A stretch of DNA of 45,034 nucleotides, taken from the UHGV virus genome UHGV-0114729. One strand, given 5' to 3'. Positions 1-45,034 of the stretch are shown one piece after another. This DNA is from a virus. The position numbers were made by a program, and so were the translations under genes. How positions within the stretch are numbered: the first letter of the stretch is position 1; each line of letters opens with the position of its first letter. The notes under the pieces were generated by a model. The model was not told the origin of the DNA. It worked only from the letters and a program-made list of their open reading frames with translations, and searched no databases.

Positions 1-49
1 CACATTAAAGTACACAATATTTGTGCCCTTCTCTGTTTCTTTCCCGTTA

Positions 50-598
50 TCAGCTAGCTGGAAACTTTTTATACAGAGTTGAGAGCCCTACTCCATACGT
101 TTTTGATACGCTTTGTCGTGATTCACCGGTTGCCATCCGCTCCCCCATTTCCCGCCATTGCTCATCCGTGAACTTAGGCCTGCGACCACCAACTCGCCAT
201 TTTGCCCTGGCTACGGCCAGCCCTGCTAAGGTACGTTCGCTATTAAGATCAGATTCATATTGTGCTGCGGAAAGGATGTTACGAAAGTTATAGCGGCCGC
301 TGGCTGTTTTGAGATCCACGCCATCGGTAATACTGCGGAAGTTGATACCCTTTTCCTGTAACTGCTGGAACATCAACAGCGCATGCAGAACGTTGCGGCC
401 TATCCTGTCCAGCTTCCACACCACCAGTGTATCGCCCGCATTCAGAGTCCGCAGAAGCTTTTTGAGCGCTGGCCGGTTCGCTACCGTCCCGCTCATTTTT
501 TCTTCAAAAACCTGTTCACATCCTGCGCATTCCAGAGCGCCTCTCTGTAACGCTGTATTCTGGTCATTTGTTGATACCCGGATATATCCAATTTGCAC
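50..598 (-). CDS. Serine DNA invertase, Gin/Pin/Cin/Hin family
   Basis: 182-aa ORF; N-terminal MQIGYIRVSTNDQ with the catalytic serine and near-collinear similarity to Mu Gin as remembered; lies directly beside an invertible tail-fibre segment. Confidence 0.9.
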   Translation of the reverse strand: MQIGYIRVSTNDQNTALQRGALECAGCEQVFEEKMSGTVANRPALKKLLRTLNAGDTLVVWKLDRIGRNVLHALLMFQQLQEKGINFRSITDGVDLKTASGRYNFRNILSAAQYESDLNSERTLAGLAVARAKWRVGGRRPKFTDEQWREMGERMATGESRQSVSKTYGVGLSTLYKKFPAS

Positions 599-663
599 GA
601 ATTACCGCCTCTCTCTATCAAAAAACGCGTGAGAGTAACGGAGGTGGCTATAAATCGCATTAT

Positions 664-690
664 CACAAACCTCGGTTTGGGAACAGCGGC
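664..690. repeat. Left inverted repeat of invertible segment (gix-like crossover site)
   Basis: CACAAACCTCGGTTTGGGAACAGCGGC recurs in inverted orientation at 2126..2152 with one mismatch; core AAACCTCGGTTT matches the gix core of Gin-family sites. Confidence 0.8.
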
Positions 691-1459
691 CACAAAGACG
701 GTCGGCACGGCGACAGGGAATTTGTTGGAAGTGGGCGCATTTGGTTTGGGCGTCAAGGTGCTGAAAGTGAATTCGGTCACTAACGCTGACAGTTTGGAAA
801 ATTGCTCGTTTGCAGCGGGCATTGGCAGCGACGCTATAAATTTTGCGTCTAATTTTGCCCCGATAATTGTAGCGGCGCGCGATGGTGGTGGGGATGGTAC
901 CGGACAGATCTCTCAGATCCAGAGCGATGACGCGCTGCTTGCGTTTAGATATCGAGGCGGCAATGTCTGGTCTCCGTGGCGTTATGTATATCATTCCGCA
1001 AATACAACAAAAACAAGCGATGGCACGTTAAAAGCTGCGTCGCCTGTAATTAAAATTTTTCACGACGGCTCTGCGGAAACTAACGATGAGTCAGAAGGTG
1101 TAACAGTCTCCAGATTGTGTGTTGGGCAGTACTTGATTGAAGGGTGTGTAGGAATGAACTCCGACGCGGCGTGGGGCGGGATTGATGGCGGGTTTGACAT
1201 TCCCCGAGATCGGAACGGACAGGCGCTAATCTGGCTGGATTACGAAGTGAATGCCGACGGATCAATCCTCGTCAAAACATATCACCGCACGTATCCCGCC
1301 GCTCCTGCATTTGCGCGTAACGAGATAGATGGGCTGGCAGCCGGCGACCCGGTCGACATTCCCGCCGACCAGTTCGTTTCTGTGCGCGTTGAAATGCCCG
1401 CTGATAGCATATGGAATCAGCGGCAATCAATTATTCTGGCTGATCAAGAGCCTGAGTGA
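664..1459 (+). CDS. Silent alternative tail-fibre C-terminal cassette (promoterless; expressed only after inversion)
   Basis: Plus-strand ORF 593..1459 shares the TNLGLGTAAT junction peptide in frame with the left repeat; the part upstream of the repeat overlaps the invertase start region and is not a credible start. Confidence 0.6.
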
Positions 1460-2646
1460 CTTGCTCTTTGGTTATTTTGCAGTTGTGCTTGCAGGTCTGA
1501 AATTTGTTGTTGTAGAGCCTGAACACAGCCGAGGAGATCCATTACTATCGGGTTGTTGTCCACGGACGGGCGATCCCGATATTCCTCACTAATTTTATTC
1601 CCGGCCTCATCATACACCTCCGTGCCGGGAATTGGCTCTGGATTATGTTTGATATACTGCGGGGCAATTATTTCTGCGTCTTCCGCAATAACCCCAAAAC
1701 GTACTCGCTCTTGTTCGTCGTCACGGTAAATAAAATTAACAAGCTCAAGCGACAGCACTCTGTTTAGGGCGGTGGCCGCGTCCGCTAGCGCAATATTTTT
1801 CTTGTAATCCCTGCCAGACGTTCCCTGTAATGCAATCGTTCCCGTTGACGTCGGGAAGTTGATCATTACCTGTCCGGTTTTGTCCCAACCAGTGCCTATT
1901 CTTTTCACTAAATACACTGATACGAAATCATTACTCTCCGAATACGACGTCTCGAGCAACACAGTTTTACCAACAGTTGAATCGGGTGCCGAGGTGATTT
2001 CAAGAGTCATATCCGGGTACGACTGGCCTGAAATCCTTAATTTTGGCAGGGTCTGCTCCTGACTAAAGGTATTTTTTTCGCTCAGTAACGGGATTGCGCT
2101 ACCTGATGTGCCTGTGTTTACTGTCGCCGCTGTTCCTAAACCGAGGTTTGTGCGGGCCTCTGCTGCTGTTTTGCCACCGGTGCCGCCCTGAGCGATACTA
2201 AGCGCTGTAGTTAACCCGGTCAGGCTCGTAATGTCCTTATTTGCCCCTTTCTTCGCTAGCGATTTCTGACCAGGAACGGTCACAGCCACACCGTTAATCG
2301 TAATTGTCACGTCCCCTGTGCCGTTCATTACGTCAGCGAATCCGCTCATATTGCGCTGGTACAGAGTGAACGTCTCGGCAATATCTTGCGCCAGCCCATC
2401 AACGCTCAGACTATCACTCAGCAGAATTGAATATTTCGTACCGGCTGGAATTGCTGGGCTGGCAGCAGGCGTTACAGTGAGACTCGTAGCGCTGTTAATT
2501 GCAGTAATCTGAAATACCTGTGCCGGATTTGTCAGTGCAATAACAGTGCAGCCGTTCCGAATTAATGAACCCGCAGCAGTAAAATTAGTTCCGGTGCCGG
2601 TCAGAGTATTACCGCTGACAGCGATAGTGCCGGTTGTATAGATCAT
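1444..2646 (-). CDS. Tail fibre protein: constant N-terminal part plus currently expressed variable C-terminal cassette with intramolecular chaperone (peptidase S74-like) domain
   Basis: ORF 1444..2664; likely start is the ATG at 2646 (MIYTTGT) preceded by GGAG; C-terminal SGRDYKKNIALAD...RFGVIAEDAEIIAPQ resembles the auto-cleaving chaperone of endosialidase-type fibres. Confidence 0.75.
   Translation of the reverse strand: MIYTTGTIAVSGNTLTGTGTNFTAAGSLIRNGCTVIALTNPAQVFQITAINSATSLTVTPAASPAIPAGTKYSILLSDSLSVDGLAQDIAETFTLYQRNMSGFADVMNGTGDVTITINGVAVTVPGQKSLAKKGANKDITSLTGLTTALSIAQGGTGGKTAAEARTNLGLGTAATVNTGTSGSAIPLLSEKNTFSQEQTLPKLRISGQSYPDMTLEITSAPDSTVGKTVLLETSYSESNDFVSVYLVKRIGTGWDKTGQVMINFPTSTGTIALQGTSGRDYKKNIALADAATALNRVLSLELVNFIYRDDEQERVRFGVIAEDAEIIAPQYIKHNPEPIPGTEVYDEAGNKISEEYRDRPSVDNNPIVMDLLGCVQALQQQISDLQAQLQNNQRASHSGS
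2126..2152. repeat. Right inverted repeat of invertible segment (gix-like crossover site)
   Basis: Reverse complement of 664..690 (26/27 identical); lies in frame inside the tail-fibre ORF at the conserved TNLGLGTAAT peptide. Confidence 0.8.
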
Positions 2647-2660
2647 TTTATTTTCTCCAG

Positions 2661-2690
2661 GCAATAAAAAAACCCCGCCGGAGCGAGGTT
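2661..2690 (-). terminator. Rho-independent terminator after the lipoprotein gene
   Basis: Minus-strand hairpin CCTCGC-TCCG-GCGGGG followed by TTTTTTTATT. Confidence 0.6.
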
Positions 2691-2709
2691 TATGTTTAAG
2701 CGTAGTGGG

Positions 2710-2943
2710 TTATTTGCAGGTTGTTTCGGTAAATGTATTCGCACTTACCCAGCGCCAGCTGAAAGGATATCCAGCCCGGTACTGCGTCTGGTTGTTTTGT
2801 TTACGCACACCGTAAATCTGAACCGTAGTTTCCTGACCGCCAACGATTGCAGTGCCGCTGCAAACTGGTTCCTGTTTCTCAATTACGCCAGCGCATCCTG
2901 TAAGCATGACAGCGCCTGCCATGCAGATAATCAGTTTTCTCAT
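2710..2943 (-). CDS. Small lipoprotein (moron; possible Cor-like superinfection-exclusion protein)
   Basis: 77 aa; signal peptide plus lipobox LTGC; own promoter-like region upstream and own terminator downstream; sits between tail-tip and tail-fibre genes. Function is inferred from position only. Confidence 0.6.
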   Translation of the reverse strand: MRKLIICMAGAVMLTGCAGVIEKQEPVCSGTAIVGGQETTVQIYGVRKQNNQTQYRAGYPFSWRWVSANTFTETTCK

Positions 2944-2994
2944 TTTGATAGTATCCAGAGGAATTCAGTATCTTAGACGATACCAATACAATTC

Positions 2995-3054
2995 TGGTGG
3001 GTATAATTGATTGGATAGATCAATATTATGTTATTGATCGCTAAAAACGATCAA
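2995..3054 (-). promoter_or_regulatory. Candidate promoter/operator of the lipoprotein gene with two 8-bp palindromes and three GATC sites
   Basis: GATCAATA-N6-TATTGATC and ATTGATCG-N7-CGATCAAT; minus-strand TTGATC-N18-CATAAT sigma70-like elements. Confidence 0.4.
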
Positions 3055-3729
3055 TCAATCATAGGCCGCTGTATTTATGGCGGTTAATGAAATGCCAGTA
3101 TTCGTTCCCCCTCCAGGTGAACCTGCCCCAGTGGAGGTCCCCCCTGCGTTTATCCTCGTATTGGCCCCGTCAAACCTGCATGAAGAATAAGCATTTATCG
3201 TGTAGATAGTCGGAGGCTTGGTTGAATTATTCACAATGATGGTCTGACCCAACTGAGCAGGTGCAACGGCCCATGACCCGCTCAGCGTCTGGTCAATATT
3301 TATCCCGCCGTTTGCACCAGGCGTGCCAACCGTCTGCAGGTCTGATAGCACACGGGACTCATTAGTTAACACAAGCTTTCCGCTCGCATCCCATATTGCC
3401 AAACCCCATTTCGGTAATATCTGCGGGAATATGGCAAAAACGTACGCCGTTAAAGTGAAACTTTGGTTGTAGGGATTAACACCAGCAACATACACATTAC
3501 CGCCGTTCCTGTAAGACATAACCGGAGTGGGCTGTGCTGTATTGGTGGTTTTGATAAAAACCATCACTGGGTAATCAGCGTTTAAAGCGATATTTTGAGC
3601 AACCTGCTGAGAACTGCCATTCGCGGATGAATTGAAGGTATACTTCCCGTAAAGACAGAAAGGCGTTGATTGTGGCGTTACAAAGGGATTCCCGTTATCC
3701 ATTAATATCATCGCGCCAAATTCGGCCAT
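3055..3729 (-). CDS. Hypothetical tail-associated protein (downstream of J)
   Basis: 224-aa ORF whose start overlaps the stop of the preceding ORF; Gly/Asn/Thr-rich; shares a WDASG motif with the upstream 100-aa ORF. Confidence 0.5.
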   Translation of the reverse strand: MAEFGAMILMDNGNPFVTPQSTPFCLYGKYTFNSSANGSSQQVAQNIALNADYPVMVFIKTTNTAQPTPVMSYRNGGNVYVAGVNPYNQSFTLTAYVFAIFPQILPKWGLAIWDASGKLVLTNESRVLSDLQTVGTPGANGGINIDQTLSGSWAVAPAQLGQTIIVNNSTKPPTIYTINAYSSCRFDGANTRINAGGTSTGAGSPGGGTNTGISLTAINTAAYD

Positions 3730-4031
3730 TATGCTTTCTCCATGAAAACGACCACCTCACATTTAGAGGCCGGGTAATTACCCAGGCCCACAGAAGAGGC
3801 TGCGGTTACGGTTATTGTGTTCCCTGACGCGACAATGCTCCTCCCTACGCTGTTACCTCCTTCATCAAGTGAGAGCGCAAAACCGACCTTCATTCCTGAG
3901 GGTACAGTGAAAGACCAGCTGCCGGAGTTTTGTCCGGCGGCAAGTTGTATACGTCCAACAACGGAAACGGGCTTGATTCCGTAGTTGTTGGGGTTTCCCG
4001 AAGCATCCCAGGTCTGTATTCCATAAGCCAT
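3729..4031 (-). CDS. Hypothetical tail-associated protein (downstream of J)
   Basis: 100-aa ORF overlapping the J stop; translationally coupled. Confidence 0.5.
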   Translation of the reverse strand: MAYGIQTWDASGNPNNYGIKPVSVVGRIQLAAGQNSGSWSFTVPSGMKVGFALSLDEGGNSVGRSIVASGNTITVTAASSVGLGNYPASKCEVVVFMEKA

Positions 4032-4032
4032 A

Positions 4033-7000
4033 TCAGAACACCCCCGTTAATCGGCCAACCTGCACTCTCAGAACGTTGTTGCCATCCTTGACGCTGATTG
4101 TCTGGTTGGTCTGCTTCATGGCTCCCTCCCCAGCTGTCGAACCGTAGTTCTCAAACGTCCCGGACTTATCCAGTTTCCAGCCAACAGAGCCGGCAACATA
4201 ATTGTTCGACTGGATGTAATTGCCAATTTTTGCATTGCTTATGGTCCCGTCGCCAATGACTGTATCCCTGATAATGGCCTGGCCATTCTGAATAACGAAT
4301 GGCAGCGTGACCGCACCACCGGCCTGAGTCATAACAGCAAAGCGGTTAGCCAGGAACAGCACCTGCGACTGCATACCTGCTGGCGTATTTTCGACTCCGA
4401 TACCCATTCCGGCAGCGTATTGCCGTCCGTTCGAGTCGATAGCGACTTTAATACTGTACATCGCATTCAGATTTCCGCTGATATCTGCAACCGCCCGTGC
4501 GTTCTGTTCAATTACTGTCGTCTGCCCATTAACTGACACTGTCAGCGAGTTAATCCGCGTTGCTGACGCCTGCGTGAAATCCGCAAGAGTTTTTGCAAAA
4601 TCAGTCGTATTTGCAGTACCACCTCCTGCACTTGAATCCAGCGTTTTGAGTGACTCAGCCACAGCCAGGCTTGCATCAGCCATCACGTTATCGACACGTT
4701 CGAGCCCTGCTTTATTGTCGCCGTACTGCACACTCATTCGCTGCGACTGATTCACCTGCGCTAACGTCTGCTGAATTACTGCAATCGCGTTATTCTGAAT
4801 GCCTCCTTTAATGACGCCCACATTACTGCTCTGATCTGCGATTTCTGCTGAGATTTCGTCAAAACGTAACGCTGTGGCGCTGTCCAAATCCGTGACCACT
4901 TGATCCAACTCGCTGATTTCTGCGGCATTGCGAGTACTGGCTTGTTCCGCCTCATCTGCTTTATCGCTGGCAGCTTTAGTAGCAGCAGAAAGCTCGTCGA
5001 GTCGCAGCGCTGTAGCTGATTCTGTATCTGTCACAACCTGCTCAAGCGCTGTGATTTTCGCTGCATTTTGTGCGCCAACCTTACCCGCCGCGTCCGCTTT
5101 AGAGTCGGCAGTCTTAGTAGCAGCATTGAGTTCATTAAGACGCGTCGCGACTGCTTGAGACTCGTCAGACATAGCTTGACGCACTTCAATGATATCAGCT
5201 GCGTTGTGCTCTGTAGTAGCTTCAAGGCGCAGTACATCAGCAACACGGGCTTCGGTCTCGTTGGCTATGGCTTCCTGTGTGCGCTCGATCCCGGCCTTGT
5301 TGTCCAGGTACTGAACCGTCATGGTGTTGCGCTGGCTAACCTGAGCTAACGTGTTGTTAATCAGAGCGATGGCATTACTCTGAATGCCGCCCGCAGCGCT
5401 GGCAGTAGCAGCGCTAAGCTCATCAAATCGTGAAGCGGCCGCAGAGGTGCTATCTGTAACAACTTGGGTAAGTGATGTGATATCCGCGCTGTTCTGTGCG
5501 CCAACCTTACCCGCCGCGTCCGTAGCAGCAGTAAGCTGATCGACAGCAGTTGCGCGGGCTTGAGTTTCATCAGCAAGTGCTTGTCGAACCTCAGTGATGC
5601 CCGCCGCGTTATCCTTCGTCTTAGCTTCGAGACGGGTAACATCGGTCACGCGAGCTTCAGTTTCTGTCGCTACAACTTCCCGTAGTTGCTCGAATTGCGC
5701 CGTATTAGCGCCGTTTTGGGCGGTCTGACGCAATACGACATCAGTAATCGCGAGAGAATTGGCAATAATAGCTTCAGCGGTCTGTTTGTTAGATGAAACC
5801 GCCGCGGCAAGACTATCTGCATTTTCACGAATCGCTGCTGCCAGATTTTCAGTACTGGATTTCAAATCCTCTGCAGTTTGTTTCCCGTCAATAATTGCAG
5901 CTGCCAGCGCGTCGGCATTTTCCCGGACCGCATCAGTCAGTTCGGCAATATTTTTGGTATCCTCATCTACAGTGGCGATCAGGTTTTTGAAAACCTCTGT
6001 TTCCTGAATCTCTTTGAATATTGCATCCGTAATTTCTGAAACATCGGTGCTCGCCTGCCCGCGCACCCAGTCGGTATACCCCGATTCGTTACCGGTCCGG
6101 TCAACAAGTTGCGCGCGGTACCAGAAAATCTGCCCAGCCTTAAGGCCCATCTGCTGATATTTGCGCTGCGGGTAAGGCACATCGGCCAGCAGCATTGCAT
6201 CGTCCTCGGTACCGGTCAGGCTATACTGAATTTCCGTCTTCAGCGTGTCTTCGGTATTCGCCGGGAATCCCCAGTTCAGCTCGATACCGAATACCACGTT
6301 TTCAGAAGCGATGAAGCCAACCGGCTTCGGTGGGTTTCCCACTTTACCCGTCAACGTTTTCTCTTCTGAATAGCCCCACCCAGATGAAATTTCGGCGGCA
6401 TTGATGGCACGCACGCGAACCAGGTAGCGTCCTGCATAAATCCCCGGAACATCGAATGACGTGGTGGAGCTGCGCGGCACATTCACCCAGTTCCCGTCAT
6501 TGCGACGCCACTGTGCCTCATACGCGATAGCATTTTTCGCCTGGTCCCAGCTGACGCGCATGGTCTCAACGCTGATATTCTGCTGAACGACAGAAAACGA
6601 ACTGATCGCGATATTAGCTGGCGGGGACTGATTACCGGGCGGAATTACACTTATTGGCCGCTGGTCGATAATGGCACCGGTATCGATACGCGCATATTTA
6701 TCCGGATCGTGCAAAGCGCCAGCAATCGAATACGTTCCGTCATTATTATCCGTAACGCTGATAACGCGATATTGCTGCGCGTAAAGCTCTTCAGACTCGA
6801 CAATCCACACCGATTCCACTGCAGGTGTTTCGCTGTATGCCGTTGTCACAGTGACGGCCCGCCCGTTTACGCTCTGTATCGTCCTGCTCTGCGATGCGCC
6901 GGACGGAAGGTTAACCATCAGACGGCTTCCGGGAGCGGCTGCCGAATCACGATCAAGCGTGATAACGCGACCGTTAACCGCACTGATGCGCCCTCCCATC

Positions 7001-8490
7001 ACTTTTCCGGAAAGCAGCTCATCGGCAACCGCGATGATATAACCAGGCTGTGGGATCTTACCGTCAAGACCAACATCGAACGACACGATGCGATCCTTGT
7101 TATTGGTCAGGATACCCCAACGTCCTTTGCGGTTTGCCTCTGACTGCCGGGTACAACCAATGGCTGTCATTTCGAGCTGATTTGTGCCAAAGCGAGCAAC
7201 GAGATCCTGCTCAAATACAGGCTCCATCGCATCCGCGTAGGCATTACCCGGATCGGACCAGGAAACCAGTGCCGTGGTATAGCGGGTTTTGGTGGTGCTG
7301 CCCGAATAGGTAAAGCGCCCATTAACCACGTTTGCACGCGTGTAGCTGTAATCCACATCGCGGGGCATATCCGCCAGCGCAACGATTTGATCGCCACCCC
7401 AGTACGTCATGCCCCGGAATATCGCCGCAAAATCACGTAACACGGTATAGGCGTCATTCCTCTCCTGCACGTACACGTTACAGGTATAGCGAGGCTCAGT
7501 GCCGCTACCGCCTTTACCATCAGGAACCGGCTGATCGCAATATTGCGCGACCTGATAAAGCGTCCATTTATCAATATTGGCCGCCGTCAGGCGATTGCCC
7601 AGCCCAAAGCGGTCGCTCACCACCAGATCGTAAAAAATCCAGGCTGGATTATCCGTCCACGCCCACTTAAACGCCCCTGTCCATGTGCCGCTGTAGGTGC
7701 GGGTCTCCGGGTCATACGTATCCGGAACGCGGATTACACGCCCTCGCGGTTCGCAGGATATTTGCGGGATAGAGCCGTTAAACTGGCTTGAGTCGAATTC
7801 GATGTACAGCAGCGCGGTATTTGGATAACGCAGTTTGGCGTCAATAACCTCTGTGTAGCTCTGCAGCGTCATCGTGTCGCCAATTTTCGCGCTGTTGGCA
7901 TCCGCCGTAAGCTTACGCAGGCGCACCGTCCATGTACTGCCTGCCTGTGGTAAATCGATACGATGGCTGCGTTCGTAGCCGGAAGTTGTCTTGCCGGTTA
8001 CGCTGGTATTAAGTACCGTCTGCCAGGTGCCGCCATCGGTCTGCAGATCAATAGCGTAGTTAATTGAATAGCCAACCAGATCGCCATCATCCTCCTGTTT
8101 AAAAAGCGATGGCCACTTGAGGCGCAGGCGAACGGCTGACAGTTGCGTGTTGGTAAAGGTATGTGTCCAGCCGGTGGTGCTTGACACTTCGGTGCCCACG
8201 CTGATTTCATTTTCTGTGCCGGGGATACCCTGAATATATTTTTGTGCCTGAGTCCCCGGACGAAATTCCCACGCCACGCCACTGAAGTTTTGCGATCCGT
8301 CTGCATTCTCCAGTGGCGTGCCATCGAGATAGATATCCTTCGCCGTCAACTGCCCTGCAAATTCGCCCTCTCCCAGTGCAACAAGAATTTTGGCTTTCGC
8401 TACGGACTGGAGATCGTCTGGTTGTTCAGTCGGGGTGCGTGAACTGGAGCTGCCGCCCTTGCGGCCTCTAATCGGAGTAGATGTAGCCAT
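4033..8490 (-). CDS. J: Host specificity protein J (central tail fibre / tail tip)
   Basis: 1485 aa; follows I as in lambda; J-like N-terminal two-thirds; carries an internal tandem duplication in the C-terminal third. Confidence 0.85.
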   Translation of the reverse strand: MATSTPIRGRKGGSSSSRTPTEQPDDLQSVAKAKILVALGEGEFAGQLTAKDIYLDGTPLENADGSQNFSGVAWEFRPGTQAQKYIQGIPGTENEISVGTEVSSTTGWTHTFTNTQLSAVRLRLKWPSLFKQEDDGDLVGYSINYAIDLQTDGGTWQTVLNTSVTGKTTSGYERSHRIDLPQAGSTWTVRLRKLTADANSAKIGDTMTLQSYTEVIDAKLRYPNTALLYIEFDSSQFNGSIPQISCEPRGRVIRVPDTYDPETRTYSGTWTGAFKWAWTDNPAWIFYDLVVSDRFGLGNRLTAANIDKWTLYQVAQYCDQPVPDGKGGSGTEPRYTCNVYVQERNDAYTVLRDFAAIFRGMTYWGGDQIVALADMPRDVDYSYTRANVVNGRFTYSGSTTKTRYTTALVSWSDPGNAYADAMEPVFEQDLVARFGTNQLEMTAIGCTRQSEANRKGRWGILTNNKDRIVSFDVGLDGKIPQPGYIIAVADELLSGKVMGGRISAVNGRVITLDRDSAAAPGSRLMVNLPSGASQSRTIQSVNGRAVTVTTAYSETPAVESVWIVESEELYAQQYRVISVTDNNDGTYSIAGALHDPDKYARIDTGAIIDQRPISVIPPGNQSPPANIAISSFSVVQQNISVETMRVSWDQAKNAIAYEAQWRRNDGNWVNVPRSSTTSFDVPGIYAGRYLVRVRAINAAEISSGWGYSEEKTLTGKVGNPPKPVGFIASENVVFGIELNWGFPANTEDTLKTEIQYSLTGTEDDAMLLADVPYPQRKYQQMGLKAGQIFWYRAQLVDRTGNESGYTDWVRGQASTDVSEITDAIFKEIQETEVFKNLIATVDEDTKNIAELTDAVRENADALAAAIIDGKQTAEDLKSSTENLAAAIRENADSLAAAVSSNKQTAEAIIANSLAITDVVLRQTAQNGANTAQFEQLREVVATETEARVTDVTRLEAKTKDNAAGITEVRQALADETQARATAVDQLTAATDAAGKVGAQNSADITSLTQVVTDSTSAAASRFDELSAATASAAGGIQSNAIALINNTLAQVSQRNTMTVQYLDNKAGIERTQEAIANETEARVADVLRLEATTEHNAADIIEVRQAMSDESQAVATRLNELNAATKTADSKADAAGKVGAQNAAKITALEQVVTDTESATALRLDELSAATKAASDKADEAEQASTRNAAEISELDQVVTDLDSATALRFDEISAEIADQSSNVGVIKGGIQNNAIAVIQQTLAQVNQSQRMSVQYGDNKAGLERVDNVMADASLAVAESLKTLDSSAGGGTANTTDFAKTLADFTQASATRINSLTVSVNGQTTVIEQNARAVADISGNLNAMYSIKVAIDSNGRQYAAGMGIGVENTPAGMQSQVLFLANRFAVMTQAGGAVTLPFVIQNGQAIIRDTVIGDGTISNAKIGNYIQSNNYVAGSVGWKLDKSGTFENYGSTAGEGAMKQTNQTISVKDGNNVLRVQVGRLTGVF

Positions 8491-8542
8491 ATTGCGCCCA
8501 TAAAAAAGGCCACCCTGAGGTGGCCTGAAAGGAGGTTTTTAT

Positions 8543-9133
8543 TTATTGCTGGTCTTCGACATAAATCCCGGCAGAAATAATCGCACCGCCGATTTGCCGA
8601 CGACCATAAAGAAGCGGTACCGGATAGCCCTGCGCGGCGGTGTTGGTGACTCCACCGAACGCGTATGAGGCGCGGTTATCTGAACTCTGTTTGCTGGCCA
8701 GCCCCGCTGGTTGAGGGGAAAGCATCTGAACAACCCCGCCAATCATCATTGCGGCACCGAATTTGTATAAGAATGGTGATGCCGCAGCCCAGGGTGTGAA
8801 ATTAAGCACCGCCCCAACGGCAACCAGAACTGCACCAAGTATTGTCTGGAGTAATCCGGCCTTTTTGCTCCCGATAATCACCGGGACAATGCGAATGACA
8901 TCGCCGGTGACCGGGTAACCCAGGTCATCAACACCAATATTCTTTTTCCCTTTGAATACTGAATAAGTGAGACCACGGCGTTGGCTGGAAATCATAAACT
9001 GCTCAAAGCCCGGTATAGTCTTTGCCAGCGCAACACTCGCTTCGTTCACGCGGGAAATCAGGCGATGGTGAACTTTACCGAATGTTTTCCCGAGCACGCC
9101 GCCAAGCTCAATGCGGGTCATTACTTCCTGCAT
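8543..9133 (-). CDS. I: Tail assembly protein I
   Basis: 196 aa; lambda gpI-like Gly-rich hydrophobic C-terminal half; position between K and J. Confidence 0.8.
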   Translation of the reverse strand: MQEVMTRIELGGVLGKTFGKVHHRLISRVNEASVALAKTIPGFEQFMISSQRRGLTYSVFKGKKNIGVDDLGYPVTGDVIRIVPVIIGSKKAGLLQTILGAVLVAVGAVLNFTPWAAASPFLYKFGAAMMIGGVVQMLSPQPAGLASKQSSDNRASYAFGGVTNTAAQGYPVPLLYGRRQIGGAIISAGIYVEDQQ

Positions 9134-9852
9134 GTTTCACCTGCCATTACATCTTTATAGCGAACGATCTTCATTGTGCGCTCCTGCCAGTATCCGCCAT
9201 AAGGAACACGTTGACTCAGATGCCCGTAAAGATGGTGCAGCAGCATGTTACCCTCCAGTAAAATCCCGGCATGATTCCACTTATCGGCCTGCACCTGCAT
9301 GATGACGAGGTCCCCTTCCTGAGGCGGACCATCAAACTCCCTGAATCCGCACTCGTACCAGCACTCCTGATAGAAATTGTCCGGGTAGTCGTTTTCCCAC
9401 CAGGGATAATCCACCCGGTAATCGTGGAGCTCGATACAGTGGGTCTGCCGGAAATAGCTCATTACCAGACCCCAGCAATCGAAGTGGCCAAGCACGAACG
9501 GACGCTCCAGCAATGGCAGCTCCCCGCGTGGCTGAATGGTACGTAAATCCCCCTCTGGCCAGCTCACAATATGCCAGGGCAGCAGCGTTGCATCACACTG
9601 CGCCTTATCCAGCTCGCTGGCCTGCGTCGTCGCATCAGGATGGCTGTGAACAATGGCCACCACCGTCCCCCAGTCTTCTGCCGCTGCGTAATCTTCGGGG
9701 GACAGGTGAAAATGTTCAGTCGGCTCTGCTGCGAGATTACGACAGGGAAAATAGCGCTCAACCCGGCTTTTCTGTGCCACCACGCCGCAGCACTCTCGCG
9801 GATATTCCGCTGCAGCGTGTGCCATGATGGCATCAATGGTTTTCTGGCGCAT
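9121..9852 (-). CDS. K: Tail assembly protein K (NlpC/P60 plus JAB/MPN)
   Basis: Near-identical to lambda gpK as remembered (YPRECCGVV, HSHPD); likely start MRQKTID at 9852. Confidence 0.9.
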   Translation of the reverse strand: MRQKTIDAIMAHAAAEYPRECCGVVAQKSRVERYFPCRNLAAEPTEHFHLSPEDYAAAEDWGTVVAIVHSHPDATTQASELDKAQCDATLLPWHIVSWPEGDLRTIQPRGELPLLERPFVLGHFDCWGLVMSYFRQTHCIELHDYRVDYPWWENDYPDNFYQECWYECGFREFDGPPQEGDLVIMQVQADKWNHAGILLEGNMLLHHLYGHLSQRVPYGGYWQERTMKIVRYKDVMAGETCRK

Positions 9853-9853
9853 A

Positions 9854-10609
9854 TCAGCTCCTGATAAGAGATGTACCGGGGAAACCGCCAAACGGCAGCT
9901 CGTTGCTGTCTCCGTGCCGGAGCTTGCAGGCCGTCAGCGTGCCGTTGCAGACATCCAGCGATGGATCGTCAACCGGATTATTGTTTTTGTCGAAATAGCG
10001 CGTTCCGGCATAGTCGCAGCCGTCGCCGGTCCGGTACTTGTTCCGGATGCACCAGCTGCATAACGAATGCAGCTGCCGCGTGGGTATCATCTGGCCCTGT
10101 AAATCCATCGGACTGGAAAGCGTAAATTCAACAGATTCATCCGTCTCGGTGCTTCTGGCATCGATATAAAAGACCTTCAGCTTTTCCTGTGACGGGTCTG
10201 CAGTGGGATTGCCCTGCGGAAAATTTCTGGCGTCCAGATACTGTGCCAGCGTGTCGTGGATACTCACTTTCGCCTGCAGCAGATCGTCATACGCCAGACA
10301 GAGCGCTGAGATCGAGCTGTCCAGGTTCGCCACACTCAGTTTTGGCTGTGGACTGGTACCGTCCGTAGTCGCTTCAATACCCTCAACCTGACACGGCCAG
10401 GCTTTATACTCCTCCCCCTGCCACCAGATGGACTTCGCCGGAAGTTTATTCTCATCCCCGCCTGCAGCCTCAATCTCTTCCGGGGTATGCGCGATATTAT
10501 GTGCGTGGAAGCGGAGTACATCTGACATACCGAACGCTGTGCCATCGACAGAAAAAAGCCGGACTTCATTGCCCGGCTCGAGTTTTTGATAATCAGCATT
10601 AAGACTCAT
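9854..10609 (-). CDS. L: Minor tail protein L
   Basis: 251 aa; cysteine cluster CDYAG...CNGTLTACKLRHGD typical of gpL; synteny. Confidence 0.85.
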   Translation of the reverse strand: MSLNADYQKLEPGNEVRLFSVDGTAFGMSDVLRFHAHNIAHTPEEIEAAGGDENKLPAKSIWWQGEEYKAWPCQVEGIEATTDGTSPQPKLSVANLDSSISALCLAYDDLLQAKVSIHDTLAQYLDARNFPQGNPTADPSQEKLKVFYIDARSTETDESVEFTLSSPMDLQGQMIPTRQLHSLCSWCIRNKYRTGDGCDYAGTRYFDKNNNPVDDPSLDVCNGTLTACKLRHGDSNELPFGGFPGTSLIRS

Positions 10610-10953
10610 GGTGCAAATGCCTGTTCAAACGTTGCGGTTACGGTTATCACTTTTACGTTTTTAACCACCTTTTTGAGCGTGTCAGCCTCGACACGCCACA
10701 GCGCGGTATCGCCGAAAGGCGGTGTGAAAATAAACGACTTCACTTTATGCCGCCGAAGGAAAGCGTGAATTTCATTCGCTGTAGTCGGATCCCCTGAAAA
10801 GGAATATTCATAGGTACGAATCTCATCATTCAGGCCGGAGCCGCTCACCTGTGCGTACCCGTCGCCGAACTGGACCTTCCTGACTGTGTCTTTGCTTCCC
10901 TCGGTGGGCTGGCTGGAAACCTTAATGCCCCAGGGGAATGTTTCTATCGTCAT
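10606..10953 (-). CDS. M: Minor tail protein M
   Basis: 115 aa; RKVQFGDGY motif as in lambda gpM; synteny. Confidence 0.85.
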   Translation of the reverse strand: MTIETFPWGIKVSSQPTEGSKDTVRKVQFGDGYAQVSGSGLNDEIRTYEYSFSGDPTTANEIHAFLRRHKVKSFIFTPPFGDTALWRVEADTLKKVVKNVKVITVTATFEQAFAP

Positions 10954-10958
10954 AACTG

Positions 10959-13475
10959 TTACCTGCGATTGGTCGCATTCCAGATAAGCCCACCGGGCTG
11001 GATTGCCCTGGCGATACCATCGTTGACAGATTTGTTAATCACCTGCTGATACGCCTTACCCAGCCTGTCTCCGTCGTTTTGCTGCTGTGCGTTACCGGAA
11101 GCATTCTCGACCGTCACCGGGGCATATACACTGACACCGAAAGGTGCTGCAGCCGGGCCTGTACCACCGCCCCCGACATACCCACCCGTGGCATACCCTT
11201 TCATCATCCGGTAAAGATTGCCGACGCCGATCCGGCTGGTAGCCTCTTTGGTGAAAACAAATTCACCACGGTGAACGACACCTGCAGGTTCATATTTCCC
11301 GCCTGAACCGGTATAACCGCCACCTGCAAATCCCAGCGCGGTTGTCGCTGAATCCACCAGGCCTACCATCGCCTGTTTCAGCAGGATCTGTGTCAGCATG
11401 GAGAGCGTGGAGCGGGTGAAGTCAGCCCAGTCAGCCTTTCCGCGCGTCAGCATGTCAGCCATATTTTGCCCGATGCCATCAAACGCACTGGTGGCAGCCG
11501 ACTTCATCTGGCCATAAGCATCTGAAGCGGAATCAACATAATCTGCCCATGCGGATTTGGCTCCGGACTGCCAGTCGTCCCGCAGCTTATCCTGCTCGGC
11601 GTAATACGCCTGCAGCGCCTGCAGCTCATTCTGATAACCAGCATCGTTCTCCGAACCACCACCATTTTTCCAGCCCTGAAGAAGCTGGGCCTCTTCATTG
11701 CGACGTTGTGCTGCACGACTGCTCATACCAGCACTTTCCGCAAGGGCTCGGGTTTTCTCGCCGATCTGCGTGACGTATTTTTGGGACGTATCCTGCAGGC
11801 GATTAAGCCGCTCCTGCGCCACTATCTGATCGCCGAGCTTCGCATTCAGCTCCGCACGGGAAAGCACCTCACTTTTACTGGCCAGCAGGGATTTTTCCTC
11901 AGCAGAAAGCGTTCGGGTCTTCGCGGCCTCTTCCAGAACCGTAAAGCGGGACTGCTGACGCCACAGCTCCTGACGCTGCTGGCTGATGGTGTCATTGATG
12001 CTCTTATGCTCCTGCAGGGTGCGCAGCTGTGTCTGTAGCTCCAGCGTCTGGGCACTGGCCGTATCGGTGGCACGGGCACCTGCGGGGGTTCTGATTGCCG
12101 GGGTCTTCTTCGGCTTTTTAAGGGTGTCTTCGTACTCTTTTTTCGCGGCAGCCAGGTTGATGTTGTAGTCAGCCTGGAGGATCCGCCCCTCTTTCAGCGC
12201 CTTGTTGAGCTCGCTCTGCCTGGCCGTGTATTTCTCAAGGGCAGTTTGGGTTTTGGCATAGTTGGCCTGAGCCTGCGCGGCATATTTCTGACGATCGGAC
12301 TCTGCGACCGCTTCACGGGAAGCATTCTCTTCGTTCGCTTTGGCAATACCAGCCTGCTGCTGCGCCATATCCAGTGCCAGTCTGGCCGTTTCACGATCAT
12401 TCCAGAACCGGGCGCGGGCCTCATCATTCACATAATGATCGCCTTTACGCAGATTCCAGATTTCATCAGCCTTTTTAAACGCGGCCTGGGCTTTTGCCAC
12501 CATCTCCTGGGCGGTGTCAGGTCTGCCAATATCAAGTGCAGCATCCCACATCGACTTGAAGGCACGCTTCAGGGAATCCGCTGAAGACTCAATCGTCCCC
12601 ATATTGTCGCGGATGGCCTTGGTCTGATCGTTGAATCCGGCAGTAGCAGCCTGATTAGCCGCCTGCAGTGCGCCAGCCTCATCACCGGCACGCTGCAGCT
12701 GTGCCACATGGGCAATCTGTTCGGCCGTAACATTGTGGAACTGCTGAGCCATCGCGATCAGGCCTGATGTCGGGTCAGTAGTGAGCTTGCCGTATGCGGC
12801 TGCGACTTTTTCCACCGGCACGCCGGAGGCATCAGTAAATCGCGCCACCGCCTGGCTCATTTCATCAAAGCGCGAACTCGCGCCCACCCCCGCGTTGATA
12901 AGCTCGCTCAGGGCTTCGCTGGTCTGATTGAACGTCAGCCCCGCTGCCTGGCCGTTTCGTGCCAGCGCCAACATACGATCGGCAGTCAATCCGGCCGTGT
13001 TCCCCGACAGTACCAGCGTTTTGTTGAAGTCAGATAGTGTGGATGAGCCCTGGTACCAGGCATAGAACAGCGCACCCGTTGCGGCGGACAGTGCACCGAT
13101 GCCGACCATCAACGGTGAGATCGTACCCAGTAAGGCCCGGAATGTTGGTATTATCCCGCCAAAGGAGTCCTTAACCTGACCGCCCTGCTGAAGCAGAATC
13201 AGCCATGGGTTCTGCCCGCCCGCTAGCTGCGTAGCTATATCGGTAAACTGCGCCGGAAGCATACGCATTGCTGCGTTATACTGGCCTATTGAAATACCCG
13301 CCTTGCGCGCGGCGTTCTCCTGGCGGCTAAAGGACTGCTGGATCCGTAGCGCTTCGTCGTTCGCCGCGCTGCCAGTCTGCTTTAATTCTTTTTTGACGTA
13401 GTTAAGCTGCTCGTTAAATTTCGTCGAGTTAACGTCAAGGTTAACGACCAGATCACCCACTGCCGTCTGGGCCAT
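10959..13475 (-). CDS. H: Tail tape measure protein H
   Basis: 838 aa, Ala/Gln-rich coiled-coil protein between G/T and M. Confidence 0.9.
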   Translation of the reverse strand: MAQTAVGDLVVNLDVNSTKFNEQLNYVKKELKQTGSAANDEALRIQQSFSRQENAARKAGISIGQYNAAMRMLPAQFTDIATQLAGGQNPWLILLQQGGQVKDSFGGIIPTFRALLGTISPLMVGIGALSAATGALFYAWYQGSSTLSDFNKTLVLSGNTAGLTADRMLALARNGQAAGLTFNQTSEALSELINAGVGASSRFDEMSQAVARFTDASGVPVEKVAAAYGKLTTDPTSGLIAMAQQFHNVTAEQIAHVAQLQRAGDEAGALQAANQAATAGFNDQTKAIRDNMGTIESSADSLKRAFKSMWDAALDIGRPDTAQEMVAKAQAAFKKADEIWNLRKGDHYVNDEARARFWNDRETARLALDMAQQQAGIAKANEENASREAVAESDRQKYAAQAQANYAKTQTALEKYTARQSELNKALKEGRILQADYNINLAAAKKEYEDTLKKPKKTPAIRTPAGARATDTASAQTLELQTQLRTLQEHKSINDTISQQRQELWRQQSRFTVLEEAAKTRTLSAEEKSLLASKSEVLSRAELNAKLGDQIVAQERLNRLQDTSQKYVTQIGEKTRALAESAGMSSRAAQRRNEEAQLLQGWKNGGGSENDAGYQNELQALQAYYAEQDKLRDDWQSGAKSAWADYVDSASDAYGQMKSAATSAFDGIGQNMADMLTRGKADWADFTRSTLSMLTQILLKQAMVGLVDSATTALGFAGGGYTGSGGKYEPAGVVHRGEFVFTKEATSRIGVGNLYRMMKGYATGGYVGGGGTGPAAAPFGVSVYAPVTVENASGNAQQQNDGDRLGKAYQQVINKSVNDGIARAIQPGGLIWNATNRR

Positions 13476-13806
13476 AGCGCACGCCTCCTGAAATACCTGC
13501 AGCCTTCGCCATCAGCGTATCGTCATCCGGCTCATCAACGTCGATGCTTTCCGATACAGGGGAAAGGATGCTGAAACTGTCCGGTGTTAATTCCGGATCA
13601 GCAAAAAACAGGGTTGAGATGGTGTAGAGCAAACCGGAGAAATGAGCATCCAGCTGCGCATCATGAAAGTAATTGTCCTGGTAGAAGATTTTCCAGTCGC
13701 CGTATTCCGTTGAGGACATGCCAGCAAGCATGGCACGCCAGTCCGGGCGACCGAACTCACGCGCCAGTTTCATGGCAAACTTCAGCTCACTGGCGAGGGC
13801 TTTTCC
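13453..13806 (-). CDS. T: T portion of the G-T frameshift fusion (tail assembly chaperone GT)
   Basis: ORF 13453..13773 is in the -1 frame relative to G and is open back to a GGAAAAG heptamer at 13800..13806 just before the G stop. Confidence 0.75.
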   Translation of the reverse strand, partial: GKALASELKFAMKLAREFGRPDWRAMLAGMSSTEYGDWKIFYQDNYFHDAQLDAHFSGLLYTISTLFFADPELTPDSFSILSPVSESIDVDEPDDDTLMAKAAGISGGVRYGPDGSG

Positions 13807-14204
13807 GCAGTAACAGGTTCAGCGGGTTCATTACGTTCTTCACCGGGCTCAGCCTGGTCATCAGTGACCGGCGCAATCATCCCGGACAGGAGTTTCACCT
13901 TATATTCGGCTTCGGCAACAAGTTCGGTCGGCCATGTCTGCATGACCTCATCCTGAATCTGCTCCACTTCCGCCGCCGCGTTTTCTCCCTGCGATCCTTT
14001 AAGCGCGTGGCCATGCCAGAGTGACATTGCCACCAGATATGCTCCACTCTTCACGGTAAGGGTAATGGCAGCCTGAAAATCACCAGCTTCAACCGCCTCA
14101 AGTTGTTTCAGGTATTCGAGGTATTCAATACGCTGCAGCGCCGACAGCTGGAACAATGTGACGCTGCTGCCGTTACTTTCAAGCAGCTCGCTCTTTAGAA
14201 ACAT
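13782..14204 (-). CDS. G: Tail assembly chaperone G
   Basis: 140 aa, acidic C-terminus, directly after V; the downstream ORF is in the -1 frame. Confidence 0.85.
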   Translation of the reverse strand: MFLKSELLESNGSSVTLFQLSALQRIEYLEYLKQLEAVEAGDFQAAITLTVKSGAYLVAMSLWHGHALKGSQGENAAAEVEQIQDEVMQTWPTELVAEAEYKVKLLSGMIAPVTDDQAEPGEERNEPAEPVTAEKPSPVS

Positions 14205-14240
14205 AATTACTCCGGGGGAACGGGGCTTTCGCCCCGGTTA

Positions 14241-14978
14241 TCAGGAAACAGTGACTTTGCAGATCGCCACAAAGTTACCGTCATTGCTCATTACGATGAT
14301 CTCGACGGTGCCTGCCGCCACGCCGGTAACAGTCAGGGTATTGCCGCTGACGGTGACCGTTGCTTTTGACGGATCAGAACTGGCTACGCGGAAAGACTTA
14401 TCTGAAGCACTTGCTGGCAGGACAGAAACAACCAGTTGCGTCGTGGCCGCGACAGCCACAGCCGCCGTGGATTTATCCAGGCTGATCCCCGTAACGGCAA
14501 TCGGCGCGGTACCACTGTCTTCGGCCAGCGATGGTTTGCCATTGTTGGTGATTTTTGCCGTGCGGGTCATGACCTCTTTAGACGAGATGGTCTTGCCGAG
14601 ACTGCTCACCCAGCCCTTAAAGACATCGACAACACCATTCGGATATTTGATTTTATACCCCTTCACGGTGCCTTCATCGAACCAGTTCACCAGGTCCTGC
14701 TGACCGGAATCCTCCGGCATCCATGCGAGCGTCAGGTTTGTTTCACCGGCTGATTTCTGCCCCTGCATCGTTGATGTCCAGTCGGCATTCTCATCATCGA
14801 TGTAGGTGTCATCTTCCGATTCAGCTGTCAGTTCTCCGGGCTGCAGGTCTTTAATCTTTGCCAGGCGCAGCCAGTCAACGTCTGAAAGCGGATTGGCGTA
14901 TGGATCACCAGTTCCGGTGTAAACCCAGAGGGTGGTACCAGCACCTTTTGTTGGTGCCAGCGGGTTTGGTGTGGCCAT
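14241..14978 (-). CDS. V: Major tail protein V with C-terminal Ig-like domain
   Basis: 245 aa; lambda gpV-like N-terminal domain and Big_2-like C-terminus. Confidence 0.9.
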
Positions 14979-14985
14979 AGGGTCC

Positions 14986-15384
14986 TCACATGTCGTAAGT
15001 AATGGAATATTTCAGGTCGGCAGAACTCCACAGCGCCATATCGTCATCGCGCTGGTAGTCATAGCCCTGCTGAACCATTGTGGTGATAAGAGATTCAAGC
15101 CCCGGAACCTCTGCGAGAACCGGATACACTCTCGTCTCCATCCAGTCATCCAGATCAGAATCAGGTACCTGAGCCTCAAGAAAGACTTCGATATGCAGAA
15201 TGGCCTGCCAGCTATCGGCGTCCAGTTCTTCCCCTGTGTATTCCGCATCTGTCAGGTAGACGGCAACAGCGGGAAAATCACCCTCTTCGAGCACTGCAGG
15301 TCTGCCGTCAAAATAAATGACATCAGTACCAATCGCGCTTTCCAGCGCGTCAATAATCACCTTGCGAATATCGCTGTGTTTCAT
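14986..15384 (-). CDS. U: Tail terminator protein U
   Basis: 132 aa, near-identical to lambda gpU as remembered ([24 protein letters not shown]). Confidence 0.95.
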
Positions 15385-15935
15385 CGTGTCAGAATTAACC
15401 TGAGTTGGTTGGTAAGGGATGCCCGGAGCTCTTTGGGCATATCTGACTCCATGAGCTTCGGCAGTTCTTCTTTAAATGCCGTAGTTAATGGAGCTGCCAG
15501 CGGGATGCTGACCACTTCAATGGGGTAACGAGGTTTTGAAGTCCGCCTCATGACATGCCAGCGACCATTTTTAAGTTGCTGGATAAAGCCGCCCGGAAAA
15601 CGAAATGGCCCTATGCGCAGAACGCTGTTGGCCCCTTTCTTGTCCCGTTTTCTGCGGGAAAGTCGCACGCTTGCGGTACCGAGTTTAATGGCCGGTAAAT
15701 TTCCCCGGTTTACCCGGATAAGTGCACGAGGTCTATTGACCGTCGCACGCTTCACCCTGGCGCGTTGCTTTACCAGTTTTCGCGGTACGCGCGTATCTTT
15801 TGATACGACTGCCACGCTGCGGCTGACGGCCCGGTTTGCCACGCGGTTAACGGCCTGCGCCGATGCCCGCGGAACAGCCGTTTTGCTGATGCTGTTAAGG
15901 TTTTCTATGGCCTGTTCAAGGCCTTTTATGGACAT
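15381..15935 (-). CDS. Z: Tail completion protein Z
   Basis: 184 aa, lambda gpZ-like (IKGLEQA, GAFIQQLKNGRWHVM). Confidence 0.9.
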   Translation of the reverse strand: MSIKGLEQAIENLNSISKTAVPRASAQAVNRVANRAVSRSVAVVSKDTRVPRKLVKQRARVKRATVNRPRALIRVNRGNLPAIKLGTASVRLSRRKRDKKGANSVLRIGPFRFPGGFIQQLKNGRWHVMRRTSKPRYPIEVVSIPLAAPLTTAFKEELPKLMESDMPKELRASLTNQLRLILTR

Positions 15936-15944
15936 ATGCGCTCC

Positions 15945-16298
15945 TTAACGGCGACGCGAAGATGCAGGTGGAGAGCCGTTACCCAGACAGATATGACAGG
16001 AGCCACAGTCATCCGGACCAATACGTTCAACCCAGAATTGCCGACCGTTAATCGTCAGCGTGTCCATACGCTGCAGCTGCCTGACAGTGGCGGTTTCCAC
16101 AAACAGGGTCGGGCTGGTTCCTTCAACACGAATCCCGGCACCGGCATATCCGATATTTTCTGGATCATCGAATACACCGACCAGGGTGGCACCTGACAAA
16201 GCGCCTGACATCACCTTTGCCTCTGTGCCCATCACACCACGGATAGCGCTATCAGCTCGCGACATGGCCTCGTCAAAGAGATTATCGAAATCAGCCAT
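15945..16298 (-). CDS. FII: Head-tail joining protein FII
   Basis: 117 aa, MADFDNLFD and GVFDDPENI as in lambda FII. Confidence 0.95.
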   Translation of the reverse strand: MADFDNLFDEAMSRADSAIRGVMGTEAKVMSGALSGATLVGVFDDPENIGYAGAGIRVEGTSPTLFVETATVRQLQRMDTLTINGRQFWVERIGPDDCGSCHICLGNGSPPASSRRR

Positions 16299-16308
16299 GT
16301 GGCCCCCT

Positions 16309-16734
16309 TCAGACTTCGAAAGCCAGCCCCTTTGCGATCAAGTCGTCGGCATCCTGTTCAGATACGCGGATAATCACACCAGGCTCTACGATAGATACCG
16401 GCTCGTTACGCGTGGCATGCAGAGCGTCAATATGCAGGGTGGCCAGCGTTTCTACTGATACCAGGTCACCCGTTGTGGCCGATTCCGTTTTTACTTTTGC
16501 CACGTTAGCAACATTGTTGTCGGTGCTGTCGGTGCTGTCGGTGCTGTCGGTGCTGTCGGAAGCATTCTGCACGCCGTTTTCACCGTCAACTGACCCGGCA
16601 TTGCCATCCAGTTCCTCTTCAAGCTCAGCAATACGCATCGTCAGTTCCTGAATGGTGCCGCTGGTACTGACCTCGCGGTTAAGCTGGGTCCCAAGTTCAT
16701 TCAGGCGGGCGACCAGCTTTTCTTTTTCTGTCAT
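16309..16734 (-). CDS. FI: DNA packaging protein FI
   Basis: Lambda FI-like ends; likely start MTEKEK at 16734 with GGAG at -9; central linker encoded by a 9-bp tandem repeat. Confidence 0.85.
   Translation of the reverse strand: MTEKEKLVARLNELGTQLNREVSTSGTIQELTMRIAELEEELDGNAGSVDGENGVQNASDSTDSTDSTDSTDNNVANVAKVKTESATTGDLVSVETLATLHIDALHATRNEPVSIVEPGVIIRVSEQDADDLIAKGLAFEV
16519..16554. repeat. Four perfect 9-bp tandem repeats (GTCGGTGCT) encoding (STD)n in the FI linker
   Basis: Read directly from the sequence. Confidence 0.9.
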
Positions 16735-16779
16735 GGGAAATACTCCAGAAAGGTGGCCCGACAGGGCCACTGGGGGAAG

Positions 16780-17805
16780 TTATGCCAGTTTGACGGAGAC
16801 GAATGCGTCAGGGTCTGGCAGCAGCATCAGCGGAGCTGACTGAATCATGGTGAATTCGCGCGCCGGATCCCCCGACTGCACCCAGTTTTTCGGGTAGCGT
16901 GTCGAGGCATTGATACCTTCGCGCTGGGCATCAGCATCAAGAATGCAGCCATAGGTACGCAGGCCACGAGCCTGGGTATTCCCCAGCACCATTGTCAGGT
17001 CCGGCAGATAATTCTTTTTGACGTCGTTTTCGACGTACTGGCCGGAGTACACCACGATGGCCACATCGCCAAACATCCCCTTGTATGAAACAGCCATACC
17101 CAGGTCTTTCACGGCAGTTTCCAGCTCAGAGTTAGAACCACGACGCGTATCCAGCTTCTTCTCAACAGCCTTGAAGGAACGGAACAGCGCCCAGCCTTTC
17201 GGATCGAACACAATGATGTTGACCACACCGCTGGCGTTGAGCGCGTAGGCTTCAATGTCATCGGTCGGGTCATACGTTTCTTTGTCGCGGGTTGACCATG
17301 CAGCCGCACCGGCCTGGACAATGTTGTTACCAGCGCTGCGGCCCATATCGACTTCAACAGGCTCGAACGCTTCCCCGGTCATGGTGTATTTACCGCTGAG
17401 CACCGCCGAAACAGCCTGTTTCTCTTCGACCTGAGCAATCGCCAGCTCTTCATCCTTCATGTTCTGAAGGATAATGCGGCGACGGCGATAGACCGGGTCA
17501 GCGAGATTCTGCGGATCCTCATCCGGCAGGCGGCGGAGAGTCATCAGTGGGTTAACTTCGTGTTTCGGCTTCACATAACCCGGCGTGAATTCAGACGTGC
17601 TGCCGCCACGGGAGCGGATCACTTTGCCGGAGACAATCGGCGAGACGTAAAGCGCCATATTGACCAGGCCAGGAATTTGCGACAGGTAAACCTTCTCTGT
17701 ACTGAAGGGATAGGTTTCGCGGAAAAAGATACGCAGGAAAAGCGGATCGAATTTGAATTTCTTCTCATTGACCGCCAGCAGTTGGGCAGTGGTGTAAACG
17801 GACAT
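16780..17805 (-). CDS. E: Major capsid protein E
   Basis: 341 aa, lambda gpE-like throughout. Confidence 0.95.
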   Translation of the reverse strand: MSVYTTAQLLAVNEKKFKFDPLFLRIFFRETYPFSTEKVYLSQIPGLVNMALYVSPIVSGKVIRSRGGSTSEFTPGYVKPKHEVNPLMTLRRLPDEDPQNLADPVYRRRRIILQNMKDEELAIAQVEEKQAVSAVLSGKYTMTGEAFEPVEVDMGRSAGNNIVQAGAAAWSTRDKETYDPTDDIEAYALNASGVVNIIVFDPKGWALFRSFKAVEKKLDTRRGSNSELETAVKDLGMAVSYKGMFGDVAIVVYSGQYVENDVKKNYLPDLTMVLGNTQARGLRTYGCILDADAQREGINASTRYPKNWVQSGDPAREFTMIQSAPLMLLPDPDAFVSVKLA

Positions 17806-17819
17806 AGATTTTTCCCGTA

Positions 17820-17846
17820 AAAAAAGCCGCGCAAGCGGCTTTTATG
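17820..17846 (-). terminator. Terminator-like hairpin between D and E
   Basis: Minus-strand AAAGCCGC-TTGC-GCGGCTTT followed by TTTTTTAC. Confidence 0.5.
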
Positions 17847-17872
17847 AATGATGATGGTTGTAGAAATGCGGA

Positions 17873-18205
17873 TTAAACGATGCTGATTGCAGTACCGGCG
17901 AACGCGTTACGTTTAATGTTGTCGTCGGTGACGGCAGATGGCCAGAGGACATCTTCAATACGGAAAGAGCCAGATTTGTAATATGCCAGTTCCGCGCTGT
18001 TCTGGTCTGCGGTTACAGCCAGGATGCCCATTGCCGCGCCAGCATGAGCACCATCCCAGACGGTCAGCTTGCCAGAAGTGGCATCCAGCATGAGCGGCGT
18101 CATGGCTGGAGTGGAAGCCGTCAGTTCGCCAGGACCATACGCAGTGTGCGCCGGGTCGCTGTTACCGAGCGGCTGGTTATGTGTGAAAACTTCAGTAATT
18201 GCCAT
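17873..18205 (-). CDS. D: Head decoration protein D
   Basis: 110 aa, lambda gpD-like ([19 protein letters not shown]). Confidence 0.95.
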
Positions 18206-18214
18206 GATAGCCTC

Positions 18215-19558
18215 TTAAACGGGGGTGTTTAACAAATCGTCAGCGGCATCAGAAGATGCGCTACCTGCTGGGAGTGCACCGGGTGCGGTTTCCATCAAAC
18301 GATCCAGCGCCGTATCGGTACGCGCCTGGGCACTTTGCGGTGCAGCAGCCAGAATGCGCTGTGCGCTCTCTACCGTCATACCCGGCGTTTCGGCCAGTGC
18401 TCGCGCCTGTGACTCACGCCCTTTAGCCTCATCGCAGTTCAGGATGCCCATGATGCGGCTATTCTCTGCAGCTACTGCTGCAGTAACCTGCGCACTGACA
18501 TCTACAGGGGCCGCTACGGAAGCAATGGTCGTGTCAACGGTAGTGACCTGTTCAGCTGAGGCAGTTGTCTGAGTTGCTGCCTGGTCAACTGGCTTAGTGG
18601 TCACAGCTGAAGCAGAAGGTGATGGCATAGTTCCTCCAAGGGTTGTTTTTTTGCGTCTGTCGAGTGCTTCGCGCATCACGCCGAGCGCATCGGTATTGTT
18701 AACAAGTTCATCCGCCAGTCCGTTATCCAAAGACTCCTGGCCGGAGAATACTGCCGCTTCGGTGTCCAGCACGTCCTGAACAGACATGCCGGTATAAGCG
18801 GAAACCTTTTCGGCAAACATCTGACGAGTGGCATCGATACGCGTCTGGAAATCAGCACGCACATCTTTCGGAAGCTTTTCGTAAGGGTTGCCGTCGACCT
18901 TGCGATCGCCGCTGTAAATCAGCGTGACCTCAACGCCGTTAGTTTTGAGCGCAGCGCCATAGTTGCTGTGCGCCATCATGACCCCAATGGAGCCGGTTCT
19001 GGCCGTTTGTGTGACCAGCCGTCGCGATGCCGAACTGGCTATAAGCTGCCCTGCACTGCAGTTCATGTCATTGGCCAGCGCCCAGATGGGTTTGATATCG
19101 CGCATACGGGCTATAATGTCGGCGCAGTCAAACGCCCCGGACACCATTCCACCCGGCGTATCCATATCCAGAAGAATGCCGTCAACGCCGGGGTCACTGA
19201 TTGCCTGCTGCAGGCGAGCAATGATCCCGTTGTAACCCGTCATGCCGGAATAAGGCTGAAGCGCACGGGTTTTACTGACCAGCGTGCCGGAAACCGGCAA
19301 GACCGCGATACCATTTGCCACCTGATAGCTGCGTGATGGACGGGGATCCATGTCATCATCCTCACCAAACAGCGCCAGCGGTTCGGCTATTTGTCCGGCA
19401 TCAAGCGTGATGCCAGAGACGGTATCTGTCAGCCGGGTGATGCCCAACTGGCCAGCCAGCGCGCAAAAGAAAACCCGCGCATAGGCGGGTTCAAGCATCA
19501 GCGGCTCATTAAAGGCCATACTGGCAATATGCGGAAGATTACGCAGCTCGTGCGCCAT
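18215..19558 (-). CDS. C: Head maturation protease / scaffold C (S49 family; Nu3 nested in frame)
   Basis: 447 aa, lambda gpC-like end to end. Confidence 0.95.
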   Translation of the reverse strand: MAHELRNLPHIASMAFNEPLMLEPAYARVFFCALAGQLGITRLTDTVSGITLDAGQIAEPLALFGEDDDMDPRPSRSYQVANGIAVLPVSGTLVSKTRALQPYSGMTGYNGIIARLQQAISDPGVDGILLDMDTPGGMVSGAFDCADIIARMRDIKPIWALANDMNCSAGQLIASSASRRLVTQTARTGSIGVMMAHSNYGAALKTNGVEVTLIYSGDRKVDGNPYEKLPKDVRADFQTRIDATRQMFAEKVSAYTGMSVQDVLDTEAAVFSGQESLDNGLADELVNNTDALGVMREALDRRKKTTLGGTMPSPSASAVTTKPVDQAATQTTASAEQVTTVDTTIASVAAPVDVSAQVTAAVAAENSRIMGILNCDEAKGRESQARALAETPGMTVESAQRILAAAPQSAQARTDTALDRLMETAPGALPAGSASSDAADDLLNTPV

Positions 19559-21131
19559 CTTGCTCCTCCTCGTTTGATTTTTTCACTCCGGCCTCAAAAG
19601 CTGCAGCGGCCCATGCCGGTGGTTTCAGACCCGCAGCACGACGCTCCATGGTTTCCCGGACCTGCTGGGCAAAAATCTCCTGATAATCATCACCGCGTTT
19701 GGCGCACTCTTTTTCATACGTGCTGAGACCTGCCTCAATGAGCATGACGGCCTCCTGTACCTCTTTCAGCCCGTCAATTGCCATTCGACCAGAGCCAATC
19801 CAGTTGGCATTCCCCCAGGCTGTTCTCGCCTCCTGGAAACTGAACCGGGCTTTCGAAGGAAGCGTGACCACGCGGCGGACAATCGCCTCTTCAAGCCAGC
19901 AAAGAAACATCTGACAGGCCTGTCGGGATGCCACAAACTTGCGACGCCCCATAAAGTACGCCCAGGACTCGTTAGCACTTGCGCGTGCGGTCGAGTAGCT
20001 CATCTGCGAATAGTTTCGCGAAAGCTGCTCATACGACACACCAAGCCCAGCGGCAATATAACGCAGCAGGGACTGTTCAAAAGTCGAGTAGCCGTTATCG
20101 GTATCCTGCGCCGACTGAAGGTTGAGAGAATCACCCGGCAACAGGTGTGGAACCCTTGCCCCACCCAGGCGAACAGGCGCAGCTGAGTAATAGGACGCCA
20201 TTTCACCGAGCCAGCCCGTAAGTTTGCTCTGCTGCTCTTTATTATCCGCGCCGAGAATAAAGTCCATCGCCGATTGGGTATCCAGTTCACTCTCGATGGT
20301 AGCGGCATACATAGCCTTCACTATCGCGCTCTGGAGCTGGGTATTTTGCAGGGTATCGAGCATTTTCATCTGCTCCATCACGCTGTAAAACGCATTGGCC
20401 CCACGGGTCTGTCCATCCTCCATCGGTTCGAATACATGGATAAATGAAGGTCGACCGCCGGGTAGTTCGCGAGGAATGTAGGTCCAGTTCTGCGCCATCC
20501 AGCCGGGATAACCATCGTCGCTGACGTAATATCCCAGCGCAGCACCGCTATCATTTATTTTCACACCGGCGCGACAGTTCCGGGTATCACCGATATTATT
20601 CGGATTGCTGACGCGCTTCGGACTGACCATTTTGAACTGAGTACGGAAAAGACGCGTTGAATCGCTGTCCCAGGTCGCCTGCGTGCATAATTCACCGTTA
20701 AACGCGTGCATGGCCACACCTTCTCGGATCATCATCGTAAACGTTCGCTTACGCTCGGCATCAATCCCGCAAAAGTCGTCCTCGGCATACTCATTCCATG
20801 CAGCTTCCACATCCCGCGAGAATGCCCGTGAATCCTCCTCATTTATTCCCAGATAACGCCAGCTTGGTCGATAACTGAGTCTGAAAAATGACCCGACGAT
20901 GTGGTCCTGGTGGAGCTGCACGGCGTTTGCCGCGTAGCCATTATTTCGCACCAGATCGTCAGCGCGGGCATTTCCGCGAGAATAGTTGGGTAGGAGTGCG
21001 GCATCTGCACTTTCACTCGGCGGATTCCAGCCTCGCAGCTGCCCACCAAACCCGCCTCCACTGCCATGATATCCTGCGTATTCCCGAAGGGATGTTTTCC
21101 CGTCAGGTCCCACCAAAGATGGTATTTTCAT
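19539..21131 (-). CDS. B: Portal protein B
   Basis: 530 aa, lambda gpB-like. Confidence 0.95.
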
Positions 21132-21334
21132 ACGTAAAACCCTGCTGGCCCCCGGCGTCGTGATGTGGTGCCAACCTGAGATTCAAGGTCAGCAATATAT
21201 TTTTTGAGATCGCTGACTGAAGTGGCTGTAAATTCCACTCTTCGACCGTCTTTCTGTACCGTCGCCACGCGCTTTCCCATCATCAGGTCATGTAACGCAG
21301 CGCGCGCGGCATCCAGTTCAGTCTGTGTTGCCAT
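21128..21334 (-). CDS. W: Head-tail connector protein W
   Basis: 68 aa, lambda gpW-like ([20 protein letters not shown]). Confidence 0.95.
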
Positions 21335-23256
21335 TATTCATCTCCAGATAATGCCCGCGCGTAATCCGCCAGGGTCTTGTTATTGTTACGGCTGCCTTCT
21401 TCCTCCAGCAGGCTGGCCAGAAGTGAATCAAGATTTAGCTGCCAGCGGGATATGCTTATACGCAGCGCCGCCAGTGCATAAACAAAGCAATCGAGCGCCT
21501 CATTTCGTCGTTTTTTGCTGTCCCAGACGATTTTCTTACGCCCGTCCACCCATTTTTCAACCTGCTCCTCAGCAGTAAGCTGCTGCGCCTCAGCCAGATC
21601 ATAAATTTCGGGGTTATTGGGAAAATGCACGGCACCGGCAAGAGGTTCACTCCCTTCCGGCTGAAGTGTGAAGCGGTTATAAATCTGCTCCTTTGCGGTA
21701 TCAGTCCCCACTTCCGTCAGATAAACGCCGTTCTTGTTGCGTTTACGCGGCATATTCGCGACAGGCTTACCGTAAACGGAAGCCCCTTTAATCGGGATCA
21801 CGCGAAACAAACCATGCTTTTTTGAGCGATTGTAGACAATGGTGGGGTCAATACCGCCGATATCCCAGCAGATACGGGATACCGACATTTCCACGCCATT
21901 CTTTCGGAGATAGGTTTTGTTAATCGCCTCGTCCACCCTGACGAGGGTCGCTTCATCATCATGACGGCCCATAATGATCTGCCGGTCAATCAGCCAGCTT
22001 TCCTCACCGGGCCCCCATCCCCAGACGCGCATTTCATATCGATCCAGTTGGGAGTCGATCCCGGCTGTCAGATAAGCAACACGCTCCGGTACGGATGCCC
22101 CGAAGAACTCTTTGCGTTCGGCCATGAGCTCCGCGTCAGGCCGTTCACCAATTTTAGGCTCCCATGTTTCGCCCAGAGTGGTGTTCACGAAGGTTTTACG
22201 CTTTCCTGTATCCCCTTTCGTTTTTAGCCAGTCTTTAACGATCTGAACCCAGGTGGTAAACGGGCTGTATGCCGTCCAGATGTGAAACGTCACGCTGTCT
22301 GGCGGGTCGATTTCGGTGCCTGTTGATGAAAACCAGGATAAACCGTCGCGCGTCCAGATCCCGGTGGTGTCGCAGATGTAACGAGCTTCAGTGAAATCCA
22401 GCTCCTGCTGCTTAATGACGCAGGCATTATGTTCACACAGGTAAAAGACGCTGGAGGGTTCGCCCGGTGTCCATTTCAGCCCGAACGGGGTCTCTTTGTC
22501 GCCGAATTTAAGGTACTGCTCTTCACCACAGTGCGGACAGGCAACATGAAAACGCATGAAATGCCCGGACTCGCTGGCAGCACGCTCAATCTGGCAGGTC
22601 CCCTTTGTTTTTGGCGTTGAGCCGCGAATAGATTTGGGCCAGACAGACCCCTCAATACGTTTATCACCCAGGAACGTCGGGGATCCCTCTTTCTCAATAT
22701 CTTCATCGAATGCCGCCAGTTCATCGTAACCGGCGACATCGACCGATTTCTCACGATAGTTTTTCGCCGCTTTACCACCCAGACACCAGAACCCGCGACC
22801 GTTGGAGAAGCGTTTCATACTGAGCGTATTGTCCCGGTGCTTTTTTCCATACCAGGGGGCCAGCGCCAGAAGTGACGGAATATCGCGAATCGTCGGCTCA
22901 ACATGCGACTTCATAAAGTTTTCGGCGTCACCATCAGTAGGCAGCCAGATAAGGGAATTTCGCTGCTTGTGCTGAATAAAATACGCATAAACACCCAGCA
23001 ACATTTTTGAATAGCCAACACGGGCAGACTTAACAACGTTGACCTCACGTATGTAATCGTTACCCATCGCATTCATGATCGCGCGTTGAAACGGCAACGT
23101 TTCCCAGCGCCCTTCCTGGTAGGCCGACTCTTTGGGGAGATAGTAATTATCGTCTGCCCATTCAACCGCCGTTTGCGGCTCAGGTCGGTACAGCGAAAGT
23201 AGACCCGCGCGCGCAGAGTGCTGCAGCCCCTTAACCTGACTGTTCGATATATTCAC
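21334..23256 (-). CDS. A: Terminase large subunit A
   Basis: 640 aa, lambda gpA-like from MNISNSQV to the C-terminus. Confidence 0.95.
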
Positions 23257-23776
23257 TCAGCAACCCCGGTATTATTTCATCCAGCGCAGCTGCTTTGTTC
23301 ATGGCTTTAATGATGTCCTTCTTGAGGAAATCAATATGTCGGTTTTCCAGCTCCGGGAAGCGCCGCTGAACCGACAGAGGAACTCCATCAAGAATGCTGG
23401 CTACTTCTCCGGCCATCCGCGACAGCACGAACGTGCAGAATGCGGTTTCCACCACCTCAGCGGAATCTTTTGCATTTTTTAGTTCCTGGGCATCTGCCTG
23501 CGCTCGGGTGAGGCGGTGACGCTCATAGTCAATCGTACCAGGCTGAAGGTCGGATTCCGATGCAAGACGAAGGTCTTCCACCTCCTTCCGTAATTTCTCA
23601 TTCTCAATCGCCGCGTCGCGTGCGGAATACCATTCGATAGCCGCGGAAGATTCATAGAGGACCTCATTACCTTTTCCACCGCCACGTGCTACAGGCATTC
23701 CCTGATCCTGCCAGTTCTGAATGGTTCGCACGCTGACCCCAAATATTTCAGAAAGACGCTTTTTGTTGACCTCCAT
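23231..23776 (-). CDS. nu1: Terminase small subunit Nu1
   Basis: 181 aa, lambda Nu1-like (MEVNKK, IRTIQNWQ, C-terminal [10 protein letters not shown]). Confidence 0.95.
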   Translation of the reverse strand: MEVNKKRLSEIFGVSVRTIQNWQDQGMPVARGGGKGNEVLYESSAAIEWYSARDAAIENEKLRKEVEDLRLASESDLQPGTIDYERHRLTRAQADAQELKNAKDSAEVVETAFCTFVLSRMAGEVASILDGVPLSVQRRFPELENRHIDFLKKDIIKAMNKAAALDEIIPGLLSEYIEQSG

Positions 23777-23953
23777 AGCTCACTCCATACACAAAAACAG
23801 AGAAAGGAAACGCCCTCTGGCTATTTAGCCGTTTTTAAGGCTTATCATTTCCTTTCTTTTCAGGGGGTGTTTACAGTTAAAACAATGAATTAGCGAGAAG
23901 AAGAACGGAAACGGCAAATGCCTGAAAATTTTCATAAATAGCGAGAATCTGCG

Positions 23954-23965
23954 AGGTCGCCGCCC
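23954..23965 (-). other. cosN cohesive-end site (GGGCGGCGACCT on minus strand)
   Basis: Exact lambda 12-nt cohesive end; flanking sequence toward Nu1 resembles the lambda left end (cosB region). Confidence 0.85.
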
Positions 23966-24260
23966 CGTAAGAAGACGATAAGCTGGAAAGGACCCGAATA
24001 ATGCATACATCCGCATATATTATGGGCCCACACTCAAGCAAATAACTTGTATATGGTCGTAAAATCCTAATAGCATCTACCAAAGCAAACTATTGAAATT
24101 AACCTGTTCATCATGCTTTAAAATAAACCTATGTAATTAACATTTCCACTTAGTTCCAAACTGTTGTGTGTAGCAACTGACACATAGCCAAGAAATAAAT
24201 ATCGTCGCAACTTATATGTCACCCCACTAAACCTTATCAACAAACTTACACGTTAAACAC

Positions 24261-25148
24261 TTAATCCCTATCTAAAATCCCTTTCTTATAAGCCCTAGCA
24301 AGATAAAGTAGGTTACTTTCCTTATCATCACTATGTAAAATCTCAGCATGCTTATCACTTACTTTAATGAATCCCTTCGCAGCCTGCAGAAGCCCCAAAC
24401 CTGTCACCAACGGATTTTCCGTGTCGCTAACACTAATAATCGCTCCTAAAACAATATTAACCATATCGTCAGAACCTGGCATTTCAAAACTTAAATTGTA
24501 GCGATTTAAGAACCAACCTTTATTAATTTCACTAATTCTGTTTATATCTTCCAAGGAATTACGGAAGCGTTCATAAGCCTTTTTTTGAAAAAGCGGCTCA
24601 TCGGGAGCATAAGCAACATCTTGGTATAAGTCATCCAGATAATTATGGAACGCATCATAATCAACTTTATATTTATGCTTAAACTCAAGTATCTGCTCAG
24701 GATGGATATGTGGTCCGGGAACAGGAAGTGCATCAAAGAGTTCAAGTTTTAAGTTCGTATTTCTATCACTTGTCCCATTCCCCCCTATAAATTCCTCTCC
24801 TATCTGATGTAAATTCCAGTCACGCTGAGGCTCATCCTTCCTTAACTTACTAAGTATCTCAACCTGACGTTTTGGGAACTCTATCGGGTACTGATCGCTA
24901 TTGAATCCGATAGACACTACTGGTCTAGACAAAAAGTCCAAACCAATCAATATATCTTCTCGGGGTAATTGAAAATATATTTCTCTTGAGCCTGGAATTA
25001 CTAATCTATCCCAAAAAAGAGTGTAATAATTCAAATCTTCTTCATTCAACCCTCGCGCTGTCTGGAATCCACCAGTGGGCAAAACTTCCGTCATAACAGG
25101 TGAAGCAACAACACATCTTTCCACAATATTCCCCTTAGTAGTTTTCAC
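24261..25148 (-). CDS. Hypothetical protein, AT-rich cargo gene between Rz and cos
   Basis: 295-aa ORF; GC content visibly lower than flanking phage genes; AT-rich flanks; first codon is GTG and the true start is uncertain (GTG at 25124 has a better SD); contains RDWNLH. Confidence 0.55.
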   Translation of the reverse strand: MKTTKGNIVERCVVASPVMTEVLPTGGFQTARGLNEEDLNYYTLFWDRLVIPGSREIYFQLPREDILIGLDFLSRPVVSIGFNSDQYPIEFPKRQVEILSKLRKDEPQRDWNLHQIGEEFIGGNGTSDRNTNLKLELFDALPVPGPHIHPEQILEFKHKYKVDYDAFHNYLDDLYQDVAYAPDEPLFQKKAYERFRNSLEDINRISEINKGWFLNRYNLSFEMPGSDDMVNIVLGAIISVSDTENPLVTGLGLLQAAKGFIKVSDKHAEILHSDDKESNLLYLARAYKKGILDRD

Positions 25149-25398
25149 TCAAAAGCTTAGGAGAAAGTAACTATCACACCCACAAAAAAAAGTAAACGAA
25201 AAATACTGTATACTTGATTTGGATTATGAAACTCTATCAGTCACGCTTGTGGCAATAATAAAAATAATCGACAACATCGGAATACCTAATAAACAATCAT
25301 CTCAAAAATGAAATCTACTAGCATTTTTCAGAACGTCTTTTTCATAAACTAGTACATAGAACAGTTTGACTGACTTCATAAAATTTATTTTTCCCTAG

Positions 25399-25920
25399 TT
25401 AATGAGATGCTCGAACATTTTCTATCTCTCGAATCCCTGCAAAGCGCTTGTTGCCCTTTTCGATAAGTGACAGTAACGGTTTTATCCAAAGCACTGCCTG
25501 ACAATATGTCATTGGGCTGGTGGTAACGGCACGATCATCGGCTGAGTTAAGTTTGTCGGTATCGGTGTGCATGGCGCTGGCACGTAAACGGTACGCGTAT
25601 TCGAGCAGCCCACCAGCAATGTCAGCAGGAACAGGCAGATCACAGGTTTTTTCACGGCGGAGAATCTCCCGGTATTCGATAACTGTTTCTTCAGTACTGG
25701 TGTCGATCAGGGAGTTAAGCCTGATGGCATGTTCGGCAACCTGATTGAATCGATTGAAGTTGAATGCCTGGGTGGCGATCACCTGCCCCTGCATAGAATT
25801 GTCGCTTCGCAGAACGTCGTTATCGCTCTGAAGGCTACTGGCGTCGGAGCAACTCTTAACGAGAGCGACCGAAAGGACAGCAATAACAACAACGCCGATA
25901 AGACCCGGATTAATTTTCAT
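25399..25920 (-). CDS. Rz: Rz i-spanin
   Basis: Start MKINPG at 25920 overlaps the endolysin stop (ATGA); N-terminal transmembrane segment then coiled-coil periplasmic domain. Confidence 0.8.
   Translation of the reverse strand: MKINPGLIGVVVIAVLSVALVKSCSDASSLQSDNDVLRSDNSMQGQVIATQAFNFNRFNQVAEHAIRLNSLIDTSTEETVIEYREILRREKTCDLPVPADIAGGLLEYAYRLRASAMHTDTDKLNSADDRAVTTSPMTYCQAVLWIKPLLSLIEKGNKRFAGIREIENVRASH
25509..25655 (-). CDS. Rz1: Rz1 o-spanin lipoprotein, embedded in the +1 frame of Rz
   Basis: Hand-translated: GTG start after GGGAG, MKKPVICLFLLTLLVGC lipobox, proline-rich mature part, 48 aa; not on the ORF track because it is under 60 aa. Confidence 0.7.
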   Translation of the reverse strand: MKKPVICLFLLTLLVGCSNTRTVYVPAPCTPIPTNLTQPMIVPLPPAQ

Positions 25921-26465
25921 TGGTCTAACCCCCAGCACGCCAGTGCGCTTTCCTGGTCCCGTCGCTCAACCTGACCATAGCAGCCATTCTTCTGGCCTTT
26001 GGTTAGACGGCAATCACGGCCACCGTCTTTAATCCACCAGCGGATAGCTTCACAGGCTCCTTTCGTATCGCCAGCATTAATTCGCTTATAGAACGTAGAC
26101 GGGAAACATTTTCCGGGGCCGATGTTATATGGGCAGAAAGAAGCGATACCCGCTTTCTGTGGTTCGGTCAGTGGTACTTTGATATTTCGGTCAACCCACG
26201 CCAGCGCCTTGTCGCGTTCAATGGCGTTTACCTGGGCGCATTTCTCAGCTGACAGCTTCATGCCCTGTACTACTGGCTTGCCATCAACCATTGTTGCACC
26301 ACGGCAAATGGTCCAGAGTCCGCCGCCGTCGCGATATGCTGTCAAGCTGTTACCCTCTTTCTCATCCAGAAACTGATCGAGAATCACGGGTGCGGAAGCC
26401 CCGGCAAGAATCAAACCAACGACCGCTGCGCTCAATTTATTCTTCAGCTTTAGAGACATAGCCAT
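25917..26465 (-). CDS. R: SAR endolysin (T4-lysozyme-like, signal-anchor-release)
   Basis: 182 aa; N-terminal weakly hydrophobic SAR segment; E-x8-D-x5-T catalytic spacing (EGNSLTAYRDGGGLWT); resembles P21 R21. Confidence 0.85.
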   Translation of the reverse strand: MAMSLKLKNKLSAAVVGLILAGASAPVILDQFLDEKEGNSLTAYRDGGGLWTICRGATMVDGKPVVQGMKLSAEKCAQVNAIERDKALAWVDRNIKVPLTEPQKAGIASFCPYNIGPGKCFPSTFYKRINAGDTKGACEAIRWWIKDGGRDCRLTKGQKNGCYGQVERRDQESALACWGLDQ

Positions 26466-26715
26466 TGCGCCGATCCTCCCGTTCTTTCCAGCGGAAATAC
26501 CAGTTCACTGCACAGGTGATTACCGTGCATGCGATACCGACAATAATTGCCCAGTCGCTCAGGCTTAACCCTGCAATTCTGTCGGCCAACATCCAGGACA
26601 CCTCTTTTGCTGTTTTTGCTGTTTCGGCATATGCCTTCGCTGATACACCGCAGCCGGTCAGCGTGGTGCCTGTTCCATATGAAAGTCTGCTGTAAATGGT
26701 GCTCATTCTGGTCAT
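26437..26715 (-). CDS. S: Pinholin (S21-like class II holin) with dual start Met1/Met4
   Basis: 92 aa; MTRM dual-start; SAR-like first transmembrane segment; C-terminal WAIIVGIACTVITCAVNWYFRWKEREDRR resembles S21. Confidence 0.8.
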   Translation of the reverse strand: MTRMSTIYSRLSYGTGTTLTGCGVSAKAYAETAKTAKEVSWMLADRIAGLSLSDWAIIVGIACTVITCAVNWYFRWKEREDRRNGYVSKAEE

Positions 26716-26823
26716 AGCCTCACCTCCGATTCTTCGGATGGCGCTGTGTGTGTATGAAAAGGATCAGGCTTCACTGGCTGGATTTATCAACAAAGCACGT
26801 AGCGGATGATTCCCGGAAGCCTG

Positions 26824-26851
26824 AAATAAAAAAGCCCCGCTATTACGGGGC
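26824..26851 (-). terminator. Rho-independent terminator after the Q-S moron gene
   Basis: Minus-strand GCCCCG-TAATAG-CGGGGC followed by TTTTTTATTT. Confidence 0.7.
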
Positions 26852-26879
26852 AGTTAATAGAATTATAAAGTTTAAAAGT

Positions 26880-27521
26880 TTAAAAGTTTAAAGGAACCAT
26901 AAAGCTACCAGGCTCTGCACCAGCTTCTTTATTTATTTCTTTACGGATTACCTCATTAATCTGAAAAGCCTCATTGTATACTTTTTCTAAGTTAATTGAC
27001 GCCTTCATATTATAGTATGTTTTTTCCTCACAAACATATAACCTTATCGGATATGGCCTAGGGTTGATTGCCTTCCAGTGGGAGATCACAAAATTATAAA
27101 CTGCAATACCATGACCTTTCATCTTCCCTGCTGTAACATCAATGTTTAGCTGATCTAAATACTCATCGAAGTGTTGCAAGGTGTTTCTCACCCTCACGGA
27201 ATTAATTTCCTTAATTTCAATATCTTTTATTTTTTCTTGAAGGTAATTACTTCGCTTAATATGCAATCTGAATTGTTCAGGGGATTCTTCCCTAGTCTGA
27301 TTTTTAGGAACTGCGATTAGTTTCTTGACGTTAGCCGCATCTGAAAGAATACTATTTATTAATATATGAATATTGTAATCAATTTTAAAGTAGTAACCAG
27401 CATCAGGAAGTGGTGTCTCATGAAAGAGCTCTTCACAGCGTGTTTTTATCGAATGAGTTAACAACCATAATTCGTGCAAATAAATAAAATTAAGTTTCAT
27501 TTGCTCAAAGGTTTTTGACAT
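26880..27521 (-). CDS. Hypothetical protein, AT-rich moron between Q and the lysis genes
   Basis: 213-aa ORF with strong SD (AAGGAGAG N6 ATG), own sigma70-like promoter (TTCACA-N18-TATAAA) and own terminator; contains RNTLQH at residues 112-117. Confidence 0.65.
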   Translation of the reverse strand: MSKTFEQMKLNFIYLHELWLLTHSIKTRCEELFHETPLPDAGYYFKIDYNIHILINSILSDAANVKKLIAVPKNQTREESPEQFRLHIKRSNYLQEKIKDIEIKEINSVRVRNTLQHFDEYLDQLNIDVTAGKMKGHGIAVYNFVISHWKAINPRPYPIRLYVCEEKTYYNMKASINLEKVYNEAFQINEVIRKEINKEAGAEPGSFMVPLNF

Positions 27522-27854
27522 AGCGAACTCTCCTTTTCAATAGTCCGCTTTTATAGCATTTACATAAGGGGCCTGTGAATTACTATTCTGTTGCTTACCA
27601 CACTCTCGCAGTGGCCGCGCTCATGCCTTTGAGACCGTAGTCAGGGGTATCTCATGAATCCCTCACCTCTAACCGGAGAACGATTGGCGATCGTTCTGGA
27701 GTACCGGCACACCTCTTCTTTATTAACCCTAACCAGTGTGTGTTGCAGTTCGTACCTGCATCTGGCTCTCATGGAGACTCGGGACCGCATCACGACTGCG
27801 GATTTGCCTATCGGCTGCGGTCTATCCGTTTACTGGTGCATTTTCTTACCCTCC

Positions 27855-27890
27855 AGAAACGCAAAAGCCCCACGGTGTTATCCGCAGGGC
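27855..27890 (-). terminator. Candidate tR'-like terminator downstream of Q
   Basis: Minus-strand 9-bp stem GCCCTGCGG / CCGTGGGGC (two G-U pairs) followed by TTTTGCGTTTCT, about 100 nt past the Q stop. Confidence 0.5.
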
Positions 27891-27988
27891 TTGAAACGAA
27901 GGCATTAACCCATCGTTGGGACAAAATTAACACAGATTCGGGAAAAGTAAATAGCCCGCAACAAAATCGCAGGCTATCGCTACAGGCG
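27891..27988 (-). promoter_or_regulatory. Candidate late promoter (PR'-like) and Q-utilisation region
   Basis: Position immediately downstream of Q and upstream of the terminator; promoter hexamers not confidently resolved. Confidence 0.3.
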
Positions 27989-28819
27989 TTACCGCGTTAT
28001 CTGCTTAAGCTGTTTTTCTGCCCATGCCTCTTCAATATCGAATTTCGTAATCAGCTGATCATAGAACGGTTTAACGGACTTCTTCCACGTATCCAGGCTG
28101 ATTACATCCGTAATCTGGCAAACAGCTGCGTGGGCCTCAGTTGACGGGATGCGCTCATATCCGCGACCGCCACAGCGCTTGCAGGTGCTGAATACTGGAA
28201 CGCCTTGCTGCTTCGTTTCCTTCTGATTCACCGCTTTCCCACGGCCACGGCAATCACTACATGCGCAACTGATGGCTTTTTTCCCTTTGCACTGAGGACA
28301 GAGAACGCGCGTTATCTCTTTTACCTCACGCCTGTTTTGGTGCTGCGAAGGTATCACCTTCAAACCAAACGCTTTTGATGCCTTAATGATTTCTTTTGCA
28401 TGTGCCGGCGTATTGGTTTTCATACTGAATACCTCAGCATCAATAAAGCCCTCACCGTTGCAGCAATCGCACCGTTTTACACTGGCTGCGCTGCGGGAAT
28501 AATCCTCAAATGCGAAGGTGGCCAACTGGTACATCACCTGAGGCTTAACCCCGAAATCCAACTTACGCAGCGCGGCAACCTTGTCACATTTGGTCATCGC
28601 GTACTCAGCCAGCAGTCCGATAGCCCGATCCCGGTCGTTATTGCTTATGCCCATCTTGCCGAGGAAGGCGCTGTAACCCATTGCGGCGCGTTCCTGGGTC
28701 ATGCCCATGGCCGCCATGACATCCGTCCCGGTCAGCGAATCTGAACCAGTGGCGCGCGGAGAGTCGCTAATAAGCGTCGACTTGGCGAAGTGATATTTCA
28801 CGGTGTTTTCGAGGTTCAT
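27989..28819 (-). CDS. Q: Late-gene antiterminator Q (large Cys-rich Q family)
   Basis: 276 aa; SDSPRATGSDSLTGTDVMAAMGM N-terminal motif and CxxC zinc-binding motifs as in enterobacterial prophage Q proteins; position upstream of the lysis genes. Confidence 0.8.
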   Translation of the reverse strand: MNLENTVKYHFAKSTLISDSPRATGSDSLTGTDVMAAMGMTQERAAMGYSAFLGKMGISNNDRDRAIGLLAEYAMTKCDKVAALRKLDFGVKPQVMYQLATFAFEDYSRSAASVKRCDCCNGEGFIDAEVFSMKTNTPAHAKEIIKASKAFGLKVIPSQHQNRREVKEITRVLCPQCKGKKAISCACSDCRGRGKAVNQKETKQQGVPVFSTCKRCGGRGYERIPSTEAHAAVCQITDVISLDTWKKSVKPFYDQLITKFDIEEAWAEKQLKQITR

Positions 28820-28952
28820 TAGGCTGCTCCTGCTGAATGATAGATACGAACAAAATTACGAAGAATGCGATAATCCACCAGCACCGATCCCCGGTAGCGA
28901 TAAATGCGAAGGCGCTGCCAGCGCGCGCGGAGTATCTCAAGCGTTTCTGGCT

Positions 28953-29309
28953 TCATTTGGCCTCCTCAATAATGATTTGCCCGGTTTCTCCCCAGATTTT
29001 GGTAACCCGTCCGTCCCAGACATGGCTATCCTCGTCAAACACTGCATCCAGCAAAGCTTTTTCCAGGTTGTCTTTGTCCGGCTTTTGTCGATGTGGCTTG
29101 CCGACATATTGCGCCCGCTTTGCCTTACTCCAGCTCTTTGGCATGGGGATAACGAACGTGACGTGATATCCGGACTCAGGCAGACGGATGCCGAGCAACC
29201 TGACCTGTTCTTTGTAAGCCCAGTACGCTGCCGTTGCTGGCCGTTTATGCCATCGGTCACGCTGAGTCATCCTGGGCTTGCCAATCGGCGTAATTTCGTA
29301 AATTTTCAT
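28953..29309 (-). CDS. rusA: RusA-family Holliday junction resolvase
   Basis: 118 aa; KPDKDNLEKALLDAV matches the RusA DxDN...K catalytic motif; nin-region position. Confidence 0.8.
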   Translation of the reverse strand: MKIYEITPIGKPRMTQRDRWHKRPATAAYWAYKEQVRLLGIRLPESGYHVTFVIPMPKSWSKAKRAQYVGKPHRQKPDKDNLEKALLDAVFDEDSHVWDGRVTKIWGETGQIIIEEAK

Positions 29310-29590
29310 GCGGGCACCACCAGCCCGCGGCGGGCAACTTCAATCACTGTCAGAACAATCGCGCGATCCATAAGCTGCCGGCGCTCTTCCCTGTTCAGCT
29401 TATTCCCGTTATCAATGCTGTCATGACAGCAAACGCAGAGCGCAGCTGTCGCACAGTCATCAGTTTTTAATCCCATGCCTTTCCCTTCGTTCCGGTGTGC
29501 CACCTGCGTTCCCCATGCGCCACAAAGAACACAACGTTCGATCTGCCCGACTGCGGCGAGCCACTTCTTGCTGCGGTAGGTTTTACTCAT
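29306..29590 (-). CDS. YbcO-like (DUF1364) putative nuclease
   Basis: Cys/His pattern [14 protein letters not shown]...[11 protein letters not shown] resembles DLP12 YbcO; likely start MSKTYRS at 29590. Confidence 0.65.
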
Positions 29591-30251
29591 GGTCACCACC
29601 TTGCACCTGAACCAGCGTGAGGTTTCCGCAAAACACCGCTCCTGTGTCGATGTACATCTGGTTGGCATACTTCAGGGGCTGGCGCGCAGGGGTGTGGCCG
29701 AAGATAAACAGATCAGCACCGGCTATCGGCGAGACAATGCCGCCCTGAGCGTCGCTAACCCGCTCACGATTCCAGATGACCATGTCTTTCGGGACCGGCT
29801 TCTCGAACGCATATTCGTTATGCGGGTAGTCAGCGTGGCAAATTACGATTTTCCGATCGGAGGTAACCAGCTCGATGATGAGTGGTAACTCAGCTGCCTT
29901 GTGAACCAGAGCCTTAGCCAGCACCTCTTTGTCATAGTCGAGATTGAAGAACCAACCGCCACCGTTTACCAGCCAGTGATTGACGTTTCCATGCTCTGAA
30001 AGCCCATCAACCATCATCTGCTCATGGTTACCGCTCACTGCCCTGAACCACGGCATAGTAATCAGATCCAGGCACTCGACGTTTTCCGCGCCGCGGTCAA
30101 CAAGGTCACCAACCGAGATCAGCAAATCACGCGCAGGGTCGAACGAAACCTTTTCGAGCTCATTCATCAGCAGCGTGTAGCACCCATGCAGATCGCCGAC
30201 GACGAAGATATTGCGCCAGTCAGCGCCATTAATTCGTTGATACATGCTCAT
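29583..30251 (-). CDS. Ser/Thr protein phosphatase (NinI / lambda-phosphatase-like)
   Basis: GDLHGC, GDLVDRG and GNHE metallophosphatase motifs; likely start at MSMYQ (30251), overlapping the NinE stop. Confidence 0.85.
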
Positions 30252-30418
30252 GCTGATTTTCTCCTCGCTGCGAGACGCAGCCATTTCTGATCCACCAGGC
30301 GGGCGGTGTAGTCTTTCAGGGTCGGGATATCGGATGGCTTAACCGCGGGCTTAGGCTTGCGGCGCGCCGGAACGCGGAAGATTTCATTGGTGATGACGCG
30401 AGAAAGTGGAGTAGACAT
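30248..30418 (-). CDS. ninE: NinE-like protein
   Basis: Hand-translated 56-aa ORF ([15 protein letters not shown]...[11 protein letters not shown]) resembling lambda NinE; ATGA overlap with the NinB stop and with the phosphatase start. Confidence 0.6.
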
Positions 30419-30873
30419 CAGGCCTCCTGCTTATCGCGCAGTTGCTGGTACTCGCAGCCGGTCGGGATAGTCAGCGCCAGGCCGAACTGAGCGCACCACA
30501 TTTCAACCTTCACCAGGAAGATATGCATTTCCCCGGTGTCGAGGTCTGCGGTGTGGCGCGGCTCCCAGGTGGTGGTCTTCTCACCGGTGATGAAGTCGGT
30601 ATAAGTCACCTCTTCGCAGCCGAGATAGGTCTTTTTGAGGTTGCGCTTAACCCACTCTGGGGTAGCGTCAGTGCGCCCGGATTTAATCAGGTATTCACTG
30701 ATTTCAGCCAGCCACATATGAAGAAGTGAATTTTGAGACAGGCTGCGCTTCTCTCTCCACGGCTTAATTTGAAGGCGGAAGCATTGCCCGTCATTCAGAA
30801 GTGGGTGAAGGTGCTGGGTGATAGCATTAATATTGCCACGATGTAGCTTGATGCCGTCTTTTGGGAGAATCAT
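30418..30873 (-). CDS. ninB: NinB (Orf-family recombination mediator)
   Basis: 151 aa; RSLSQNSLLHMWL resembles the lambda NinB motif; position. Confidence 0.7.
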   Translation of the reverse strand: MILPKDGIKLHRGNINAITQHLHPLLNDGQCFRLQIKPWREKRSLSQNSLLHMWLAEISEYLIKSGRTDATPEWVKRNLKKTYLGCEEVTYTDFITGEKTTTWEPRHTADLDTGEMHIFLVKVEMWCAQFGLALTIPTGCEYQQLRDKQEA

Positions 30874-31053
30874 ACGTCACCTCCGAGAGGTAACGCAGAA
30901 TGCAGAAAATCGCAGGTGCCGTTAAGCATCTGTGACAAGGTGATACGTTCAAGTTGTGGTCGCATTTAATGTCCCCATCAAATGCGCAGAAGTCTTACCG
31001 TCGGGCGTTCAACTCCGACGGCGACTTAATTATGGCTGGTTGATTACTGAAAA

Positions 31054-31638
31054 TCAAAGGTCTTCTTCGTCTTGGTATTTCAGCCTTTTGTCTTTTATTT
31101 TCTGAAGTCTTTCCTCAAGCGCTGGAAGAACCCACTTTGCAAGTTCGGTAGCAGGGAAGCCATTCTCTTTACGGATTCCCGAAGCAATCTCAGCAGCTTT
31201 TAATCCAAGTAAGGAAAACTGGTATTGTCTCTCATCGAAGTACTCTCGATGATCTGGAGGTGAAGACATGTATTCACCGACAAAATTAATAGATTTTATA
31301 GCCTCATTTTGCTTCATTGGAAGGCTGCAAATTTCATACATTGTTTTAGATTTCAGAGACTTCCAGTTTCCCTTAACTAATGAATAGTCAATTTTTTCAG
31401 GAAGCTTTGTTGTAGATTCATACTCACCTTGCTCACCATTAGCCTCGCCATCATCCTGGACAACCTCAGCACACTTAACAGCATAGTTTTCAAGGAGGAA
31501 TACCAATTCTGCACAAATGAATTTTCTTTCTGGGCTAGACTGCTTATTTTCTTTGAACCACCCGATAAAGTGGTTTGCACCATGGCCTATTACTGCCCCG
31601 ATTGCACCACCGATCATTGAACCAACCCACAGTTCCAT
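31054..31638 (-). CDS. Hypothetical membrane-anchored protein (AT-rich)
   Basis: 194 aa; N-terminal glycine-zipper transmembrane segment; GGAG RBS 5 nt after the stop of the upstream 87-aa gene. Confidence 0.55.
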   Translation of the reverse strand: MELWVGSMIGGAIGAVIGHGANHFIGWFKENKQSSPERKFICAELVFLLENYAVKCAEVVQDDGEANGEQGEYESTTKLPEKIDYSLVKGNWKSLKSKTMYEICSLPMKQNEAIKSINFVGEYMSSPPDHREYFDERQYQFSLLGLKAAEIASGIRKENGFPATELAKWVLPALEERLQKIKDKRLKYQDEEDL

Positions 31639-31647
31639 TTAGGCTCC

Positions 31648-31911
31648 CTATTTAGTATTGGCTTCTGTCATTTCTATGTAACGTGGATCGCTTGCCTTAG
31701 GAAGTTTCAAACTCTCCTCCCGATAATGTCTCAACCGTTCAAGGAAATAATCTCGCAAATGCTCGGGCTGCTCGCGCATAACCACTTCGGCGATAACCGG
31801 CATGTTCAGCCGCTCTTTGTACGCCACGCCGGAGGCTGCAAGGTCAACGTTAACCTTGTCGCGTTCCTCTTGGCTCTTTGCAGCAATATTGAAGTCGTTC
31901 ATAATCATCAA
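31648..31911 (-). CDS. Hypothetical protein
   Basis: 87-aa ORF immediately upstream of, and coupled to, the 194-aa membrane protein gene. Confidence 0.5.
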
Positions 31912-31967
31912 CTCATTCGTTTTAATAGAACGTATCTTACGTCAGATAACCGCTGCTGAGACCAATT

Positions 31968-32147
31968 ATGCGCGCAAAGATCCATCGTTACTGCTCATGG
32001 ATATTTTTTATCGTACTTTTCCTGTTCCTGTTTGCTCTCTATCAGAAAGCGTACTTGGGTGTCGCCCTCAATCAAATTATCATTGCAACGCTTGCCGTTA
32101 CTGGTTTTCTCGGTTGGATTACGAGAGAAAAGCATCCCAAGAATTGA
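31968..32147 (+). CDS. Small hydrophobic membrane peptide on the opposite strand
   Basis: Hand-translated 59-aa ORF MRAKIHRYCSWIFFIVLFLFLFALYQKAYLGVALNQIIIATLAVTGFLGWITREKHPKN with two predicted transmembrane segments; below the ORF-track cutoff. Confidence 0.35.
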   Translation: MRAKIHRYCSWIFFIVLFLFLFALYQKAYLGVALNQIIIATLAVTGFLGWITREKHPKN

Positions 32148-32193
32148 GTAAATGGCCACTATGAAGTGGCCGGCTCATCGTAAAAATTAGCGT

Positions 32194-32562
32194 TCAAATG
32201 CCATCGGCACCCTGAAGCATGGCGGCGCGGCAGGCGTTCCAGCCGACTGCTTTTCCATGCTCAAACGCGCTGTCAAAGTCATCATCCATTTCCATCGAAT
32301 CAGGCACAGATACCGGCGCTGGAGGGGCGGTGTAAAGCGGCGTTACTTCTCGCAGCGGGTCGGCATAAGCATTGCCACTATCGAAGCTGACGTTGTTTTT
32401 TGCGCCGCCGCCTGACAGCAGCCACGCCACCGGCTCCGCTTCGAGCGATGCCAGCGCGATACGCGCCAGCTCATTCAGGATTGCCACATCAGCGTGACCG
32501 AGGGTGTATCCAGCTTTCAAATCGGCAACTGCTTGCACGGCCTGTTTGGTAATAGTGCTCAT
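32194..32562 (-). CDS. Hypothetical protein
   Basis: 122-aa ORF in the early-right operon. Confidence 0.5.
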   Translation of the reverse strand: MSTITKQAVQAVADLKAGYTLGHADVAILNELARIALASLEAEPVAWLLSGGGAKNNVSFDSGNAYADPLREVTPLYTAPPAPVSVPDSMEMDDDFDSAFEHGKAVGWNACRAAMLQGADGI

Positions 32563-32572
32563 AGGCTAGTCC

Positions 32573-32755
32573 TCAGTATCCAGAGTACGCGCGGAGTGAT
32601 GCTATTCTCGCGGTGATATCATTGATGATTTCCTGCACCACCACTGCGTGCTCATGCTCATCACGCAAGATGTCAAGGGCGCTGTCTATTTCACGGAGCA
32701 TATCCTGCTGCCATTCAATATCTTCTGATTCCGGTATTTCGTATTTCATGCTCAC
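32573..32755 (-). CDS. Hypothetical small acidic protein
   Basis: 60-aa ORF, coupled to neighbours. Confidence 0.4.
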   Translation of the reverse strand: MSMKYEIPESEDIEWQQDMLREIDSALDILRDEHEHAVVVQEIINDITARIASLRAYSGY

Positions 32756-33090
32756 TCTCCTTTACCGGCTGCGGCAATGTTGATGCCAGCTCTTTCTAGC
32801 ATTGCGACAACCTCGGATTCCTCATAGCACGCTATTTTTCCAGCCCATAGGCGAGTAGTTGGCAGTTTCACAGTGGGTTTATTGCGCTCCATCTTCCGAA
32901 TTAACTCTGAAGCAGAATCGTGAGCCTCGCGGAAAGATCGGGCCTGAAGGAGCATATCCTCATAGCGTTCTTCTGAGGCTTCCAGCTCATCCAGCAGCGC
33001 CAGCACATCGCGAGTTTCCACGAACATATTCGGGTCGAAGTTATCGACCGCTTTAGCCGCGGCTGATTTCAATTTGTCGATGTTGCTCAT
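32752..33090 (-). CDS. Hypothetical protein
   Basis: 112-aa ORF, overlapping starts and stops with neighbours. Confidence 0.5.
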   Translation of the reverse strand: MSNIDKLKSAAAKAVDNFDPNMFVETRDVLALLDELEASEERYEDMLLQARSFREAHDSASELIRKMERNKPTVKLPTTRLWAGKIACYEESEVVAMLERAGINIAAAGKGE

Positions 33091-33575
33091 TGGGCCTCCT
33101 GGCGAAGTTGGGCCGCGAACTGTGCTGCAACCGCTCCGGCATCCATGAAGAAGTCATAGGATTTTTCCAGCGCTTTCTGCTCGCAGTGTTTAACTAACAT
33201 CTCCACGCCCTGCGCCCGCACTTCAGCCAGGAAGGCGTCGGTTGCTGGGGTTTCAGGAATAGTGTCTGGAATAACTTCTGAGTAAATGCGATCCATTGCT
33301 TCGAGCCATCCATATTCACAGGCGTTATAACCGTCAGTCTGAAGACCGTTATCCTCAACACCACAGCCCATTCCGATGCTTTGATAATCAGGCTCGTTAC
33401 TGCGGTCAATCACTGCTGATAGAGTGCCTTTCAGCCACGCATTCTCCGCAGCCAGCGCCGCGAATGTGGTTTCAACCACGTTAAGCAAAGTCGTAACCTC
33501 TTCAGGCGACATGTGCTCACCACATTCGGCATTCACCCTGGCATTTTTAATCAGATCTTCGTATTTATTGCTCAT
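33087..33575 (-). CDS. Hypothetical protein
   Basis: ORF 33087..33632; likely start MSNKYEDL at 33575 to avoid overlap with the upstream gene. Confidence 0.5.
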   Translation of the reverse strand: MSNKYEDLIKNARVNAECGEHMSPEEVTTLLNVVETTFAALAAENAWLKGTLSAVIDRSNEPDYQSIGMGCGVEDNGLQTDGYNACEYGWLEAMDRIYSEVIPDTIPETPATDAFLAEVRAQGVEMLVKHCEQKALEKSYDFFMDAGAVAAQFAAQLRQEAQ

Positions 33576-33916
33576 ACCCCTGCCCTCCCCCAAACCATCA
33601 ATACTCGCTTCATCGCCGCGCTGTTGCGGCACTCCTGGCAGATCACGTTTGCCTCTGTACGCTGCACCAGCTTCGAATTTCCCTTCGGCATAGCCGGGAT
33701 TGTTTCTGGTGCGTATTTCATGCCGTAATCGGTCAGCCGATAAAGCCGCTGTCCGTGCTTGCCTTCGAACTCGATCAAGCCGTCTGCCAGCAGCGTGCTC
33801 ACCGTTCCGGATATCTTTTTGGTGGTCATGCCGATCATGCTGGCAATACGAGCACTGTTCAGGCCCGGGTTGTTACGCAGGGCTGCAAGAATCTGCCCGC
33901 GGATTGTTATGGTCAT
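33572..33916 (-). CDS. Winged-helix DNA-binding protein
   Basis: 114 aa; ILAALRNNPGLNSARIASMIGMTTKKISGTVSTLLADGLIE looks like a winged HTH. Confidence 0.5.
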   Translation of the reverse strand: MTITIRGQILAALRNNPGLNSARIASMIGMTTKKISGTVSTLLADGLIEFEGKHGQRLYRLTDYGMKYAPETIPAMPKGNSKLVQRTEANVICQECRNSAAMKRVLMVWGRAGV

Positions 33917-34767
33917 GCTGCCCCCTTAGAACGGTAAGAATCCCACGTGAATGACAGAGTGCACCCGCCGCCATCGCTCATGCGGTCAAGAACGCGCTCG
34001 CCGATGAATGCTGCCAGCTCTTCCCTTGTCTGGTTGCTGATCAGGATGGTCGGCTTCATACGCTCATAACGGGTGTTGATGATTTCGAACATGATCAGCT
34101 TCTCGGCCTCGCTGCCGAACTGGACGCCAACTTCGTCGATGATCAAAAGGTCCGGAGTGGTGAAGTGCGCAATCACGTCGTTCTCGCAGCGCTTCGCTGT
34201 TTTCGACCACGTTGATTTGAATTCGCGGGCAATCTTCAGCGCGGTGGTGAAAATTACCGGGCTCTGGTGGTTCTCGATGACATAACGGGCGATCGCCAGG
34301 GCGAGGTGGTTTTTACCGGTTCCCGGCTTGCCGCACATCACCAGGCCACCACCCTGCTTCAGGCGCTCTGGCCACTTCGCGGCATACGCCTGGCAAACCC
34401 GCAGCGCGCGCTCTGACTCCTTCCCCACCGGCTGATAGCTTTCCAGCGTGCACGTTACAAAGCGCTCAGGGATTTCGAGCTGGCGCAGCAGGCGATCGAT
34501 GTTCTGCTGGCGCGTGCGGTCTTCCCACCGCTTTTTCTCGTCATACAGGAAGGTCAGCTCATCGCGAAGGCAGCCCGGACAACGAGTCGGCGGTGACGGC
34601 AGCTTGATCAGGCTGCTGGTAAGCACGCGTTTACGCTGTTCGTACTCGCCATGTTTCTCGCAAAGCACTGTTTCGAAGACGGTCTCGCAGTTAGGGAGCT
34701 GCTCTGGAGGTCTACCAAGGACTTCCAGCATTTTTTCGATAGCGTCGATTTTTTCGAGCAGTTCCAT
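33913..34767 (-). CDS. DnaC-like replicative helicase loader (IstB-like AAA+ ATPase)
   Basis: Walker A GKPGTGKNHLALAI and Walker B LLIIDEVG; likely start MELLEK at 34767, 2 nt after the O-like stop. Confidence 0.85.
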   Translation of the reverse strand: MELLEKIDAIEKMLEVLGRPPEQLPNCETVFETVLCEKHGEYEQRKRVLTSSLIKLPSPPTRCPGCLRDELTFLYDEKKRWEDRTRQQNIDRLLRQLEIPERFVTCTLESYQPVGKESERALRVCQAYAAKWPERLKQGGGLVMCGKPGTGKNHLALAIARYVIENHQSPVIFTTALKIAREFKSTWSKTAKRCENDVIAHFTTPDLLIIDEVGVQFGSEAEKLIMFEIINTRYERMKPTILISNQTREELAAFIGERVLDRMSDGGGCTLSFTWDSYRSKGAA

Positions 34768-34769
34768 AC

Positions 34770-35639
34770 TCAGTCCCTCGCCCAAGATGGAATTTCAGTC
34801 TGGCCATAGTCCTTGCCAGCGAAGTTCTCAGATACGCGAGACTGATTGCGGGCTGGCTGCTTGATGCCTTTCGGCTCAAACAATCCCTGCCAGCCGTTCG
34901 CAATGCTCTGGTTGATGATTTCTTCAGGCTGATATCCGCTGCACTTGCAACGCTCGAGCAGGTTGATGGCCTGGGTAACCGTCTGCTGAGACTTGATCGG
35001 TTTCTTCAGGTCGCGACGATAATCGACCCATGACTTCCAGACTGAAACTGACAGCCATTCAGGAAGGTCAACACCAGCCGGATCGAACGAAGCATGTTTG
35101 GGGGATTTAGGGGGTTTATTAATATTGTCTTTATTGTCTTTTGTAATAGTGTCTTTTGTGTGTCCCCATTTTGGTGACAGGGTTGTCACTGTTTTGGTGA
35201 CACTTTTTGTCACCACCGTAGGGACACTGTCACTACCATGGTGACAGTCACTACTATGGTGACATTTTGGCGCAGGCTTAGTGCCAGGAATTACCCACTC
35301 ACTCAGGTTTTTGTTGGGCCCGATCAGCATGCCGTCGGACACCAAAACATTCATCGCAATGAGTTCGTTTTTGGCAGCGTTAACCTTCTGGCGAGGTAGC
35401 CTGGTCAGCTCAGAAAGTTGTGAGTCTGCTATGCGGTCCATCTTTTTGTTGAACCCATAGGTTTTGCGGCAAACAGCATGAGCTACCTTGGCCTGATTTT
35501 TGGTCAGGTTCGCGCCGATAAGCTCCTCATACAACTCGTTTGCCAGACGGGTGTACCCATCGTCTGTATCGGCCACGCGTTGCTCCTGTATTCCCGAAAC
35601 TACAGCGGGAAAGTTGAGAATTTCTGCGGTGTTTGACAT
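34770..35639 (-). CDS. Replication initiator, lambda O-like N-terminal domain
   Basis: TKNQAKVAHAVCRKTYGFNKK motif; iterons inside the coding sequence; likely start MSNTAEILNF at 35639 with GGGAG RBS. Confidence 0.8.
   Translation of the reverse strand: MSNTAEILNFPAVVSGIQEQRVADTDDGYTRLANELYEELIGANLTKNQAKVAHAVCRKTYGFNKKMDRIADSQLSELTRLPRQKVNAAKNELIAMNVLVSDGMLIGPNKNLSEWVIPGTKPAPKCHHSSDCHHGSDSVPTVVTKSVTKTVTTLSPKWGHTKDTITKDNKDNINKPPKSPKHASFDPAGVDLPEWLSVSVWKSWVDYRRDLKKPIKSQQTVTQAINLLERCKCSGYQPEEIINQSIANGWQGLFEPKGIKQPARNQSRVSENFAGKDYGQTEIPSWARD
35150..35290. repeat. Origin iterons (GGTGACA / TGTCACC family) inside the O-like gene
   Basis: At least six copies of GGTGACA or its complement within about 130 bp, flanked by an AT-rich stretch. 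Confidence 0.7.
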
Positions 35640-35724
35640 ACTTACTCCCGTTACTTGGCGTAACACAGTGTGATAAGGGCCTTTGAAGTTACCGCTTCAA
35701 GGGCTTTTTCTTTTCTTGTGCCTC

Positions 35725-36270
35725 TCATATAACCCCCAGCATCGATGTAACCATCGTCATCAGCGGTCCTACCTGCTCCGGCATGAGGCGGAACAGCGAC
35801 GCTATACCCTCGCTTACCTCTTTGAGCTTCTGATGCTCTGGAGCGTCCAGCAGCACGGCCTGTTTAGCCTCGGCACACTCTTTCATCGCAGAGGCGATCA
35901 GCGACATCGTGTCGTTCTGCGGCGCCAGACGGTTTCGGTACTCCAGCGGCAGGACCGACATGATTGCCGGGGCCAGCTGGCGAATGTTGTTGGCGGCATA
36001 TTCGGTATCGCCATCAATCCATCGAAACACTTTCTGCATCTGGCGGTGCGAGTCAGTCGGGATATCCAGACCGGTTCCGCCGGACGCCCGCCACTCTTCC
36101 ACGATCAGCGCGGCGACAAATTCACGGCTTCGGCAATCAGCTGCCCAGGCGCGAACAGCTGCGCGGATCCCATCGATGTTTAACGCCGTGGAATCAGGCT
36201 CCCGGCGATTCTGGTAAATCATCGCCGTTGGCGAAAATTTGTTACCTTGTTGATACGCAAGTGAATGCAT
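35725..36270 (-). CDS. YdaT-like regulator (cII-analogue position)
   Basis: 181-aa second gene of the rightward operon; family assignment from imperfect recollection of YdaT. Confidence 0.45.
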   Translation of the reverse strand: MHSLAYQQGNKFSPTAMIYQNRREPDSTALNIDGIRAAVRAWAADCRSREFVAALIVEEWRASGGTGLDIPTDSHRQMQKVFRWIDGDTEYAANNIRQLAPAIMSVLPLEYRNRLAPQNDTMSLIASAMKECAEAKQAVLLDAPEHQKLKEVSEGIASLFRLMPEQVGPLMTMVTSMLGVI

Positions 36271-36287
36271 TGCTTTCCCTTTCGTGG

Positions 36288-36521
36288 TTAGGCCGCAGTA
36301 TCACGCGGCGATGCGAATACCAGGCTTTCTTTTAGGACCGGAGCCTGGCGGTGAAAATTCTTCGTGCCTTTCTCGATAGCAGATGCCATTTCTGGAGATG
36401 CCCGGCGATTTCCGTAGGCGATCTGGTCCAGGTAACCTGGCGTCGTGTTAGCCAACTTTGCGAGCTGCGCCCATTCGTCGGTAGTGGCGGCCTTGCGCCA
36501 GCGGTGTAGTTCAGTGCTCAT
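36288..36521 (-). CDS. cro: Cro-like HTH repressor (first gene of rightward early operon)
   Basis: 77 aa; HTH-like WAQLAKLANTTPGYLDQIAYG; divergent from cI across the operator region; GGAG RBS. Confidence 0.65.
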   Translation of the reverse strand: MSTELHRWRKAATTDEWAQLAKLANTTPGYLDQIAYGNRRASPEMASAIEKGTKNFHRQAPVLKESLVFASPRDTAA

Positions 36522-36553
36522 TGGTGTCTCCGGGTGAGTCGTTTGATTTGGAG

Positions 36554-36619
36554 TTTAGCGTTATGCTAAATACTACGCAAGCATCATTTAGCAATTTGCA
36601 CATTTATCATTTTGCTAAA
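36554..36619. promoter_or_regulatory. OR operator cluster and divergent PRM/PR promoters
   Basis: Perfect palindrome TTTAGC-GTTAT-GCTAAA at 36554..36570 plus two degenerate copies between the cro-like and cI starts. Confidence 0.65.
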
Positions 36620-36637
36620 AGCAGTAACAATGCAGGT

Positions 36638-37315
36638 ATGGAAAATAAAGAAATCAGAAAAGCCAACCTGGAAGCGCTGTACGAGAAGCGTCAGCACGAG
36701 TCTGGAATGACCAAAGCGCAGTTTGCCGAGCTCATCGAGACAAGTCCGGCTGCGCTTAGCCAGCTACTGGGACCAAACCCTCATCGCAATATCGGCGATA
36801 AGATGGCTCGCAAAATTGAAACTGCGCTTGATCTGCCTTTTGGCTGGATGGATGTTTTACACGCCAGTGAAGAACCTTCGAACGTTGCATTTCGAGGACT
36901 GAACGAGACAAAAGGAAGTTATCCTGTAATCAGCTGGGTAAGCGCGGGGCAATGGATGGAAGCTGTAGAACCTTATCACCGAAGAGCGATAGATCGCTGG
37001 TATGACACGACTGTTGACTGCTCAGAAGATTCATTCTGGCTGGACGTTAAAGGGGATTCTATGACCTCCCCGGCTGGACTGAGCATACCCGAGGGAGCAG
37101 CGATACTTGTTGATCCTGAAGTCGAGCCGCGCAACGGAAAGCTGGTTGTCGCGAAGCTAGAAGGCGATAACGAAGCGACCTTTAAGAAGCTTGTAATCGA
37201 TGCCGGCAGACGCTTCCTAAAGCCCCTTAACCCCGCATATCCCATGCTAGAAATTAATGGAAACTGCAAAATCATCGGCGTTGTGGTTGATGCCAAAATA
37301 CTAAACATCCCATAA
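36638..37315 (+). CDS. cI: cI-type repressor (HTH plus LexA-like S24 peptidase domain)
   Basis: Start MENKEIRK at 36638; N-terminal HTH; C-terminal GDSM serine and downstream lysine typical of autocleaving repressors. Confidence 0.9.
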   Translation: MENKEIRKANLEALYEKRQHESGMTKAQFAELIETSPAALSQLLGPNPHRNIGDKMARKIETALDLPFGWMDVLHASEEPSNVAFRGLNETKGSYPVISWVSAGQWMEAVEPYHRRAIDRWYDTTVDCSEDSFWLDVKGDSMTSPAGLSIPEGAAILVDPEVEPRNGKLVVAKLEGDNEATFKKLVIDAGRRFLKPLNPAYPMLEINGNCKIIGVVVDAKILNIP

Positions 37316-37334
37316 CCTCACGCAAAACCCCTCA

Positions 37335-37360
37335 AGCCCGCCATCGCGCGGGCTTTTTTA
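37335..37360 (+). terminator. Rho-independent terminator after cI
   Basis: GCCCGC-CATCGC-GCGGGC followed by TTTTTT, 20 nt after the cI stop. Confidence 0.75.
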
Positions 37361-37399
37361 CGTCCCGAATTCCTTCGCTGTAAATTTTTAATCGCTTAT

Positions 37400-37473
37400 T
37401 AATCAATACGCTAAATAAAACCATTCAACAATTTAGCATTTTGCTATTGCGCATAATTTAGCATCACGCTAAA
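37400..37473. promoter_or_regulatory. OL operator cluster and candidate PL promoter
   Basis: Three copies of the operator family, including TTTAGC-ATCAC-GCTAAA at 37457..37473. Confidence 0.6.
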
Positions 37474-37891
37474 TTTACCCCATCGAAACGAAACATCGAC
37501 AGCTGAGCGAAGTTAGCCAGCGGCGGACAGCAAGTCGCCTGCTTTTTAACAACATGCAGATTTACAGCGTCAATGACCTGTTAAGACCCCTACACGTAAA
37601 CGTGCTGTATCACCGGGTGCGATCCGGTCGGTGAGAGAGTATCCCCGCGCGAGAGCGAGAACGGCGTGAGAACGGGCAACACTGGCAGGGAGTTGGCGCT
37701 GACCAATACAGGGAATGTTATGGGCTGTGGTGAAGGGTTCATGGACGGGAATATGTCGCACGTAAAGCGGCGAGGCCCGAGGAGCTATTGCCGAAGATAA
37801 GTAGGCCGAATCGGGTCGAAATGGGTCTCCCACCTACCACATCGCCAAAGCATTTCTCCCGCATCAGCGGGTAACGACAGAGGGTAAGTCA

Positions 37892-38560
37892 ATGATTCGT
37901 CTTAACAACGAAATTAAAAATCAGCTATGCCATAACCTGCTTCTCGCATCCCCATTGTTTGAGAAAGCGAAAGCTGCGGTTAATGAGAGGGCGAAAATTG
38001 TTGAAGAAATTCGACAGGCATTGCTCAAGCAGGAAAACACTAGCGATGAGCAAATAACTAAGGCTCGGGAAGATTTCAAAGATAACTCCTTCATCAAGAT
38101 GCAGGTCGGCGCTAAAACTGCAATTTTAAAGGTCATTATTAATGGTGAGTATCACGAATTAGCCAGGAACGGTTTGGATCATCGCTATCGCCACCGTGGA
38201 AAACATATTGGTAAGCACGATCTTGAAAGCGACCTGTTCTTCGGAGCTTCCTTCGCGCCTGTAATTGATTCGGGTTTCGTTCCTGAAAGTTACAGCACGC
38301 TGAAGAAAGTTGGAAAATTACACGACCGACTCACTGAATCGACGGTAACCATCAACGTTCTTTACGATGAAGTTGATGCCTTCCAATTGCAGGTTAAAGG
38401 TGCTCTAACCAAAGTCTCAACTGTTAAAAAACTGGCTGAGATGTGGCCTGATGCAGTGCCATATTTGCCTGAGGTGGAACGCCGTGAAGCGACCAGCACC
38501 GCACTTGCCATTCCCGTTGAAACGCTAAACGCCCTTTGCGGCATACCAAAGAATGAATGA
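37892..38560 (+). CDS. Hypothetical protein, first gene downstream of PL (AT-rich cargo)
   Basis: 222-aa ORF with GAGGG RBS; lower GC than neighbours; followed at once by a strong terminator; contains overlapping RNGLDH and RHRGKH motifs. Confidence 0.6.
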   Translation: MIRLNNEIKNQLCHNLLLASPLFEKAKAAVNERAKIVEEIRQALLKQENTSDEQITKAREDFKDNSFIKMQVGAKTAILKVIINGEYHELARNGLDHRYRHRGKHIGKHDLESDLFFGASFAPVIDSGFVPESYSTLKKVGKLHDRLTESTVTINVLYDEVDAFQLQVKGALTKVSTVKKLAEMWPDAVPYLPEVERREATSTALAIPVETLNALCGIPKNE

Positions 38561-38562
38561 CC

Positions 38563-38582
38563 CGCTCCGGCGGGTTTTTTAT
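38563..38582 (+). terminator. Rho-independent terminator after the 222-aa gene
   Basis: CCCGC-TCCG-GCGGG followed by TTTTTTATC. Confidence 0.8.
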
Positions 38583-38721
38583 CGGCCATACATAGGCAGA
38601 TTTTCGAGTCTGCCCATTTATGACAACCGGCGGCCATCCACCGCCCATTGAAACACTGAATAAATGCGTTGAAGTCTTGTATTAACCGTTCCGTTCGCCG
38701 CGATAAGGCCAAGAGGAAATC

Positions 38722-38928
38722 ATGGTAAACCAGCACTACGGTACACAGACAGTAAACCGCGGCGCAGTTCAGCCGGGGATGCTCGTCAAACACAAGGATT
38801 CAACCTGGACGGCATCAGCTAATGCTCGTGGTCGTTTGTATCTGCATCGCGGCGTTGAGATGACTTACACCAGGGATTTGCTGGTTGAAGTTTATCTGAA
38901 CGGTCTGGGGCATGGACTCAGCCACTAG
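38722..38928 (+). CDS. Hypothetical small protein
   Basis: 68-aa ORF with AGAGGA RBS. Confidence 0.45.
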   Translation: MVNQHYGTQTVNRGAVQPGMLVKHKDSTWTASANARGRLYLHRGVEMTYTRDLLVEVYLNGLGHGLSH

Positions 38929-38939
38929 CGGAGGATGTC

Positions 38940-39101
38940 ATGTTAGACAAGAAATGCGGATATTGCGGCAAGCCGGTTAAAACGGAGGAAGTAATCAAGA
39001 GCACCCTTCTCTATCGCAACGGCTCACAGCTGGCGCGCAAAGAAAAAGAGTATTGCTCCAAACGTTGCGCTTCGCACGACCAGATGGCTCACGAAGGCTA
39101 A
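38940..39101 (+). CDS. Small zinc-ribbon protein
   Basis: Hand-translated 53-aa ORF MLDKKCGYCGKPV...EYCSKRCASHDQ with CxxC...CxxxC and GGAGGA RBS. Confidence 0.5.
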   Translation: MLDKKCGYCGKPVKTEEVIKSTLLYRNGSQLARKEKEYCSKRCASHDQMAHEG

Positions 39102-39240
39102 CGTAAAACCCGCGCAAGGCGGGATCTACGTCCGGTGGTACCGACCAAAGTTACACCGGAAACAACATTAAAACCAAAGTTAACCCAATGGGCGCTATCA
39201 ATGGTCCGGGGATTCTAACACCCAAAAAAGAGGATCTCAC

Positions 39241-42150
39241 ATGGAATTTTTCCATCTGATAAAAGCCAGTCAGAAGTCTGGTAAGAAAGATGCAGTGATT
39301 TGGTTCACTGCGAAAAGTGTAGCGCGCGCCAATCTCCAACTCGATGTGGCACTGGAAGAAGCCGGAATTGAAGAAACTGGCCGCGGTAAAGATTATGCCA
39401 AACCAATCCGCACCGATTTCCCGGTATATGACGACCTGCCGGAAGAAGGCGCAGTGGATTACACCTGGTGCGAACGCTACGAACTGCAGAACGATGACCG
39501 CACCTGGCTGCCAAAAGTCACAGCTGAAAACTCTGACGAGAAAACGGCTCAGACCGTTGATAGTCACATAACTACTGAGTCAACGCTGCCAGAAACCGCT
39601 GGCATCACGCTGGACGAACACGACGACGACTCAACCCTCTACCCGGTAGTGCAGATGCCGTTTCGTAAGCAACTGCTTTCCCAGTTCACCGCCGACGAAC
39701 TGCGCCACCACGTAACCCACGAAGAGTACGAAGCTATCGGCGCGCTGGAGATGGACACTGATAACAGTTACGTCCAGAACTTGCTGTTAGCTGCTGAGAA
39801 CTGCCCGGAAGTGAAGGGTTACGACACCAAAGACCTGTGGCGCTACACCGATGCCATTCGCAAAGTGTTCAGCCAGGACAAGCGTCACGAACTCGCGCTG
39901 GTACTCCGTTTCACCAGAATGTGGGCGGCGACTGATTACATTGACCGTGGCATCCTGGCGCGTGAATGGGCCGCCGGTAATCGCATCAGTAGTGTGCAGC
40001 GTACTGATTCCGGCACTAATGCCGACGGCGGTTACGTCACTGACCGTGGACCTGACGCACACCACACACTGGACACTCTCGATTTAGAGATTGCGTGTGC
40101 CCTTCTGCCTATGGACTTCAACCACTTCGAGATCCCGGGCAGCATTCTTCGTCGCGCTAAAGAAATCGTGACCAAAAAAGAAGAACCATGGAAATCATGG
40201 AGCAACATCCTGCGCAATCAGCCAGGCGTTCTGGGTGTTAACCGCACGGCTATTTTTAACCTGGTACGTATCGCACCGGAAAATATTCATTTAACTCCTG
40301 TCGCTCACCTGGAATTTGTTAACCAGACCATGACAGCCGCGTTCAATTCCGCGGTCGAGTTATTGCCGTTGCATGAGGCTGAACCCGCAACACAGGAAAT
40401 TCCCCAACCTGAAGGTAAGGAGTCTCCGCGCAAATCCTTCTGCACTCACGAAGAGAACCTGCAACGCGTGCGTGAAGAAGGAGCACGCCGCCGCGCAGAG
40501 GAAGCGGCAGCACAACAGCAGAAAGTCGAACAAGAACTGGTTAAAAATGTCGGCAACGGAATATTCGACGTTACGGCTTTGCTGCAGAACTCAGCAACTC
40601 ATGGCACGAAAAAGGCTACGGAGACCACCAGCAATGTGCAGGTTCAAGAAACTGTCAGTGATGAAAAACAAGCTGGTGATGAAGTACAGCTAGGCGAAAG
40701 CAGTCTGGAGTCTGGTGAAGAGTCACATCCCGGCCAGAAGGACGATGTAAACCAGAATACGGATTCTGTCGCCAAAAATAGCGATTCTGTAAGCCAAACC
40801 GAACCAGTTGCAGCACAAACCGAGCCAGAAGCGCAATCTGACGAACCAGCTGTTGTTTATCCCGCTTATTTCGAGCCAGGCCGCTATGAAGGGCTGCCAA
40901 ACGAGGTTTACCACGCCGCCAACGGCATCAGCTCAACCCAGGTGAAAGATGCGCGCGTTTCGCTGATGTACTTCAATGCGCGCCACGTAGAGAAAACCAT
41001 CGTCAAAGAGCGCTCAGCGGTGCTGGACATGGGCAACTTGGTGCATGCGCTGGCGTTGCAGCCTGAACTACTGGACGCAGAATTCAGCGTTGAACCGGTG
41101 ATCCCTGAAGGCGCATTCACAACGGCCGCGACCCTGCGCGCCTTTATCGATGAGCACAATGCCAGCCTGCCGGCGCTGCTGTCTGCCGACGACATCAAGG
41201 TGTTACTGGAAGAGTACAACGCCACCCTGCCGCCGCAGGTTCCGCTTGGCGCTAACCTGGAAGAAACGGCACAGAACTATATGGCGCTGCCAGCTGACTT
41301 CCAGCGTATTGATGGTGACCAGAAGCAGACGGCGACGGCAATGAAGGCATGCATTAAAGAGTACAACGCCACCCTGCCGCCGCCGGTTAAAACCAGCGGC
41401 AGCCGTGACGCGCTGCTGGAGCAGTTGGCAATCATCAACCCTGACCTTGTGGCTCAGGAAGCACAGAAACCGGCACCACTGAAAGTGTCCGGTACCAAAG
41501 CAGACATGATCCAGGCCGTGAAGGCAGTCAAACCAGATGCCGTATTTGCCGACGAACTGCTGGATGCCTGGCGCGATAACCCGGAAGGAAAAGTGCTGGT
41601 CACCCGCCAGCAGCTGAGCACCGCGCTGAATATTCAAAAAGCGCTTCTGGCACACCCGACCGCCGGCATGCTGCTGACCCACCCTAGCCGAGCCGTTGAG
41701 GTGAGCTACTTTGGTTTTGACGAGGAGACGGGCTTGGAAGTTCGTGTGCGCCCTGACCTTGAGATCGACCTGGATGGCGTGCGTATAGGTGCAGACCTGA
41801 AAACCATCAGCATGTGGAATGTTAAGCAGGAAAGCCTGCGCGCCAGGCTACACCGGGAAATTATTGAACGTGATTATCACCTGAGCGCGGCTATGTACTG
41901 CGAAACCGCAGCGCTGGATCAGTTCTTCTGGATTTTCGTCAACAAAGACGAGAACTACCACTGGATCGCCATCATCGAGGCATCCGCTGAACTACTGGAG
42001 CTGGGTATGCTCGAGTACCGCAAAGCGATGCGCAATATCGCAACCGGATTCGACACAGGTGAATGGCCAGCGCCAATCACTGCTGACTACACCGACGAAC
42101 TGAACGACTTCGACCTGCGCCGCCTTGAAGCGCTGCGTACTCAGGCATAA
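39241..42150 (+). CDS. recE: RecE-like exonuclease VIII (C-terminal PD-(D/E)XK nuclease domain)
   Basis: 969 aa; C-terminal YHAANGISSTQ...NLVHALA...YFGFDEETGLEVRVRPDL...GADLKT matches the RecE-type nuclease fold; followed by an annealase gene. Confidence 0.75.
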   Translation: MEFFHLIKASQKSGKKDAVIWFTAKSVARANLQLDVALEEAGIEETGRGKDYAKPIRTDFPVYDDLPEEGAVDYTWCERYELQNDDRTWLPKVTAENSDEKTAQTVDSHITTESTLPETAGITLDEHDDDSTLYPVVQMPFRKQLLSQFTADELRHHVTHEEYEAIGALEMDTDNSYVQNLLLAAENCPEVKGYDTKDLWRYTDAIRKVFSQDKRHELALVLRFTRMWAATDYIDRGILAREWAAGNRISSVQRTDSGTNADGGYVTDRGPDAHHTLDTLDLEIACALLPMDFNHFEIPGSILRRAKEIVTKKEEPWKSWSNILRNQPGVLGVNRTAIFNLVRIAPENIHLTPVAHLEFVNQTMTAAFNSAVELLPLHEAEPATQEIPQPEGKESPRKSFCTHEENLQRVREEGARRRAEEAAAQQQKVEQELVKNVGNGIFDVTALLQNSATHGTKKATETTSNVQVQETVSDEKQAGDEVQLGESSLESGEESHPGQKDDVNQNTDSVAKNSDSVSQTEPVAAQTEPEAQSDEPAVVYPAYFEPGRYEGLPNEVYHAANGISSTQVKDARVSLMYFNARHVEKTIVKERSAVLDMGNLVHALALQPELLDAEFSVEPVIPEGAFTTAATLRAFIDEHNASLPALLSADDIKVLLEEYNATLPPQVPLGANLEETAQNYMALPADFQRIDGDQKQTATAMKACIKEYNATLPPPVKTSGSRDALLEQLAIINPDLVAQEAQKPAPLKVSGTKADMIQAVKAVKPDAVFADELLDAWRDNPEGKVLVTRQQLSTALNIQKALLAHPTAGMLLTHPSRAVEVSYFGFDEETGLEVRVRPDLEIDLDGVRIGADLKTISMWNVKQESLRARLHREIIERDYHLSAAMYCETAALDQFFWIFVNKDENYHWIAIIEASAELLELGMLEYRKAMRNIATGFDTGEWPAPITADYTDELNDFDLRRLEALRTQA

Positions 42151-42155
42151 GGGGA

Positions 42156-43274
42156 ATGATGATGGAAAACACGAATATCGTAACCGCTGAGCAGCAGACT
42201 CCAAACACGATCTCAGCCAGCAATGCCATTTTCAACGTGCAGGCTTTAACCCAGCTTCAGTCTGTCGCCGGGTTGATGGCACAGGCAGCCGTAACGGTGC
42301 CTGAGCACCTCCGCGGCAATCCGGCAGACTGCATGGCCATCATCATGCAGGCGATGCAGTGGGGTATGAACCCTTACGCCGTGGCGCAAAAGACGCACCT
42401 GGTTAACGGTGTCCTGGGATACGAAGCGCAACTGGTTAATGCGGTGATCTCCAGCTCAAACGCCATCGTTGGCCGCTTTCACTATGAGTACGAGGGCGAC
42501 TGGTCGAAATGTGCCAGCAGCCGCGAGATAACCGTTAAAAAGCCTGCGAAAGGTGGCGGGACGTACGACAAGAAAGAAATGGTACGCGGTTGGGAAAGTG
42601 CTGATGAACAAGGACTGTCGGTACGGGTAGGTGCCGTTATTCGCGGTGAAAGTGATATCACCTGGGGAGAGCCTGTTTTCCTCTCCAGCGTAATCACACG
42701 TAATTCTCCACTTTGGGTATCAAACCCGAAACAGCAGATCGCTTATCTGGCACTCAAATACTGGGCGCGCCTGTATTGCCCTGCAGTTGTTCTTGGTGTG
42801 TACACCCCTGATGAGATTGAACAGCGCACAGAAAAAGAGATCAACCCAACGCCGCAACGCGTTAGCCTGGCTGATATCTCAGGTGACACCGTCACAACCA
42901 CGCAAAGCGCACAGGAATCGTCGGTAAATGTCGACTCTCTTGCCGATGATTTCCGCGAACGCATCGAATCTGCTCAGGACGTGGATAGCGCCAAATCGCT
43001 GCGTGCCGACATTGAAACGGCGAAAGCTACGCTGGGATCCGCACTATTCACCGAGCTGAAAAACAAAGCCGTAAAGCGTTATTACCTAGTGGATGCACGC
43101 AACAAGGTTGAGGAGGCTATTAAATCCCTGCCCCAGCCCGACGAGCCGCATGCAGCCGAACGGTTCGCTGAAGCCGAGCGCATGCTTGCATCTTCAAAGC
43201 GTCACTTAGGCGATGAACTGCACGATCAATTCAGCATCACCCTGGCGGATATGAAACCGGAATACGTGGCCTGA
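42156..43274 (+). CDS. recT: RecT/Red-beta family single-strand annealing protein
   Basis: 372 aa; N-terminal core resembles lambda Bet; follows the exonuclease after a 5-nt gap. Confidence 0.7.
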   Translation: MMMENTNIVTAEQQTPNTISASNAIFNVQALTQLQSVAGLMAQAAVTVPEHLRGNPADCMAIIMQAMQWGMNPYAVAQKTHLVNGVLGYEAQLVNAVISSSNAIVGRFHYEYEGDWSKCASSREITVKKPAKGGGTYDKKEMVRGWESADEQGLSVRVGAVIRGESDITWGEPVFLSSVITRNSPLWVSNPKQQIAYLALKYWARLYCPAVVLGVYTPDEIEQRTEKEINPTPQRVSLADISGDTVTTTQSAQESSVNVDSLADDFRERIESAQDVDSAKSLRADIETAKATLGSALFTELKNKAVKRYYLVDARNKVEEAIKSLPQPDEPHAAERFAEAERMLASSKRHLGDELHDQFSITLADMKPEYVA

Positions 43275-43312
43275 CGAGACCGGGAGGGGTAACCCTCCCT
43301 CAAGGAGATTAT

Positions 43313-43555
43313 ATGCGACTGATCAATCGAGGAAGTAAGCAATCACCTTTAGCTCGCCAAGCATGCGACATCGCGCTGGCAGCTCACTTGCAAACATATG
43401 GCGACTATGGGCGAAGCAAGATGAAAGAGACTTATACGGTGAAGGTTGAAGGCGTGAAAGTCTGGGTGGAGGTGGTGAACCGAAAGGCGAGCTACGTGGC
43501 CACAGCGATGACCGGCATGCGCCGTCTCCGCTCCCTGCCCGGGCAGGTTGGTTGA
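43313..43555 (+). CDS. Hypothetical small protein
   Basis: 80-aa ORF between recT and xis. Confidence 0.4.
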   Translation: MRLINRGSKQSPLARQACDIALAAHLQTYGDYGRSKMKETYTVKVEGVKVWVEVVNRKASYVATAMTGMRRLRSLPGQVG

Positions 43556-43794
43556 AAAAGATTTTGAATGGCCCGAACGGGCAACTGGAGAGAGCTATGG
43601 ATGATATTTTGGTAACGTCAGACCTGACCAGTCGCTACAAAATTTCACGCAAAACCCTTTGGTCATGGCAAAGTGCAGACACAATGCCTCGGGGCTTCGT
43701 ATGCCCGTTCCCACCCCCTGACTGGCCCGGCAACCCTAACCGCTGGCGCTCTGAGTCAATCAAAGAGTGGGAGGATAAAAAGAAGATAAATTAA
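43552..43794 (+). CDS. xis: AlpA-type excisionase / transcriptional regulator
   Basis: 80 aa; [19 protein letters not shown] typical of AlpA-family Xis; adjacent to the integrase. Confidence 0.65.
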
Positions 43795-44984
43795 CTGAAG
43801 GGCTCTCCGATGATCTCTTCAAGATGGCTCTGCCAAACGCGGAGCCAGTGTTTCTGATCATCGATATAGTCATGAAGGTTGTAATGCGCCATAACCCCCA
43901 CCATCTGATGCCCGAGCAGCTTTTCAATTACGTGCGGCGGGCAACCTAACTCAGAGAGATTTGTGGCTATCGTCCGCCTCATATCATGAAGCGACCACTC
44001 TGCCATACCTGTTCCATTCCAAATAGAACGGGCGTAATTGGATGCCACAGGTGAATGAACGGGCGAATCTTTGATCCCGCCATCAATTTTACGTTGTGAA
44101 GTCACCAGGTGATTGGTGTTTATTTTCTTGAGGTGATTTCTGACCAGGTTAACGGCGGCGTCTGAGAGTCCCCTTCTAATATGTACCCGAGTTTTATAAC
44201 TGCCCGCAGGCACGACCCACTCATTATCATCCAATCGAAACCATGATCTCTCACTAAGTCGAATCTCAGCCGTACGGCATCCGGTAAGCATAATAAATTT
44301 CACCAGGAAAACGGACTCTATCGACATATGGCTTTTCAACCACTGATAGATTTTGCGCAGATCGTCATCGTCCATCCTGCGAGTTCTCTTTTTAGGCTTT
44401 TGCCCGACATCAGATGGCAGTAATCCCTCGAGTGGGTTTGAGGCGATCACACTTCTGTTAACGCAGAACCTAAACGCCCGTTTGCACAGCGAAAGCATGT
44501 AATGAGCCATCACCCTGCTTTCTATAGAATCGAAGACGTTGATCCAGTGCATTTTCGCTGTGTTATCGACTTTGACATTCTTCATCGGTTCGGCGATATG
44601 TTTCTCAAACACCTGGCGATAGTAATCGACTTTAACTAGCCCGTTAGCGATACAGTGCCTTTCAATCCAGTAATTGAACGCTTCGGCAACGGACATCGCT
44701 TCCTGTCGGGTCTGCTTATCCAGCTTCACCTGCTCTCGCGGATCCAGTCCCTCAGTTAACCAGTTTCTGAATTGTTGGCGACGCTCTCTTGCCTGGGTGA
44801 TACTCATTGCAGGATAATCACCAACATTGAGTTTTACCGCTTTACCGGCCCAGCGATACCGATAGAAAAATGATATTTTTCCGGCCTGGCTGATTCTGGC
44901 GTTGAGCCCGTGCGAATCAGAAATAATCTCGATATCATCTCTTTTCTTGCCGAGCGCCTTCCTGAGCTTTGTGTCGGTGATCAT
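43791..44984 (-). CDS. int: Tyrosine integrase (P4-like)
   Basis: ORF 43791..45029; likely start MITDTKLRK at 44984; LHDMRRT and HYNLHDY catalytic region; N-terminal arm-binding-type domain. Confidence 0.9.
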
Positions 44985-45034
44985 TGAATGGGTACACATT
45001 TTTGTTTTTGGGTACACAAAAGTGTACACAAAGT

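Follow-up and report, generated by a model that had tools for sequence, protein, structure and literature searches.

The window, by which we mean the whole stretch of 45,034 nucleotides analysed here (UHGV virus genome UHGV-0114729), carries a DNA invertase gene close to its first position, followed by two convergent reading frames that belong to a side tail fibre, a terminator-like hairpin and the phage exclusion gene cor. Two short inverted sites divide the fibre gene into a constant part and a segment that holds two alternative ends. Coordinates are collected in Table 1.

Table 1. Features of the invertase and tail-fibre locus (positions in the window)
Feature	Position	Strand	Details
Serine DNA invertase, Din (Gin/Cin/Pin/Hin) family	50..598	-	182 aa, GTG start, Ser9 present
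Enhancer-equivalent stretch (P7 cin gene nt 19-87)	512..580	-	two Fis-like 15-mers
Fis-like 15-mers	563-577; 514-528	-	GTATCAACAAATGAC; GCGCAGGATGTGAAC
Proximal gix-like site, 26 bp	660..685		TTATCACAAACC-TC-GGTTTGGGAACA; crossover dinucleotide 672-673
Invertible segment	672..2144		1,473 bp
Variable exon B, silent in the window	674..1459	+	~261-262 aa plus stop; Phage_tail_C_2 tip
Variable exon A, expressed form in the window	1444..2144	-	~233 aa; tip region, then Peptidase_S74 intramolecular chaperone domain
Distal site, within the tail-fibre gene	2131..2156		TGTTCCTAAACC-GA-GGTTTGTGCGGG as read on the + strand; crossover dinucleotide 2143-2144
Constant N-terminal part of the side tail fibre	2145..2646	-	~167 aa, outside the segment
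Terminator-like hairpin between cor and the tail-fibre gene	2670..2691	-
cor, phage exclusion lipoprotein	2710..2943	-	NCBIfam NF047972 E=9e-42 (beyond the cut-off); phrog_1119

The invertase gene that the first-pass annotation had placed beside the fibre gene is intact, and its product belongs to the Din family. It contains the Pfam domains Resolvase (E=1.3e-37) and HTH_7 (E=1.2e-09), both beyond the Pfam cut-offs, and matches phrog_125 'DNA invertase' (E=2.6e-74). Residues 1-181 match the Gin structure 3uj3 (E=1.3e-62), and the protein is nearer to invertases than to resolvases (Gin structures E=1e-62, gamma-delta resolvase 5e-21). Identity is 97% with the mEpX1 enzyme, 85% with phi80 PinL, 60% with e14 PinE, and 55% with both Mu Gin and P7 Cin. 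Ser9 and 75 invariant columns are common to all six proteins in the alignment. One position stands apart: the window enzyme has Trp134 in the KGRxGGR arm, where all five aligned relatives have Gly. To judge from this residue the enzyme could be impaired, with the flip then being made in trans by another Pin-type invertase.

At the nucleotide level and at synonymous positions alike, the 5′ end of the invertase gene is its most conserved part. In the P7 record, a recombinational enhancer is annotated at cin +19..+86. The equivalent stretch of the window gene is 80% identical to Mu gin while the rest of the gene is 51-56% identical, and the fraction of identical synonymous codons is 0.65 in this stretch against 0.26-0.39 elsewhere in the gene; the excess conservation covers 23 codons, which also encode the active site. 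The stretch contains two G..C 15-mers at the Mu spacing, putative Fis sites of the kind known from the Hin and Gin enhancers. Inversion may then depend on Fis. No promoter-like site for the invertase came out of a scan of the minus strand from the proximal site to the start codon of the gene, and the 91-nt stretch between the two folds as RNA no better than shuffled controls (z = 0.07).

The inverted repeat of 27 nt with a single mismatch that was first noticed at this locus is present as described, with CACAAACCTCGGTTTGGGAACAGCGGC at 664-690 and its reverse complement at 2126-2152 (G679 vs A). A repeat finder stretches it to 31 nt at 94% (664-694 and 2122-2152). A search of the whole 45 kb with up to 3 mismatches returned these two copies only, and none of 100 dinucleotide-preserving shuffles gave any match to the repeat. 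The inverted repeat is far beyond chance. The proposed likeness to the gix crossover core was also confirmed, as the core of Mu gixL, taken from the annotated G segment boundary of the Mu record, is likewise AAACCTCGGTTT. The proximal site agrees with Mu gixL at 18/26 positions, among them those of the 12-bp centre with its TC core, and both window sites share the TC/GA core and 12-bp centre of Mu gixL and gixR. Alignment to the gix, cix and pix sites thus gives agreement with the Mu core, but the cores of e14 (AA/TT) and of P1/P7 (TT/AA) differ. The distal site is inverted relative to the proximal one and the two cores agree (TC on the other strand). The locus therefore has what defines Din-family sites: two inverted 26-bp sequences that are imperfect dyads around equal 2-bp cores. 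The proximal site lies 74 bp from the invertase start, and the corresponding distance in Mu is 67 bp.

A search of the window for a third recombination site gave only one-mismatch core matches at 5984 and 21802, which are without half-sites; about 1.3 such matches are expected by chance. A shufflon or multiple-inversion system (Rci; Min of p15B) was considered and rejected. Shufflon recombinases are of the tyrosine type, and multiple-inversion systems have more than two sites and several permutations; the window has two full sites only, and its recombinase is of the serine type.

Both copies of the repeat were said to fall in frame at the same TNLGLGTAAT peptide of two convergent reading frames, and they do (593..1459 on the plus strand, 2664/2646..1444 on the minus strand). 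The two frames overlap by 16 nt at 1444-1459, and in RefSeq the flipped allele is annotated as starting from the ATG at 2646. As in Mu-type systems, a constant N-terminal part lies outside the segment and opposed alternative C-terminal parts lie inside it, both in frame across the site. The predicted swap of about 230 C-terminal residues is right for the expressed form (~233 aa) but too small for the silent one (~262 aa).

The fibre matches two tail-fibre families, phrog_1591 with residues 1-209 and phrog_1980 with residues 1-392, and residues 3-107 match the N-terminal domain of the phage depolymerase fibres 7vyv and 7lzj. In the A form, residues 202-390 match residues 884-1070 of the DT57C lateral fibre LtfA (8hqz_d, E=1.5e-52), the chaperone domain is recognised at residues 279-330 (Pfam PF13884, E=1.2e-07), and the full 400 aa match phrog_1980 end to end. 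Exon B matches Pfam PF25670 (E=1.7e-59), residues 535-785 of the phage SU10 'putative tail fiber' (7z47_D, E=1.2e-66), and positions 198-458 of the 484 in phrog_1591. Its fusion to the constant part, the B form, is annotated in RefSeq as a 429-aa protein of E. coli. Each fused form can be matched over its full length to one whole tail-fibre PHROG family. Tips A and B are unrelated in sequence and match different solved fibres. The segment is wholly filled by the two exons (its 'spare' length is -8 nt), and no tfa-like assembly gene was found in it with Pfam and PHROG profiles. Instead of an assembly gene (U/U′ or tfa) after each exon, the locus has the intramolecular S74 chaperone domain of exon A.

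The element that carries the locus is a phi80-like E. coli prophage. Its J protein shares 62% identity with phi80 J over the 298 C-terminal residues, rising to near-identity at the tip, and cor is a marker of phi80/N15/HK022-type phage. The late region looks complete. A terminator is annotated at the place equivalent to the hairpin in phi80, mEp237 and HK225. The gene order of phi80, mEpX1, mEp237 and HK225 is also the same (J, two small genes, cor, fibre gene, invertase, attP), their invertases are 85-97% identical to that of the window, and the integration site beside yciI-tonB is shared with them. Since the element is phi80-like, with Cor and a phi80-like J, the switched fibre is by its gene context most likely an accessory side fibre and not the primary receptor binder.

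The switch itself looks dead or lacks annotation in these published relatives. The proximal core of phi80, mEp237 and HK225 is TT while the distal core is TC, as also in the close relative L003; the window cores match. The interval from the fibre gene to pinL holds only pseudogene fragments in phi80. In mEp237 and HK225 a dinI/msgA gene is annotated in the equivalent interval, where phi80 has dinL. The silent exon of mEpX1 is frameshifted, whereas both exons and both sites of the window are intact.

Both orientations of the segment exist in nature. When 672..2144 was flipped in silico, positions 1..3000 of the window matched E. coli NZ_CP085069.1 (2736139-2739138) at 3000/3000 bases, as they did 13 more complete E. 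coli genomes, and both fused proteins are on record. Apart from the inversion, the late region of the window (1..23996) is 99.95% identical to one of these 14 prophages. The window orientation (A form) recurs on at least 24 other contigs, which come from several sources. Counted as exact fused proteins, the A form is found on 21 contigs and the B form on 162, spanning several prophage backgrounds and two integration sites. Among metagenome contigs, L012 and L013 are flipped and L014 is as the window at 100%. A scan with a 28-mer made up of the proximal flank and core matched three metagenome contigs, and found the 28-mer absent from the species-representative genomes and from IMG/VR. These data compare strains and samples with one another, rather than cells within one culture. 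All 14 complete genomes, seven of which are derivatives of one strain, have the same orientation, which indicates that flipping is not fast or that one orientation dominates in lysogens.

From the informative mismatches, the exchange maps to 664-678, a 15-bp interval in which the repeats are identical, so that sequence alone does not separate one recombination mechanism from another at this point. The interval would equally suit RecA-dependent homologous recombination at the 31-bp inverted repeats, and an assembly artefact could also mimic an inversion. We consider both extremely unlikely. RecA acts very poorly on a repeat of 31 nt that has two mismatches, a dedicated invertase lies 74 bp away from sites of gix architecture, and equal site geometry is found beside related invertases in many genera. 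As for assembly, sequencing reads are longer than the repeat, and 14 genomes deposited as complete have the flipped form.

A more serious alternative, though still an unlikely one, is that the switch is decaying or locked. The sites would then be kept mainly for the TNLGLG motif, the cis invertase with Trp134 would be inactive, and the two orientations would reflect rare trans events driven by host Pin-type invertases. The substitution of a residue shared by five relatives is in line with this, as are the single orientation of the 14 complete genomes and the visible decay of close relatives (phi80, mEp237, HK225, L003 and mEpX1). Trans action of Pin invertases is documented, as PinQ acts in trans on e14 (PMC12529663). 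Against these points, the half-sites of both window sites are complete, their cores agree, and each exon is an intact reading frame that matches a complete family. The Trp134 allele is found with the segment in either orientation while the rest of the sequence is the same (the window and L014 as opposed to L001). Finally, the 21:162 ratio of A to B forms over several backgrounds and two integration sites is poorly explained by one rare event. We conclude that the side-tail-fibre gene of this phi80-like E. coli prophage very probably carries a Din-family site-specific inversion switch that works, or did so until very recently, and in which the adjacent invertase would catalyse the flip.

The switch had first been assigned to the type of Mu G, P1 C and e14 P. 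The invertase, the inverted sites, and the joining of a constant part to alternative C-terminal exons bear out this assignment, but the U or tfa assembly genes of that type are missing from the segment. The likeness to Mu G/Gin goes furthest. Besides the related invertase and the 26-bp sites with equal 12-bp centre and TC/GA core, the order of constant part, segment and invertase on one strand is that of Mu S-G-gin, with a similar gap before the invertase; the invertase gene has a GTG start in both, and the crossover falls within the fibre gene and exchanges its C-terminus. The Mu G segment, by contrast, is about 3 kb long and encodes Sv-U and Sv′-U′, with an assembly gene for each tip, whereas the 1.47 kb of the window segment holds two overlapping convergent exons and no such gene. 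Mu is also a myovirus whose fibre is the primary adsorption organelle, and the window element is a siphovirus whose switched fibre would be an accessory one.

The closest characterised invertase is PinE, and e14 is likewise lambdoid. Inversion in e14 gives the constant part of stf one or another C-terminus, and cultures contain the two orientations side by side (PMC4272514). The e14 segment differs in having the assembly genes tfaP and tfaE and sites with another core, and e14 is a defective remnant while the late region of the window prophage looks complete. P1 and P7 share with the window a related invertase and a switch of the tail-fibre C-terminus, and the enhancer annotated at cin nt 19-86 corresponds to the conserved stretch. 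In these phages cin is on the other side, with cixL overlapping its 3′ end, and the C segment is about 4 kb long with U genes and a different core.

Two-exon segments without chaperone genes were also found in our own scan beside related invertases in Citrobacter, Enterobacter, Klebsiella, Cedecea and Pseudocitrobacter, so this minimal layout is common in Enterobacterales. As in the window, one site precedes the invertase start by about 80 bp, its partner lies at a distance of 1.4-2.3 kb, two convergent exons fill the segment with at most 61 nt to spare, and the junction peptide is again (A)RTNLGLG. Invertase identity to the window enzyme is only 57-63%, and the exons differ. A literature search found no published description of these loci as a class. 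It is tempting to speculate that they form a distinct Din sub-class, with a segment of about 1.5 kb, two abutting or overlapping convergent exons, no chaperone genes and a site within (A)RTNLGLG, serving the short side fibres of lambdoid siphophages across Enterobacterales; we put this forward tentatively, and think it somewhat doubtful. The shared motif and site could also act as a universal joint for tip swaps between phages.

In the mechanism that we propose, the serine invertase (598..50) would bind both inverted 26-bp sites (660-685 and 2131-2156), probably assisted by host Fis at a putative enhancer in the 5′ end of its own gene. Cleavage at the matching TC/GA dinucleotides would allow the 1,473-bp segment to rotate, so that the constant 167-aa N-terminal part, the presumed anchor of the fibre to the tail, would gain one of two tips. 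Tip A, which resembles DT57C LtfA, would fold with its own C-terminal S74 chaperone domain, and tip B is a Phage_tail_C_2 tip like that of the SU10 fibre. With the fibre presumably expressed from the late operon, a lysogen population would give two kinds of virion that differ in side-fibre specificity, most likely for a surface polysaccharide. The primary receptor, probably FhuA, would stay with the central fibre J. The flip may change adsorption or host range, as the unrelated tips with their different structural matches indirectly suggest, but if infection is decided by J and FhuA, host range may be little affected.

The switch might instead serve mainly the lysogen, if one fibre form made in the prophage state masked a surface receptor from superinfecting phages. 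There is precedent in e14, where receptor masking and a block to superinfection were reported for StfE2 after PinQ inversion (PMC12529663), and the fibre gene of the window adjoins the lysogenic-conversion gene cor. The terminator-like hairpin between cor and the fibre gene argues against expression in the lysogen, however, and with a late region that looks complete a role in the virion is the simpler reading. A main role in the lysogen is therefore very unlikely.

A Pin-type switch on a lambdoid tail is already known, since e14 is lambdoid (PMC4272514) and the invertase of the phi80 group carries the name pinL or 'DNA invertase' in existing annotations. The locus is an ordinary member of a long-known class whose mechanism and purpose have been understood since Mu G, P1 C and e14 P, and it changes no concept. 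A literature search found no paper describing this particular switch. What the window adds is a clean, sequence-verified tail-fibre inversion switch on a phi80-like siphophage, where the published relatives phi80, mEp237, HK225 and mEpX1 hold relics only. The two-exon layout without chaperone genes may interest those who engineer phage host range. There is a practical gain for annotation as well. Whichever way the segment lies, its silent exon is routinely named as a 'tail fiber domain-containing protein' in its own right, and the fused forms are recorded as two unrelated proteins; both errors would disappear once the switch is recognised.

Din-type site-specific inversion, probably assisted by Fis, is very likely the mechanism at work in this phi80-like prophage, by which a constant side-fibre stem receives one or the other of two unrelated tips. 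The first-pass annotation had proposed such a switch from an inverted repeat, and its observation is confirmed and its interpretation supported. The repeat (664-690 against 2126-2152, one mismatch) is present as described, and a repeat finder extended it to 31 nt at 94%. Only these two copies occur in the 45 kb when up to three mismatches are allowed, and 0 of 100 shuffles contained any match. The proposed gix core also holds: the 12-bp centre and TC core are identical to those of Mu gixL, taken from the Mu record at the annotated G-segment boundary, with an overall site match of 18/26. A pseudo-site, TTTTTGAAAACCTCTGTTTCCTGAAT, lies inside J at 5984-6009, with a gix/hix-like left half and a TC core, though its right half is poor; chance alone would yield about 1.3 core matches of this kind in 45 kb.

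Coordinates of the recombination sites and the parts of the tail-fibre gene
Feature	Position	Strand	Details
Proximal 26-bp site	660-685		TTATCACAAACC-TC-GGTTTGGGAACA
Distal 26-bp site	2131-2156		reverse complement = CCCGCACAAACC-TC-GGTTTAGGAACA
Tail-fibre gene	start ATG 2646	minus	GGAG precedes
Constant part, outside segment	2646..2145	minus	~167 codons
Variable part inside segment (exon A)	2144..1444	minus	233 codons
Alternative exon B	674..1459	plus	~261 codons

As had been noted, both repeat copies encode TNLGLGTAAT within two convergent ORFs, which overlap by 16 nt at 1444-1459. Exon B, silent in the window, lacks its own credible translation start. The segment contains no tail-fibre assembly gene and has no room for one. 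The order fibre gene, segment, invertase on one strand is that of Mu S-G-gin, and the invertase lies 74 bp past the proximal site, the corresponding Mu gap being 67 bp. Gene callers start the silent exon at GTG 644 (644-1459, plus strand) and give it a product of 271 aa. In flipped genomes it is the S74 exon that is silent, and they list it as a 242-aa 'tail fiber domain-containing protein', a record shared by 183 contigs. These free-standing calls are almost certainly not independent genes.

Compared between genomes and contigs, both orientations are common in nature; complete genomes in the flipped state, and metagenome contigs and protein records in both, establish this. When 672..2144 is reverse-complemented in silico, window 1..3000 equals E. 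coli P27_L1_05.20 at 3000/3000 bases, and, inversion apart, that strain's prophage shares 99.95% identity with window 1..23996. A search with the flipped sequence gave full-length matches of 100% in 14 complete E. coli genomes, and the window's own orientation was found in none of the complete genomes searched. A metagenome scan returned two flipped contigs and one (L014) in the window state at 100%. Records of the exact fibre proteins cover 21 contigs for the 400-aa form of the window orientation and 162 for the 429-aa flipped form, and every source that is named is E. coli. Reading of contigs showed the 400-aa form on at least 24, the prophages sitting either at yciI-tonB or at another site, near aspS. 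The internal mismatch (679/2137) moves with the segment and the flanks diverge outwards from 663/2153, which places the exchange within 664-678, an interval that includes the predicted core. That these two states arose by recombination independent of the invertase, or through misassembly, is extremely unlikely.

The adjacent ORF (598..50, minus strand, 182 aa) carries Resolvase and HTH_7 domains and is indeed an invertase. Its identity is 55% to Mu Gin, 60% to e14 PinE, 55% to P7 Cin, 85% to phi80 PinL and 97% to the invertase of phage mEpX1, and Gin crystal structures match it at E=1e-62. Ser9 and the other invariant residues are present in an alignment with five relatives. Codon 134 (window 197-199) encodes Trp, against Gly in Gin, PinE, Cin, mEpX1 and PinL. 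The residue lies in the KGRxGGR arm, which separates the catalytic domain from the HTH; the Trp134 allele is found with both orientations. That the switch is locked or decaying, and flipped only in trans, we consider unlikely. Trp134 is common to E. coli P27_L1_05.20, W619 and contig L014, and metagenome contig L012, with the same cassettes, has Gly.

The invertase gene may also carry an enhancer for the inversion. The annotated enhancer of P7 cin covers nt 19-86, and the equivalent stretch is the best-conserved part of the window gene: its identity to Mu gin is 80%, compared with 51-56% in the rest of the gene, and its share of identical synonymous codons is 0.65, compared with 0.26-0.39. It holds two G..C 15-mers, spaced as in Mu gin, which by analogy with the Hin/Gin enhancers would be Fis sites. 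These features are consistent with a putative Fis-dependent enhancer in the 5′ stretch of the gene. On metagenome contig L013 (PPYF01188158.1, 3338-5203), a recombinant invertase beside the same segment has the window's first 28 aa and is Pin/Cin-like thereafter (59% identical overall), the breakpoint falling directly after the enhancer-equivalent stretch; a dinI-like ORF and a second, PinL-like invertase gene follow.

The stem has a match in phage depolymerase fibres (7vyv, 7lzj), to the N-terminal domain by which such fibres are anchored to the virion. At the end of exon A is a Peptidase_S74 intramolecular chaperone domain; the final 190 residues of the exon match the C-terminal end of LtfA, a lateral tail fibre of DT57C (8hqz_d, E=1.5e-52). 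DT57C is T5-like, and its lateral fibres are required on O-antigen-producing hosts (PMC10713586). Exon B is a Phage_tail_C_2 domain matching the C-terminal 250 residues of a tail fibre of phage SU10 (7z47_D, E=1.2e-66). End to end, the A form matches phrog_1980 and the B form phrog_1591, both complete tail-fibre PHROGs.

Hin-related invertases that invert tail-fibre segments are textbook material, and such inversion has been surveyed systematically (PMC4272514; PMC9881135). Likeness to the Mu G, P1 C and e14 P switches stands as far as a Din-type tip switch is concerned; however, those segments carry chaperone genes, which this one lacks, and the fibre switched here is one we read as accessory, in a siphophage whose primary receptor binder is a different protein. 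Pin invertases are reported to act across systems, as is a lysogen-side role for an inverted e14 fibre (PMC12529663). A mainly lysogen-side function here, which would be compatible with alternation of two tips, seems very unlikely. Among 44 loci retrieved by invertase from species-representative genomes, the rule is a site ~80 bp upstream of the invertase with its partner 1.4-3.4 kb off. In about 10 (Citrobacter, Enterobacter, Klebsiella, Cedecea, Pseudocitrobacter) the segment is, as here, entirely two convergent exons joined at (A)RTNLGLG; other loci have 0.7-2.5 kb to spare, room for assembly genes.

Published phi80-group phages have the invertase annotated but not the switch as invertible, and our literature searches found no paper describing it. 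Judging by their sites and exons, these switches are probably dead. The proximal core is TT in phi80, mEp237 and HK225; the distal core of mEp237 is TC, a mismatch, and the search found no distal site for phi80 or HK225. Only pseudogene fragments lie between pinL and the fibre gene of phi80, and a frameshift splits the silent Phage_tail_C_2 exon of mEpX1 (4681-5468). A related E. coli prophage, L003, groups with phi80, mEp237 and HK225 in having a mismatched core (proximal TT, distal TC) or no distal site.

The late region carries lambda-like tail genes, as claimed, together with cor (NCBIfam equivalog), and the integration site adjoins yciI-tonB. Over 298 aa its J C-terminus shares 62% identity with phi80 J, and the last ~130 aa are nearly identical. 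Cor-bearing phages such as phi80 use FhuA through J, so the most plausible reading of the invertible fibre is an accessory side fibre, which would modulate initial adsorption. The gap between cor and the fibre gene contains a terminator-like hairpin, where relatives' records annotate a terminator; its position fits fibre expression from antiterminated late transcripts.

Three Logan contigs (L061, L063, L066) carry the window's fibre, segment and invertase module, identical, at another integration site, beside an isochorismatase-family gene and aspS. Their J differs (1478-1482 aa), and a DUF8377 gene takes the place of cor; the module thus travels from one prophage background to another. The early/regulatory region (24000-43300) is mosaic relative to the P27_L1_05.20 prophage, with no match at 26.8-38.7 kb and only 79-95% in other parts. 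The central tail fibre J (4033-8490, minus strand, 1,485 aa) is clearly longer than the products of the ~3.5 kb J-type genes of two related E. coli prophages (L002, L003). Its extra length includes diverged direct repeats at 4747-5522 (60-119 nt, 70-73% identical, spacing 138-585 nt) encoding an alanine-rich region, coiled-coil-like in appearance.

What the first reader, a model, noticed from the sequence alone, without database searches (positions are those of the whole stretch)
664..2152. The two fibre cassettes are asymmetric and no separate fibre-assembly gene is present
The expressed cassette (2126 down to 1444) ends in an S74-like intramolecular chaperone (SGRDYKKNIA...RFGVIAEDAEIIAPQ). 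The silent cassette (690..1459) has no recognisable chaperone, and the segment has no room for Tfa/U-type genes because the two cassettes overlap stop-to-stop at 1444..1459. In Mu and P1 each orientation brings its own assembly gene. The silent fibre either folds unaided, uses a chaperone encoded elsewhere, or is a decaying cassette.
Basis: partly seen in the sequence, partly recalled or inferred. Interest (0 to 1): 0.5.

Follow-up and report, generated by a model that had tools for sequence, protein, structure and literature searches.

The report
Chaperone-gene-free invertible phage tail-fibre switch
A phi80-like E. coli prophage flips a 1.5-kb DNA segment to swap the tip of its side tail fibre between two unrelated modules, neither of which comes with the separate assembly gene seen in phages Mu and P1; the layout is real and working, but the same design is already present in the published phage LLS.

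Summary
Window 664..2152 is bounded by 31-nt inverted repeats whose 12-bp core is identical to the core of the Mu gix site. It holds two convergent fibre C-terminal cassettes whose stop codons overlap at 1444..1459. A Gin/Pin-type serine invertase gene lies next to it at 50..598. The expressed cassette ends in a Peptidase_S74 intramolecular chaperone with an invariant Ser277/Lys282 pair, and its model matches the 3GW6 fold. The silent cassette ends in PF25670 (Phage_tail_C_2). Sequence profiles, profile-profile comparison and fold search found no chaperone in it, and no assembly ORF exists in the segment or was found in the prophage.

The silent cassette is not decaying. A sister E. coli prophage carries the exact segment inverted at 100% identity. 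The PF25670-tipped fibre is the commoner state in public assemblies: 162 contigs against 21. PF25670 fibres stand alone, with no annotated assembly gene beside them, in T1, phi80, HK140, HK639, HK75, Oslo and a T5-like Klebsiella phage. So the missing Tfa gene is a normal property of both module types, not a defect. Phage LLS (2025) has the same S74 + PF25670 + invertase layout. The finding is ordinary to modestly interesting. How PF25670 folds is inferred, not shown.

The parts
50..598 (-). Serine DNA invertase of the Gin/Pin/Cin/Hin type, 182 aa
   Evidence: Pfam Resolvase (E 1.3e-37) plus HTH_7 (E 1.2e-9). It is 56% identical to Mu Gin and 59% identical to the 'Fin' invertase of phage LLS. 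Its 5' coding DNA is strongly conserved with gin.
664..694 (.). Left inverted repeat (crossover site). The core AAACCTCGGTTT is at 667-678. The repeat encodes ..TNLGLGTAAT.. of the plus-strand cassette.
   Evidence: In the sister prophage, identity to the window switches strand exactly at this repeat.
2122..2152 (.). Right inverted repeat (crossover site). The core is at 2138-2149. It lies inside the fibre gene at the constant/variable boundary (TNLGLG = residues 166-171).
664..2152 (.). Invertible segment, 1489 bp, holding two convergent C-terminal cassettes and nothing else
   Evidence: It is the exact reverse complement (100% identity) of the segment in E. coli P27_L1_05.20, between unchanged flanks.
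1444..2646 (-). Side tail fibre gene in its current state (400 aa): a constant N-terminal anchor and shaft joined to the S74 cassette
   Evidence: Residues 8-113 of the 406-aa ORF match the N-terminal part of phage depolymerases 7VYV/7LZJ. This exact protein is found on 21 public contigs.
2152..2646 (-). Constant part of the fibre gene (residues 1-165), shared by both fibre forms
   Evidence: It is identical in the 400-aa and 429-aa proteins.
1819..2121 (-). Variable tip region of the S74 cassette, upstream of the predicted self-cleavage site; presumed receptor-binding part
   Evidence: Homologous to the C-terminal part of phage DT57C LtfA (8hqz_d residues 884-1070, E 1.5e-52). The model is beta-rich with moderate confidence.
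1447..1818 (-). Peptidase_S74 intramolecular chaperone (residues 277-400). Ser277 is at codon 1818-1816 and Lys282 at codon 1803-1801.
   Evidence: Pfam. Ser and Lys are invariant in 39 homologues. The only significant PDB fold matches are 3GW6 'Intramolecular Chaperone' and the MyRF ICA domain 7DC3.
665..1459 (+). Alternative cassette, silent in this copy (264 aa from TNLGLG to the stop). After inversion it gives a 429-aa fibre.
   Evidence: The 429-aa protein P0001 is found on 162 public contigs.
1001..1402 (+). PF25670 (Phage_tail_C_2) C-terminal domain of the alternative cassette
   Evidence: Pfam E 2.1e-59, covering profile positions 1-133 of 133. It is homologous to the C-terminus of phage SU10 gp12 (7z47_D, E 4.8e-82). 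The AlphaFold2 model has block-mean pLDDT of 76-98 over cassette residues ~91-260, against 46-68 before that. No solved-fold match was found.
1400..1456 (+). Short C-terminal tail after the PF25670 domain (ADSIWNQRQSIILADQEPE). It starts with a motif, DSIWNxxQ or a close variant, seen in about two thirds of the aligned homologues.
   Evidence: The model predicts a helix at cassette residues 249-261.
2670..2691 (-). Terminator-like hairpin between cor and the fibre gene
   Evidence: The same position is annotated as a terminator in HK140 and phi80.

Best explanation
This is a Gin/Pin-type site-specific inversion switch at the end of the late operon of a phi80-like prophage, integrated next to yciI/tonB.

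The invertase (50..598) recombines two inverted sites that lie in the fibre reading frame, at the conserved ..ARTNLGLGTAAT.. motif. Each flip joins the constant 165-residue anchor and shaft of the side tail fibre, in frame, to one of two unrelated C-terminal tips.

Tip A is on in this window. It is a tip like that of the T5-family fibre protein LtfA, followed by a Peptidase_S74 intramolecular chaperone. By analogy with endosialidase and T5 pb1, this domain drives trimer folding and then cuts itself off at Ser277.

Tip B is off here but on in most sequenced copies. It ends in a compact beta-rich PF25670 domain that stays on the fibre.

Neither tip needs a separate Tfa/U-type assembly gene. Tip A carries its chaperone in cis. 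PF25670 tips assemble without any dedicated phage-encoded partner wherever they occur. That is why the segment can be only 1.49 kb with the two cassettes abutting stop to stop.

Shown here: the anatomy, the inversion itself, the intactness and prevalence of both forms, the domain identities, and the absence of any recognisable chaperone gene.

Inferred, not shown: self-cleavage of tip A, unaided folding of tip B, and a change of host-surface (probably glycan) specificity between the two states.
For: Anatomy and inversion:
- Repeats and gix-identical core.
- Invertase domains and 56% identity to Gin.
- Exact inversion between this window and E. coli P27_L1_05.20, with 100% identity inside the segment and 99.7-99.95% in the flanks.
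- Both fusion proteins exist in public data: 400 aa on 21 contigs and 429 aa on 162 contigs, each with the matching silent-ORF form.

Tip A:
- S74 Pfam hit.
- Homology to DT57C LtfA, E 1.5e-52.
- The GTSG-x3-K motif, with Ser and Lys five residues apart, is invariant in 39 homologues.
- Fold match to 3GW6 and 7DC3 only.

Tip B:
- Full-length PF25670 match.
- 1009 homologues at E <= 0.001; among the 150 best, listed, the match runs to within a few tens of residues of the C-terminus in nearly all.
- 13 invariant and 27 nearly invariant columns among 61 sequences.

No assembly gene:
- Six overlapping small ORFs in the segment have no PHROG match.
- PGAP names no fibre assembly protein in the sister prophage, which is 99.95% identical over window 2122-23996.
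- The ten window-specific ORFs scanned have no such domain.

PF25670 fibres with no annotated assembly gene next to them: phi80, HK140, T1, kuravirus PGN6866, HK639, Acinetobacter phage qsb1, E. coli and Enterobacter prophages, a T5-like Klebsiella phage, Psymv2, Oslo and HK75.

Same S74 + PF25670 + invertase layout without tfa in phage LLS: and PMC12315714.
Against: - Unaided folding of the PF25670 tip is an argument from absence. Small unannotated ORFs, host chaperones or a Tfa from another prophage in the same cell cannot be excluded.
- In phage SU10 the PF25670-bearing protein gp12 is called the 'proximal' fibre protein, and only residues 1-90 were resolved (PMC9509320). There is therefore no experimental structure or function for this domain, and in some phages it may be a joint rather than a tip.
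- Only monomer models could be made, so trimer formation was not examined.
- The TM-scores of the S74 model to 3GW6 are low (0.26). Fold support rests on Foldseek probability plus the sequence motif.
- Inversion was seen between isolates, not within one culture.
- All 14 near-identical copies among complete E. coli RefSeq genomes are in the PF25670-on state, so the switching rate is unknown.
Confidence: 0.75

Rival explanations
1. The PF25670 tip depends on a chaperone supplied in trans. This could be a Tfa from another resident prophage, an unrecognised small phage protein (for example the conserved 100-aa and 224-aa proteins between J and cor), or a specific host factor. The switch would then be asymmetric in a functional sense.
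For: No chaperone element is recognisable in the cassette, so some help is conceivable. Two proteins of unknown function (3729..4031 and 3055..3729) lie just upstream in the operon. mEpX1 has an unannotated 143-aa ORF after its PF25670 fibre.
Against: PF25670 fibres occur in phages of the T1, T5-like and kuravirus groups, which are lytic phages (my own knowledge) and cannot count on prophage genes. None of them has an annotated assembly gene beside the fibre. The 100-aa and 224-aa proteins are equally present in prophages whose only fibre is S74-type, so they are not specific to PF25670. PGAP names no fibre assembly protein in the sister prophage. The mEpX1 ORF has no Pfam or PHROG family and is absent here.
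Confidence: 0.17
2. The PF25670 cassette is a decaying or non-functional remnant, and only the S74 form makes a working fibre.
For: It is silent in this window. Frozen or eroded switches do exist in relatives: phi80 has pinL with pseudogene fragments, and another phi80-like prophage has an orphan invertase with no repeats.
Against: The ORF is intact and matches the Pfam profile end to end. Family-wide invariant residues are conserved in it. It is 100% identical in a genome where it is the expressed tip. That expressed form is found on 162 contigs against 21 for the S74 form. All 14 near-identical copies in complete E. coli genomes are in that state.
Confidence: 0.02
3. The two orientations are fixed alleles produced by rare recombination between the repeats, not a live programmed switch. 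The invertase would be a relic.
For: All 14 near-identical copies in complete genomes share one orientation. Orphan invertases occur in relatives. No within-culture heterogeneity was examined.
Against: The invertase ORF is intact with both domains. The crossover core is identical to that of gix. The breakpoints fall exactly in the repeats, with 100% identity across the segment and 99.7-99.95% identity in the flanking prophage DNA. Both states occur among near-identical sequences in public assemblies.
Confidence: 0.06

Closest known systems
Tail-fibre inversion module of Escherichia phage LLS (PQ299149; Genome Res 2025, PMC12315714)
   Same: LLS is a lambdoid siphovirus. Its fibre gene is followed by a convergent second fibre cassette and a serine invertase ('Fin', 59% identical to the one here). 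Inverted repeats are annotated at the AAACCTCGGTTTGGGAA motif. One cassette ends in PF25670 and the other in Peptidase_S74, and there is no tfa gene.
   Different: The cassettes are only 57% (PF25670) and about 24% (S74) identical to those here. LLS has a 61-nt spacer between its cassettes instead of a 16-nt overlap. It integrates at ssrA rather than at the phi80 site. The authors state only that tip switching 'similar to Mu and P1' is likely, and the word 'chaperone' was not among the terms I searched in that paper.
Mu G segment / Gin, with P1 C segment / Cin and e14 P segment / Pin
   Same: A serine invertase lies next to the segment. The crossover core AAACCTCGGTTT is identical. The crossover lies inside the fibre ORF, so a constant N-terminus is joined to alternative C-termini. 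The two cassettes are convergent.
   Different: In Mu each orientation brings its own assembly gene (S-U and S'-U') and the segment is about 3 kb. Here there is no such gene and the segment is 1.49 kb. The fibres belong to a siphovirus side fibre, not a myovirus baseplate fibre. The statements about P1 and e14 rest on my own knowledge; those loci were not examined here.
Peptidase_S74 intramolecular chaperone domains (endosialidase K1F, PDB 3GW6; L-shaped fibres pb1/LtfA of T5 and DT57C)
   Same: There is a Pfam hit and a conserved Ser-x4-Lys pair (Ser and Lys five residues apart). The domain sits at the C-terminus after the receptor-binding region. The model matches the 3GW6 fold, and the sequence is homologous to DT57C LtfA at E 1.5e-52.
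   Different: Here the domain is part of an invertible cassette. Self-cleavage was not tested. T5 pb1 itself was not recovered by sequence search.
PF25670-ended side or lateral fibres of phi80, HK140, HK639, HK75, T1, Salmonella phage Oslo and kuravirus SU10 gp12
   Same: The same C-terminal domain is present (E 1e-32 to 1e-61; 7z47_D E 4.8e-82). In phi80-like phages the N-terminal anchor and the operon position after J and cor are also the same. No assembly gene is annotated next to any of them.
   Different: Those fibres are fixed and not switchable. Phi80 keeps only an invertase gene and pseudogene fragments. In SU10 the protein is described as the proximal fibre half and is followed by a second fibre protein.

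Membership tests
Gin/Pin/Cin/Hin-type invertible tail-fibre segment | Small serine recombinase (Resolvase catalytic domain plus C-terminal HTH) encoded next to the segment | tested here: met
   Pfam PF00239 E 1.3e-37 and PF02796 E 1.2e-9. It is 56% identical to Mu Gin over 181 aa.
Gin/Pin/Cin/Hin-type invertible tail-fibre segment | Two crossover sites in inverted orientation with the AAACC-NN-GGTTT core | tested here: met
   31-nt repeats. The core AAACCTCGGTTT at 667-678 and 2138-2149 is identical to the core of both Mu gix sites.
Gin/Pin/Cin/Hin-type invertible tail-fibre segment | The crossover lies inside the fibre ORF, so both orientations give in-frame full-length fibres | tested here: met
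   Both the 400-aa and 429-aa fusions are open reading frames, and both are present in public assemblies.
Gin/Pin/Cin/Hin-type invertible tail-fibre segment | Inversion actually occurs | tested here: met
   The segment is the exact reverse complement, between unchanged flanks, in E. coli P27_L1_05.20. This is a comparison between isolates only; it was not observed within one culture.
Gin/Pin/Cin/Hin-type invertible tail-fibre segment | Fis-dependent recombinational enhancer in cis, located in the 5' part of the invertase gene in Gin, Hin and Cin (own knowledge) | tested here: inconclusive
   The 5' coding DNA is highly conserved with gin, including a 31-nt identical run. Coding constraint could explain this, and Fis sites were not mapped.
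Mu/P1-style cassette organisation (fibre C-terminus plus its own assembly gene) | Each orientation carries a cognate Tfa/U-type chaperone gene downstream of the variable fibre part | tested here: not met
   The cassettes overlap stop to stop. Six overlapping small ORFs have no PHROG match. Profile comparison with Mu U gives probability 0.1%. Mu itself shows S-U and S'-U'.
Peptidase_S74 intramolecular chaperone (expressed cassette) | Pfam PF13884 match above the gathering score, at the C-terminus of a fibre or spike | tested here: met
   32.3 bits against a cut-off of 22, E 1.2e-7.
Peptidase_S74 intramolecular chaperone (expressed cassette) | Catalytic Ser and Lys five residues apart at the cleavage site (Ser911/Lys916 in endosialidase NF; own knowledge) | tested here: met
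   Ser277 and Lys282, in the motif QGTSGRDYK, are invariant in 39 homologues.
Peptidase_S74 intramolecular chaperone (expressed cassette) | Fold of the endosialidase chaperone domain | tested here: met
   The only Foldseek PDB hits with E <= 0.001 are 3GW6 (7.6e-5, probability 1.0) and the MyRF ICA domain 7DC3. TM-scores are low (0.26-0.28) because a monomer model is compared with intertwined trimers.
Peptidase_S74 intramolecular chaperone (expressed cassette) | Self-cleavage and release of the C-terminal fragment after trimerisation | not testable with these tools
   This needs SDS-PAGE or mass spectrometry of virions or recombinant protein. The predicted released fragment is residues 277-400.
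PF25670 Phage_tail_C_2 (silent cassette) | Full-length match to the Pfam profile at the C-terminal end of a phage tail fibre protein | tested here: met
   199.8 bits against a cut-off of 27, covering profile positions 1-133 of 133. Among the 150 best of 1009 homologues, the match reaches close to the C-terminus in nearly all.
Any known fibre chaperone element within the silent cassette | Sequence-profile or fold similarity to an S74 chaperone or to a Tfa/U protein | tested here: not met

The most novel reading that the evidence does not exclude
The PF25670 module may be a self-sufficient, uncleaved trimerisation and receptor-binding tip with a fold that has no solved relative. Its short conserved C-terminal motif (DSIWNxxQ) and charged helical tail might play the nucleating role that the S74 coiled coil plays in the other cassette. 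If so, this switch pairs two different in-cis solutions to fibre folding, one cleaved and one retained. It would be a natural, minimal (1.5 kb), chaperone-gene-free template for swapping receptor-binding tips on lambdoid phages.
Probability: 0.3. Interest if true: 0.45.

Novelty: new member of a known kind. Interest (0 to 1): 0.3.

Why it matters
The switch shows that a DNA-inversion host-range switch does not have to carry assembly genes, provided the alternative tips fold on their own. That makes the module very compact.

For phage engineering, tips that need no partner chaperone are the easiest to transplant. This locus names two such families and the exact junction, the NLGLG motif, at which nature swaps them.

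It also flags PF25670 as a very widespread fibre end (about 1000 representative clusters) for which I found no solved structure of the domain and no report of its receptor or assembly route.

For annotation, the 'tail fiber domain-containing protein' and 'hypothetical protein' ORFs next to such fibres are the off-state cassettes of a switch, not separate genes.

Full report
**What is in the sequence**

The left end of the window is the right arm of a lambdoid prophage of the phi80/HK022/mEp group. The genes lie on the minus strand in this order:
- a J-like central fibre gene (4033..8490);
- two small conserved genes (3729..4031 and 3055..3729);
- cor (2710..2943);
- a terminator-like hairpin (2691-2670);
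- the side tail fibre gene (1444..2646, 400 aa, starting MIYTTG);
- a 182-aa serine recombinase gene (50..598).

A 31-nt inverted repeat sits at 664-694 and 2122-2152. Its core, AAACCTCGGTTT, is identical to the core of both gix sites of phage Mu. The recombinase is 56% identical to Gin. The right repeat lies inside the fibre gene and encodes TNLGLG (residues 166-171). The left repeat encodes the same peptide at the head of a plus-strand ORF that runs to a stop at 1457-1459.

**The inversion is real**

E. coli P27_L1_05.20 carries the same prophage next to yciI/tonB. Window 2122-23996 is 99.95% identical to it (1-694: 99.7%). The exception is that 664..2152 is present as its exact reverse complement at 100% identity, with the strand switch falling inside the repeats. 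There the fibre gene reads through into the other cassette and gives a 429-aa protein.

An exact-sequence look-up finds both forms in public assemblies:

| Fibre state | Full-length protein | Contigs | Matching silent-cassette ORF |
|---|---|---|---|
| S74-on (this window) | 400 aa | 21 | 271-aa PF25670 ORF on 26 contigs |
| PF25670-on | 429 aa | 162 | 242-, 188- and 259-aa S74 ORFs on 183, 87 and 16 contigs |

All 14 near-identical copies among complete E. coli RefSeq genomes are in the PF25670-on state. So the cassette called 'silent' is the commoner expressed tip. It is not decaying.

**The expressed cassette**

- Pfam finds Peptidase_S74 (E 1.2e-7, above the gathering score).
- The last ~190 residues are homologous to the C-terminus of the L-shaped tail fibre protein LtfA of the T5-like phage DT57C (8hqz_d, E 1.5e-52).
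- In an alignment of 39 homologues the motif GTSG-x3-K is invariant. This places Ser277 and Lys282 five residues apart. From my own knowledge, that is the spacing of the Ser911/Lys916 pair of endosialidase NF.
- An AlphaFold2 model of the cassette has high confidence over the chaperone part. Its only significant Foldseek hits in the PDB are the endosialidase 'Intramolecular Chaperone' 3GW6 and the related MyRF ICA domain 7DC3 (probability 1.0, E about 1e-4). TM-scores are low, as expected when a monomer model is compared with intertwined trimers.

Self-cleavage itself cannot be tested here.

**The other cassette**

Pfam finds only PF25670 (Phage_tail_C_2), matched end to end at E 2.1e-59. PHROGs returns tail-fibre families only.

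The closest PDB sequence is gp12 of kuravirus SU10 (7z47_D, E 4.8e-82). Only residues 1-90 of that protein were built in the map (PMC9509320). I therefore found no experimental structure of the domain.

A search of 1.84 billion representative proteins gives 1009 relatives at E <= 0.001. Among the 150 best, which are listed, the match reaches close to the C-terminus in nearly all.

Profile-profile comparison with the S74 alignment matches only the shared N-terminal shaft. Comparison with Mu U gives a probability of 0.1%.

**No assembly gene anywhere**

- Six small ORFs (54-130 aa) that overlap the cassettes have no PHROG family.
- PGAP names no tail fibre assembly protein in the sister prophage.
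- The ten window-specific ORFs I scanned between 24 and 38 kb have no such domain.
- The 100-aa and 224-aa proteins upstream are also present in prophages whose only fibre is S74-type. They are therefore not helpers specific to PF25670.

**Why the asymmetry is not a problem**

PF25670-ended fibres have no annotated assembly gene next to them in a wide range of phages:
- phi80, HK140 and mEpX1;
- T1, HK639 and Acinetobacter phage qsb1;
- E. coli and Enterobacter prophages;
- Salmonella phage Oslo, HK75 and Psychrobacter phage Psymv2;
- kuraviruses, where the next gene is a second fibre protein.

In a T5-like Klebsiella phage, the PF25670 protein sits directly after the collar protein annotated as the attachment point for the L-shaped tail fibre. 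In DT57C the L-shaped fibre protein LtfA ends in the S74-type C-terminus. The two end types therefore also alternate in T5-like L-shaped fibres, without any inversion.

The most economical reading is that both modules are autonomous with respect to phage-encoded chaperones. One achieves this with a cleaved in-cis chaperone and the other with a domain that folds and stays. This is inference from comparative absence, not a demonstration. Host chaperones and unannotated partners remain possible.

**Comparison with what is known**

The switch works like Mu G/Gin. It has the same recombinase family, the same crossover core, and the crossover lies inside the fibre ORF. It lacks the S-U / S'-U' organisation.

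The same organisation without a tfa gene is present in phage LLS: one PF25670 cassette, one S74 cassette, annotated inverted repeats at the same motif, and a 'Fin' invertase. The authors say only that tip switching like Mu and P1 is likely (PMC12315714).

Relatives also show frozen versions. Phi80 has pinL plus pseudogene fragments. Another phi80-like prophage at the same site has an S74 fibre and an invertase but no repeats and no second cassette.

By analogy with the lateral fibres of small siphoviruses, the fibre probably binds a surface glycan as a non-essential primary receptor (PMC8594841). That paper itself says this has never been directly demonstrated, and it was not tested here.

**Verdict**

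'Folds without a dedicated gene' is favoured.

This is a further example of a known kind of switch, in a compact layout already deposited for phage LLS. The open points are modest:
- how PF25670 trimerises;
- whether its conserved DSIWNxxQ motif and tail matter;
- what the two tips recognise.

Noticed in passing
window 1400-1456 (+); alignment A2: After the PF25670 domain (...VRVEMP), about two thirds of the 61 aligned homologues carry the motif DSIWNxxQ or a close variant, followed by a charged E/Q/K-rich tail (median 24 aa, up to 57 aa in most). The window's tail ADSIWNQRQSIILADQEPE has the motif and is modelled as a helix. Its function is unknown. SU10 gp12 lacks it, since its sequence ends one residue after VEMP.
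   Followed up: partly
L019:3986-6429; L004:1149-2202 (phi80): Some phi80-like prophages have 'frozen' switches. One, at the same yciI site, has an S74 fibre and an intact invertase but no inverted repeats and no second cassette. Phi80 itself has pinL plus pseudogene fragments.
   Followed up: partly
L024:1019-3058 (Klebsiella phage vB_Kpn_K7_rec14): In this T5-like phage, a PF25670-ended protein follows the collar protein annotated as the attachment point for the L-shaped tail fibre. DT57C LtfA, an L-shaped fibre protein, ends in an S74 chaperone instead. The same two end types therefore alternate in another phage group without inversion.
   Followed up: no
L005:4839-5915 (LLS gene 23): The S74 cassette of LLS aligns poorly (24% identity). 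At the position of the conserved QGTSG-x3-K motif it reads ..PNCDITLK.., so a Cys may stand where the catalytic Ser is expected. This could be an alignment artefact.
   Followed up: no
window 3055-4031 (-): Two conserved proteins of unknown function (100 aa and 224 aa; phrog_557 and phrog_425) lie between the J-like gene and cor. Both also weakly match phrog_2427, which suggests related N-termini. They are present whichever side fibre type the prophage has.
   Followed up: partly
window 598-1444 (-): No terminator-like site lies between the fibre stop codon and the invertase gene on the same strand. Late transcription could therefore run antisense through the silent cassette into the invertase gene.
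   Followed up: no
L007:983-3154 (phage T1): In T1 the fibre is split into two genes. A 151-aa protein is homologous to the constant N-terminal anchor of the fibre here, and a separate 538-aa protein ends in PF25670.
   Followed up: no
window 24000-43300: The window shares only diverged patches (79-95% identity) or no detectable similarity with the sister prophage here, although the structural genes are 99.95% identical. Window-specific ORFs include a DUF6236 protein (24261..25148) and an Nmad5 nucleotide-modification-associated protein (37892..38560).
   Followed up: no
PDB 7Z47 chain D / PMC9509320: The PF25670-bearing SU10 gp12 is described as the proximal half of the long tail fibre, and residues 91-786 are unresolved. 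I therefore found no experimental structure of this widespread domain. Its role as tip or joint may differ between phages.
   Followed up: partly

Follow-up and report, generated by a model that had tools for sequence, protein, structure and literature searches.

The virus genome UHGV-0114729, a stretch of 45,034 nucleotides analysed here at its full length (the window), carries at positions 2661..3054 the cor moron of a phi80/mEp237-like lambdoid E. coli prophage. We consider it probable that this moron combines a promoter of its own with an upstream operator of the Dam/OxyR type and that cor is possibly expressed in a phase-variable manner. The moron status of cor is already known from the phi80 and HK022 records. 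The new element is the operator, and as far as we found, a connection of cor with Dam and OxyR has not previously been reported: a GATC/OxyR-like operator is absent from the retrieved database annotations of cor phages and from the papers searched, the literature on cor yielded no link with GATC, Dam or OxyR, and the candidate methylome papers, on ST131 and Klebsiella, are silent on the cor locus.

The cor gene and its setting in the tail operon

The cassette had been described from its sequence as a 77-aa lipoprotein gene, and the coordinates, the minus strand and the LTGC lipobox of this gene are correct. Its product had also been proposed, by position, to be a Cor-like receptor-blocking protein, with the reservation that sequence similarity did not support this. 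The proposal was right and the reservation wrong: identity to phi80 Cor is 100%, and the protein matches phrog_1119 (E = 7e-37, profile search) and the NCBIfam equivalog NF047972 (140.9 bits; cut-off 31). Judged by its sequence, it is Cor proper, beyond merely Cor-like. At the DNA level, the cor region (query 2640-3120) is 100% identical to mEp213, mEp043, HK140 and mEp237 across 98% of the query; identity to phi80 is 94%. The prophage with this cor locus is present in many sequenced strains of E. coli, NZ_CP085069 being one genome with a 100% match. Cor has a lipoprotein signal peptide with the lipobox cysteine, and the identical phi80 protein is annotated in the phi80 record as processed by signal peptidase II. 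Under the general lipoprotein sorting rules, in which residue +2 bears on outer-membrane sorting, the Ala at +2 of Cor is consistent with outer-membrane sorting. Cor proteins of phi80, N15 and HK022 inactivate FhuA and reduce ferrichrome uptake, and T1/phi80-type phages are excluded by this inactivation (PMC3594210); Cor function and its ferrichrome cost are also drawn from a bioRxiv paper on the T5 FhuA:Llp complex.

The genes of this part of the window are arranged in the order J (4033-8490), gp22 (3729-4031), gp23 (3055-3729), cor and stf. Within the tail module cor follows gp22 and gp23, as expected of a FhuA-dependent siphophage, and the same placement is found in phi80, N15 and HK022; ES18 keeps the gp22/gp23-cor neighbourhood, but with cor inverted. 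The TGA stop codon of the gp23-like gene (3057..3055) adjoins the operator. Downstream of cor, the predicted terminator is indeed present as a hairpin at 2691..2670 on the minus strand (-17.6 kcal/mol, z = -2.85 by folding) followed by a U-run, and an Rfam search of the cor region for known RNA families gave only sub-threshold matches, on this terminator. Antiterminated late transcripts must read through cor to reach the side tail fibre gene. With its own terminator and its own predicted promoter between conserved neighbours, cor is an insulated moron inside the tail operon, as originally predicted, and the existing annotations agree: the phi80 record (FN582354) marks cor as a moron with -35, -10, transcription start and terminator, and the HK022 record likewise annotates it as a moron. 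Deviating base composition is usual for morons, although not strictly defining. The GC content of cor (about 0.47) falls within that of its flanks (0.46-0.53), and the AT-rich part of the cassette is the intergenic operator only (GC 0.42). Among the relatives examined, a gp23 homologue nearly always has cor next to it, and no clean empty site marking the cassette boundaries was found.

Table 1. Features of the cor cassette and adjoining genes in the window
Feature	Position	Strand	Basis or remark
Side tail fibre gene, next after the cassette	1357..2646	-	ORF list, profile match
cor Rho-independent terminator	2661..2691	-	9-bp stem 2691..2670, then U-run
cor, 77-aa phage exclusion lipoprotein Cor	2710..2943	-	ORF list, profile match, identity to phi80 Cor
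Cor lipobox LTGC, acylated Cys17 codon	2895..2893	-	sequence
Cor signal peptide	2943..2896	-	N-terminus MRKLIICMAGAVMLTG, then C
Ribosome-binding region GGAT, conserved	2953..2956	-	10 nt before ATG
Predicted cor transcription start	2969..2971	-	from -10 element and phi80 annotation
Extended -10 TGGTATCGT (predicted)	2977..2985	-	TGnTAnnnT in 49/49 distinct relatives
Highly conserved block, AATCAATTATAC on cor strand	3001..3012		conservation
OxyR-consensus-like operator, 37 bp (candidate)	3015..3051		16/20 specified consensus positions
GATC singleton, 18 bp from pair	3018..3021		-78 from cor ATG; 63/68 distinct cor loci
Perfect palindrome GATCAATA-N6-TATTGATC	3018..3039		8-bp arms 3018-3025/3032-3039
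Perfect palindrome ATTGATCG-N7-CGATCAAT	3033..3055		8-bp arms 3033-3040/3048-3055
GATC, second member of pair	3036..3039		-96 from cor ATG; 67/68 distinct cor loci
GATC, distal member of 13-bp pair	3049..3052		-109 from cor ATG; 62/68 distinct cor loci
gp23-like gene (phrog_425, putative)	3055..3729	-	last gene ahead of the cassette

An OxyR-like operator with three GATC sites

Both perfect 8-bp palindromes and the three GATCs within about 35 bp that had been noted upstream of cor are confirmed (GATC starts 3018, 3036 and 3049; span 35 bp, spacing 18/13). They coincide with a candidate OxyR operator, which reads ATAG-N7-TTAT-N7-ATCG-N7-CGAT on the plus strand and is the unique top OxyR-consensus score in the 45-kb window, the next best being 13. 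A match of this quality has P ~4e-4 for the intergenic region, and about 0.013 such sites are expected in the whole window. A Dam/OxyR switch of the class of agn43, gtr, opvAB and mom was taken to have at least two GATCs within the four-element consensus match, and three are found here in 3015..3051. The palindrome at 3033..3055 includes a LysR-type box, ATC-N9-GAT, and occurs once in the window with up to two mismatches, against 0.02 occurrences expected; the palindrome at 3018..3039 has 7-bp arms in most relatives, GATCAAT-N8-ATTGATC. The arms of the former are identical to those of the OxyR(A) half-site of P22 gtr, which reads ATTGATCG-GTAACAA-CGATCAAT. In EMSA, binding of OxyR(C199S) to this P22 gtr region required unmethylated DNA (Broadbent et al. 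2010, PMC2909390). In these arms, and in the GATC spacing of mom and agn43, the cor operator has a sequence equivalent among experimentally validated methylation-sensitive OxyR sites.

GATC clustering alone was rejected as evidence: the window contains 159 GATCs in 45 kb, and random placement yields a triple within 35 bp in 55% of trials. Three GATCs in 35 bp are thus common by count alone, which would fit a functionless AT-rich palindrome arisen by chance, but the operator arrangement, unlike the bare GATC count, is far beyond chance, which is excluded by the conservation described below together with the exact-motif statistics. The layout of pap, in which two GATCs, each within a group of Lrp sites, are separated by about 100 bp, was likewise considered and rejected, as all three GATCs of cor lie within 35 bp and no further GATC occurs between 2641 and 4833. 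Considering that the target of Cor is a Fur-regulated receptor, the element might instead be an iron-responsive Fur box coupling cor to FhuA expression, and overlap of Fur and Dam is on record at the sci1 T6SS promoter (PMC3145626). However, the best match to GATAATGATAATCATTATC in 2944..3075 is 11/19, which is ordinary for a window in which 13 sites reach 13/19 and 69 reach 12/19, and the Fur box was rejected. We regard a Fur box or a chance palindrome as extremely improbable explanations of the element.

Conservation of the module

In a set of 68 distinct cor loci, which represent at least seven genera, no intergenic columns are better conserved than the three GATCs. Mean conservation is 0.985 for the GATC columns, 0.74 for the other intergenic columns and 0.61 for the third codon positions of cor. 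About 55 of the 68 distinct upstream sequences have the 13/18 spacing at -109/-96/-78; they stem from Escherichia, Enterobacter, Pseudocitrobacter, Trabulsiella, Buttiauxella, Rahnella and Hafnia, with Cor identity down to 61%. Conservation is lower at the half-site nearest the promoter, ATAA-N7-CTAT in the window, and one Rahnella cor locus scores 14/20. A second cor lineage (Serratia, an Aeromonas phage) has a different layout upstream of cor, in which the GATC-bearing half-sites are spaced N17, much as in gtr, and lie directly over its -35 region; cor is therefore tied to a kind of operator and not to one inherited sequence. In the HK022 lineage one GATC is left and the OxyR match is 15/20, and N15 has one GATC and a degenerate proximal half. 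Because Cor-mediated exclusion has been reported for HK022 and N15 lysogens (PMC3594210), the GATC triple is dispensable for cor expression. ES18 has no such three-GATC module at its cor locus.

The module has the form of a -10-like hexamer followed by N10-GATC-N14-GATC-N9-GATC. Among the matches listed, it occurs in P22-type, P2-like, Mu-like and lambdoid phages of unrelated contexts and gene content, where it stands before gtr, O-acetyltransferases, a 47-aa ORF, and small membrane peptides encoded beside the P2-type tail sheath gene. This range argues for a host factor rather than a phage repressor, and the binding protein is, from the sequence comparisons, likely to be host OxyR. The original prediction had a repressor competing with Dam methylation at the GATCs; comparison with P22 gtr, mom and agn43 and the conservation of the sites strongly favour such competition, with host OxyR as the likely competitor. 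It is unlikely that another factor, with or without methylation sensing, occupies the palindromes. SeqA requires closely spaced hemimethylated GATCs, as arise after replication, and the three GATCs within 31 bp would suit it; ATC-N9-GAT is a generic LysR-type box, and binding of HdfR, another LysR-type protein, is likewise blocked by GATC methylation at the std operon (PMC6735912). However, the conserved flanks outside the GATCs are identical to those of a site shown to bind OxyR, and the 16/20 match is to the four-element consensus specific for OxyR.

Position of the cor promoter

A sigma70-like promoter overlapping the palindromes had been predicted for cor. A promoter of its own holds, its placement does not. 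In 49 distinct relatives carrying the module, the conserved promoter element is the extended -10 at 2985..2977, which is the -10 annotated for phi80 cor and lies downstream of the operator; the predicted 5' UTR is about 26 nt. A promoter inside the palindromes, TTGATC-18-CATAAT (3054..3025), was found by the promoter scan with 9/12 consensus matches, and a comparable promoter is predicted over half-site A of gtr in the P22 record; with such a promoter, the bound protein would directly occlude RNA polymerase. However, the scan of the region returned 3 promoter-like sites where 1.8 are expected by chance, CATAAT lies in the least conserved stretch with any -10-like hexamer in only 6/49 relatives, and phi80 reads CTGATA at that position. 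In P22 gtr, moreover, the measured transcription start is 33 bp downstream of GATC4 (PMC2909390) and not at the look-alike promoter. This candidate was rejected, and we consider it very improbable as the cor promoter. Since the extended -10 is kept in 49/49 relatives and the overlapping promoter in only 6/49, the most likely place of the palindromes is ahead of the cor promoter, at about -82..-46, without overlap.

The block at 3001..3012, which on the plus strand contains TATAAT (3002-3007) exactly 10 nt ahead of the GATC at 3018, could be the -35/UP region of cor or part of a divergent promoter through the operator. In the latter case the operator would serve a plus-strand promoter running through the GATCs, whose RNA would be antisense to gp23 at its 3' end. 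The promoter blocked by OxyR would be this one, and cor would be affected not at all or indirectly, because the back-to-back -10s, 20 bp apart, would compete for RNA polymerase. TATAAT or GATAAT stands exactly 10 nt ahead of the singleton GATC in 53/53 distinct cor modules, and 39 non-cor modules among the matches listed carry GATAAT (18), TATAAA (10) or TCAAAT (9) there. Some non-cor cargo genes are on the pair side, downstream of the hexamer, an O-acetyltransferase gene being one example. The agn43 promoter also reads through its operator (TTGTCC-17-TAGAAT, 5 nt before GATC1 in our own reading), and the annotated 5' end of IsrC is at GATC1 of agn43. On the other hand, the hexamer is without a recognisable -35 (ATACCA, 3/6), and no conserved ORF or known RNA was found downstream on the plus strand. 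Across genera, the spacing between the module and the cor ATG is constant while gp23 diverges, and the differently built GATC/OxyR-like operator of the second lineage also sits at cor, over its -35. Overlap of the hexamer with the -35/UP position of cor is a possible reason for its conservation. A divergent promoter as the object of the operator thus seems to us unlikely, and we favour an operator acting on cor itself.

Proposed regulation by Dam and OxyR

In the scenario we propose, cor would be transcribed from the conserved extended -10 and stop at its own terminator, and late antiterminated transcripts would also read through it. The 37-bp operator would be a methylation-sensitive site for the host LysR-type protein OxyR, of the agn43, Mu mom and P22 gtr kind. 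OxyR would bind it only when un- or hemimethylated and thereby shield the GATCs from Dam, while full methylation would keep OxyR off. As both states would be heritable, cor expression would be bistable, that is, phase-variable, in the lysogen population. No prophage-encoded Dam is annotated in the window, so host Dam would be the methylase. Bistable cor would be a hedge between phage and colicin resistance and iron-siderophore uptake, since Cor keeps FhuA-dependent phages out but sacrifices ferrichrome uptake.

The direction of regulation is not readable from the sequence, and the natural variants of HK022 and N15 conflict, pointing to opposite signs. We lean slightly towards OxyR as a repressor of cor, which would make the methylated state ON, given that the four elements form one contiguous site, as they do in agn43 and mom. 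As the contiguous N7 site fits the consensus form for oxidised OxyR, cor might in addition respond to peroxide stress, closing the gate for iron siderophores at times when iron is harmful.

Among temperate coliphages, Cor is the textbook example of an exclusion protein that blocks a receptor, and we found no study in the literature on the regulation of cor in the prophage. Should a Dam/OxyR switch govern cor, superinfection exclusion at FhuA would be a bet made at the level of the population and not a constant trait. This would bear on the trade-off of the lysogen between phage or colicin resistance and siderophore uptake, would change the reading of phage-susceptibility assays and of phage-therapy host-range tests on lysogens, and would bear on the frequency with which epigenetic cassettes accompany prophage accessory genes. 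More tentatively, and with somewhat less than even confidence, we suggest that closure of FhuA by Cor is made epigenetically phase-variable by a portable module with host OxyR and Dam as its readers. In that case, the Cor-ON fraction of lysogens would resist FhuA-dependent phages and agents such as colicin M, for which FhuA is the port of entry, without ferrichrome uptake, and each lysogen population would also hold a Cor-OFF fraction. The cassette would have been spread by recombination ahead of many unrelated prophage accessory genes, and the module would serve enterobacterial prophages in general as a bet-hedging promoter.

Comparison with known systems

At the gene level, the cassette does not differ from its closest relatives. 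The cor genes of phi80, mEp213, mEp237, HK022 and N15 occupy the same position, gp22-gp23-cor-stf, and share both its terminator and its predicted extended -10.

The closest regulatory parallels are Mu mom and two loci with Dam/OxyR phase variation, agn43 (flu) of E. coli and P22 gtrABC; for mom and agn43, the promoter positions are our own readings of the sequences and were not taken from papers. Mu mom, which is controlled by Dam and OxyR (PMC2909390) and whose promoter Pmom is repressed by OxyR when unmethylated, is like cor a phage accessory gene with three GATCs in identical 18/13 spacing, and its site is also upstream of a weak promoter (about -87..-53 from the estimated Mu start, compared with about -82..-48 for cor). 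Unlike cor, mom has the site in mirrored orientation to the promoter and with a weaker OxyR-consensus match, and it needs the phage activator C as well; phase variation of mom is not known. In agn43, as in cor, three GATCs lie in one contiguous OxyR site, with a spacing (19/13) that differs by one base. The agn43 sequence GATCAATATCTATTTTATCGATCGTTTATATCGATC is very similar to GATCAATATTATGTTATTGATCGCTAAAAACGATC on the plus strand of the window and shares GATCAATAT...GATCG with it. However, the agn43 site lies downstream of the transcription start and blocks flu transcription, whereas the cor module is inverted relative to its gene and upstream of the promoter.

P22 gtrABC differs from cor in having three half-sites, A, B and C, spaced N17, with four GATCs and alternative activating (AB) and repressing (BC) occupancy, whereas cor has one contiguous four-element site (N7) with three GATCs and leaves the -35 free. 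Nevertheless, the two operators share the half-site ATTGATCG-N7-CGATCAAT with its GATC pair 13 bp apart, and they have similar flanks, CGATCAAT(T)AACAT and CTATC..AATTATAC. They also share the type of promoter, an extended -10 that reads TGCTACACT in gtr and TGGTATCGT in cor and precedes the ATG by about 40 nt. P22 gtr, like cor, is an accessory gene of a prophage, changes the cell surface and influences phage adsorption.

Results

A complete lambdoid prophage, integrated beside the host gene kch, carries the cassette 2661..3054 on its minus strand. The E. coli chromosome NZ_CP085069 carries an identical locus, the annotation of which agrees with the window frame for frame, and the structural module is 97% identical to that of mEp237, ~93-94% to those of HK225 and phi80, and 90% to that of N15 over the aligning parts. 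All sequence features named in the original prediction are present, namely an ORF with a lipobox, a terminator, two perfect 8-bp palindromes and three GATCs. The 77-aa product had been regarded as Cor-like by position without support from similarity. This reservation is refuted by matches to phrog_1119 'Cor superinfection exclusion protein' (E = 7e-37) and to the NCBIfam equivalog NF047972 'phage exclusion lipoprotein Cor' (140.9 bits, cut-off 31), and by 100% identity to phi80 Cor; judged by similarity, the 77-aa ORF is cor. At the DNA level, 2640-3120 aligns over 98% of its length to mEp213, mEp043, HK140 and mEp237 with 100% identity and is 94% identical to phi80; among 5426 complete E. coli genomes, 45 contain it. 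The description as an insulated lipoprotein moron is correct but already known: in the phi80 record FN582354, cor is labelled a moron and given a -35, a -10, a start site, a terminator and processing as a lipoprotein, and the HK022 record labels it 'moron gene product; phage exclusion'. Cor of HK022, N15 and phi80 inactivates FhuA and thereby protects lysogens from FhuA-dependent phages, at the cost of less ferrichrome uptake (PMC3594210), and these three proteins and T5 Llp have a predicted fold in common (bioRxiv paper on the FhuA:Llp complex).

Features of the cor cassette and of the surrounding prophage
Feature	Position	Strand	Remark
J-like tail tip gene	4033-8490	-	
100-aa gene (gp22)	3729-4031	-	phrog_557
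224-aa gene (gp23)	3055-3729	-	phrog_425
Palindrome ATTGATCG/CGATCAAT	3033-3040/3048-3055		perfect 8-bp arms
Palindrome GATCAATA/TATTGATC	3018-3025/3032-3039		perfect 8-bp arms
GATC sites	start 3018, 3036, 3049		
Extended -10 of cor	2985..2977	-	TGGTATCGT
77-aa ORF (cor)	2710-2943	-	lipobox LTGC
Terminator hairpin	2691..2670	-	followed by U-run; -17.6 kcal/mol, z = -2.85
Side tail fibre gene (stf)	1357-2646	-	
Region of the Gin/Cin-type invertible tail-fibre segment	50-2646		segment ~1.46 kb
Inverted repeats	664-694/2122-2152		31 nt, 94% complementary, flanking the segment
Alternative tail-fibre C-terminus	644-1372	+	facing the present stf 3' end
Serine invertase gene	50-598		phrog_125; adjoining the segment
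Two accessory genes	24024-25811	-	between terminase and lysis modules

The cor promoter had been placed over the palindromes, where a consensus scan gives TTGATC-18-CATAAT (3054..3025), with 3 promoter-like sites found against 1.8 expected by chance. Phage records, IMG/VR and a set of one genome per species together supplied 108 cor loci, and we compared the distinct upstream sequences among them that bear the GATC module. The assignment did not hold: a -10-like hexamer occupies the CATAAT position in only 6 of these 49 sequences, whereas an extended -10 element, TGnTAnnnT, is present in all 49. Its T, G, T, A and T are conserved while the positions between vary, a profile that fits a promoter, and in phi80 the annotated cor -10 is this same element. 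The element also occurs 39-42 nt before the ATG in cor of HK022, N15, Rahnella, Serratia and an Aeromonas phage, and in P22 gtrA the sequence at a distance of 40 nt upstream of the ATG is TGCTACACT. If transcription starts near 2970, which is our own reading of the sequence, the GATC cluster spans ~-82 to -48 and would thus lie upstream of the cor promoter, not over it. In the P22 record, the predicted gtr promoter likewise takes TTGATC of an OxyR half-site as -35, and the measured gtr start is 33 bp downstream of GATC4 (PMC2909390); by this precedent, TTGATC is probably a promoter look-alike.

Three GATCs in 35 bp are not rare by count, as 55% of random placements of the 159 GATCs produce such a cluster somewhere in the window. 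The arms of ATTGATCG-N7-CGATCAAT, however, are identical to those of the half-site OxyR(A) in the P22 gtr regulatory region, ATTGATCG-GTAACAA-CGATCAAT, and OxyR(C), ATTGATCG-CTTGTAT-CGATCAAA, nearly equals the window palindrome. GATC pairs are 13 bp apart in the P22 half-sites, as in the palindrome, which with up to 2 mismatches occurs once in the window against 0.02 expected. Furthermore, the + strand of 3015..3051, ATAG-N7-TTAT-N7-ATCG-N7-CGAT, agrees by crude scoring with 16/20 positions of the OxyR consensus, ATAGnTnnnAnCTAT-N7-ATAGnTnnnAnCTAT, reportedly that of Toledano et al. 1994, with which the P22 B half-site scores 10/10. It is the only site above 13/20 on either strand of the window (P ~4e-4 for the intergenic region; ~0.013 such sites expected in the whole window). 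OxyR(C199S) binds the gtr probes AB and BC only when they are unmethylated, and the state of these sites drives phase variation (PMC2909390). At the level of sequence, the cor operator carries the hallmarks of the Dam/OxyR family and is equivalent to validated Dam-sensitive OxyR sites. As FhuA itself is under Fur control, a Fur box was considered too, but it was rejected: its best match (11/19) ranks below dozens of random window sites.

The three GATCs keep their positions relative to the ATG (-109, -96 and -78, +/-3 nt) in ~55 of 68 distinct cor upstream sequences, including those of Enterobacter, Pseudocitrobacter, Trabulsiella, Buttiauxella, Rahnella and Hafnia prophages, the Cor proteins of which are 61-77% identical. 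The alignment resolves into four conserved blocks, CGATCGTTTnnAnCGATCAAT, AATTGATCT, AAYCAATTAT and TTGnTAnnGT, separated by freely varying spacers. Mean conservation is 0.985 for the GATC columns, 0.74 for other intergenic columns and 0.61 for cor third codon positions, and the three GATCs are retained in 62, 67 and 63 of the 68 sequences. As judged from this pattern, the operator is under strong purifying selection. In the HK022 lineage (L005, 342-470), an exact 4-bp deletion has removed GATC1 and a G-to-T change has destroyed GATC3, yet the OxyR match is still 15/20; N15 (L232, 2500-2620) keeps the distal half-site and a single GATC, CGATTGAT replacing CGATCAAT. These operators may be natural variants fixed in one state. 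One GATC is missing from each of two single IMG/VR contigs, L034 and L036. In Serratia and the Aeromonas phage, cor is preceded by two GATC-bearing half-sites with gtr-like N17 spacing, the proximal one over the -35 region, and two independent operator architectures before cor argue that the operator is linked to the gene and is not a hitch-hiking sequence. The cor homologue of Salmonella phage ES18 (L235, 2336-2578) runs opposite to the tail genes, and its unrelated upstream region has no GATC; thus, not all cor genes would be under this regulation.

A highly conserved block at 3001..3012 reads GTATAATT on the + strand and contains a perfect TATAAT (3002-3007), from which the GATC at 3018 is separated by exactly 10 nt. 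TATAAT or GATAAT fills this position in 53 of 53 distinct cor modules, and at the same distance non-cor modules (n=39) have GATAAT, TATAAA or TCAAAT. The hexamer could mark a divergent promoter reading through the operator, with an RNA antisense to gp23 and competition with the cor promoter, the -10 of which is only 20 bp away. Despite this fixed spacing, the -10-like hexamers of other module families and the precedent of agn43, whose promoter likewise reads through its operator, we consider such a promoter improbable: the hexamer has neither a -35 nor a conserved product, and it coincides with the -35/UP position of cor. The antisense strand of P22 gtr reads TGTATAAT between OxyR(B) and OxyR(C).

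An exact IMG/VR scan for ATTGATCG-N7-CGATCAAT gave at least 120 matches (L112-L231 among our comparison loci). Among the 120 listed, 66 are cor loci, one is a P22-type gtrA and 53 are others, 42 of which have a third GATC exactly 18 bp from the pair. One non-cor context is the interval separating a P2-type tail sheath gene from a 40-aa membrane peptide; others include an O-acetyltransferase, a repressor-like gene, a distant Cor-like lipoprotein and a 47-aa ORF (MELNQEEAE...). L120, L125, L130, L118, L133 and L224 are among the loci. The three-GATC cassette appears to be portable among phages. Its spread over phages with unrelated contexts makes a host factor the probable reader of the module, and no Dam gene is annotated in the prophage itself.

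For the 100-aa and 224-aa genes between J and cor, Pfam and NCBIfam contain no family, and their PHROG labels, 'outer membrane protein' and 'membrane associated protein', look unfounded. Both accompany cor in phi80, N15, HK022, T1-like phages and ES18, all of which we take to be FhuA-dependent. The invertible segment beside the proposed epigenetic switch looks like a DNA-inversion host-range switch, and the two accessory genes, 'Fur-regulated protein' and 'SDH family Clp fold serine proteinase' in RefSeq, may be further morons.

Discussion

We propose that OxyR binds the operator when its GATCs are un- or hemimethylated and so shields them from Dam, and that full methylation excludes OxyR. As both states would be inherited, cor transcription from the extended -10 promoter would be bistable. 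Late antiterminated read-through is general in lambdoid phages, and such tail-operon transcripts would pass through cor and its terminator to stf, which would give cor expression during lytic growth too.

As for the sign of regulation, we lean slightly towards OxyR repressing cor, the methylated state being ON. The operator resembles that of mom in its contiguous N7 arrangement and its position upstream, agn43 is likewise contiguous, and both genes are repressed by OxyR (the mom and agn43 start sites are our own readings of the sequences, the agn43 position being backed also by the annotated IsrC 5' end). N15 lysogens, moreover, show Cor exclusion despite a degenerate proximal half-site. Activation would better suit a promoter without a -35 and the loss of GATCs in HK022 with retention of its OxyR match, and OxyR does activate gtr from the upstream AB site.

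Repression or activation, the rationale for a switch may be that Cor shuts an iron-siderophore gate: a switching population would hedge resistance to phages and FhuA-dependent toxins against ferrichrome use, resembling the trade-offs at gtr and opvAB. Neither the cor gene nor its standing as a moron is new; what is new is the proposed placing of cor among Dam/OxyR switches. This link is absent from the database annotations retrieved and the literature found; older cor papers (Vostrov et al. 1996, Uc-Mass et al. 2004) lie outside that coverage and may mention the GATCs. It makes a specific, cheap-to-test prediction on a classic exclusion gene and hints at a cassette widespread in prophages.

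Switches of the Dam/OxyR type are known from agn43, gtr, opvAB and mom. The GATC spacing of the cor operator on the + strand, 18 then 13, is that of the Mu mom operator, whereas agn43 has 19 then 13, and the agn43 operator GATCAATATCTATTTTATCGATCGTTTATATCGATC resembles GATCAATATTATGTTATTGATCGCTAAAAACGATC of the window.

What the first reader, a model, noticed from the sequence alone, without database searches (positions are those of the whole stretch)
24261..25398. AT-rich 295-aa gene inserted between Rz and cos: candidate accessory or defence cargo
The lysis cassette is normally followed closely by cos. Here a 1.4-kb visibly AT-rich block with one 295-aa ORF is inserted, in a region where lambdoid phages commonly carry host-benefit morons. 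The protein has no family I can recognise; it contains R109-D-W-N-L-H114, which fits the short HEPN-type R-[NDH]-x3-H pattern but could be chance. The start codon is ambiguous (GTG at 25148 without SD; GTG at 25124 after AAGGGG).
Basis: partly seen in the sequence, partly recalled or inferred. Interest (0 to 1): 0.6.

Follow-up and report, generated by a model that had tools for sequence, protein, structure and literature searches.

The report
Orphan DUF6236 cargo gene in prophage
A phi80-like E. coli prophage carries, in the swappable slot between its lysis genes and its DNA-packaging site, one foreign AT-rich gene of the widespread but uncharacterised DUF6236 family; it is a reasonable candidate phage-defence gene, but nothing here shows what it does.

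Summary
A 1.4-kb AT-rich block (GC 0.36 against 0.52) lies between Rz (stop at 25399) and cos (23954-23965) and holds one intact minus-strand ORF.

The start-codon ambiguity is resolved. All homologues begin M-[KE]-R-G/C, so the start is GTG 25124, after AAGGGG, giving 287 aa.

The proposed HEPN motif is rejected. R is not conserved, H is lost in distant members, and the motif sits on a beta strand of an N-terminal Rossmann-like domain.

The "cargo" reading is well supported:
- The slot is hypervariable. In phi80 it holds the proven TaiEcA/AtiEcA defence pair.
- DUF6236 genes sit as lone, AT-rich genes right after the lysis cassette in at least five different prophage backbones.
- They also occur after tail-fibre genes, on small plasmids, and occasionally beside restriction-modification or Abi genes.
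- No neighbouring gene is conserved.

Defence is plausible but unproven. The suggested mechanism, a nucleotide-type sensor domain plus a Gly/Ala-rich hairpin effector, is inference only. This is an ordinary kind of feature carrying an uncharacterised family that is worth testing.

The parts
24261..25124 (-). DUF6236-family gene, 287 aa, true start GTG 25124. The 295-aa reading from GTG 25148 is an upstream in-frame extension.
   Evidence: ORF. Pfam PF19749 E=7e-16, 58.7 bits against a cut-off of 26.2. phrog_23128 E=1e-25. N-termini of homologues align to the 25124 start. PGAP annotates the same gene as an 864-nt CDS named 'DUF6236 family protein' in E. coli W619.
25131..25136 (-). Shine-Dalgarno-like AAGGGG, 6 nt upstream of GTG 25124
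   Evidence: Read directly from the sequence.
25125..25398 (-). AT-rich 274-bp spacer between the Rz stop and the gene start. No consensus sigma-70 promoter and no intrinsic terminator were detected on this strand.
   Evidence: Scan. RNA fold is no more stable than shuffles, z = +1.1.
24008..24260 (-). AT-rich 3' spacer of the cargo block, down to the point where phi80/mEp237-type cosQ homology resumes. No terminator detected.
   Evidence: Homology limits. Scan. Fold z = +1.4.
23954..23965 (-). cos cohesive-end sequence GGGCGGCGACCT. This is the right end of the virion chromosome, 295 bp beyond the gene's stop codon.
   Evidence: 100% match to bases 1-266 of phage phi80, whose first 12 bases are annotated as the sticky end. 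Sequence read.
25399..25938 (-). Rz-like spanin ORF, the last gene of the lysis cassette, with an embedded Rz1-like lipoprotein ORF at 25509..25655 (MKKPVICLFLLTLLVGC...). It forms the upstream boundary of the cargo slot.
   Evidence: ORFs. Position after holin and lysozyme, as in W619 and mEp237. The spanin assignment is by position and lipobox only; there is no Pfam hit.
23231..23776 (-). Nu1 small terminase subunit, the first gene beyond cos. It forms the downstream boundary of the slot.
   Evidence: Pfam Phage_Nu1 E=1e-93.

Best explanation
**What it is.** The gene is a horizontally acquired, self-contained single-gene cargo module (a moron) of the DUF6236 family. It sits in the hypervariable slot between the lysis cassette and cos of a phi80-like prophage.

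**Most likely role (inferred, not shown).** It acts in phage-phage or phage-host conflict as a stand-alone exclusion or abortive-infection protein that benefits the lysogen.

**Proposed working, in three steps.**
1. Predicted with high confidence: an N-terminal, roughly 110-residue Rossmann-like alpha/beta domain. It carries the family's invariant polar and aromatic residues: R3, Y37-W38-D39, R67, W103.
2. Inferred from fold class only: this domain binds a nucleotide-type ligand or a phage product.
3. Speculative: binding is relayed through the conserved ALPVP-x8-ILEFKxRRxDEL helical domain to a Gly/Ala/Ser-rich hydrophobic hairpin (residues about 220-260). That hairpin acts on the inner membrane or on another target to stop the infection.

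**Expression (inferred).** The gene is always co-oriented with the late operon, and in this window no terminator is detectable on either side. It is therefore at least transcribed by Q-antiterminated read-through late in the prophage's own lytic cycle. Whether it is also expressed in the lysogen is unknown.

**Confidence split.** The cargo/moron part is about 0.9 likely. Defence as the role is about 0.35. The specific sensor-plus-hairpin mechanism is about 0.15.
For: **Cargo**
- GC is 0.38 against 0.52 here, and 10-17 points below the flanks in every enterobacterial locus examined.
- The slot holds rha plus four other ORFs in phi80, including orf63 (TaiEcA) and orf64 (AtiEcA) (PMC11364771). 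It holds four unrelated small ORFs in mEp237, which shares the Q-to-Rz module.
- Only 5 of 5426 complete E. coli genomes carry the gene.
- The gene is intact and identical in W619. It differs by one synonymous change in 65COLEC, where the terminase and tail genes are truncated but this gene is kept.

**Recurrent hot-spot position**
- It lies directly after the lysis cassette and before the terminase in lambda-type (Nu1/A), Gifsy-type (DUF1441/GpA), two HK97-like (HNH/Terminase_4) and Terminase_2 backbones.
- It lies after tail-fibre genes in Klebsiella, in a high-GC prophage and in Vibrio prophages.
- It occurs on small Acinetobacter plasmids and on a conjugative Vibrio plasmid.

**Stand-alone gene**
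- In 40 loci from many phyla, no neighbouring family recurs beyond near-identical strains.
- The 144 neighbours match 141 different Pfam families.
- Most intergenic gaps exceed 90 bp.

**Defence flavour**
- The same slot in phi80 encodes an experimentally proven defence gene.
- Some members lie next to a type IIG restriction-modification (RM) gene of MmeI type (31-bp gap) or an Abi_2/RiboL-PSP-type HEPN gene (20-bp gap).
- Others lie near SIR2-HerA, AbiEii, DpdH or Abi_alpha genes.
- Kosakonia and Salmonella homologues have a terminator-like hairpin right after the stop codon. In Kosakonia there is also an extended -10 promoter-like site right before the start, which is the classic moron layout.

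**Structure**
- In the AF2 model, residues 1-110 have pLDDT of 90 or more and form an alpha/beta domain.
- The most hydrophobic segment maps to residues 220-260 in 117 of 145 members.
- One member's hairpin weakly matches the 2TM part of SLATT_6 (E=0.005).
Against: - The window protein has no hit to any of 5027 PADLOC models, and the 46 family members give only isolated weak single-member hits, best E=0.005. It has no NCBIfam hit, and no searched paper mentions the family.
- Defence neighbours are a minority. Roughly 5-6 of about 36 non-prophage loci have one within three genes, which is not clearly above background. Most neighbours are housekeeping genes.
- No family member has a segment predicted to insert as a canonical TM helix (0 of 145 with summed Hessa dG below 0). 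The window protein's best segment scores +9.6.
- The hairpin region is the low-confidence part of the model, with pLDDT below 50.
- The SLATT hit is 1 of 46 members and lies below Pfam's cut-off.
- No promoter or terminator flanks the gene in this window. Expression in the lysogen, which defence requires, is therefore unsupported.
- The gene is co-oriented with the late operon in every prophage context. The proven TaiEcA defence gene in phi80 is antisense to it.
Confidence: 0.35

Rival explanations
1. A late-expressed phage accessory function. The protein is made from the Q-dependent late transcript and helps the phage's own lytic cycle, for example by tuning lysis timing or envelope disruption, protecting or processing DNA around packaging, or excluding competitors during lytic growth. 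On this reading it does not serve the lysogen.
For: - The gene is always on the same strand as the late operon.
- It lies directly downstream of the spanin genes in six different lysis cassettes, with gaps as short as 77-85 bp in L006 and L009.
- In L023 it sits immediately upstream of the lysis genes.
- No terminator separates it from Rz in this window.
- The gene and the lysis module are inherited together. They are identical over about 24000-26000 between the window and W619, while the packaging side is about 80% identical.
Against: - The lysis cassettes it follows use different holin and endolysin families, and most phages with those cassettes lack the gene.
- mEp237 has the same lysis module without it.
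- Only 2 of 50,697 phage records contain a homologue.
- Outside enterobacteria the gene is chromosomal among housekeeping genes, or on plasmids, with no phage genes nearby.
- It is retained intact in a degraded prophage that can no longer lyse or package.
Confidence: 0.15
2. A lysogenic-conversion or host-physiology gene unrelated to phage defence. The protein would be a cytoplasmic nucleotide-binding enzyme or regulator that changes the host's metabolism, stress tolerance or surface, carried by mobile elements because it is useful to the host.
For: - The N-terminal domain resembles nucleotide-binding Rossmann-like domains of glycosyltransferases, NMN adenylyltransferases, PP-loop ATPases and universal stress proteins as much as it resembles CARF domains.
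- Most neighbours outside prophages are metabolic or housekeeping genes.
- On plasmids it sits among transporter and resistance cargo such as SulP, chrA and tet(39).
Against: - None of the nucleotide-binding signature motifs of those enzyme families is among the conserved residues.
- No Pfam enzyme family is matched.
- There is no conserved metabolic partner or operon.
- A patchy, horizontally spread distribution across many phyla and a hot-spot location in prophages are more typical of conflict genes.
Confidence: 0.2
3. A counter-defence or self-immunity factor, like AtiEcA of phi80. It would be expressed late from the Q-dependent transcript to neutralise a host or prophage defence that would otherwise block the phage's own development.
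For: It occupies the same slot and the same (late-operon) strand as atiEcA in phi80, which is expressed with the late genes (PMC11364771).
Against: - AtiEcA works next to its cognate defence gene. Here and in all other loci DUF6236 has no conserved partner.
- It occurs on plasmids and chromosomes far from any phage.
- At 287 aa with multi-domain organisation it is unlike the small Ati protein (76 aa).
- There is no similarity to phi80 orf63, and the window holds no TaiEcA homologue near the slot.
Confidence: 0.08
4. One reading: a HEPN-type RNase toxin that uses R109-x4-H114 as its active site.
For: - The motif R-D-W-N-L-H is present.
- One of 46 family members gives a weak hit to HEPN_AbiA_CTD (E=0.009).
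Against: - R is F, Y or I in homologues of 51-70% identity.
- H is absent in many distant members. Only W103 of the motif is conserved, at 98%.
- The motif lies on beta strand 102-107 of an alpha/beta domain, not in an all-helical HEPN fold.
- The window protein has no HEPN hit in Pfam or PADLOC.
- The pattern is expected by chance in about 4% of proteins of this size (my estimate).
Confidence: 0.02

Closest known systems
Pfam PF19749 (DUF6236) / PHROG 23128
   Same: Full-length match above Pfam's gathering score. The window protein has the same roughly 285-aa single-domain architecture and the same conserved motifs (RG at the N-terminus, LYWD, RP, W103, ALPVP, ILEFKxRRxDEL, YLDELY, PD) as 883 representative clusters.
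   Different: Nothing differs: it is a member. The family itself has no assigned function, no solved structure and no mention in the searched literature.
phi80 orf62-orf66 moron locus: TaiEcA defence and AtiEcA counter-defence (PMC11364771)
   Same: It occupies exactly the same genomic slot, between Rz/Rz1 and cos and upstream of the packaging module, in a close relative of this prophage. That slot is an experimentally validated cargo and defence hot spot.
   Different: There is no sequence similarity to TaiEcA. TaiEcA is antisense to the late operon and is paired with an inhibitor. DUF6236 is co-oriented with the late operon and has no partner.
Classic lambdoid morons (lambda bor/lom, HK97 morons)
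   Same: A single extra gene lies between genes that are adjacent or differently filled in related phages. Its base composition is deviant, and relatives have promoter-like and terminator-like flanks.
   Different: In this window no promoter or terminator could be detected. The product is a cytoplasmic-looking 287-aa protein, not a small envelope lipoprotein or outer-membrane protein.
Sensor-plus-membrane-effector proteins of nucleotide-signalling defence (Cam1 CARF-TM; SLATT/2TM effectors of CBASS and related systems)
Single-gene abortive-infection proteins carried by prophages and plasmids (the Abi class, BstA)
   Same: A lone gene on prophages and small plasmids, with a patchy distribution across phyla and occasional neighbours that are RM or Abi genes.
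   Different: There is no homology to any Abi model in Pfam or PADLOC, and no phenotype is known.

Membership tests
Pfam DUF6236 (PF19749) | Sequence scores above the family's curated gathering threshold over most of the model | tested here: met
   58.7 bits against a cut-off of 26.2, E=7e-16, covering model positions 58-320 of 324. All 46 aligned relatives also hit it.
Pfam DUF6236 (PF19749) | Family-wide conserved residues are present in the window protein | tested here: met
   R3, L36, W38, D39, P44, R67, W103, L129, L133, P134, P136, L146, F148, K149, Y167, D175 and Y274 are all present. Only G4 (C here), Y37 (F here), R152 (Y here) and E155 (D here) deviate.
HEPN RNase superfamily | Conserved R-x4-6-H catalytic motif | tested here: not met
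   The motif is present in the window protein, but R is F/Y/I in close homologues and H is lost in distant ones. Neither reaches 70% conservation in 145 sequences.
HEPN RNase superfamily | All-alpha-helical fold with the motif at a helix N-terminus, and a match to a HEPN profile | tested here: not met
Moron (extra gene unit in a lambdoid genome) | Present between genes that are adjacent or differently filled in related phages | tested here: met
   The Rz-cos slot holds different genes in phi80, in mEp237 and in this window. Only 5 of 5426 E. coli genomes carry this cargo.
Moron (extra gene unit in a lambdoid genome) | Nucleotide composition differs from the surrounding phage genes | tested here: met
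   GC is 0.384 against 0.517. The same offset is seen in 10 other loci.
Moron (extra gene unit in a lambdoid genome) | Own promoter upstream and terminator downstream, allowing expression from the repressed prophage | tested here: inconclusive
   None was detected in the window. A terminator-like hairpin follows the homologue in Kosakonia and Salmonella, and a promoter-like site precedes it in Kosakonia. Consensus scans cannot establish function.
Known anti-phage defence systems (PADLOC-DB v2.0.0) | Match to a model of a known or candidate defence protein | tested here: not met
   The window protein gives 0 hits. Among 46 relatives there are only four single-member hits, with E of 0.005 or weaker.
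Tai (tail assembly interference) systems | Homology to TaiA proteins and an adjacent Ati inhibitor | tested here: not met
   BLASTP against phi80 orf63 gives E=2.1. There is no adjacent small partner gene in the window.
CARF-domain sensors | CARF-type Rossmann-like fold | tested here: inconclusive
CARF-domain sensors | Genomic association with a cyclic-oligonucleotide source (type III CRISPR or cyclase) | tested here: not met
   No conserved neighbour in 40 loci. No cyclase or Cas family appears among the 25 families listed for the 144 neighbours.
SLATT / 2TM membrane effectors | Two transmembrane helices and a match to a SLATT profile | tested here: not met
   0 of 145 members have a 19-residue window with summed Hessa dG below 0. 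Only 1 of 46 members hits SLATT_6, at 16.9 bits against a cut-off of 27.1. A conditional, oligomeric insertion of the Gly/Ala-rich hairpin cannot be excluded with these tools.

The most novel reading that the evidence does not exclude
DUF6236 is an undescribed, widespread family of single-gene anti-phage (abortive-infection or exclusion) proteins. It has at least 883 clusters at 50% identity across many bacterial phyla. It rides in prophage moron slots, on small plasmids and beside RM or Abi genes. It would work by a new coupling of a Rossmann-like sensor domain to a glycine-zipper-like hairpin effector, without any partner gene.
Probability: 0.25. Interest if true: 0.65.

Novelty: new member of a known kind. 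Interest (0 to 1): 0.4.

Why it matters
If DUF6236 proves to be a defence gene, it would add a broadly distributed single-protein system to the defence catalogue. The family is absent from PADLOC 2.0, from the searched literature and from the PDB. A positive result would also show that the lysis-to-packaging junction of lambdoid prophages is a general defence hot spot beyond Tai, useful for guilt-by-location discovery in the way the P2/P4 hot spots have been. If it is not a defence gene, the finding is simply one more uncharacterised moron. Either way the gene is small, self-contained and easy to test.

Tried and rejected
- **HEPN reading:** rejected on motif non-conservation and on fold.
- **Homology to known families:**
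  - NCBIfam gave nothing and PADLOC gave nothing for the window protein.
  - A profile search of PDB sequences gave only E of 0.25 or worse.
  - Foldseek against BFVD gave no hit at E of 0.001 or better.
  - The afdb50 library was unavailable.
- **Literature:** searches for DUF6236, PF19749 and phrog_23128 returned 0 papers.
- **TaiEcA homology:** none, either for this gene or for the second AT-rich ORF.
- **Conserved operon partner:**
  - All-against-all BLAST of neighbours in 40 loci found none.
  - Tightly coupled neighbours (gap under 60 bp) are heterogeneous: a HEPN gene, a type IIG RM gene of MmeI type, HIT, DUF815 and DUF748.
- **Canonical TM helices:** none by hydropathy or Hessa dG.
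- **Promoter, terminator or RNA structure around the gene in the window:** nothing above shuffles.
- **dN/dS among E. coli copies:** uninformative, because the copies are identical or differ by one synonymous site.
- **The search for related loci with the broad alignments A3 and A2:** failed for lack of a conserved stretch. A narrower alignment, A4, worked.
Full report
**1. What is in the sequence**

The window is almost a whole phi80-like lambdoid prophage, with the late genes on the minus strand. Around the finding the gene order on that strand is as follows:

| Feature | Coordinates |
|---|---|
| Q antiterminator | 27989..28819 |
| AT-rich 213-aa ORF | 26880..27521 |
| Holin | 26437..26715 |
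| Lysozyme | 25917..26465 |
| Rz-like ORF (embedded Rz1-like lipoprotein ORF 25509..25655) | 25399..25938 |
| The ORF in question | 24261..25148 |
| cos | 23954..23965 |
| Nu1 (Pfam E=1e-93) | 23231..23776 |
| Large terminase | 21334..23256 |

- The cohesive end GGGCGGCGACCT reads 23965->23954. The DNA from there leftwards is 100% identical to the first 266 bases of phage phi80.
- Homology to phi80-type prophages extends across cosQ to about 24007.
- The foreign block is therefore about 24008-25398. Its GC is 0.36 against 0.52 for the window.

**2. Start codon**

- Every homologue, from 70% down to about 20% identity, begins M-[KE]-R-G/C-V-V, aligned with the 25124 start.
- PGAP calls an 864-nt CDS in E. 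coli W619, the length expected from the 25124 start.
- The product is 287 aa. The 295-aa reading is an upstream extension.

**3. Family**

- The protein belongs to Pfam DUF6236 (E=7e-16, 58.7 bits against a cut-off of 26.2) and to PHROG 23128 (E=1e-25). Both are of unknown function.
- It has no NCBIfam or PADLOC match.
- No searched paper contains DUF6236, PF19749 or phrog_23128.
- An exhaustive profile search finds 883 representative clusters (50% identity) at E of 0.001 or better, and 65 at E of 1e-30 or better. Most of the 150 listed are 270-310 aa, and none of the 46 scanned against Pfam carries a second confident domain.
- Members occur in Gammaproteobacteria, Alphaproteobacteria, Burkholderiales (Massilia, Comamonas, Undibacterium), Campylobacterota, Desulfobacterota, Bacteroidota, Nitrospirota, Acidobacteriota, Verrucomicrobiota, Firmicutes and Cyanobacteria. 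This is a patchy distribution of the horizontal-transfer type.

**4. The HEPN idea**

- R-D-W-N-L-H is present. In the closest homologues the R is F, Y or I, and in distant ones the H is lost. Only the W is conserved, at 98%.
- In the structure model the motif forms beta strand 102-107 of an alpha/beta domain.
- The HEPN reading is rejected.

**5. Structure**

- With a 46-sequence alignment, AlphaFold2 gives mean pLDDT 74.7.
- Residues 1-110 have pLDDT of 90 or more and form a Rossmann-like alpha/beta domain.
- Residues 140-200 form a helical domain that carries the ALPVP and ILEFKxRRxDEL/YLDELY motifs.
- Residues 220-264 are of low confidence.
- Foldseek against viral models and a profile search of PDB sequences find nothing.
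- The fold class is informative: it is nucleotide-binding-like. No family assignment is justified.
- The low-confidence segment is the most hydrophobic part of the protein in 117 of 145 members and is rich in Gly, Ala and Ser.
- That segment of one member weakly matches the 2TM region of SLATT_6 (E=0.005, below cut-off).
- No member has a segment that qualifies as a canonical TM helix (0 of 145 with summed Hessa dG below 0).
- The protein is therefore probably soluble. A conditional membrane action of the hairpin is speculation.

**6. Genomic context**

*The slot.*
- In phi80 it holds rha, orf63, orf64, orf65 and orf66.
- orf63 is TaiEcA, an experimentally proven anti-phage gene expressed in the lysogen. 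orf64 is its late-expressed inhibitor AtiEcA. The authors state that Tai genes lie predominantly 'upstream of the packaging module' (PMC11364771).
- mEp237 shares the Q-to-Rz module of this window, including the 213-aa ORF at 99.5% identity, but has four unrelated small ORFs in the slot.
- Only 5 of 5426 complete E. coli genomes carry the DUF6236 cargo.

*The family in prophages.* Homologues of 30-57% identity lie as lone genes, on the late-operon strand, right after the lysis cassette and before the terminase. The backbones have different packaging and head modules:
- Kosakonia and Salmonella HK97-like.
- Citrobacter Gifsy-like.
- An E. coli Terminase_2 phage.
- One more contig.

Other members follow tail-fibre genes in Klebsiella, in a high-GC prophage and in Vibrio prophages.

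*The family on plasmids.*
- On two Acinetobacter plasmids it lies 20 bp downstream of an Abi_2/RiboL-PSP-like HEPN gene.
- On another Acinetobacter plasmid it lies next to tet(39) cargo.
- On a conjugative Vibrio plasmid it lies near a RelBE pair.

*The family on chromosomes.*
- In 40 loci from GTDB genomes no neighbouring family recurs, apart from near-identical strains.
- The 144 neighbours match 141 Pfam families, mostly housekeeping.
- Gaps on both sides usually exceed 90 bp.
- A few loci have defence neighbours: a type IIG restriction-modification (RM) gene of MmeI type 31 bp upstream, SIR2-HerA, AbiEii, DpdH, mad2 and Abi_alpha.

*Composition.* The gene is 10-17 GC points below its flanks in all enterobacterial loci.

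**7. Population detail**

- The gene is identical in the window and in E. coli W619. The whole 24000-26000 stretch is identical, whereas DNA to the left of cos is only about 80% identical. The mosaic junction therefore lies at cos, and the cargo travels with the lysis module.
- In strain 65COLEC the prophage has lost most of its terminase and structural genes, yet it keeps the gene intact with a single synonymous change. This is weak support for a benefit to the host rather than to the phage.

**8. Expression signals**

- In the window there is no consensus promoter or intrinsic terminator on the gene's strand, upstream or downstream. The spacers fold no better than shuffles.
- Kosakonia and Salmonella homologues do have a terminator-like hairpin just after the stop codon. 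Kosakonia also has an extended -10 promoter-like site just before the start.
- What can be said is that the gene will be transcribed by Q-antiterminated read-through during lytic growth. Expression in the lysogen is open.

**9. Interpretation**

- Well supported: the gene is a self-contained, horizontally acquired cargo gene (a moron) of an uncharacterised family, sitting in a validated cargo and defence hot spot.
- Best guess at function, about 0.35: a stand-alone conflict or defence protein.
- The mechanism of a Rossmann-like sensor plus a hairpin effector is inference from fold class and composition only, about 0.15.
- Rivals are a late phage accessory function (0.15), a non-defence host-physiology gene (0.2), a counter-defence factor (0.08) and a HEPN RNase (0.02).

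**10. Novelty and score**

- The kind of feature is ordinary: a moron in the lysis-to-cos slot, and a member of a catalogued DUF. It is already annotated in RefSeq as 'DUF6236 family protein'.
- What is open is the function of a large, widely spread family with a suggestive location pattern.
- Interest is 0.4. If the defence reading is true (about 0.25), it would merit about 0.65.

Noticed in passing
window 26880..27521 (-): A second lone AT-rich ORF (213 aa, GC 0.336) lies between Q and the holin, in the slot downstream of pR' where Stx phages carry stx (position noted from my own knowledge). It has no Pfam, NCBIfam or PHROG family and only a weak PADLOC CasR hit (E=0.004). It contains V-R-N-T-L-Q-H, a textbook R-N-x3-H HEPN-type motif. 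That stretch aligns, not significantly, with the RN..AH motif regions of phi80 TaiEcA and of an Acinetobacter Abi_2-like HEPN protein. It is 99.5% identical to mEp237 gp056 (hypothetical) and is present in 7 of 5426 E. coli genomes. It may be a better HEPN or defence candidate than the ORF in the finding.
   Followed up: partly
L073 6883..8831 (Acinetobacter lwoffii plasmid pALWED1.3; the same arrangement in A. indicus NZ_CP094256.1): A DUF6236 gene lies 20 bp downstream of a 345-aa HEPN-domain gene on the same strand. The HEPN gene matches RiboL-PSP-HEPN at E=2e-6 and Abi_2 at E=7e-5. This is a possible two-gene operon, and it is the only tight pairing with a toxin-like gene seen in the family.
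   Followed up: partly
window about 23950-24000, compared with L001 and L072: There is a sharp mosaic junction at cos. The window and E. coli W619 are identical from about 24000 to 26000 (cargo, Rz and part of the lysozyme). They are only about 80% identical over Nu1 and the terminase, to the left of cos.
   Followed up: yes
L072 (E. coli 65COLEC, NZ_CP070914.1 2664007-2671807): This is a degraded relative of the prophage. The large terminase and a tail gene are annotated as partial pseudogenes and the head genes are gone. The Q-lysis-DUF6236-Nu1 segment is intact, and the DUF6236 gene differs from the window by one synonymous site.
   Followed up: partly
L052 8001..8870 (Halomonas litopenaei): The DUF6236 homologue appears to be split into two ORFs. 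The 101-aa downstream ORF matches the C-terminal part of the DUF6236 model (positions 235-322). It is probably a frameshifted pseudogene.
   Followed up: no
window 25509..25655 (-), inside 25399..25938: An embedded +1-frame ORF encodes a lipoprotein-like peptide (MKKPVICLFLLTLLVGC...). This is the Rz1-in-Rz arrangement, although neither ORF hits a Pfam spanin family.
   Followed up: no
L025 7001..11587 (metagenomic chromosome, ERZ26273096): Here a DUF6236 gene sits in an island between a VgrG/T6SS effector cluster and an Abi_alpha gene, with an H-NS-like gene at the edge.
   Followed up: no

Follow-up and report, generated by a model that had tools for sequence, protein, structure and literature searches.

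Which kind of cargo does this lambdoid phage carry between its antiterminator gene Q and its lysis genes, and whom does that cargo serve? In Stx phages, stx lies as cargo between Q/pR'/tR' and the holin gene and is expressed with the late genes. The virus genome UHGV-0114729 (45,034 nucleotides, here called the window) has at the same position an AT-rich gene for a 213-aa protein. The original prediction described a self-contained gene in a slot equivalent to that of stx, and took a short motif in its product for the signature of a HEPN-type RNase that might act as an abortive-infection effector or a toxin. We ask here whether the locus is an autonomous unit, whether the protein belongs to the HEPN superfamily, and whether it would protect the lysogen, serve the lytic cycle of the phage, or act as a toxin.

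A cargo cassette between Q and the holin gene

The region 26700..28000 is 99.8% identical by sequence comparison to Enterobacteria phage mEp237, in which the ORF is gp56, annotated 'hypothetical protein'. A literature search on mEp237 returned no paper dealing with gp56. The late genes of the window are all on the minus strand and the ORF is one of them; the coordinates predicted for it stand, and its strand is corrected to minus. Read along the minus strand, the order is Q, a tR'-like terminator, a leader, the 213-aa ORF, a second terminator, holin, lysozyme and Rz (Table 1), so that the gene indeed occupies the Q-to-lysis slot, between Q/tR' and the holin gene. Two hairpins lie 3' of Q. One of them, the tR'-like hairpin, has a counterpart in the annotation of phage HK225, a rho-independent terminator. 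The short pR' transcript stops at this hairpin, which a Q-modified polymerase must read through.

Table 1. Features of the cassette and its boundaries, in window coordinates.
Feature	Position	Strand	Basis and details
Q antiterminator	27989..28819	-	Pfam Antiterm PF03589, E 2.2e-44; Q in the mEp237 annotation; upstream boundary of the slot
tR'-like intrinsic terminator 3' of Q	27865..27892	-	Hairpin of 11 pairs, 7 of them GC, then a T run
Leader of normal GC, about 260 nt, Q-holin backbone	27605..27864	-	99-100% conserved in four cargo-carrying prophages
Candidate sigma-70 promoter	27550..27579	-	-35 TTCACA (27579..27574), 18-nt spacer, extended -10 TGcTATAAA (27558..27550); read by eye
Shine-Dalgarno AAGGAG	27530..27535	-	8 nt before the ATG
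213-aa ORF, mEp237 gp56, predicted solo HEPN-like protein	26880..27521	-	AF2 model, pLDDT 91.7, pTM 0.88
N-terminal helical bundle, HEPN-like domain, residues ~1-132	27126..27521	-	AF2 model
Codons of R112-N-T-L-Q-H117, predicted catalytic Rx4H motif	27171..27188	-	Conserved in 50 representatives
C-terminal alpha/beta domain, residues ~135-213, four strands and one helix	26883..27119	-	AF2 model; proposed sensor/regulatory module
Tandem repeat AAAGTTTA, 8 bp, 3.2 copies, spanning the stop codon	26867..26892		TRF score 52, 100% match
Intrinsic terminator of the cassette	26824..26851	-	GCCCCGTAATAGCGGGGC then TTTTTTATTT; 7-bp stem with 6 GC pairs, U tract
Holin gene	26437..26715	-	Pfam Phage_holin_2_3 and P21 holin S; holin in the mEp237 annotation; downstream boundary of the slot

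The limits of the cargo were read from a related slot that lacks it. A prophage of E. coli 2017C-4173W12 has a Q-holin slot that is empty but retains the leader (91% identity); homology to the window stops near 27605, and the slot then continues with its own short terminator and with holins. The leader thus belongs to the slot backbone and not to the cargo, which begins about 80 nt upstream of the ATG. In HK225, the same slot is occupied by a different gene in the opposite orientation. We also considered a structured RNA or tRNA as cargo between Q and the ORF. There is no tRNA in these 470 bp, and the leader has no Rfam match and no significant folding (z -1.27); with the segment being slot backbone, this candidate was rejected.

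Within these limits the base composition and the expression signals set the gene apart, as predicted. GC content is 0.33-0.36 over 26850..27600 (0.34 for the whole), versus 0.51-0.55 (about 0.52) on either flank, and the gene is accompanied by a predicted promoter, a consensus-like SD and a terminator of its own. The candidate promoter was not returned by a simple promoter scan, which required T at position 6 of the -10 hexamer and yielded no site on the minus strand; the scan skipped TGcTATAAA because position 6 of its -10 hexamer is A. Nonetheless, the -35, the TG, the -10 and their spacing are conserved in nine cassettes with 55-100% protein identity, taken from two different prophage slots. 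In the cassettes of Citrobacter and Enterobacter prophages (55-69% protein identity), the -35 reads TTCCCA, TTTCCA or TTCACT, while the 18-nt spacing, the TG, the -10, the SD and the hairpin after the stop are kept, and the spacer and the sequence further upstream diverge. Among cassettes, the block AGGAGAGTTCGC-ATG is nearly invariant. The terminator of the cassette folds at -14.3 kcal/mol (z -4.14), and none of 200 shuffled sequences folds as well.

That these signals are conserved with the ORF in a second slot indicates that the four elements (promoter, SD, ORF and terminator) travel together, as those of a moron do by definition. Two further properties of morons are found here. The gene is an extra one between genes that are adjacent in related phages, as seen from the empty slot of 2017C-4173W12 and from the other gene in HK225, and it combines its own predicted promoter and terminator with a deviant base composition. 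We class the locus as a moron of about 0.8 kb, an autonomous cargo unit that stands in place of a short piece of DNA separating the tR' leader from the holin gene in an mEp237-type lambdoid phage. A type I antisense-RNA antitoxin within the cassette was considered and rejected: we counted 7 antisense promoter-like sites against 3.7 +/- 2.1 expected, which is chance level in AT-rich DNA.

The 3' end of the gene carries a tandem repeat. The original prediction of a threefold repeat across the stop codon is right in that a 9-mer occurs three times, but the copies overlap by one base and the period is 8, not 9. The stop codon falls in the first 1.5 units. E. coli prophages that are otherwise 98-99% identical have 2, 3 or 7 copies, and since the copies all follow the first in-frame stop, the protein is unchanged by copy number. 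Four aligned E. coli copies of the locus are nearly identical from just past tR' to about 100 nt beyond the terminator, except in this repeat.

The protein and the HEPN superfamily

HEPN proteins are defined by the motif Rx4-6H, in which R is followed immediately by a polar residue, N, D or H (PMC3710099, Anantharaman et al. 2013); another hallmark of the superfamily is an RNase activity that needs no metal and comes from a composite site in a dimer. The original prediction pointed to R112-N-T-L-Q-H117 as such a motif, and the motif is encoded where predicted. To see how well it is kept, conservation was counted in 50 divergent representatives of the family with 20-53% identity and a mean column identity of 20%. 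All 50 have R112 and H117, even those with an identity of only about 20%, and the residue at 113 is N in 41/50 and H in 9/50, as the HEPN definition demands. Only one other column, R90, is invariant. Near-invariant positions are E116 (48/50), E120 (45/50), D123 (49/50), R160 (45/50) and Y162 (46/50), and also Y14 and E17, and the family can be recognized by the signature R-[NH]-[ST]-[LIV]-E-H-[FY]-D-E-x-[LVI]-D.

An AF2 model built on a 40-sequence alignment places the motif in a helical bundle with helices at 12-35, 49-69, 81-97, 109-115 and 118-130, the last two separated by a break at 116-117. R112 lies at the end of the short helix 109-115 and H117 in the non-helical break, with helix 118-130 following and three long helices preceding. 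In this predicted structure the placement of the motif matches the HEPN topology described in PMC3710099, and the top-ranked PDB structural neighbour of the model is itself a HEPN protein. The modelled helical bundle and the position of the motif in it are compatible with the fold called for by the original prediction. Two of the conditions named there as refuting, one of them a lack of motif conservation, were examined, and neither refuted the prediction. Foldseek against the PDB gave nothing with E < 1. Against BFVD there was one significant neighbour, an uncharacterised protein of Gordonia phage Madeline (E 3e-4, TM 0.57-0.64). As a lead, this match points to the solo HEPNs of actinophages, for example Butters gp57r.

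Searches by sequence and profile link the protein to no described family. PDB sequence and profile searches gave chance matches only, with no profile link to any HEPN family. Pfam returned nothing for the protein at E <= 10 and nothing for the 50 relatives at E <= 0.1, so that no HEPN Pfam family matches the protein or any of them, and neither NCBIfam nor PHROG had a match for the protein. PADLOC gave a marginal CasR match to the protein (E 0.004) and weak matches of Cas13a models in 3/50 members (E about 0.004-0.008), the latter counting to a small degree for HEPN. On the whole these four libraries yielded nothing usable, either for the protein or for the 50 relatives. Certain residues also depart from the usual HEPN pattern. 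In the superfamily (Pfam clan CL0291), a second conserved acidic residue near the active site is typically found as Ex3[KR] in helix 2 (PMC3710099). Here it is not clearly present: D61-x4-K66 is conserved in close relatives only, and the acidic residue E17, found in 47/50, is in helix 1. The cluster of E116, D119, E120 and D123 beside H117 and the invariant R90 are likewise not standard for HEPN proteins.

These data bear on a reading in which the protein is no nuclease and acts instead as an adaptor or regulator built from a helical bundle; the conserved R and H would then be needed for binding or for structure, and their likeness to a HEPN motif would be a coincidence. We regard such a coincidence as unlikely: among sequences this divergent no more than three columns are invariant, and R112 and H117 account for two of them; only N or H follows the R; in the AF2 model the motif is located where HEPN topology would place it; and the first-ranked PDB neighbour is a HEPN. 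Taking motif invariance, motif topology and this neighbour together, we consider that the protein is a member of the HEPN superfamily with good probability, a reading that is well supported, substantially but not conclusively. Its family is probably a separate, previously undescribed HEPN family with an extra C-terminal domain.

This C-terminal alpha/beta domain and the invariant R90 are features that go beyond the original prediction. In the AF2 model, the domain consists of strands 140-146, 157-163, 168-171 and 175-177 and a helix at 178-195, and we propose it as a candidate sensor or regulatory module. The family as a whole comprises 293 clusters at 90% identity and 238 representatives at 50%. 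Almost all members have 205-260 aa with a single matched stretch. They come from Gamma-, Beta-, Epsilon- and Deltaproteobacteria and at least one Bacillota MAG, and include proteins of free-living Sulfurimonas, Desulfuromonas and Acidithiobacillus.

Distribution and genomic contexts

The gene is rare and patchily distributed. The cassette is carried by 7/5426 complete E. coli genomes (0.13%), and the gene by 13/100,044 species representatives and by 21 of 2.9 million IMG/VR viral contigs. In Escherichia it occupies the Q-holin slot, as in all seven of these E. coli genomes, with three combinations of Q and lysis backbone. In Citrobacter, Enterobacter and related viral contigs it lies in the lysis-terminase slot. 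An Aeromonas prophage carries it on the opposite strand between the replication gene P and the nin genes, and another viral contig has it on the opposite strand upstream of ninG/Q. In a filamentous prophage of Vibrio crassostreae the gene directly follows zot. Across the loci where it was computed, the GC content of the gene is 0.30-0.55.

A relative in Pseudoduganella L019 is an integron cassette, a status that holds for this relative and not for the copy in the window. An IntI-type integrase (PF00589 and PF13495) lies next to, and on the opposite strand from, an array of small ORFs that share one strand. Six nt after the stop there is an attC site (GTCCAAC...GTTGGGA, 67 nt, -30.7 kcal/mol), with related copies between the neighbouring cassettes. 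The Aurantivibrio and Xanthomonas contexts resemble integron cassettes less clearly.

No neighbour is shared across all the contexts that we examined, and neither the window nor any related locus examined has an antitoxin or MNT partner. The protein thus has the attributes of a solo HEPN: 213 aa, which is below 250 aa, no co-occurring partner, and presence in several prophage slots. Taken together, the gene is rare, patchy, solo mobile cargo.

These contexts allow us to weigh whether the protein might serve the phage's own lytic cycle rather than the lysogen, for instance as a late RNase that shuts off the host, counters defences or competes with elements residing in the same cell. The Escherichia copies are always co-oriented with and directly downstream of Q/pR'/tR', a placement that implies strong transcription together with the lysis genes, and those of Citrobacter and Enterobacter are co-oriented with the late genes too. 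Against this reading stand the conserved predicted promoter and terminator that the cassette brings along, and the relatives found elsewhere: on the opposite strand in early or nin regions, in a prophage of filamentous type, and as a cassette of a chromosomal integron with no phage nearby. Moreover, many related phages do without the gene, one of them with an empty slot, and it is therefore dispensable for lytic growth. We judge a lytic-cycle role unlikely.

The same evidence can be set against a selfish toxin, an addiction element or a lysogenic-conversion factor that works by RNA cleavage and has no anti-phage role, with stx-like virulence as the extreme version. HEPN domains are common as toxins of toxin-antitoxin modules (PMC3710099), and the integron arrays and the Xanthomonas neighbourhoods hold toxin and immunity genes (SymE, SUKH, Imm26). 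The cassette also sits where stx sits in Stx phages. The equivalence with stx holds for position and goes no further. The two proteins are unrelated, and gp56 differs from stx in being a single gene with its own predicted promoter and terminator, in lacking a signal peptide (its N-terminus is not hydrophobic), and in having relatives beyond this slot, among them non-pathogens and integrons. The relatives in free-living Sulfurimonas, Desulfuromonas and Acidithiobacillus speak against a host-directed virulence toxin, no context examined contains an antitoxin or MNT partner, and antisense promoter-like sites are at chance level (7 against 3.7 +/- 2.1). A toxin or conversion factor is, in our estimate, quite improbable.

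Proposed role in anti-phage defence

Given a HEPN motif, the constant lack of a partner, a predicted autonomous promoter and the spread through prophages and integrons, a one-protein abortive-infection or anti-phage system is the likeliest role. Based on these data, we propose that the cassette is an autonomous moron encoding a stand-alone HEPN RNase that is inactive at rest and brings about abortive infection when triggered by a phage. We put the chance that this complete proposal is correct at one in two. The broader notion of an anti-phage role is plausible, again with the balance close to even. The more specific role in abortive infection is suggested by genomic context and by analogy with HepS and Esos. 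What we observe directly is the layout of the cassette, the family, the invariance of the motif, the modelled helical bundle and the solo, mobile setting; the RNase activity, the oligomerisation, the trigger, the target and the defence phenotype are inferred.

The mechanism that we envisage is as follows. In the lysogen, the gene would be transcribed from its own predicted extended -10 promoter; upon induction, Q-antiterminated late transcription would cover it too, reading through both terminators to the lysis genes. At rest, the protein would be an inactive oligomer. Since no antitoxin gene is ever present, it would have to be held in check either within the molecule or through the geometry of the oligomer. 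Activation would come from some component of an incoming phage, with the C-terminal domain as the candidate sensor; RNA (tRNA or mRNA) would then be cleaved without a metal at the paired Rx4H sites, so that translation stops and the infection is aborted.

The closest model for this behaviour is HepS (STM14_3211), a 'HEPN solo' abortive-infection protein of the Salmonella prophage Gifsy-1 (Sargen et al., Nature 2026, PMC13043305). HepS has the motif R100-N101-x3-H105 and forms a tetramer with a buried site that is opened by a peptide of the siphophage tail-tip protein J, upon which it cleaves tRNA anticodon loops; it is non-toxic at rest, unites sensor and effector in one protein, and has homologues that are often on prophages (PMC13043305). 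gp56 resembles it as a single protein of about 200 aa with R-N-x3-H near residue 100, in a lambdoid accessory slot and with no partner or inhibitor gene, and the one-protein sensor-effector behaviour of HepS is what we propose, by analogy, for gp56. In Gifsy-1 of strain LT2 we found no obvious candidate for the HepS gene.

Other HEPN proteins provide further comparisons. Esos from the V. cholerae superintegron is a precedent for a solo HEPN in defence; a pattern scan of species-representative genomes gave no relative in V. cholerae. An integron cassette family of HEPN proteins is represented by Vpc_cass2 (PDB 3jrt; PMC3710099). It differs from gp56 in having 12% identity to it and no profile-level similarity, and with 166 aa it covers the N-terminal domain of gp56 only. 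Phage resistance is also conferred by HEPN proteins such as the lactococcal AbiD/F, AbiJ, AbiU2 and AbiV, Tha of S. aureus prophages and gp57r of mycobacteriophage Butters. Many of these are stand-alone proteins, and several are encoded by prophages and expressed constitutively; neither gp56 nor the 50 relatives are matched by any of their Pfam or PADLOC models. In contrast to the HEPN-MNT toxin-antitoxin systems of type II/VII (for example, PDB 7ae2), gp56 has no adjacent MNT and no conserved neighbour, and the tyrosine of their RX4HXY motif is missing (H117-F-D119). gp56 would represent a new family among the known solo HEPN defences on mobile elements, and not a categorically new kind of system.

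A separate line of evidence comes from DefensePredictor, in which WP_021539060.1, the 98% identical allele of strain BE2-5, appears in Table S10 as a predicted novel defence gene, with a mean log-odds of 7.44 (strict cutoff 4) and no homologue among known defence proteins. The protein is outside the 118 units that were experimentally tested in that study. The listing adds some support for a defence role, to be read with the overall validation of 45% and with the fact that the features used include low GC and neighbourhood, which overlap with our own arguments.

More tentatively, and at a little under an even chance, gp56 might be the founding member of a new stand-alone anti-phage family, that is a partner-free HEPN RNase with a built-in alpha/beta sensor and its own trigger and RNA target, exchanged as the same unit of roughly 0.75 kb among tailed-prophage morons, filamentous prophages and integron cassettes. 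If so, a compact (213 aa), partner-free HEPN defence family has been missed by Pfam, NCBIfam, PHROGs and PADLOC v2 and flagged by one machine-learning list only, that of DefensePredictor. The gene would also offer a clean natural case of one putative defence gene moving among prophage morons, filamentous phage and integron cassettes, and movement among these three platforms would support the view that they draw on a common cargo pool. As the E. coli copy is under Q-dependent late transcription, it raises the question, as with HepS, of how a prophage escapes its own RNase on induction. A new mode of trigger sensing could be sought in the C-terminal domain and at the invariant R90, and mEp237 is an isolated, cultivable phage.

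Fold and genomic neighbors of the 213-aa protein

A Foldseek search with the AF2 model of the 213-aa protein, which combines an N-terminal helical bundle with a C-terminal alpha/beta domain, returned a single significant neighbor, BFVD entry A0A514A2X7 from Gordonia phage Madeline (188 aa; E 3e-4, probability 1.00, TM 0.57-0.64). The similarity extends over the full length and suggests that the entire two-domain fold is also present in actinophages. In the filamentous prophage of Vibrio crassostreae (loci L011-L013), the homologue lies between zot and a conserved 318-aa ORF, in the order zot, homologue, 318-aa ORF, and family searches with the latter gave no match. About 2.6 kb downstream, L012 and L013 encode a Ymh-family protein (Pfam PF09509), a family that has been assigned to HEPN (PMC3710099).

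Possible additional cargo in the window and in related prophages

We find further cargo candidates both within the window and beside relatives of the 213-aa ORF. The nin-region ORF matches PDC-S67, a candidate defense family in PADLOC (E 6e-45), and may represent a second defense cargo in the same phage. In a second example, another AT-rich island of the window, the second, with a GC of 0.34-0.40, holds an ORF that hits Pfam DUF6236 (E 7e-16) and nothing in PADLOC. Beyond Rz, phage mEp237 is annotated with four smaller ORFs for hypothetical proteins (gp60-gp63) that replace this 295-aa ORF, and the site between Rz and the small terminase therefore looks like another moron slot in which cargo is swapped. 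In a final example, Enterobacter-type prophages carry a 485-aa ORF without a Pfam or PADLOC match, immediately after the homologue in L022, L023, and L048 and farther downstream in L047. Given that neither the Citrobacter nor the E. coli cassettes are accompanied by this ORF, it is not an obligate partner of the homologue; it may be additional cargo.

Coordinates of ORFs and sequence elements in the window and in compared loci (L-numbers)
Feature	Location	Strand	Setting
194-aa ORF, hydrophobic N-terminus	window 31054..31638	(-)	nin region
295-aa ORF	window 24261..25148	(-)	between Rz and small terminase; AT-rich block ~24000..25400
Leader, ~260 nt, GC-normal	window 27605..27864; counterpart L017 2501..2769	(-) in window	directly 3' of tR'
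485-aa ORF	L022 6801..8258; also L046, L047, L048		3' of homologue, Enterobacter-type prophages
8-bp repeat	window 26867..26892		between stop codon and terminator
6-bp inverted repeat	L003 5935..5960; corresponding region in L045-L048		flanks predicted -35

Noncoding elements around the cassettes

The leader is 91-100% conserved across Q-holin slots, whether cargo-bearing or cargo-free, and behind differing Q types. GGAGG stands at its start, and a mini-ORF of 3 codons, ATG CAC CAG TAA (27841..27830), comes next. An Rfam search with the leader gave no match, and a folding test gave no significant structure. In the Citrobacter/Enterobacter-type cassettes, the inverted repeat (CAGGCA...TGCCTG) is perfect and may serve as an operator; the copy in the window lacks it. 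Lastly, the 8-bp repeat behind the 213-aa ORF is present in 2, 3, or 7 copies across prophages that are otherwise 98-99% identical (L014, L015, and L016).

Follow-up and report, generated by a model that had tools for sequence, protein, structure and literature searches.

We analyzed the interval 30874-32193 of a viral DNA stretch of 45,034 nucleotides (UHGV virus genome UHGV-0114729, here called the window). On the - strand, the genes are ordered from the early genes through a 122-aa gene, a homolog of DNA polymerase III subunit theta, a 194-aa gene and ninB to ninE and the other nin genes, and a 59-aa gene lies on the opposite strand (Table 1). The GC content is 34-44% across the 194-aa gene and 41% across the small opposite-strand ORF compared to 52-62% in the flanks, which confirms the initial annotation in its view of a low-GC, insertion-prone accessory block at the nin boundary, with NinB as neighbor and an AT-rich 194-aa ORF inside. 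The block was present in two of 5426 complete E. coli genomes. The initial annotation further proposed a coupled two-gene module accompanied by an antisense membrane peptide, and this interpretation is supported only in part: the interval consists of three separately inherited accessory genes and not of a single toxin-antitoxin-style module.

Table 1. Genes and sequence features in and around the interval 30874-32193 of the window.
Feature	Position	Strand	Description
ninB/ybcN-type recombination mediator gene	30418-30873	-	phrog_72, E 1.1e-45; NF007281, 237 bits (cut-off 164)
Rest of ninB leader	30870-30986	-	hairpin 2 (30961-30986) and 31-aa leader ORF (30870-30965)
ninB-leader hairpin 1	30998-31021	-	CCGTCGG-N10-CCGACGG
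Promoter-like element	31029-31057	-	TTGATT-17-CATAAT; start of conserved ninB leader
194-aa PDC-S67-family gene	31054-31638	-	predicted N-terminal glycine-zipper membrane helix, then four-helix bundle with beta-hairpin insert
Theta/194-aa gene junction	31639-31647	-	TAG-GGAGCCTAA-ATG; Shine-Dalgarno of 194-aa gene right after the stop of theta
HOT-like homolog of DNA polymerase III subunit theta	31648-31902	-	84 aa from ATG at 31902; PF06440, phrog_1105, NF008207
Sigma-70-like promoter of small gene	31877-31905	+	TTTGCA-17-CATAAT; consensus scan
59-aa small membrane protein gene	31968-32147	+	two hydrophobic segments, basic N- and C-termini; unannotated 59-63 aa family
Hairpin GGCCACT-ATGA-AGTGGCC	32154-32171	.	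perfect; 6 nt past the stop of the small gene
122-aa early gene	32194-32562	-	

The gene upstream of the 194-aa gene belongs to the theta/HOT family. Its maximal ORF begins at TTG 31911 and has the 87 aa given in the initial annotation, but both RefSeq, which annotates the gene as theta, and the alignment to HOT of phage P1 place the start nine nucleotides further in, leaving 84 aa. The product matches Pfam PF06440 (E 5.5e-35; 119.4 bits, cut-off 34.6), NCBIfam NF008207 (109.6 bits, above the cut-off of 97), phrog_1105 (E 2.7e-39) and E. coli theta (E 8.8e-21), and is approximately 80% identical to P1 HOT (PDB 1SE7/2IDO; E 2.5e-36), with residues 1-76 aligned gap-free. HOT takes the place of theta in E. 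coli; it binds the N-terminal domain of epsilon, the proofreading subunit, and stabilizes this subunit (PMC2528190). Given the 80% identity, the theta homolog would be expected to bind the host Pol III epsilon and to stabilize it during phage or host replication. The closest known proteins are P1 HOT and E. coli HolE (PF06440). Like HOT, the theta homolog is an accessory subunit of the host replisome in a copy carried by a phage, but it differs from P1 HOT in being situated in a lambdoid nin region and in its last ~8 residues, which diverge because cassette exchange cuts inside the 3' end of theta. The earlier statement that no family was recognizable in the module is thus incorrect, as theta is a member of PF06440 and the 194-aa protein has both PADLOC and PHROG families. 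A match of the module to known nin genes, which had been named as a refutation, was found by half: the small partner matches a known family, theta, and not a nin gene.

The 194-aa protein showed a match to PDC-S67 (PDLC05063), a candidate single-gene defense family of PADLOC, whose PDC families are computational defense candidates only (E 6.1e-45; residues 7-191 on profile positions 3-190 of 203), and to phrog_33426 (E 1.2e-29). No Pfam or NCBIfam family was matched, and a search of a paper library returned no mention of PDC-S67 and no functional data. A word-index search identified 19 relatives, all from Enterobacteriaceae, and searching 1.84 billion cluster representatives with a profile gave 1167 matches at E <=1e-3, of which 682 reach E <=1e-10. 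Members typically have about 180-250 aa, and among the best 150 of the 1167 nearly all have 150-310 aa. The N-terminus is glycine-rich and hydrophobic (GSMIGGAIGAVIGHG), in line with the glycine-zipper transmembrane helix of the initial annotation, but its Kyte-Doolittle 19-residue maximum is only 1.35 compared to a median of 1.9 over 141 family representatives, so that the helix of this copy is only moderately hydrophobic. In 82% of these representatives the N-terminal helix, usually rich in G, A and V, reaches the Kyte-Doolittle transmembrane threshold, and it is followed by a basic stretch. The confident structure model consists of the membrane helix and the four-helix bundle, a generic helical fold with no catalytic signature, and according to the positive-inside rule the bundle probably faces the cytoplasm. 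An exclusion or defense role is plausible for such a membrane-anchored protein, and we propose that it is a single-gene anti-phage or superinfection-exclusion factor; here the initial annotation seems to have pointed in a sensible direction. The glycine-zipper helix may anchor the protein in the membrane, leaving the bundle to sense or bind a component of the phage or the host, and self-association of the helices could then perturb the membrane or block entry. The likeness to PDC-S67 and phrog_33426 includes a full-length HMM match, a single gene with no fixed partner, and an occurrence in prophage accessory slots, plasmids and defense islands. The copy in the window lies within the early operon, and no promoter of its own was detected.

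The coupling of theta to the 194-aa gene had been described as a GGAG 5 nt after the stop codon. This is reversed, as GGAG directly abuts the stop of theta and stands 5 nt ahead of the ATG (TAG-GGAG-CCTAA-ATG). We surveyed 80 theta-carrying viral contigs for pairing and found the 194-aa gene after theta in four and a 159-aa gene in another four, while theta and ninB lie approximately 200 nt apart with no intervening ORF in eight; the remaining loci carry diverse cargo of 77-211 aa. Hence, in about 70 of the 80 loci, the gene after theta is other cargo or ninB itself, and these other cargo genes mostly start between -10 and +52 nt from the stop of theta. E. coli MB20 matches the window at 100% identity over theta and everything upstream, including the small opposite-strand gene, but has an unrelated gene after theta, for a protein of 159 aa (phrog_1779), with the breakpoints at the cargo stop codon and inside the last ~8 codons of theta. 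The exchangeable low-GC cassette extends over approximately 31060-31675. Conversely, five loci carry PDC-S67 homologs but no theta. Two of them are prophages, one of Klebsiella, with AbiLi/AbiLii next to the homolog, and one of Kosakonia, with P on one side and a ninB-like gene on the other; a third is a contig that also encodes a TelK-type telomere resolvase, the fourth is a Leclercia plasmid, and the fifth is a chromosomal island that includes IS elements and a ThsB-TIR protein. No neighbor is common to the seven distinct genomic contexts of PDC-S67. In a Franconibacter prophage, an intact homolog (76% identical) has a decayed theta remnant upstream, and, besides the window, four viral loci and one E. 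coli genome have theta next to the 194-aa gene; this recurrent adjacency and the remnant indicate a loose historical linkage of the two genes.

The varied neighbors of theta and the homologs of PDC-S67 lacking theta demonstrate that the junction between theta and ninB is a cargo hotspot, in which close spacing is generic operon packing. As there is no obligate pairing of theta with the 194-aa gene and the spacing is generic, the toxin-antitoxin reading is without support. A type II toxin-antitoxin pair was rejected also because the pair is limited to near-identical copies and each gene is widespread without the other, and neither fold fits, the small protein being theta/HOT and the large one a membrane-anchored helical bundle matching no toxin family.

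On its downstream side, the slot is bordered by the promoter-like element that opens the ninB leader, and ninB itself is the fixed downstream neighbor. Of 28 distinct leader sequences, 26 retain both hexamers and the 17-nt spacing of the element, among them a divergent group that reads TTGCAA-17-CATAAT. The first leader hairpin, which the initial annotation placed at 30993-31016, exists but lies five nucleotides further along (Table 1), and in other leader groups its position is occupied by different stems (GTCATCGGAG/CTCCGGTGAC, GTCGCAGTCGG/CCGATTGTGAC and GTCAG/CTGAC). The 3' arm of the second hairpin contains the ATG of the 31-aa leader ORF, the stop of this ORF overlaps the ATG of ninB (ATGA), and all leader groups share the leader peptide core LSxM...TxDFLHSA. 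Seven pairs with compensatory changes were identified by RNAalifold further downstream in the leader, which gave no match in Rfam, NCBIfam or PHROG.

The 59-aa ORF on the opposite strand is, as the initial annotation had assumed, a genuine gene, and it is under purifying selection. In comparisons with five related loci (L008, L009, L010, L012 and L013), Nei-Gojobori omega was 0.08-0.12 at dS 0.7-2.9; compared to L009 there are 17.8 synonymous and 7.2 non-synonymous differences, and the differences fall mainly on third codon positions. Each of the seven other loci examined has an open sense frame and an antisense frame broken by stops. The dN/dS values, the codon-position pattern and the antisense-frame stops together rule out a spurious small ORF. 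Nine relatives, and 15 clusters by profile, were found among 5.8 billion clusters, all named hypothetical, and they divide into a group of 59-60 aa and a group of 62-63 aa present in phage PhiR30_1 and DLP12-like E. coli prophages. Aligned over their full length, the members share invariant M1, K4, I5, W11, Y25, Y29, G31, V32, Q36, G46 and K55. A tblastn search against 50,697 phage records identified phage PhiR30_1 only, a small-protein scan of genome contigs returned none, and RefSeq leaves the gene unannotated in both E. coli genomes that have it.

No Pfam, PHROG or NCBIfam family was found for the 59-aa protein. Its remaining matches are at the level of membrane composition (E >0.004), apart from a match to a PADLOC 4TM effector at 3e-5, and a known toxin, holin or transporter fragment was therefore rejected. 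A class II holin or pinholin was likewise dismissed, since no holin family is matched and the gene lies in the early region, approximately 5 kb from the holin and lysozyme genes. The double-transmembrane peptide of the initial annotation is in agreement with the two hydropathy peaks, but AlphaFold2 returned one continuous helix (pTM 0.35) and did not resolve a two-helix hairpin.

The small gene is inherited independently of theta. It is present in two of the 80 theta-carrying viral loci, accompanies an intact theta in a K. pneumoniae prophage (57% identity), occurs with only a theta stub in L008-L012, and is found without any theta in L007, L099 and L013, in the last of which it adjoins xis/int; the context in L008 looks chromosomal. 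Conservation of the block in relatives had been suggested as a check; the MB20 comparison and the 80 viral loci show three units inherited separately.

Upstream of the small gene, a consensus scan identified a sigma-70-like promoter whose -10 hexamer is the reverse complement of the ATG region of theta. The number of promoters returned by such a scan is not above chance, but the hexamers and the spacing recur in L008, L009, L010 and L012, with variants in L007 (TTGAAG-17-CATAAT) and L013 (TTGATG-16-CATAAT). Loci that have lost theta retain a stub of its 5' end, and in L009 and L010 the similarity to the window is bounded just upstream, at about the -35 hexamer. At the other end, the initial annotation correctly identified a perfect 7-bp hairpin, which lies within the 46-nt gap separating the convergent small gene and 122-aa gene. 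A hairpin is found right after the stop of the small gene in every homologous locus, with unrelated stems in L008, L013 and L097. A T-run comes after it in L009 and L012 (- strand) and in L013 (+ strand). Although the hairpin of the window has no canonical T-tract, it is probably a terminator on one or both strands.

The number of perfect 7-bp hairpins with loops of 3-10 nt in the interval, three in 1320 nt, is reached or exceeded in 7.8% of shuffled sequences (mean 0.73), so that the hairpin evidence from the sequence of the window alone is marginal; comparison among loci, however, backs both the hairpin after the small gene and the first hairpin of the ninB leader. No RNA family of Rfam was found in 30300-32800, and a canonical scan for intrinsic terminators detected none.

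In silico, the small gene has the features of a moron: a single ORF flanked by its own conserved -35/-10 elements and a hairpin, a deviant GC content, and presence or absence among related phages. HK97 gp15, P22 SieA and T4 Imm are membrane superinfection-exclusion proteins, and the small gene resembles these and lambdoid morons in being a small promoter-ORF-terminator unit of deviant GC with a small, presumably inner-membrane product. It has no sequence similarity to the three proteins, and its promoter is unusual in that it overlaps the ATG of theta, the gene divergent from it. We propose that the small gene acts as a self-contained moron transcribed against the early operon, its product being made in the lysogen and silenced by antisense read-through after early antitermination. 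At the inner membrane, the protein could then function as an exclusion or conversion factor.

The two genes on the - strand would be expressed differently. No sigma-70-like promoter with at least 9 of 12 consensus positions was detected upstream of theta on the - strand from 32600 to 31600, and no LexA box was found on this strand upstream of theta or the 194-aa gene. Since no promoter of their own was found, theta and the 194-aa gene probably rely on antiterminated transcription from the early promoter and might not be expressed in the lysogen. Such a dependence would make a lytic-phase function a better fit for the 194-aa gene than a classical prophage-encoded defense.

Taken together, the identified parts are one known gene, a member of the catalogued candidate family PDC-S67 and a member of an unannotated small-protein family, and this is ordinary moron mosaicism. 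For both membrane proteins, superinfection exclusion or abortive infection is the proposed function. The gene identities, the independence of the three units stacked where the replication genes of a lambdoid prophage meet its nin genes, the coding status of the small ORF and the hotspot character of the slot follow from the data, whereas expression timing, topology and any exclusion or defense activity are proposals; the picture as a whole we consider moderately probable. A bolder version, which we regard as rather doubtful, combines two proposals: the 59-63 aa proteins would constitute a new family of membrane factors that are expressed in the lysogen and serve exclusion or are toxins, and whose promoter in the start codon of theta makes early lytic transcription and small-gene expression mutually exclusive; and PDC-S67 would be a true single-protein glycine-zipper effector of abortive infection or exclusion.

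Three other explanations were weighed against this picture. Theta and the 194-aa protein could be a functional pair, either toxin-antitoxin or sensor-effector, in which the theta-like protein neutralizes or regulates the membrane protein and translation is coupled via TAG-GGAG-N5-ATG. The two genes do adjoin at the same distance, 9-10 nt, in L014, L015, L018, L019 and E. coli YPE10, and the theta remnant in Franconibacter is consistent with a former pair. However, the 194-aa copies in all intact pairs are 96-100% identical, indicating one recent lineage, and homologs at 56-61% identity as well as more distant ones lack theta. The Franconibacter copy has stayed intact although its theta decayed, and the partner of P1 HOT, to which the theta copy is so similar, is Pol III epsilon. 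Considering also that most theta genes are followed by other genes or none and that tight spacing is generic in this slot, we find a functional pair very improbable. The 194-aa protein could instead serve the lytic program of the phage, with an early membrane function in host takeover, counter-defense or exclusion of competitors during lytic growth, and not defend the lysogen. Its gene is co-oriented with the early operon in which it lies, no promoter of its own was detected, and the cassette border only ~37 nt upstream of its ATG means that no promoter was brought along. Against this, family members occur outside phages, on plasmids and in the chromosomal island with ThsB-TIR and IS elements, one member adjoins AbiL, and PADLOC lists the family as a defense candidate; a purely lytic role therefore appears rather unlikely to us.

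The last alternative concerns the 59-aa ORF, which could be a type I, or type V-like, membrane toxin that stabilizes the prophage or aborts infection, its mRNA being under the control of antisense transcription out of the early operon or of a small RNA of its own. Hok, TisB and GhoT are type I or type V membrane toxins, with which the small protein shares the form of a short, very hydrophobic peptide with basic ends, encoded on a mobile element and antisense to a neighboring transcript, so that read-through transcripts of the early operon would be fully complementary to its mRNA. In addition, conservation is unusually high over the first 15 nt of the ORF (ATGCGCGCnAArAT), even when the members compared are 37% identical, and one relative lies approximately 2 kb from a GhoT/OrtT gene. 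On the other hand, none of the known toxin families in Pfam, PHROG or NCBIfam is matched, and with 59-63 aa and two hydrophobic segments the protein exceeds most type I toxins in size. The search for a dedicated antisense RNA gave no antisense promoter of at least 9/12, the sole candidate being a weak 8/12 site at 32204-32177, and no match to a small RNA of Rfam, although read-through of the early operon would be antisense in any case. Strong purifying selection over the full length would suit any membrane protein. We thus consider a toxin unlikely, and a little less likely than a lytic role of the 194-aa protein, and prefer three independent accessory units for the interval as a whole.

The apparent toxin-antitoxin or exclusion module is thus resolved into its actual parts, and tight spacing in a phage early operon should not be taken as evidence of partnership. 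Two small clonable targets emerge, namely PDC-S67, a PADLOC candidate with more than 1000 cluster representatives, and the conserved 59-aa membrane protein. The junction between theta and ninB of lambdoid phages is an exchange slot with conserved borders, in which at least 10 unrelated and mostly unannotated cargo genes were seen, and is for this reason a cheap place to seek new phage accessory or defense genes. Pfam and, at significant scores, PADLOC gave no family for representative alternative cargo proteins of the slot, and hints were limited to Rx4H motifs in two of the proteins and a weak match to Csm6 (E 0.003).

The conserved leader of ninB borders the cargo exchange site that follows theta, the gene for a HOT-like DNA polymerase III theta homologue. 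Of the 28 distinct lambdoid leader sequences compared, 26 share this leader, irrespective of the upstream content. It carries a promoter-like element, TTGATT-17-CATAAT, whose hexamers and spacing are kept in divergent groups. It also contains two hairpins, the stem sequences of which vary from group to group, and a 31-aa ORF (MRPQLERITLSQMLNGTCDFLHSALPLGGDV) that has its ATG within hairpin 2 (3' arm) and its stop codon overlapping the ATG of ninB (ATGA). Farther downstream, RNAalifold identified seven compensatory pairs. Neither the leader nor the 31-aa ORF had a match in Rfam, NCBIfam or PHROG.

Features of the leader, alternative cargo and neighboring genes
Feature	Position	Strand	Remark
ninB leader	30870-31060	-	about 185 nt upstream of ninB
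Unannotated cargo proteins, 185 aa/211 aa	L027:546-1103, L066:2746-3381	+	theta|ninB slot; Rx4H motifs
Cargo protein, hydrophobic N-terminal helix	L012:3148-3693	-	in or near slot
Cargo protein, hydrophobic N-terminal helix	L002:6180-6659	-	in or near slot
162-aa ORF, hydrophobic N-terminal helix	L050, start 10 nt past theta stop		in or near slot
Near-invariant small-ORF start, ATGCGCGCnAArAT	31968-31982	+	comparison of family members
122-aa early gene	32194-32562	-	just upstream of flagged block
Nmad5-family gene and 969-aa ORF	37892-42150	+	outside flagged block

Other loci carry different cargo in this slot. The motifs RNNLFH and RNKYAH in the 185-aa and 211-aa proteins are reminiscent of HEPN nucleases, and the 211-aa protein gave a weak match to Csm6 (E 0.003). 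The L012, L002 and L050 proteins are unrelated, and a helical region follows the N-terminal helix in each; they share their overall architecture with the 194-aa PDC-S67 candidate of the window, although sequence similarity to it was undetectable.

The small ORF, which encodes the 59-aa predicted membrane protein, opens with 15 nt that are almost invariant even where the proteins share only 37% identity, suggesting a constraint on the 5' end of the mRNA in addition to coding. The adjacent 122-aa early gene is annotated by RefSeq as an incomplete pseudogene in E. coli YPE10 and MB20 alike. Its C-terminal motif, WNACRAAML, recurs at the end of the L013 gene that converges on the small ORF, indicating that the small gene, with its promoter-like pair and hairpin, tends to sit downstream of this family.

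Elsewhere on the same prophage lie two possible further items of accessory or defence cargo: a putative nucleotide-modification gene, which RefSeq assigns to the Nmad5 family in the identical stretch of YPE10, and an ORF of 969 aa in the immunity-proximal region.
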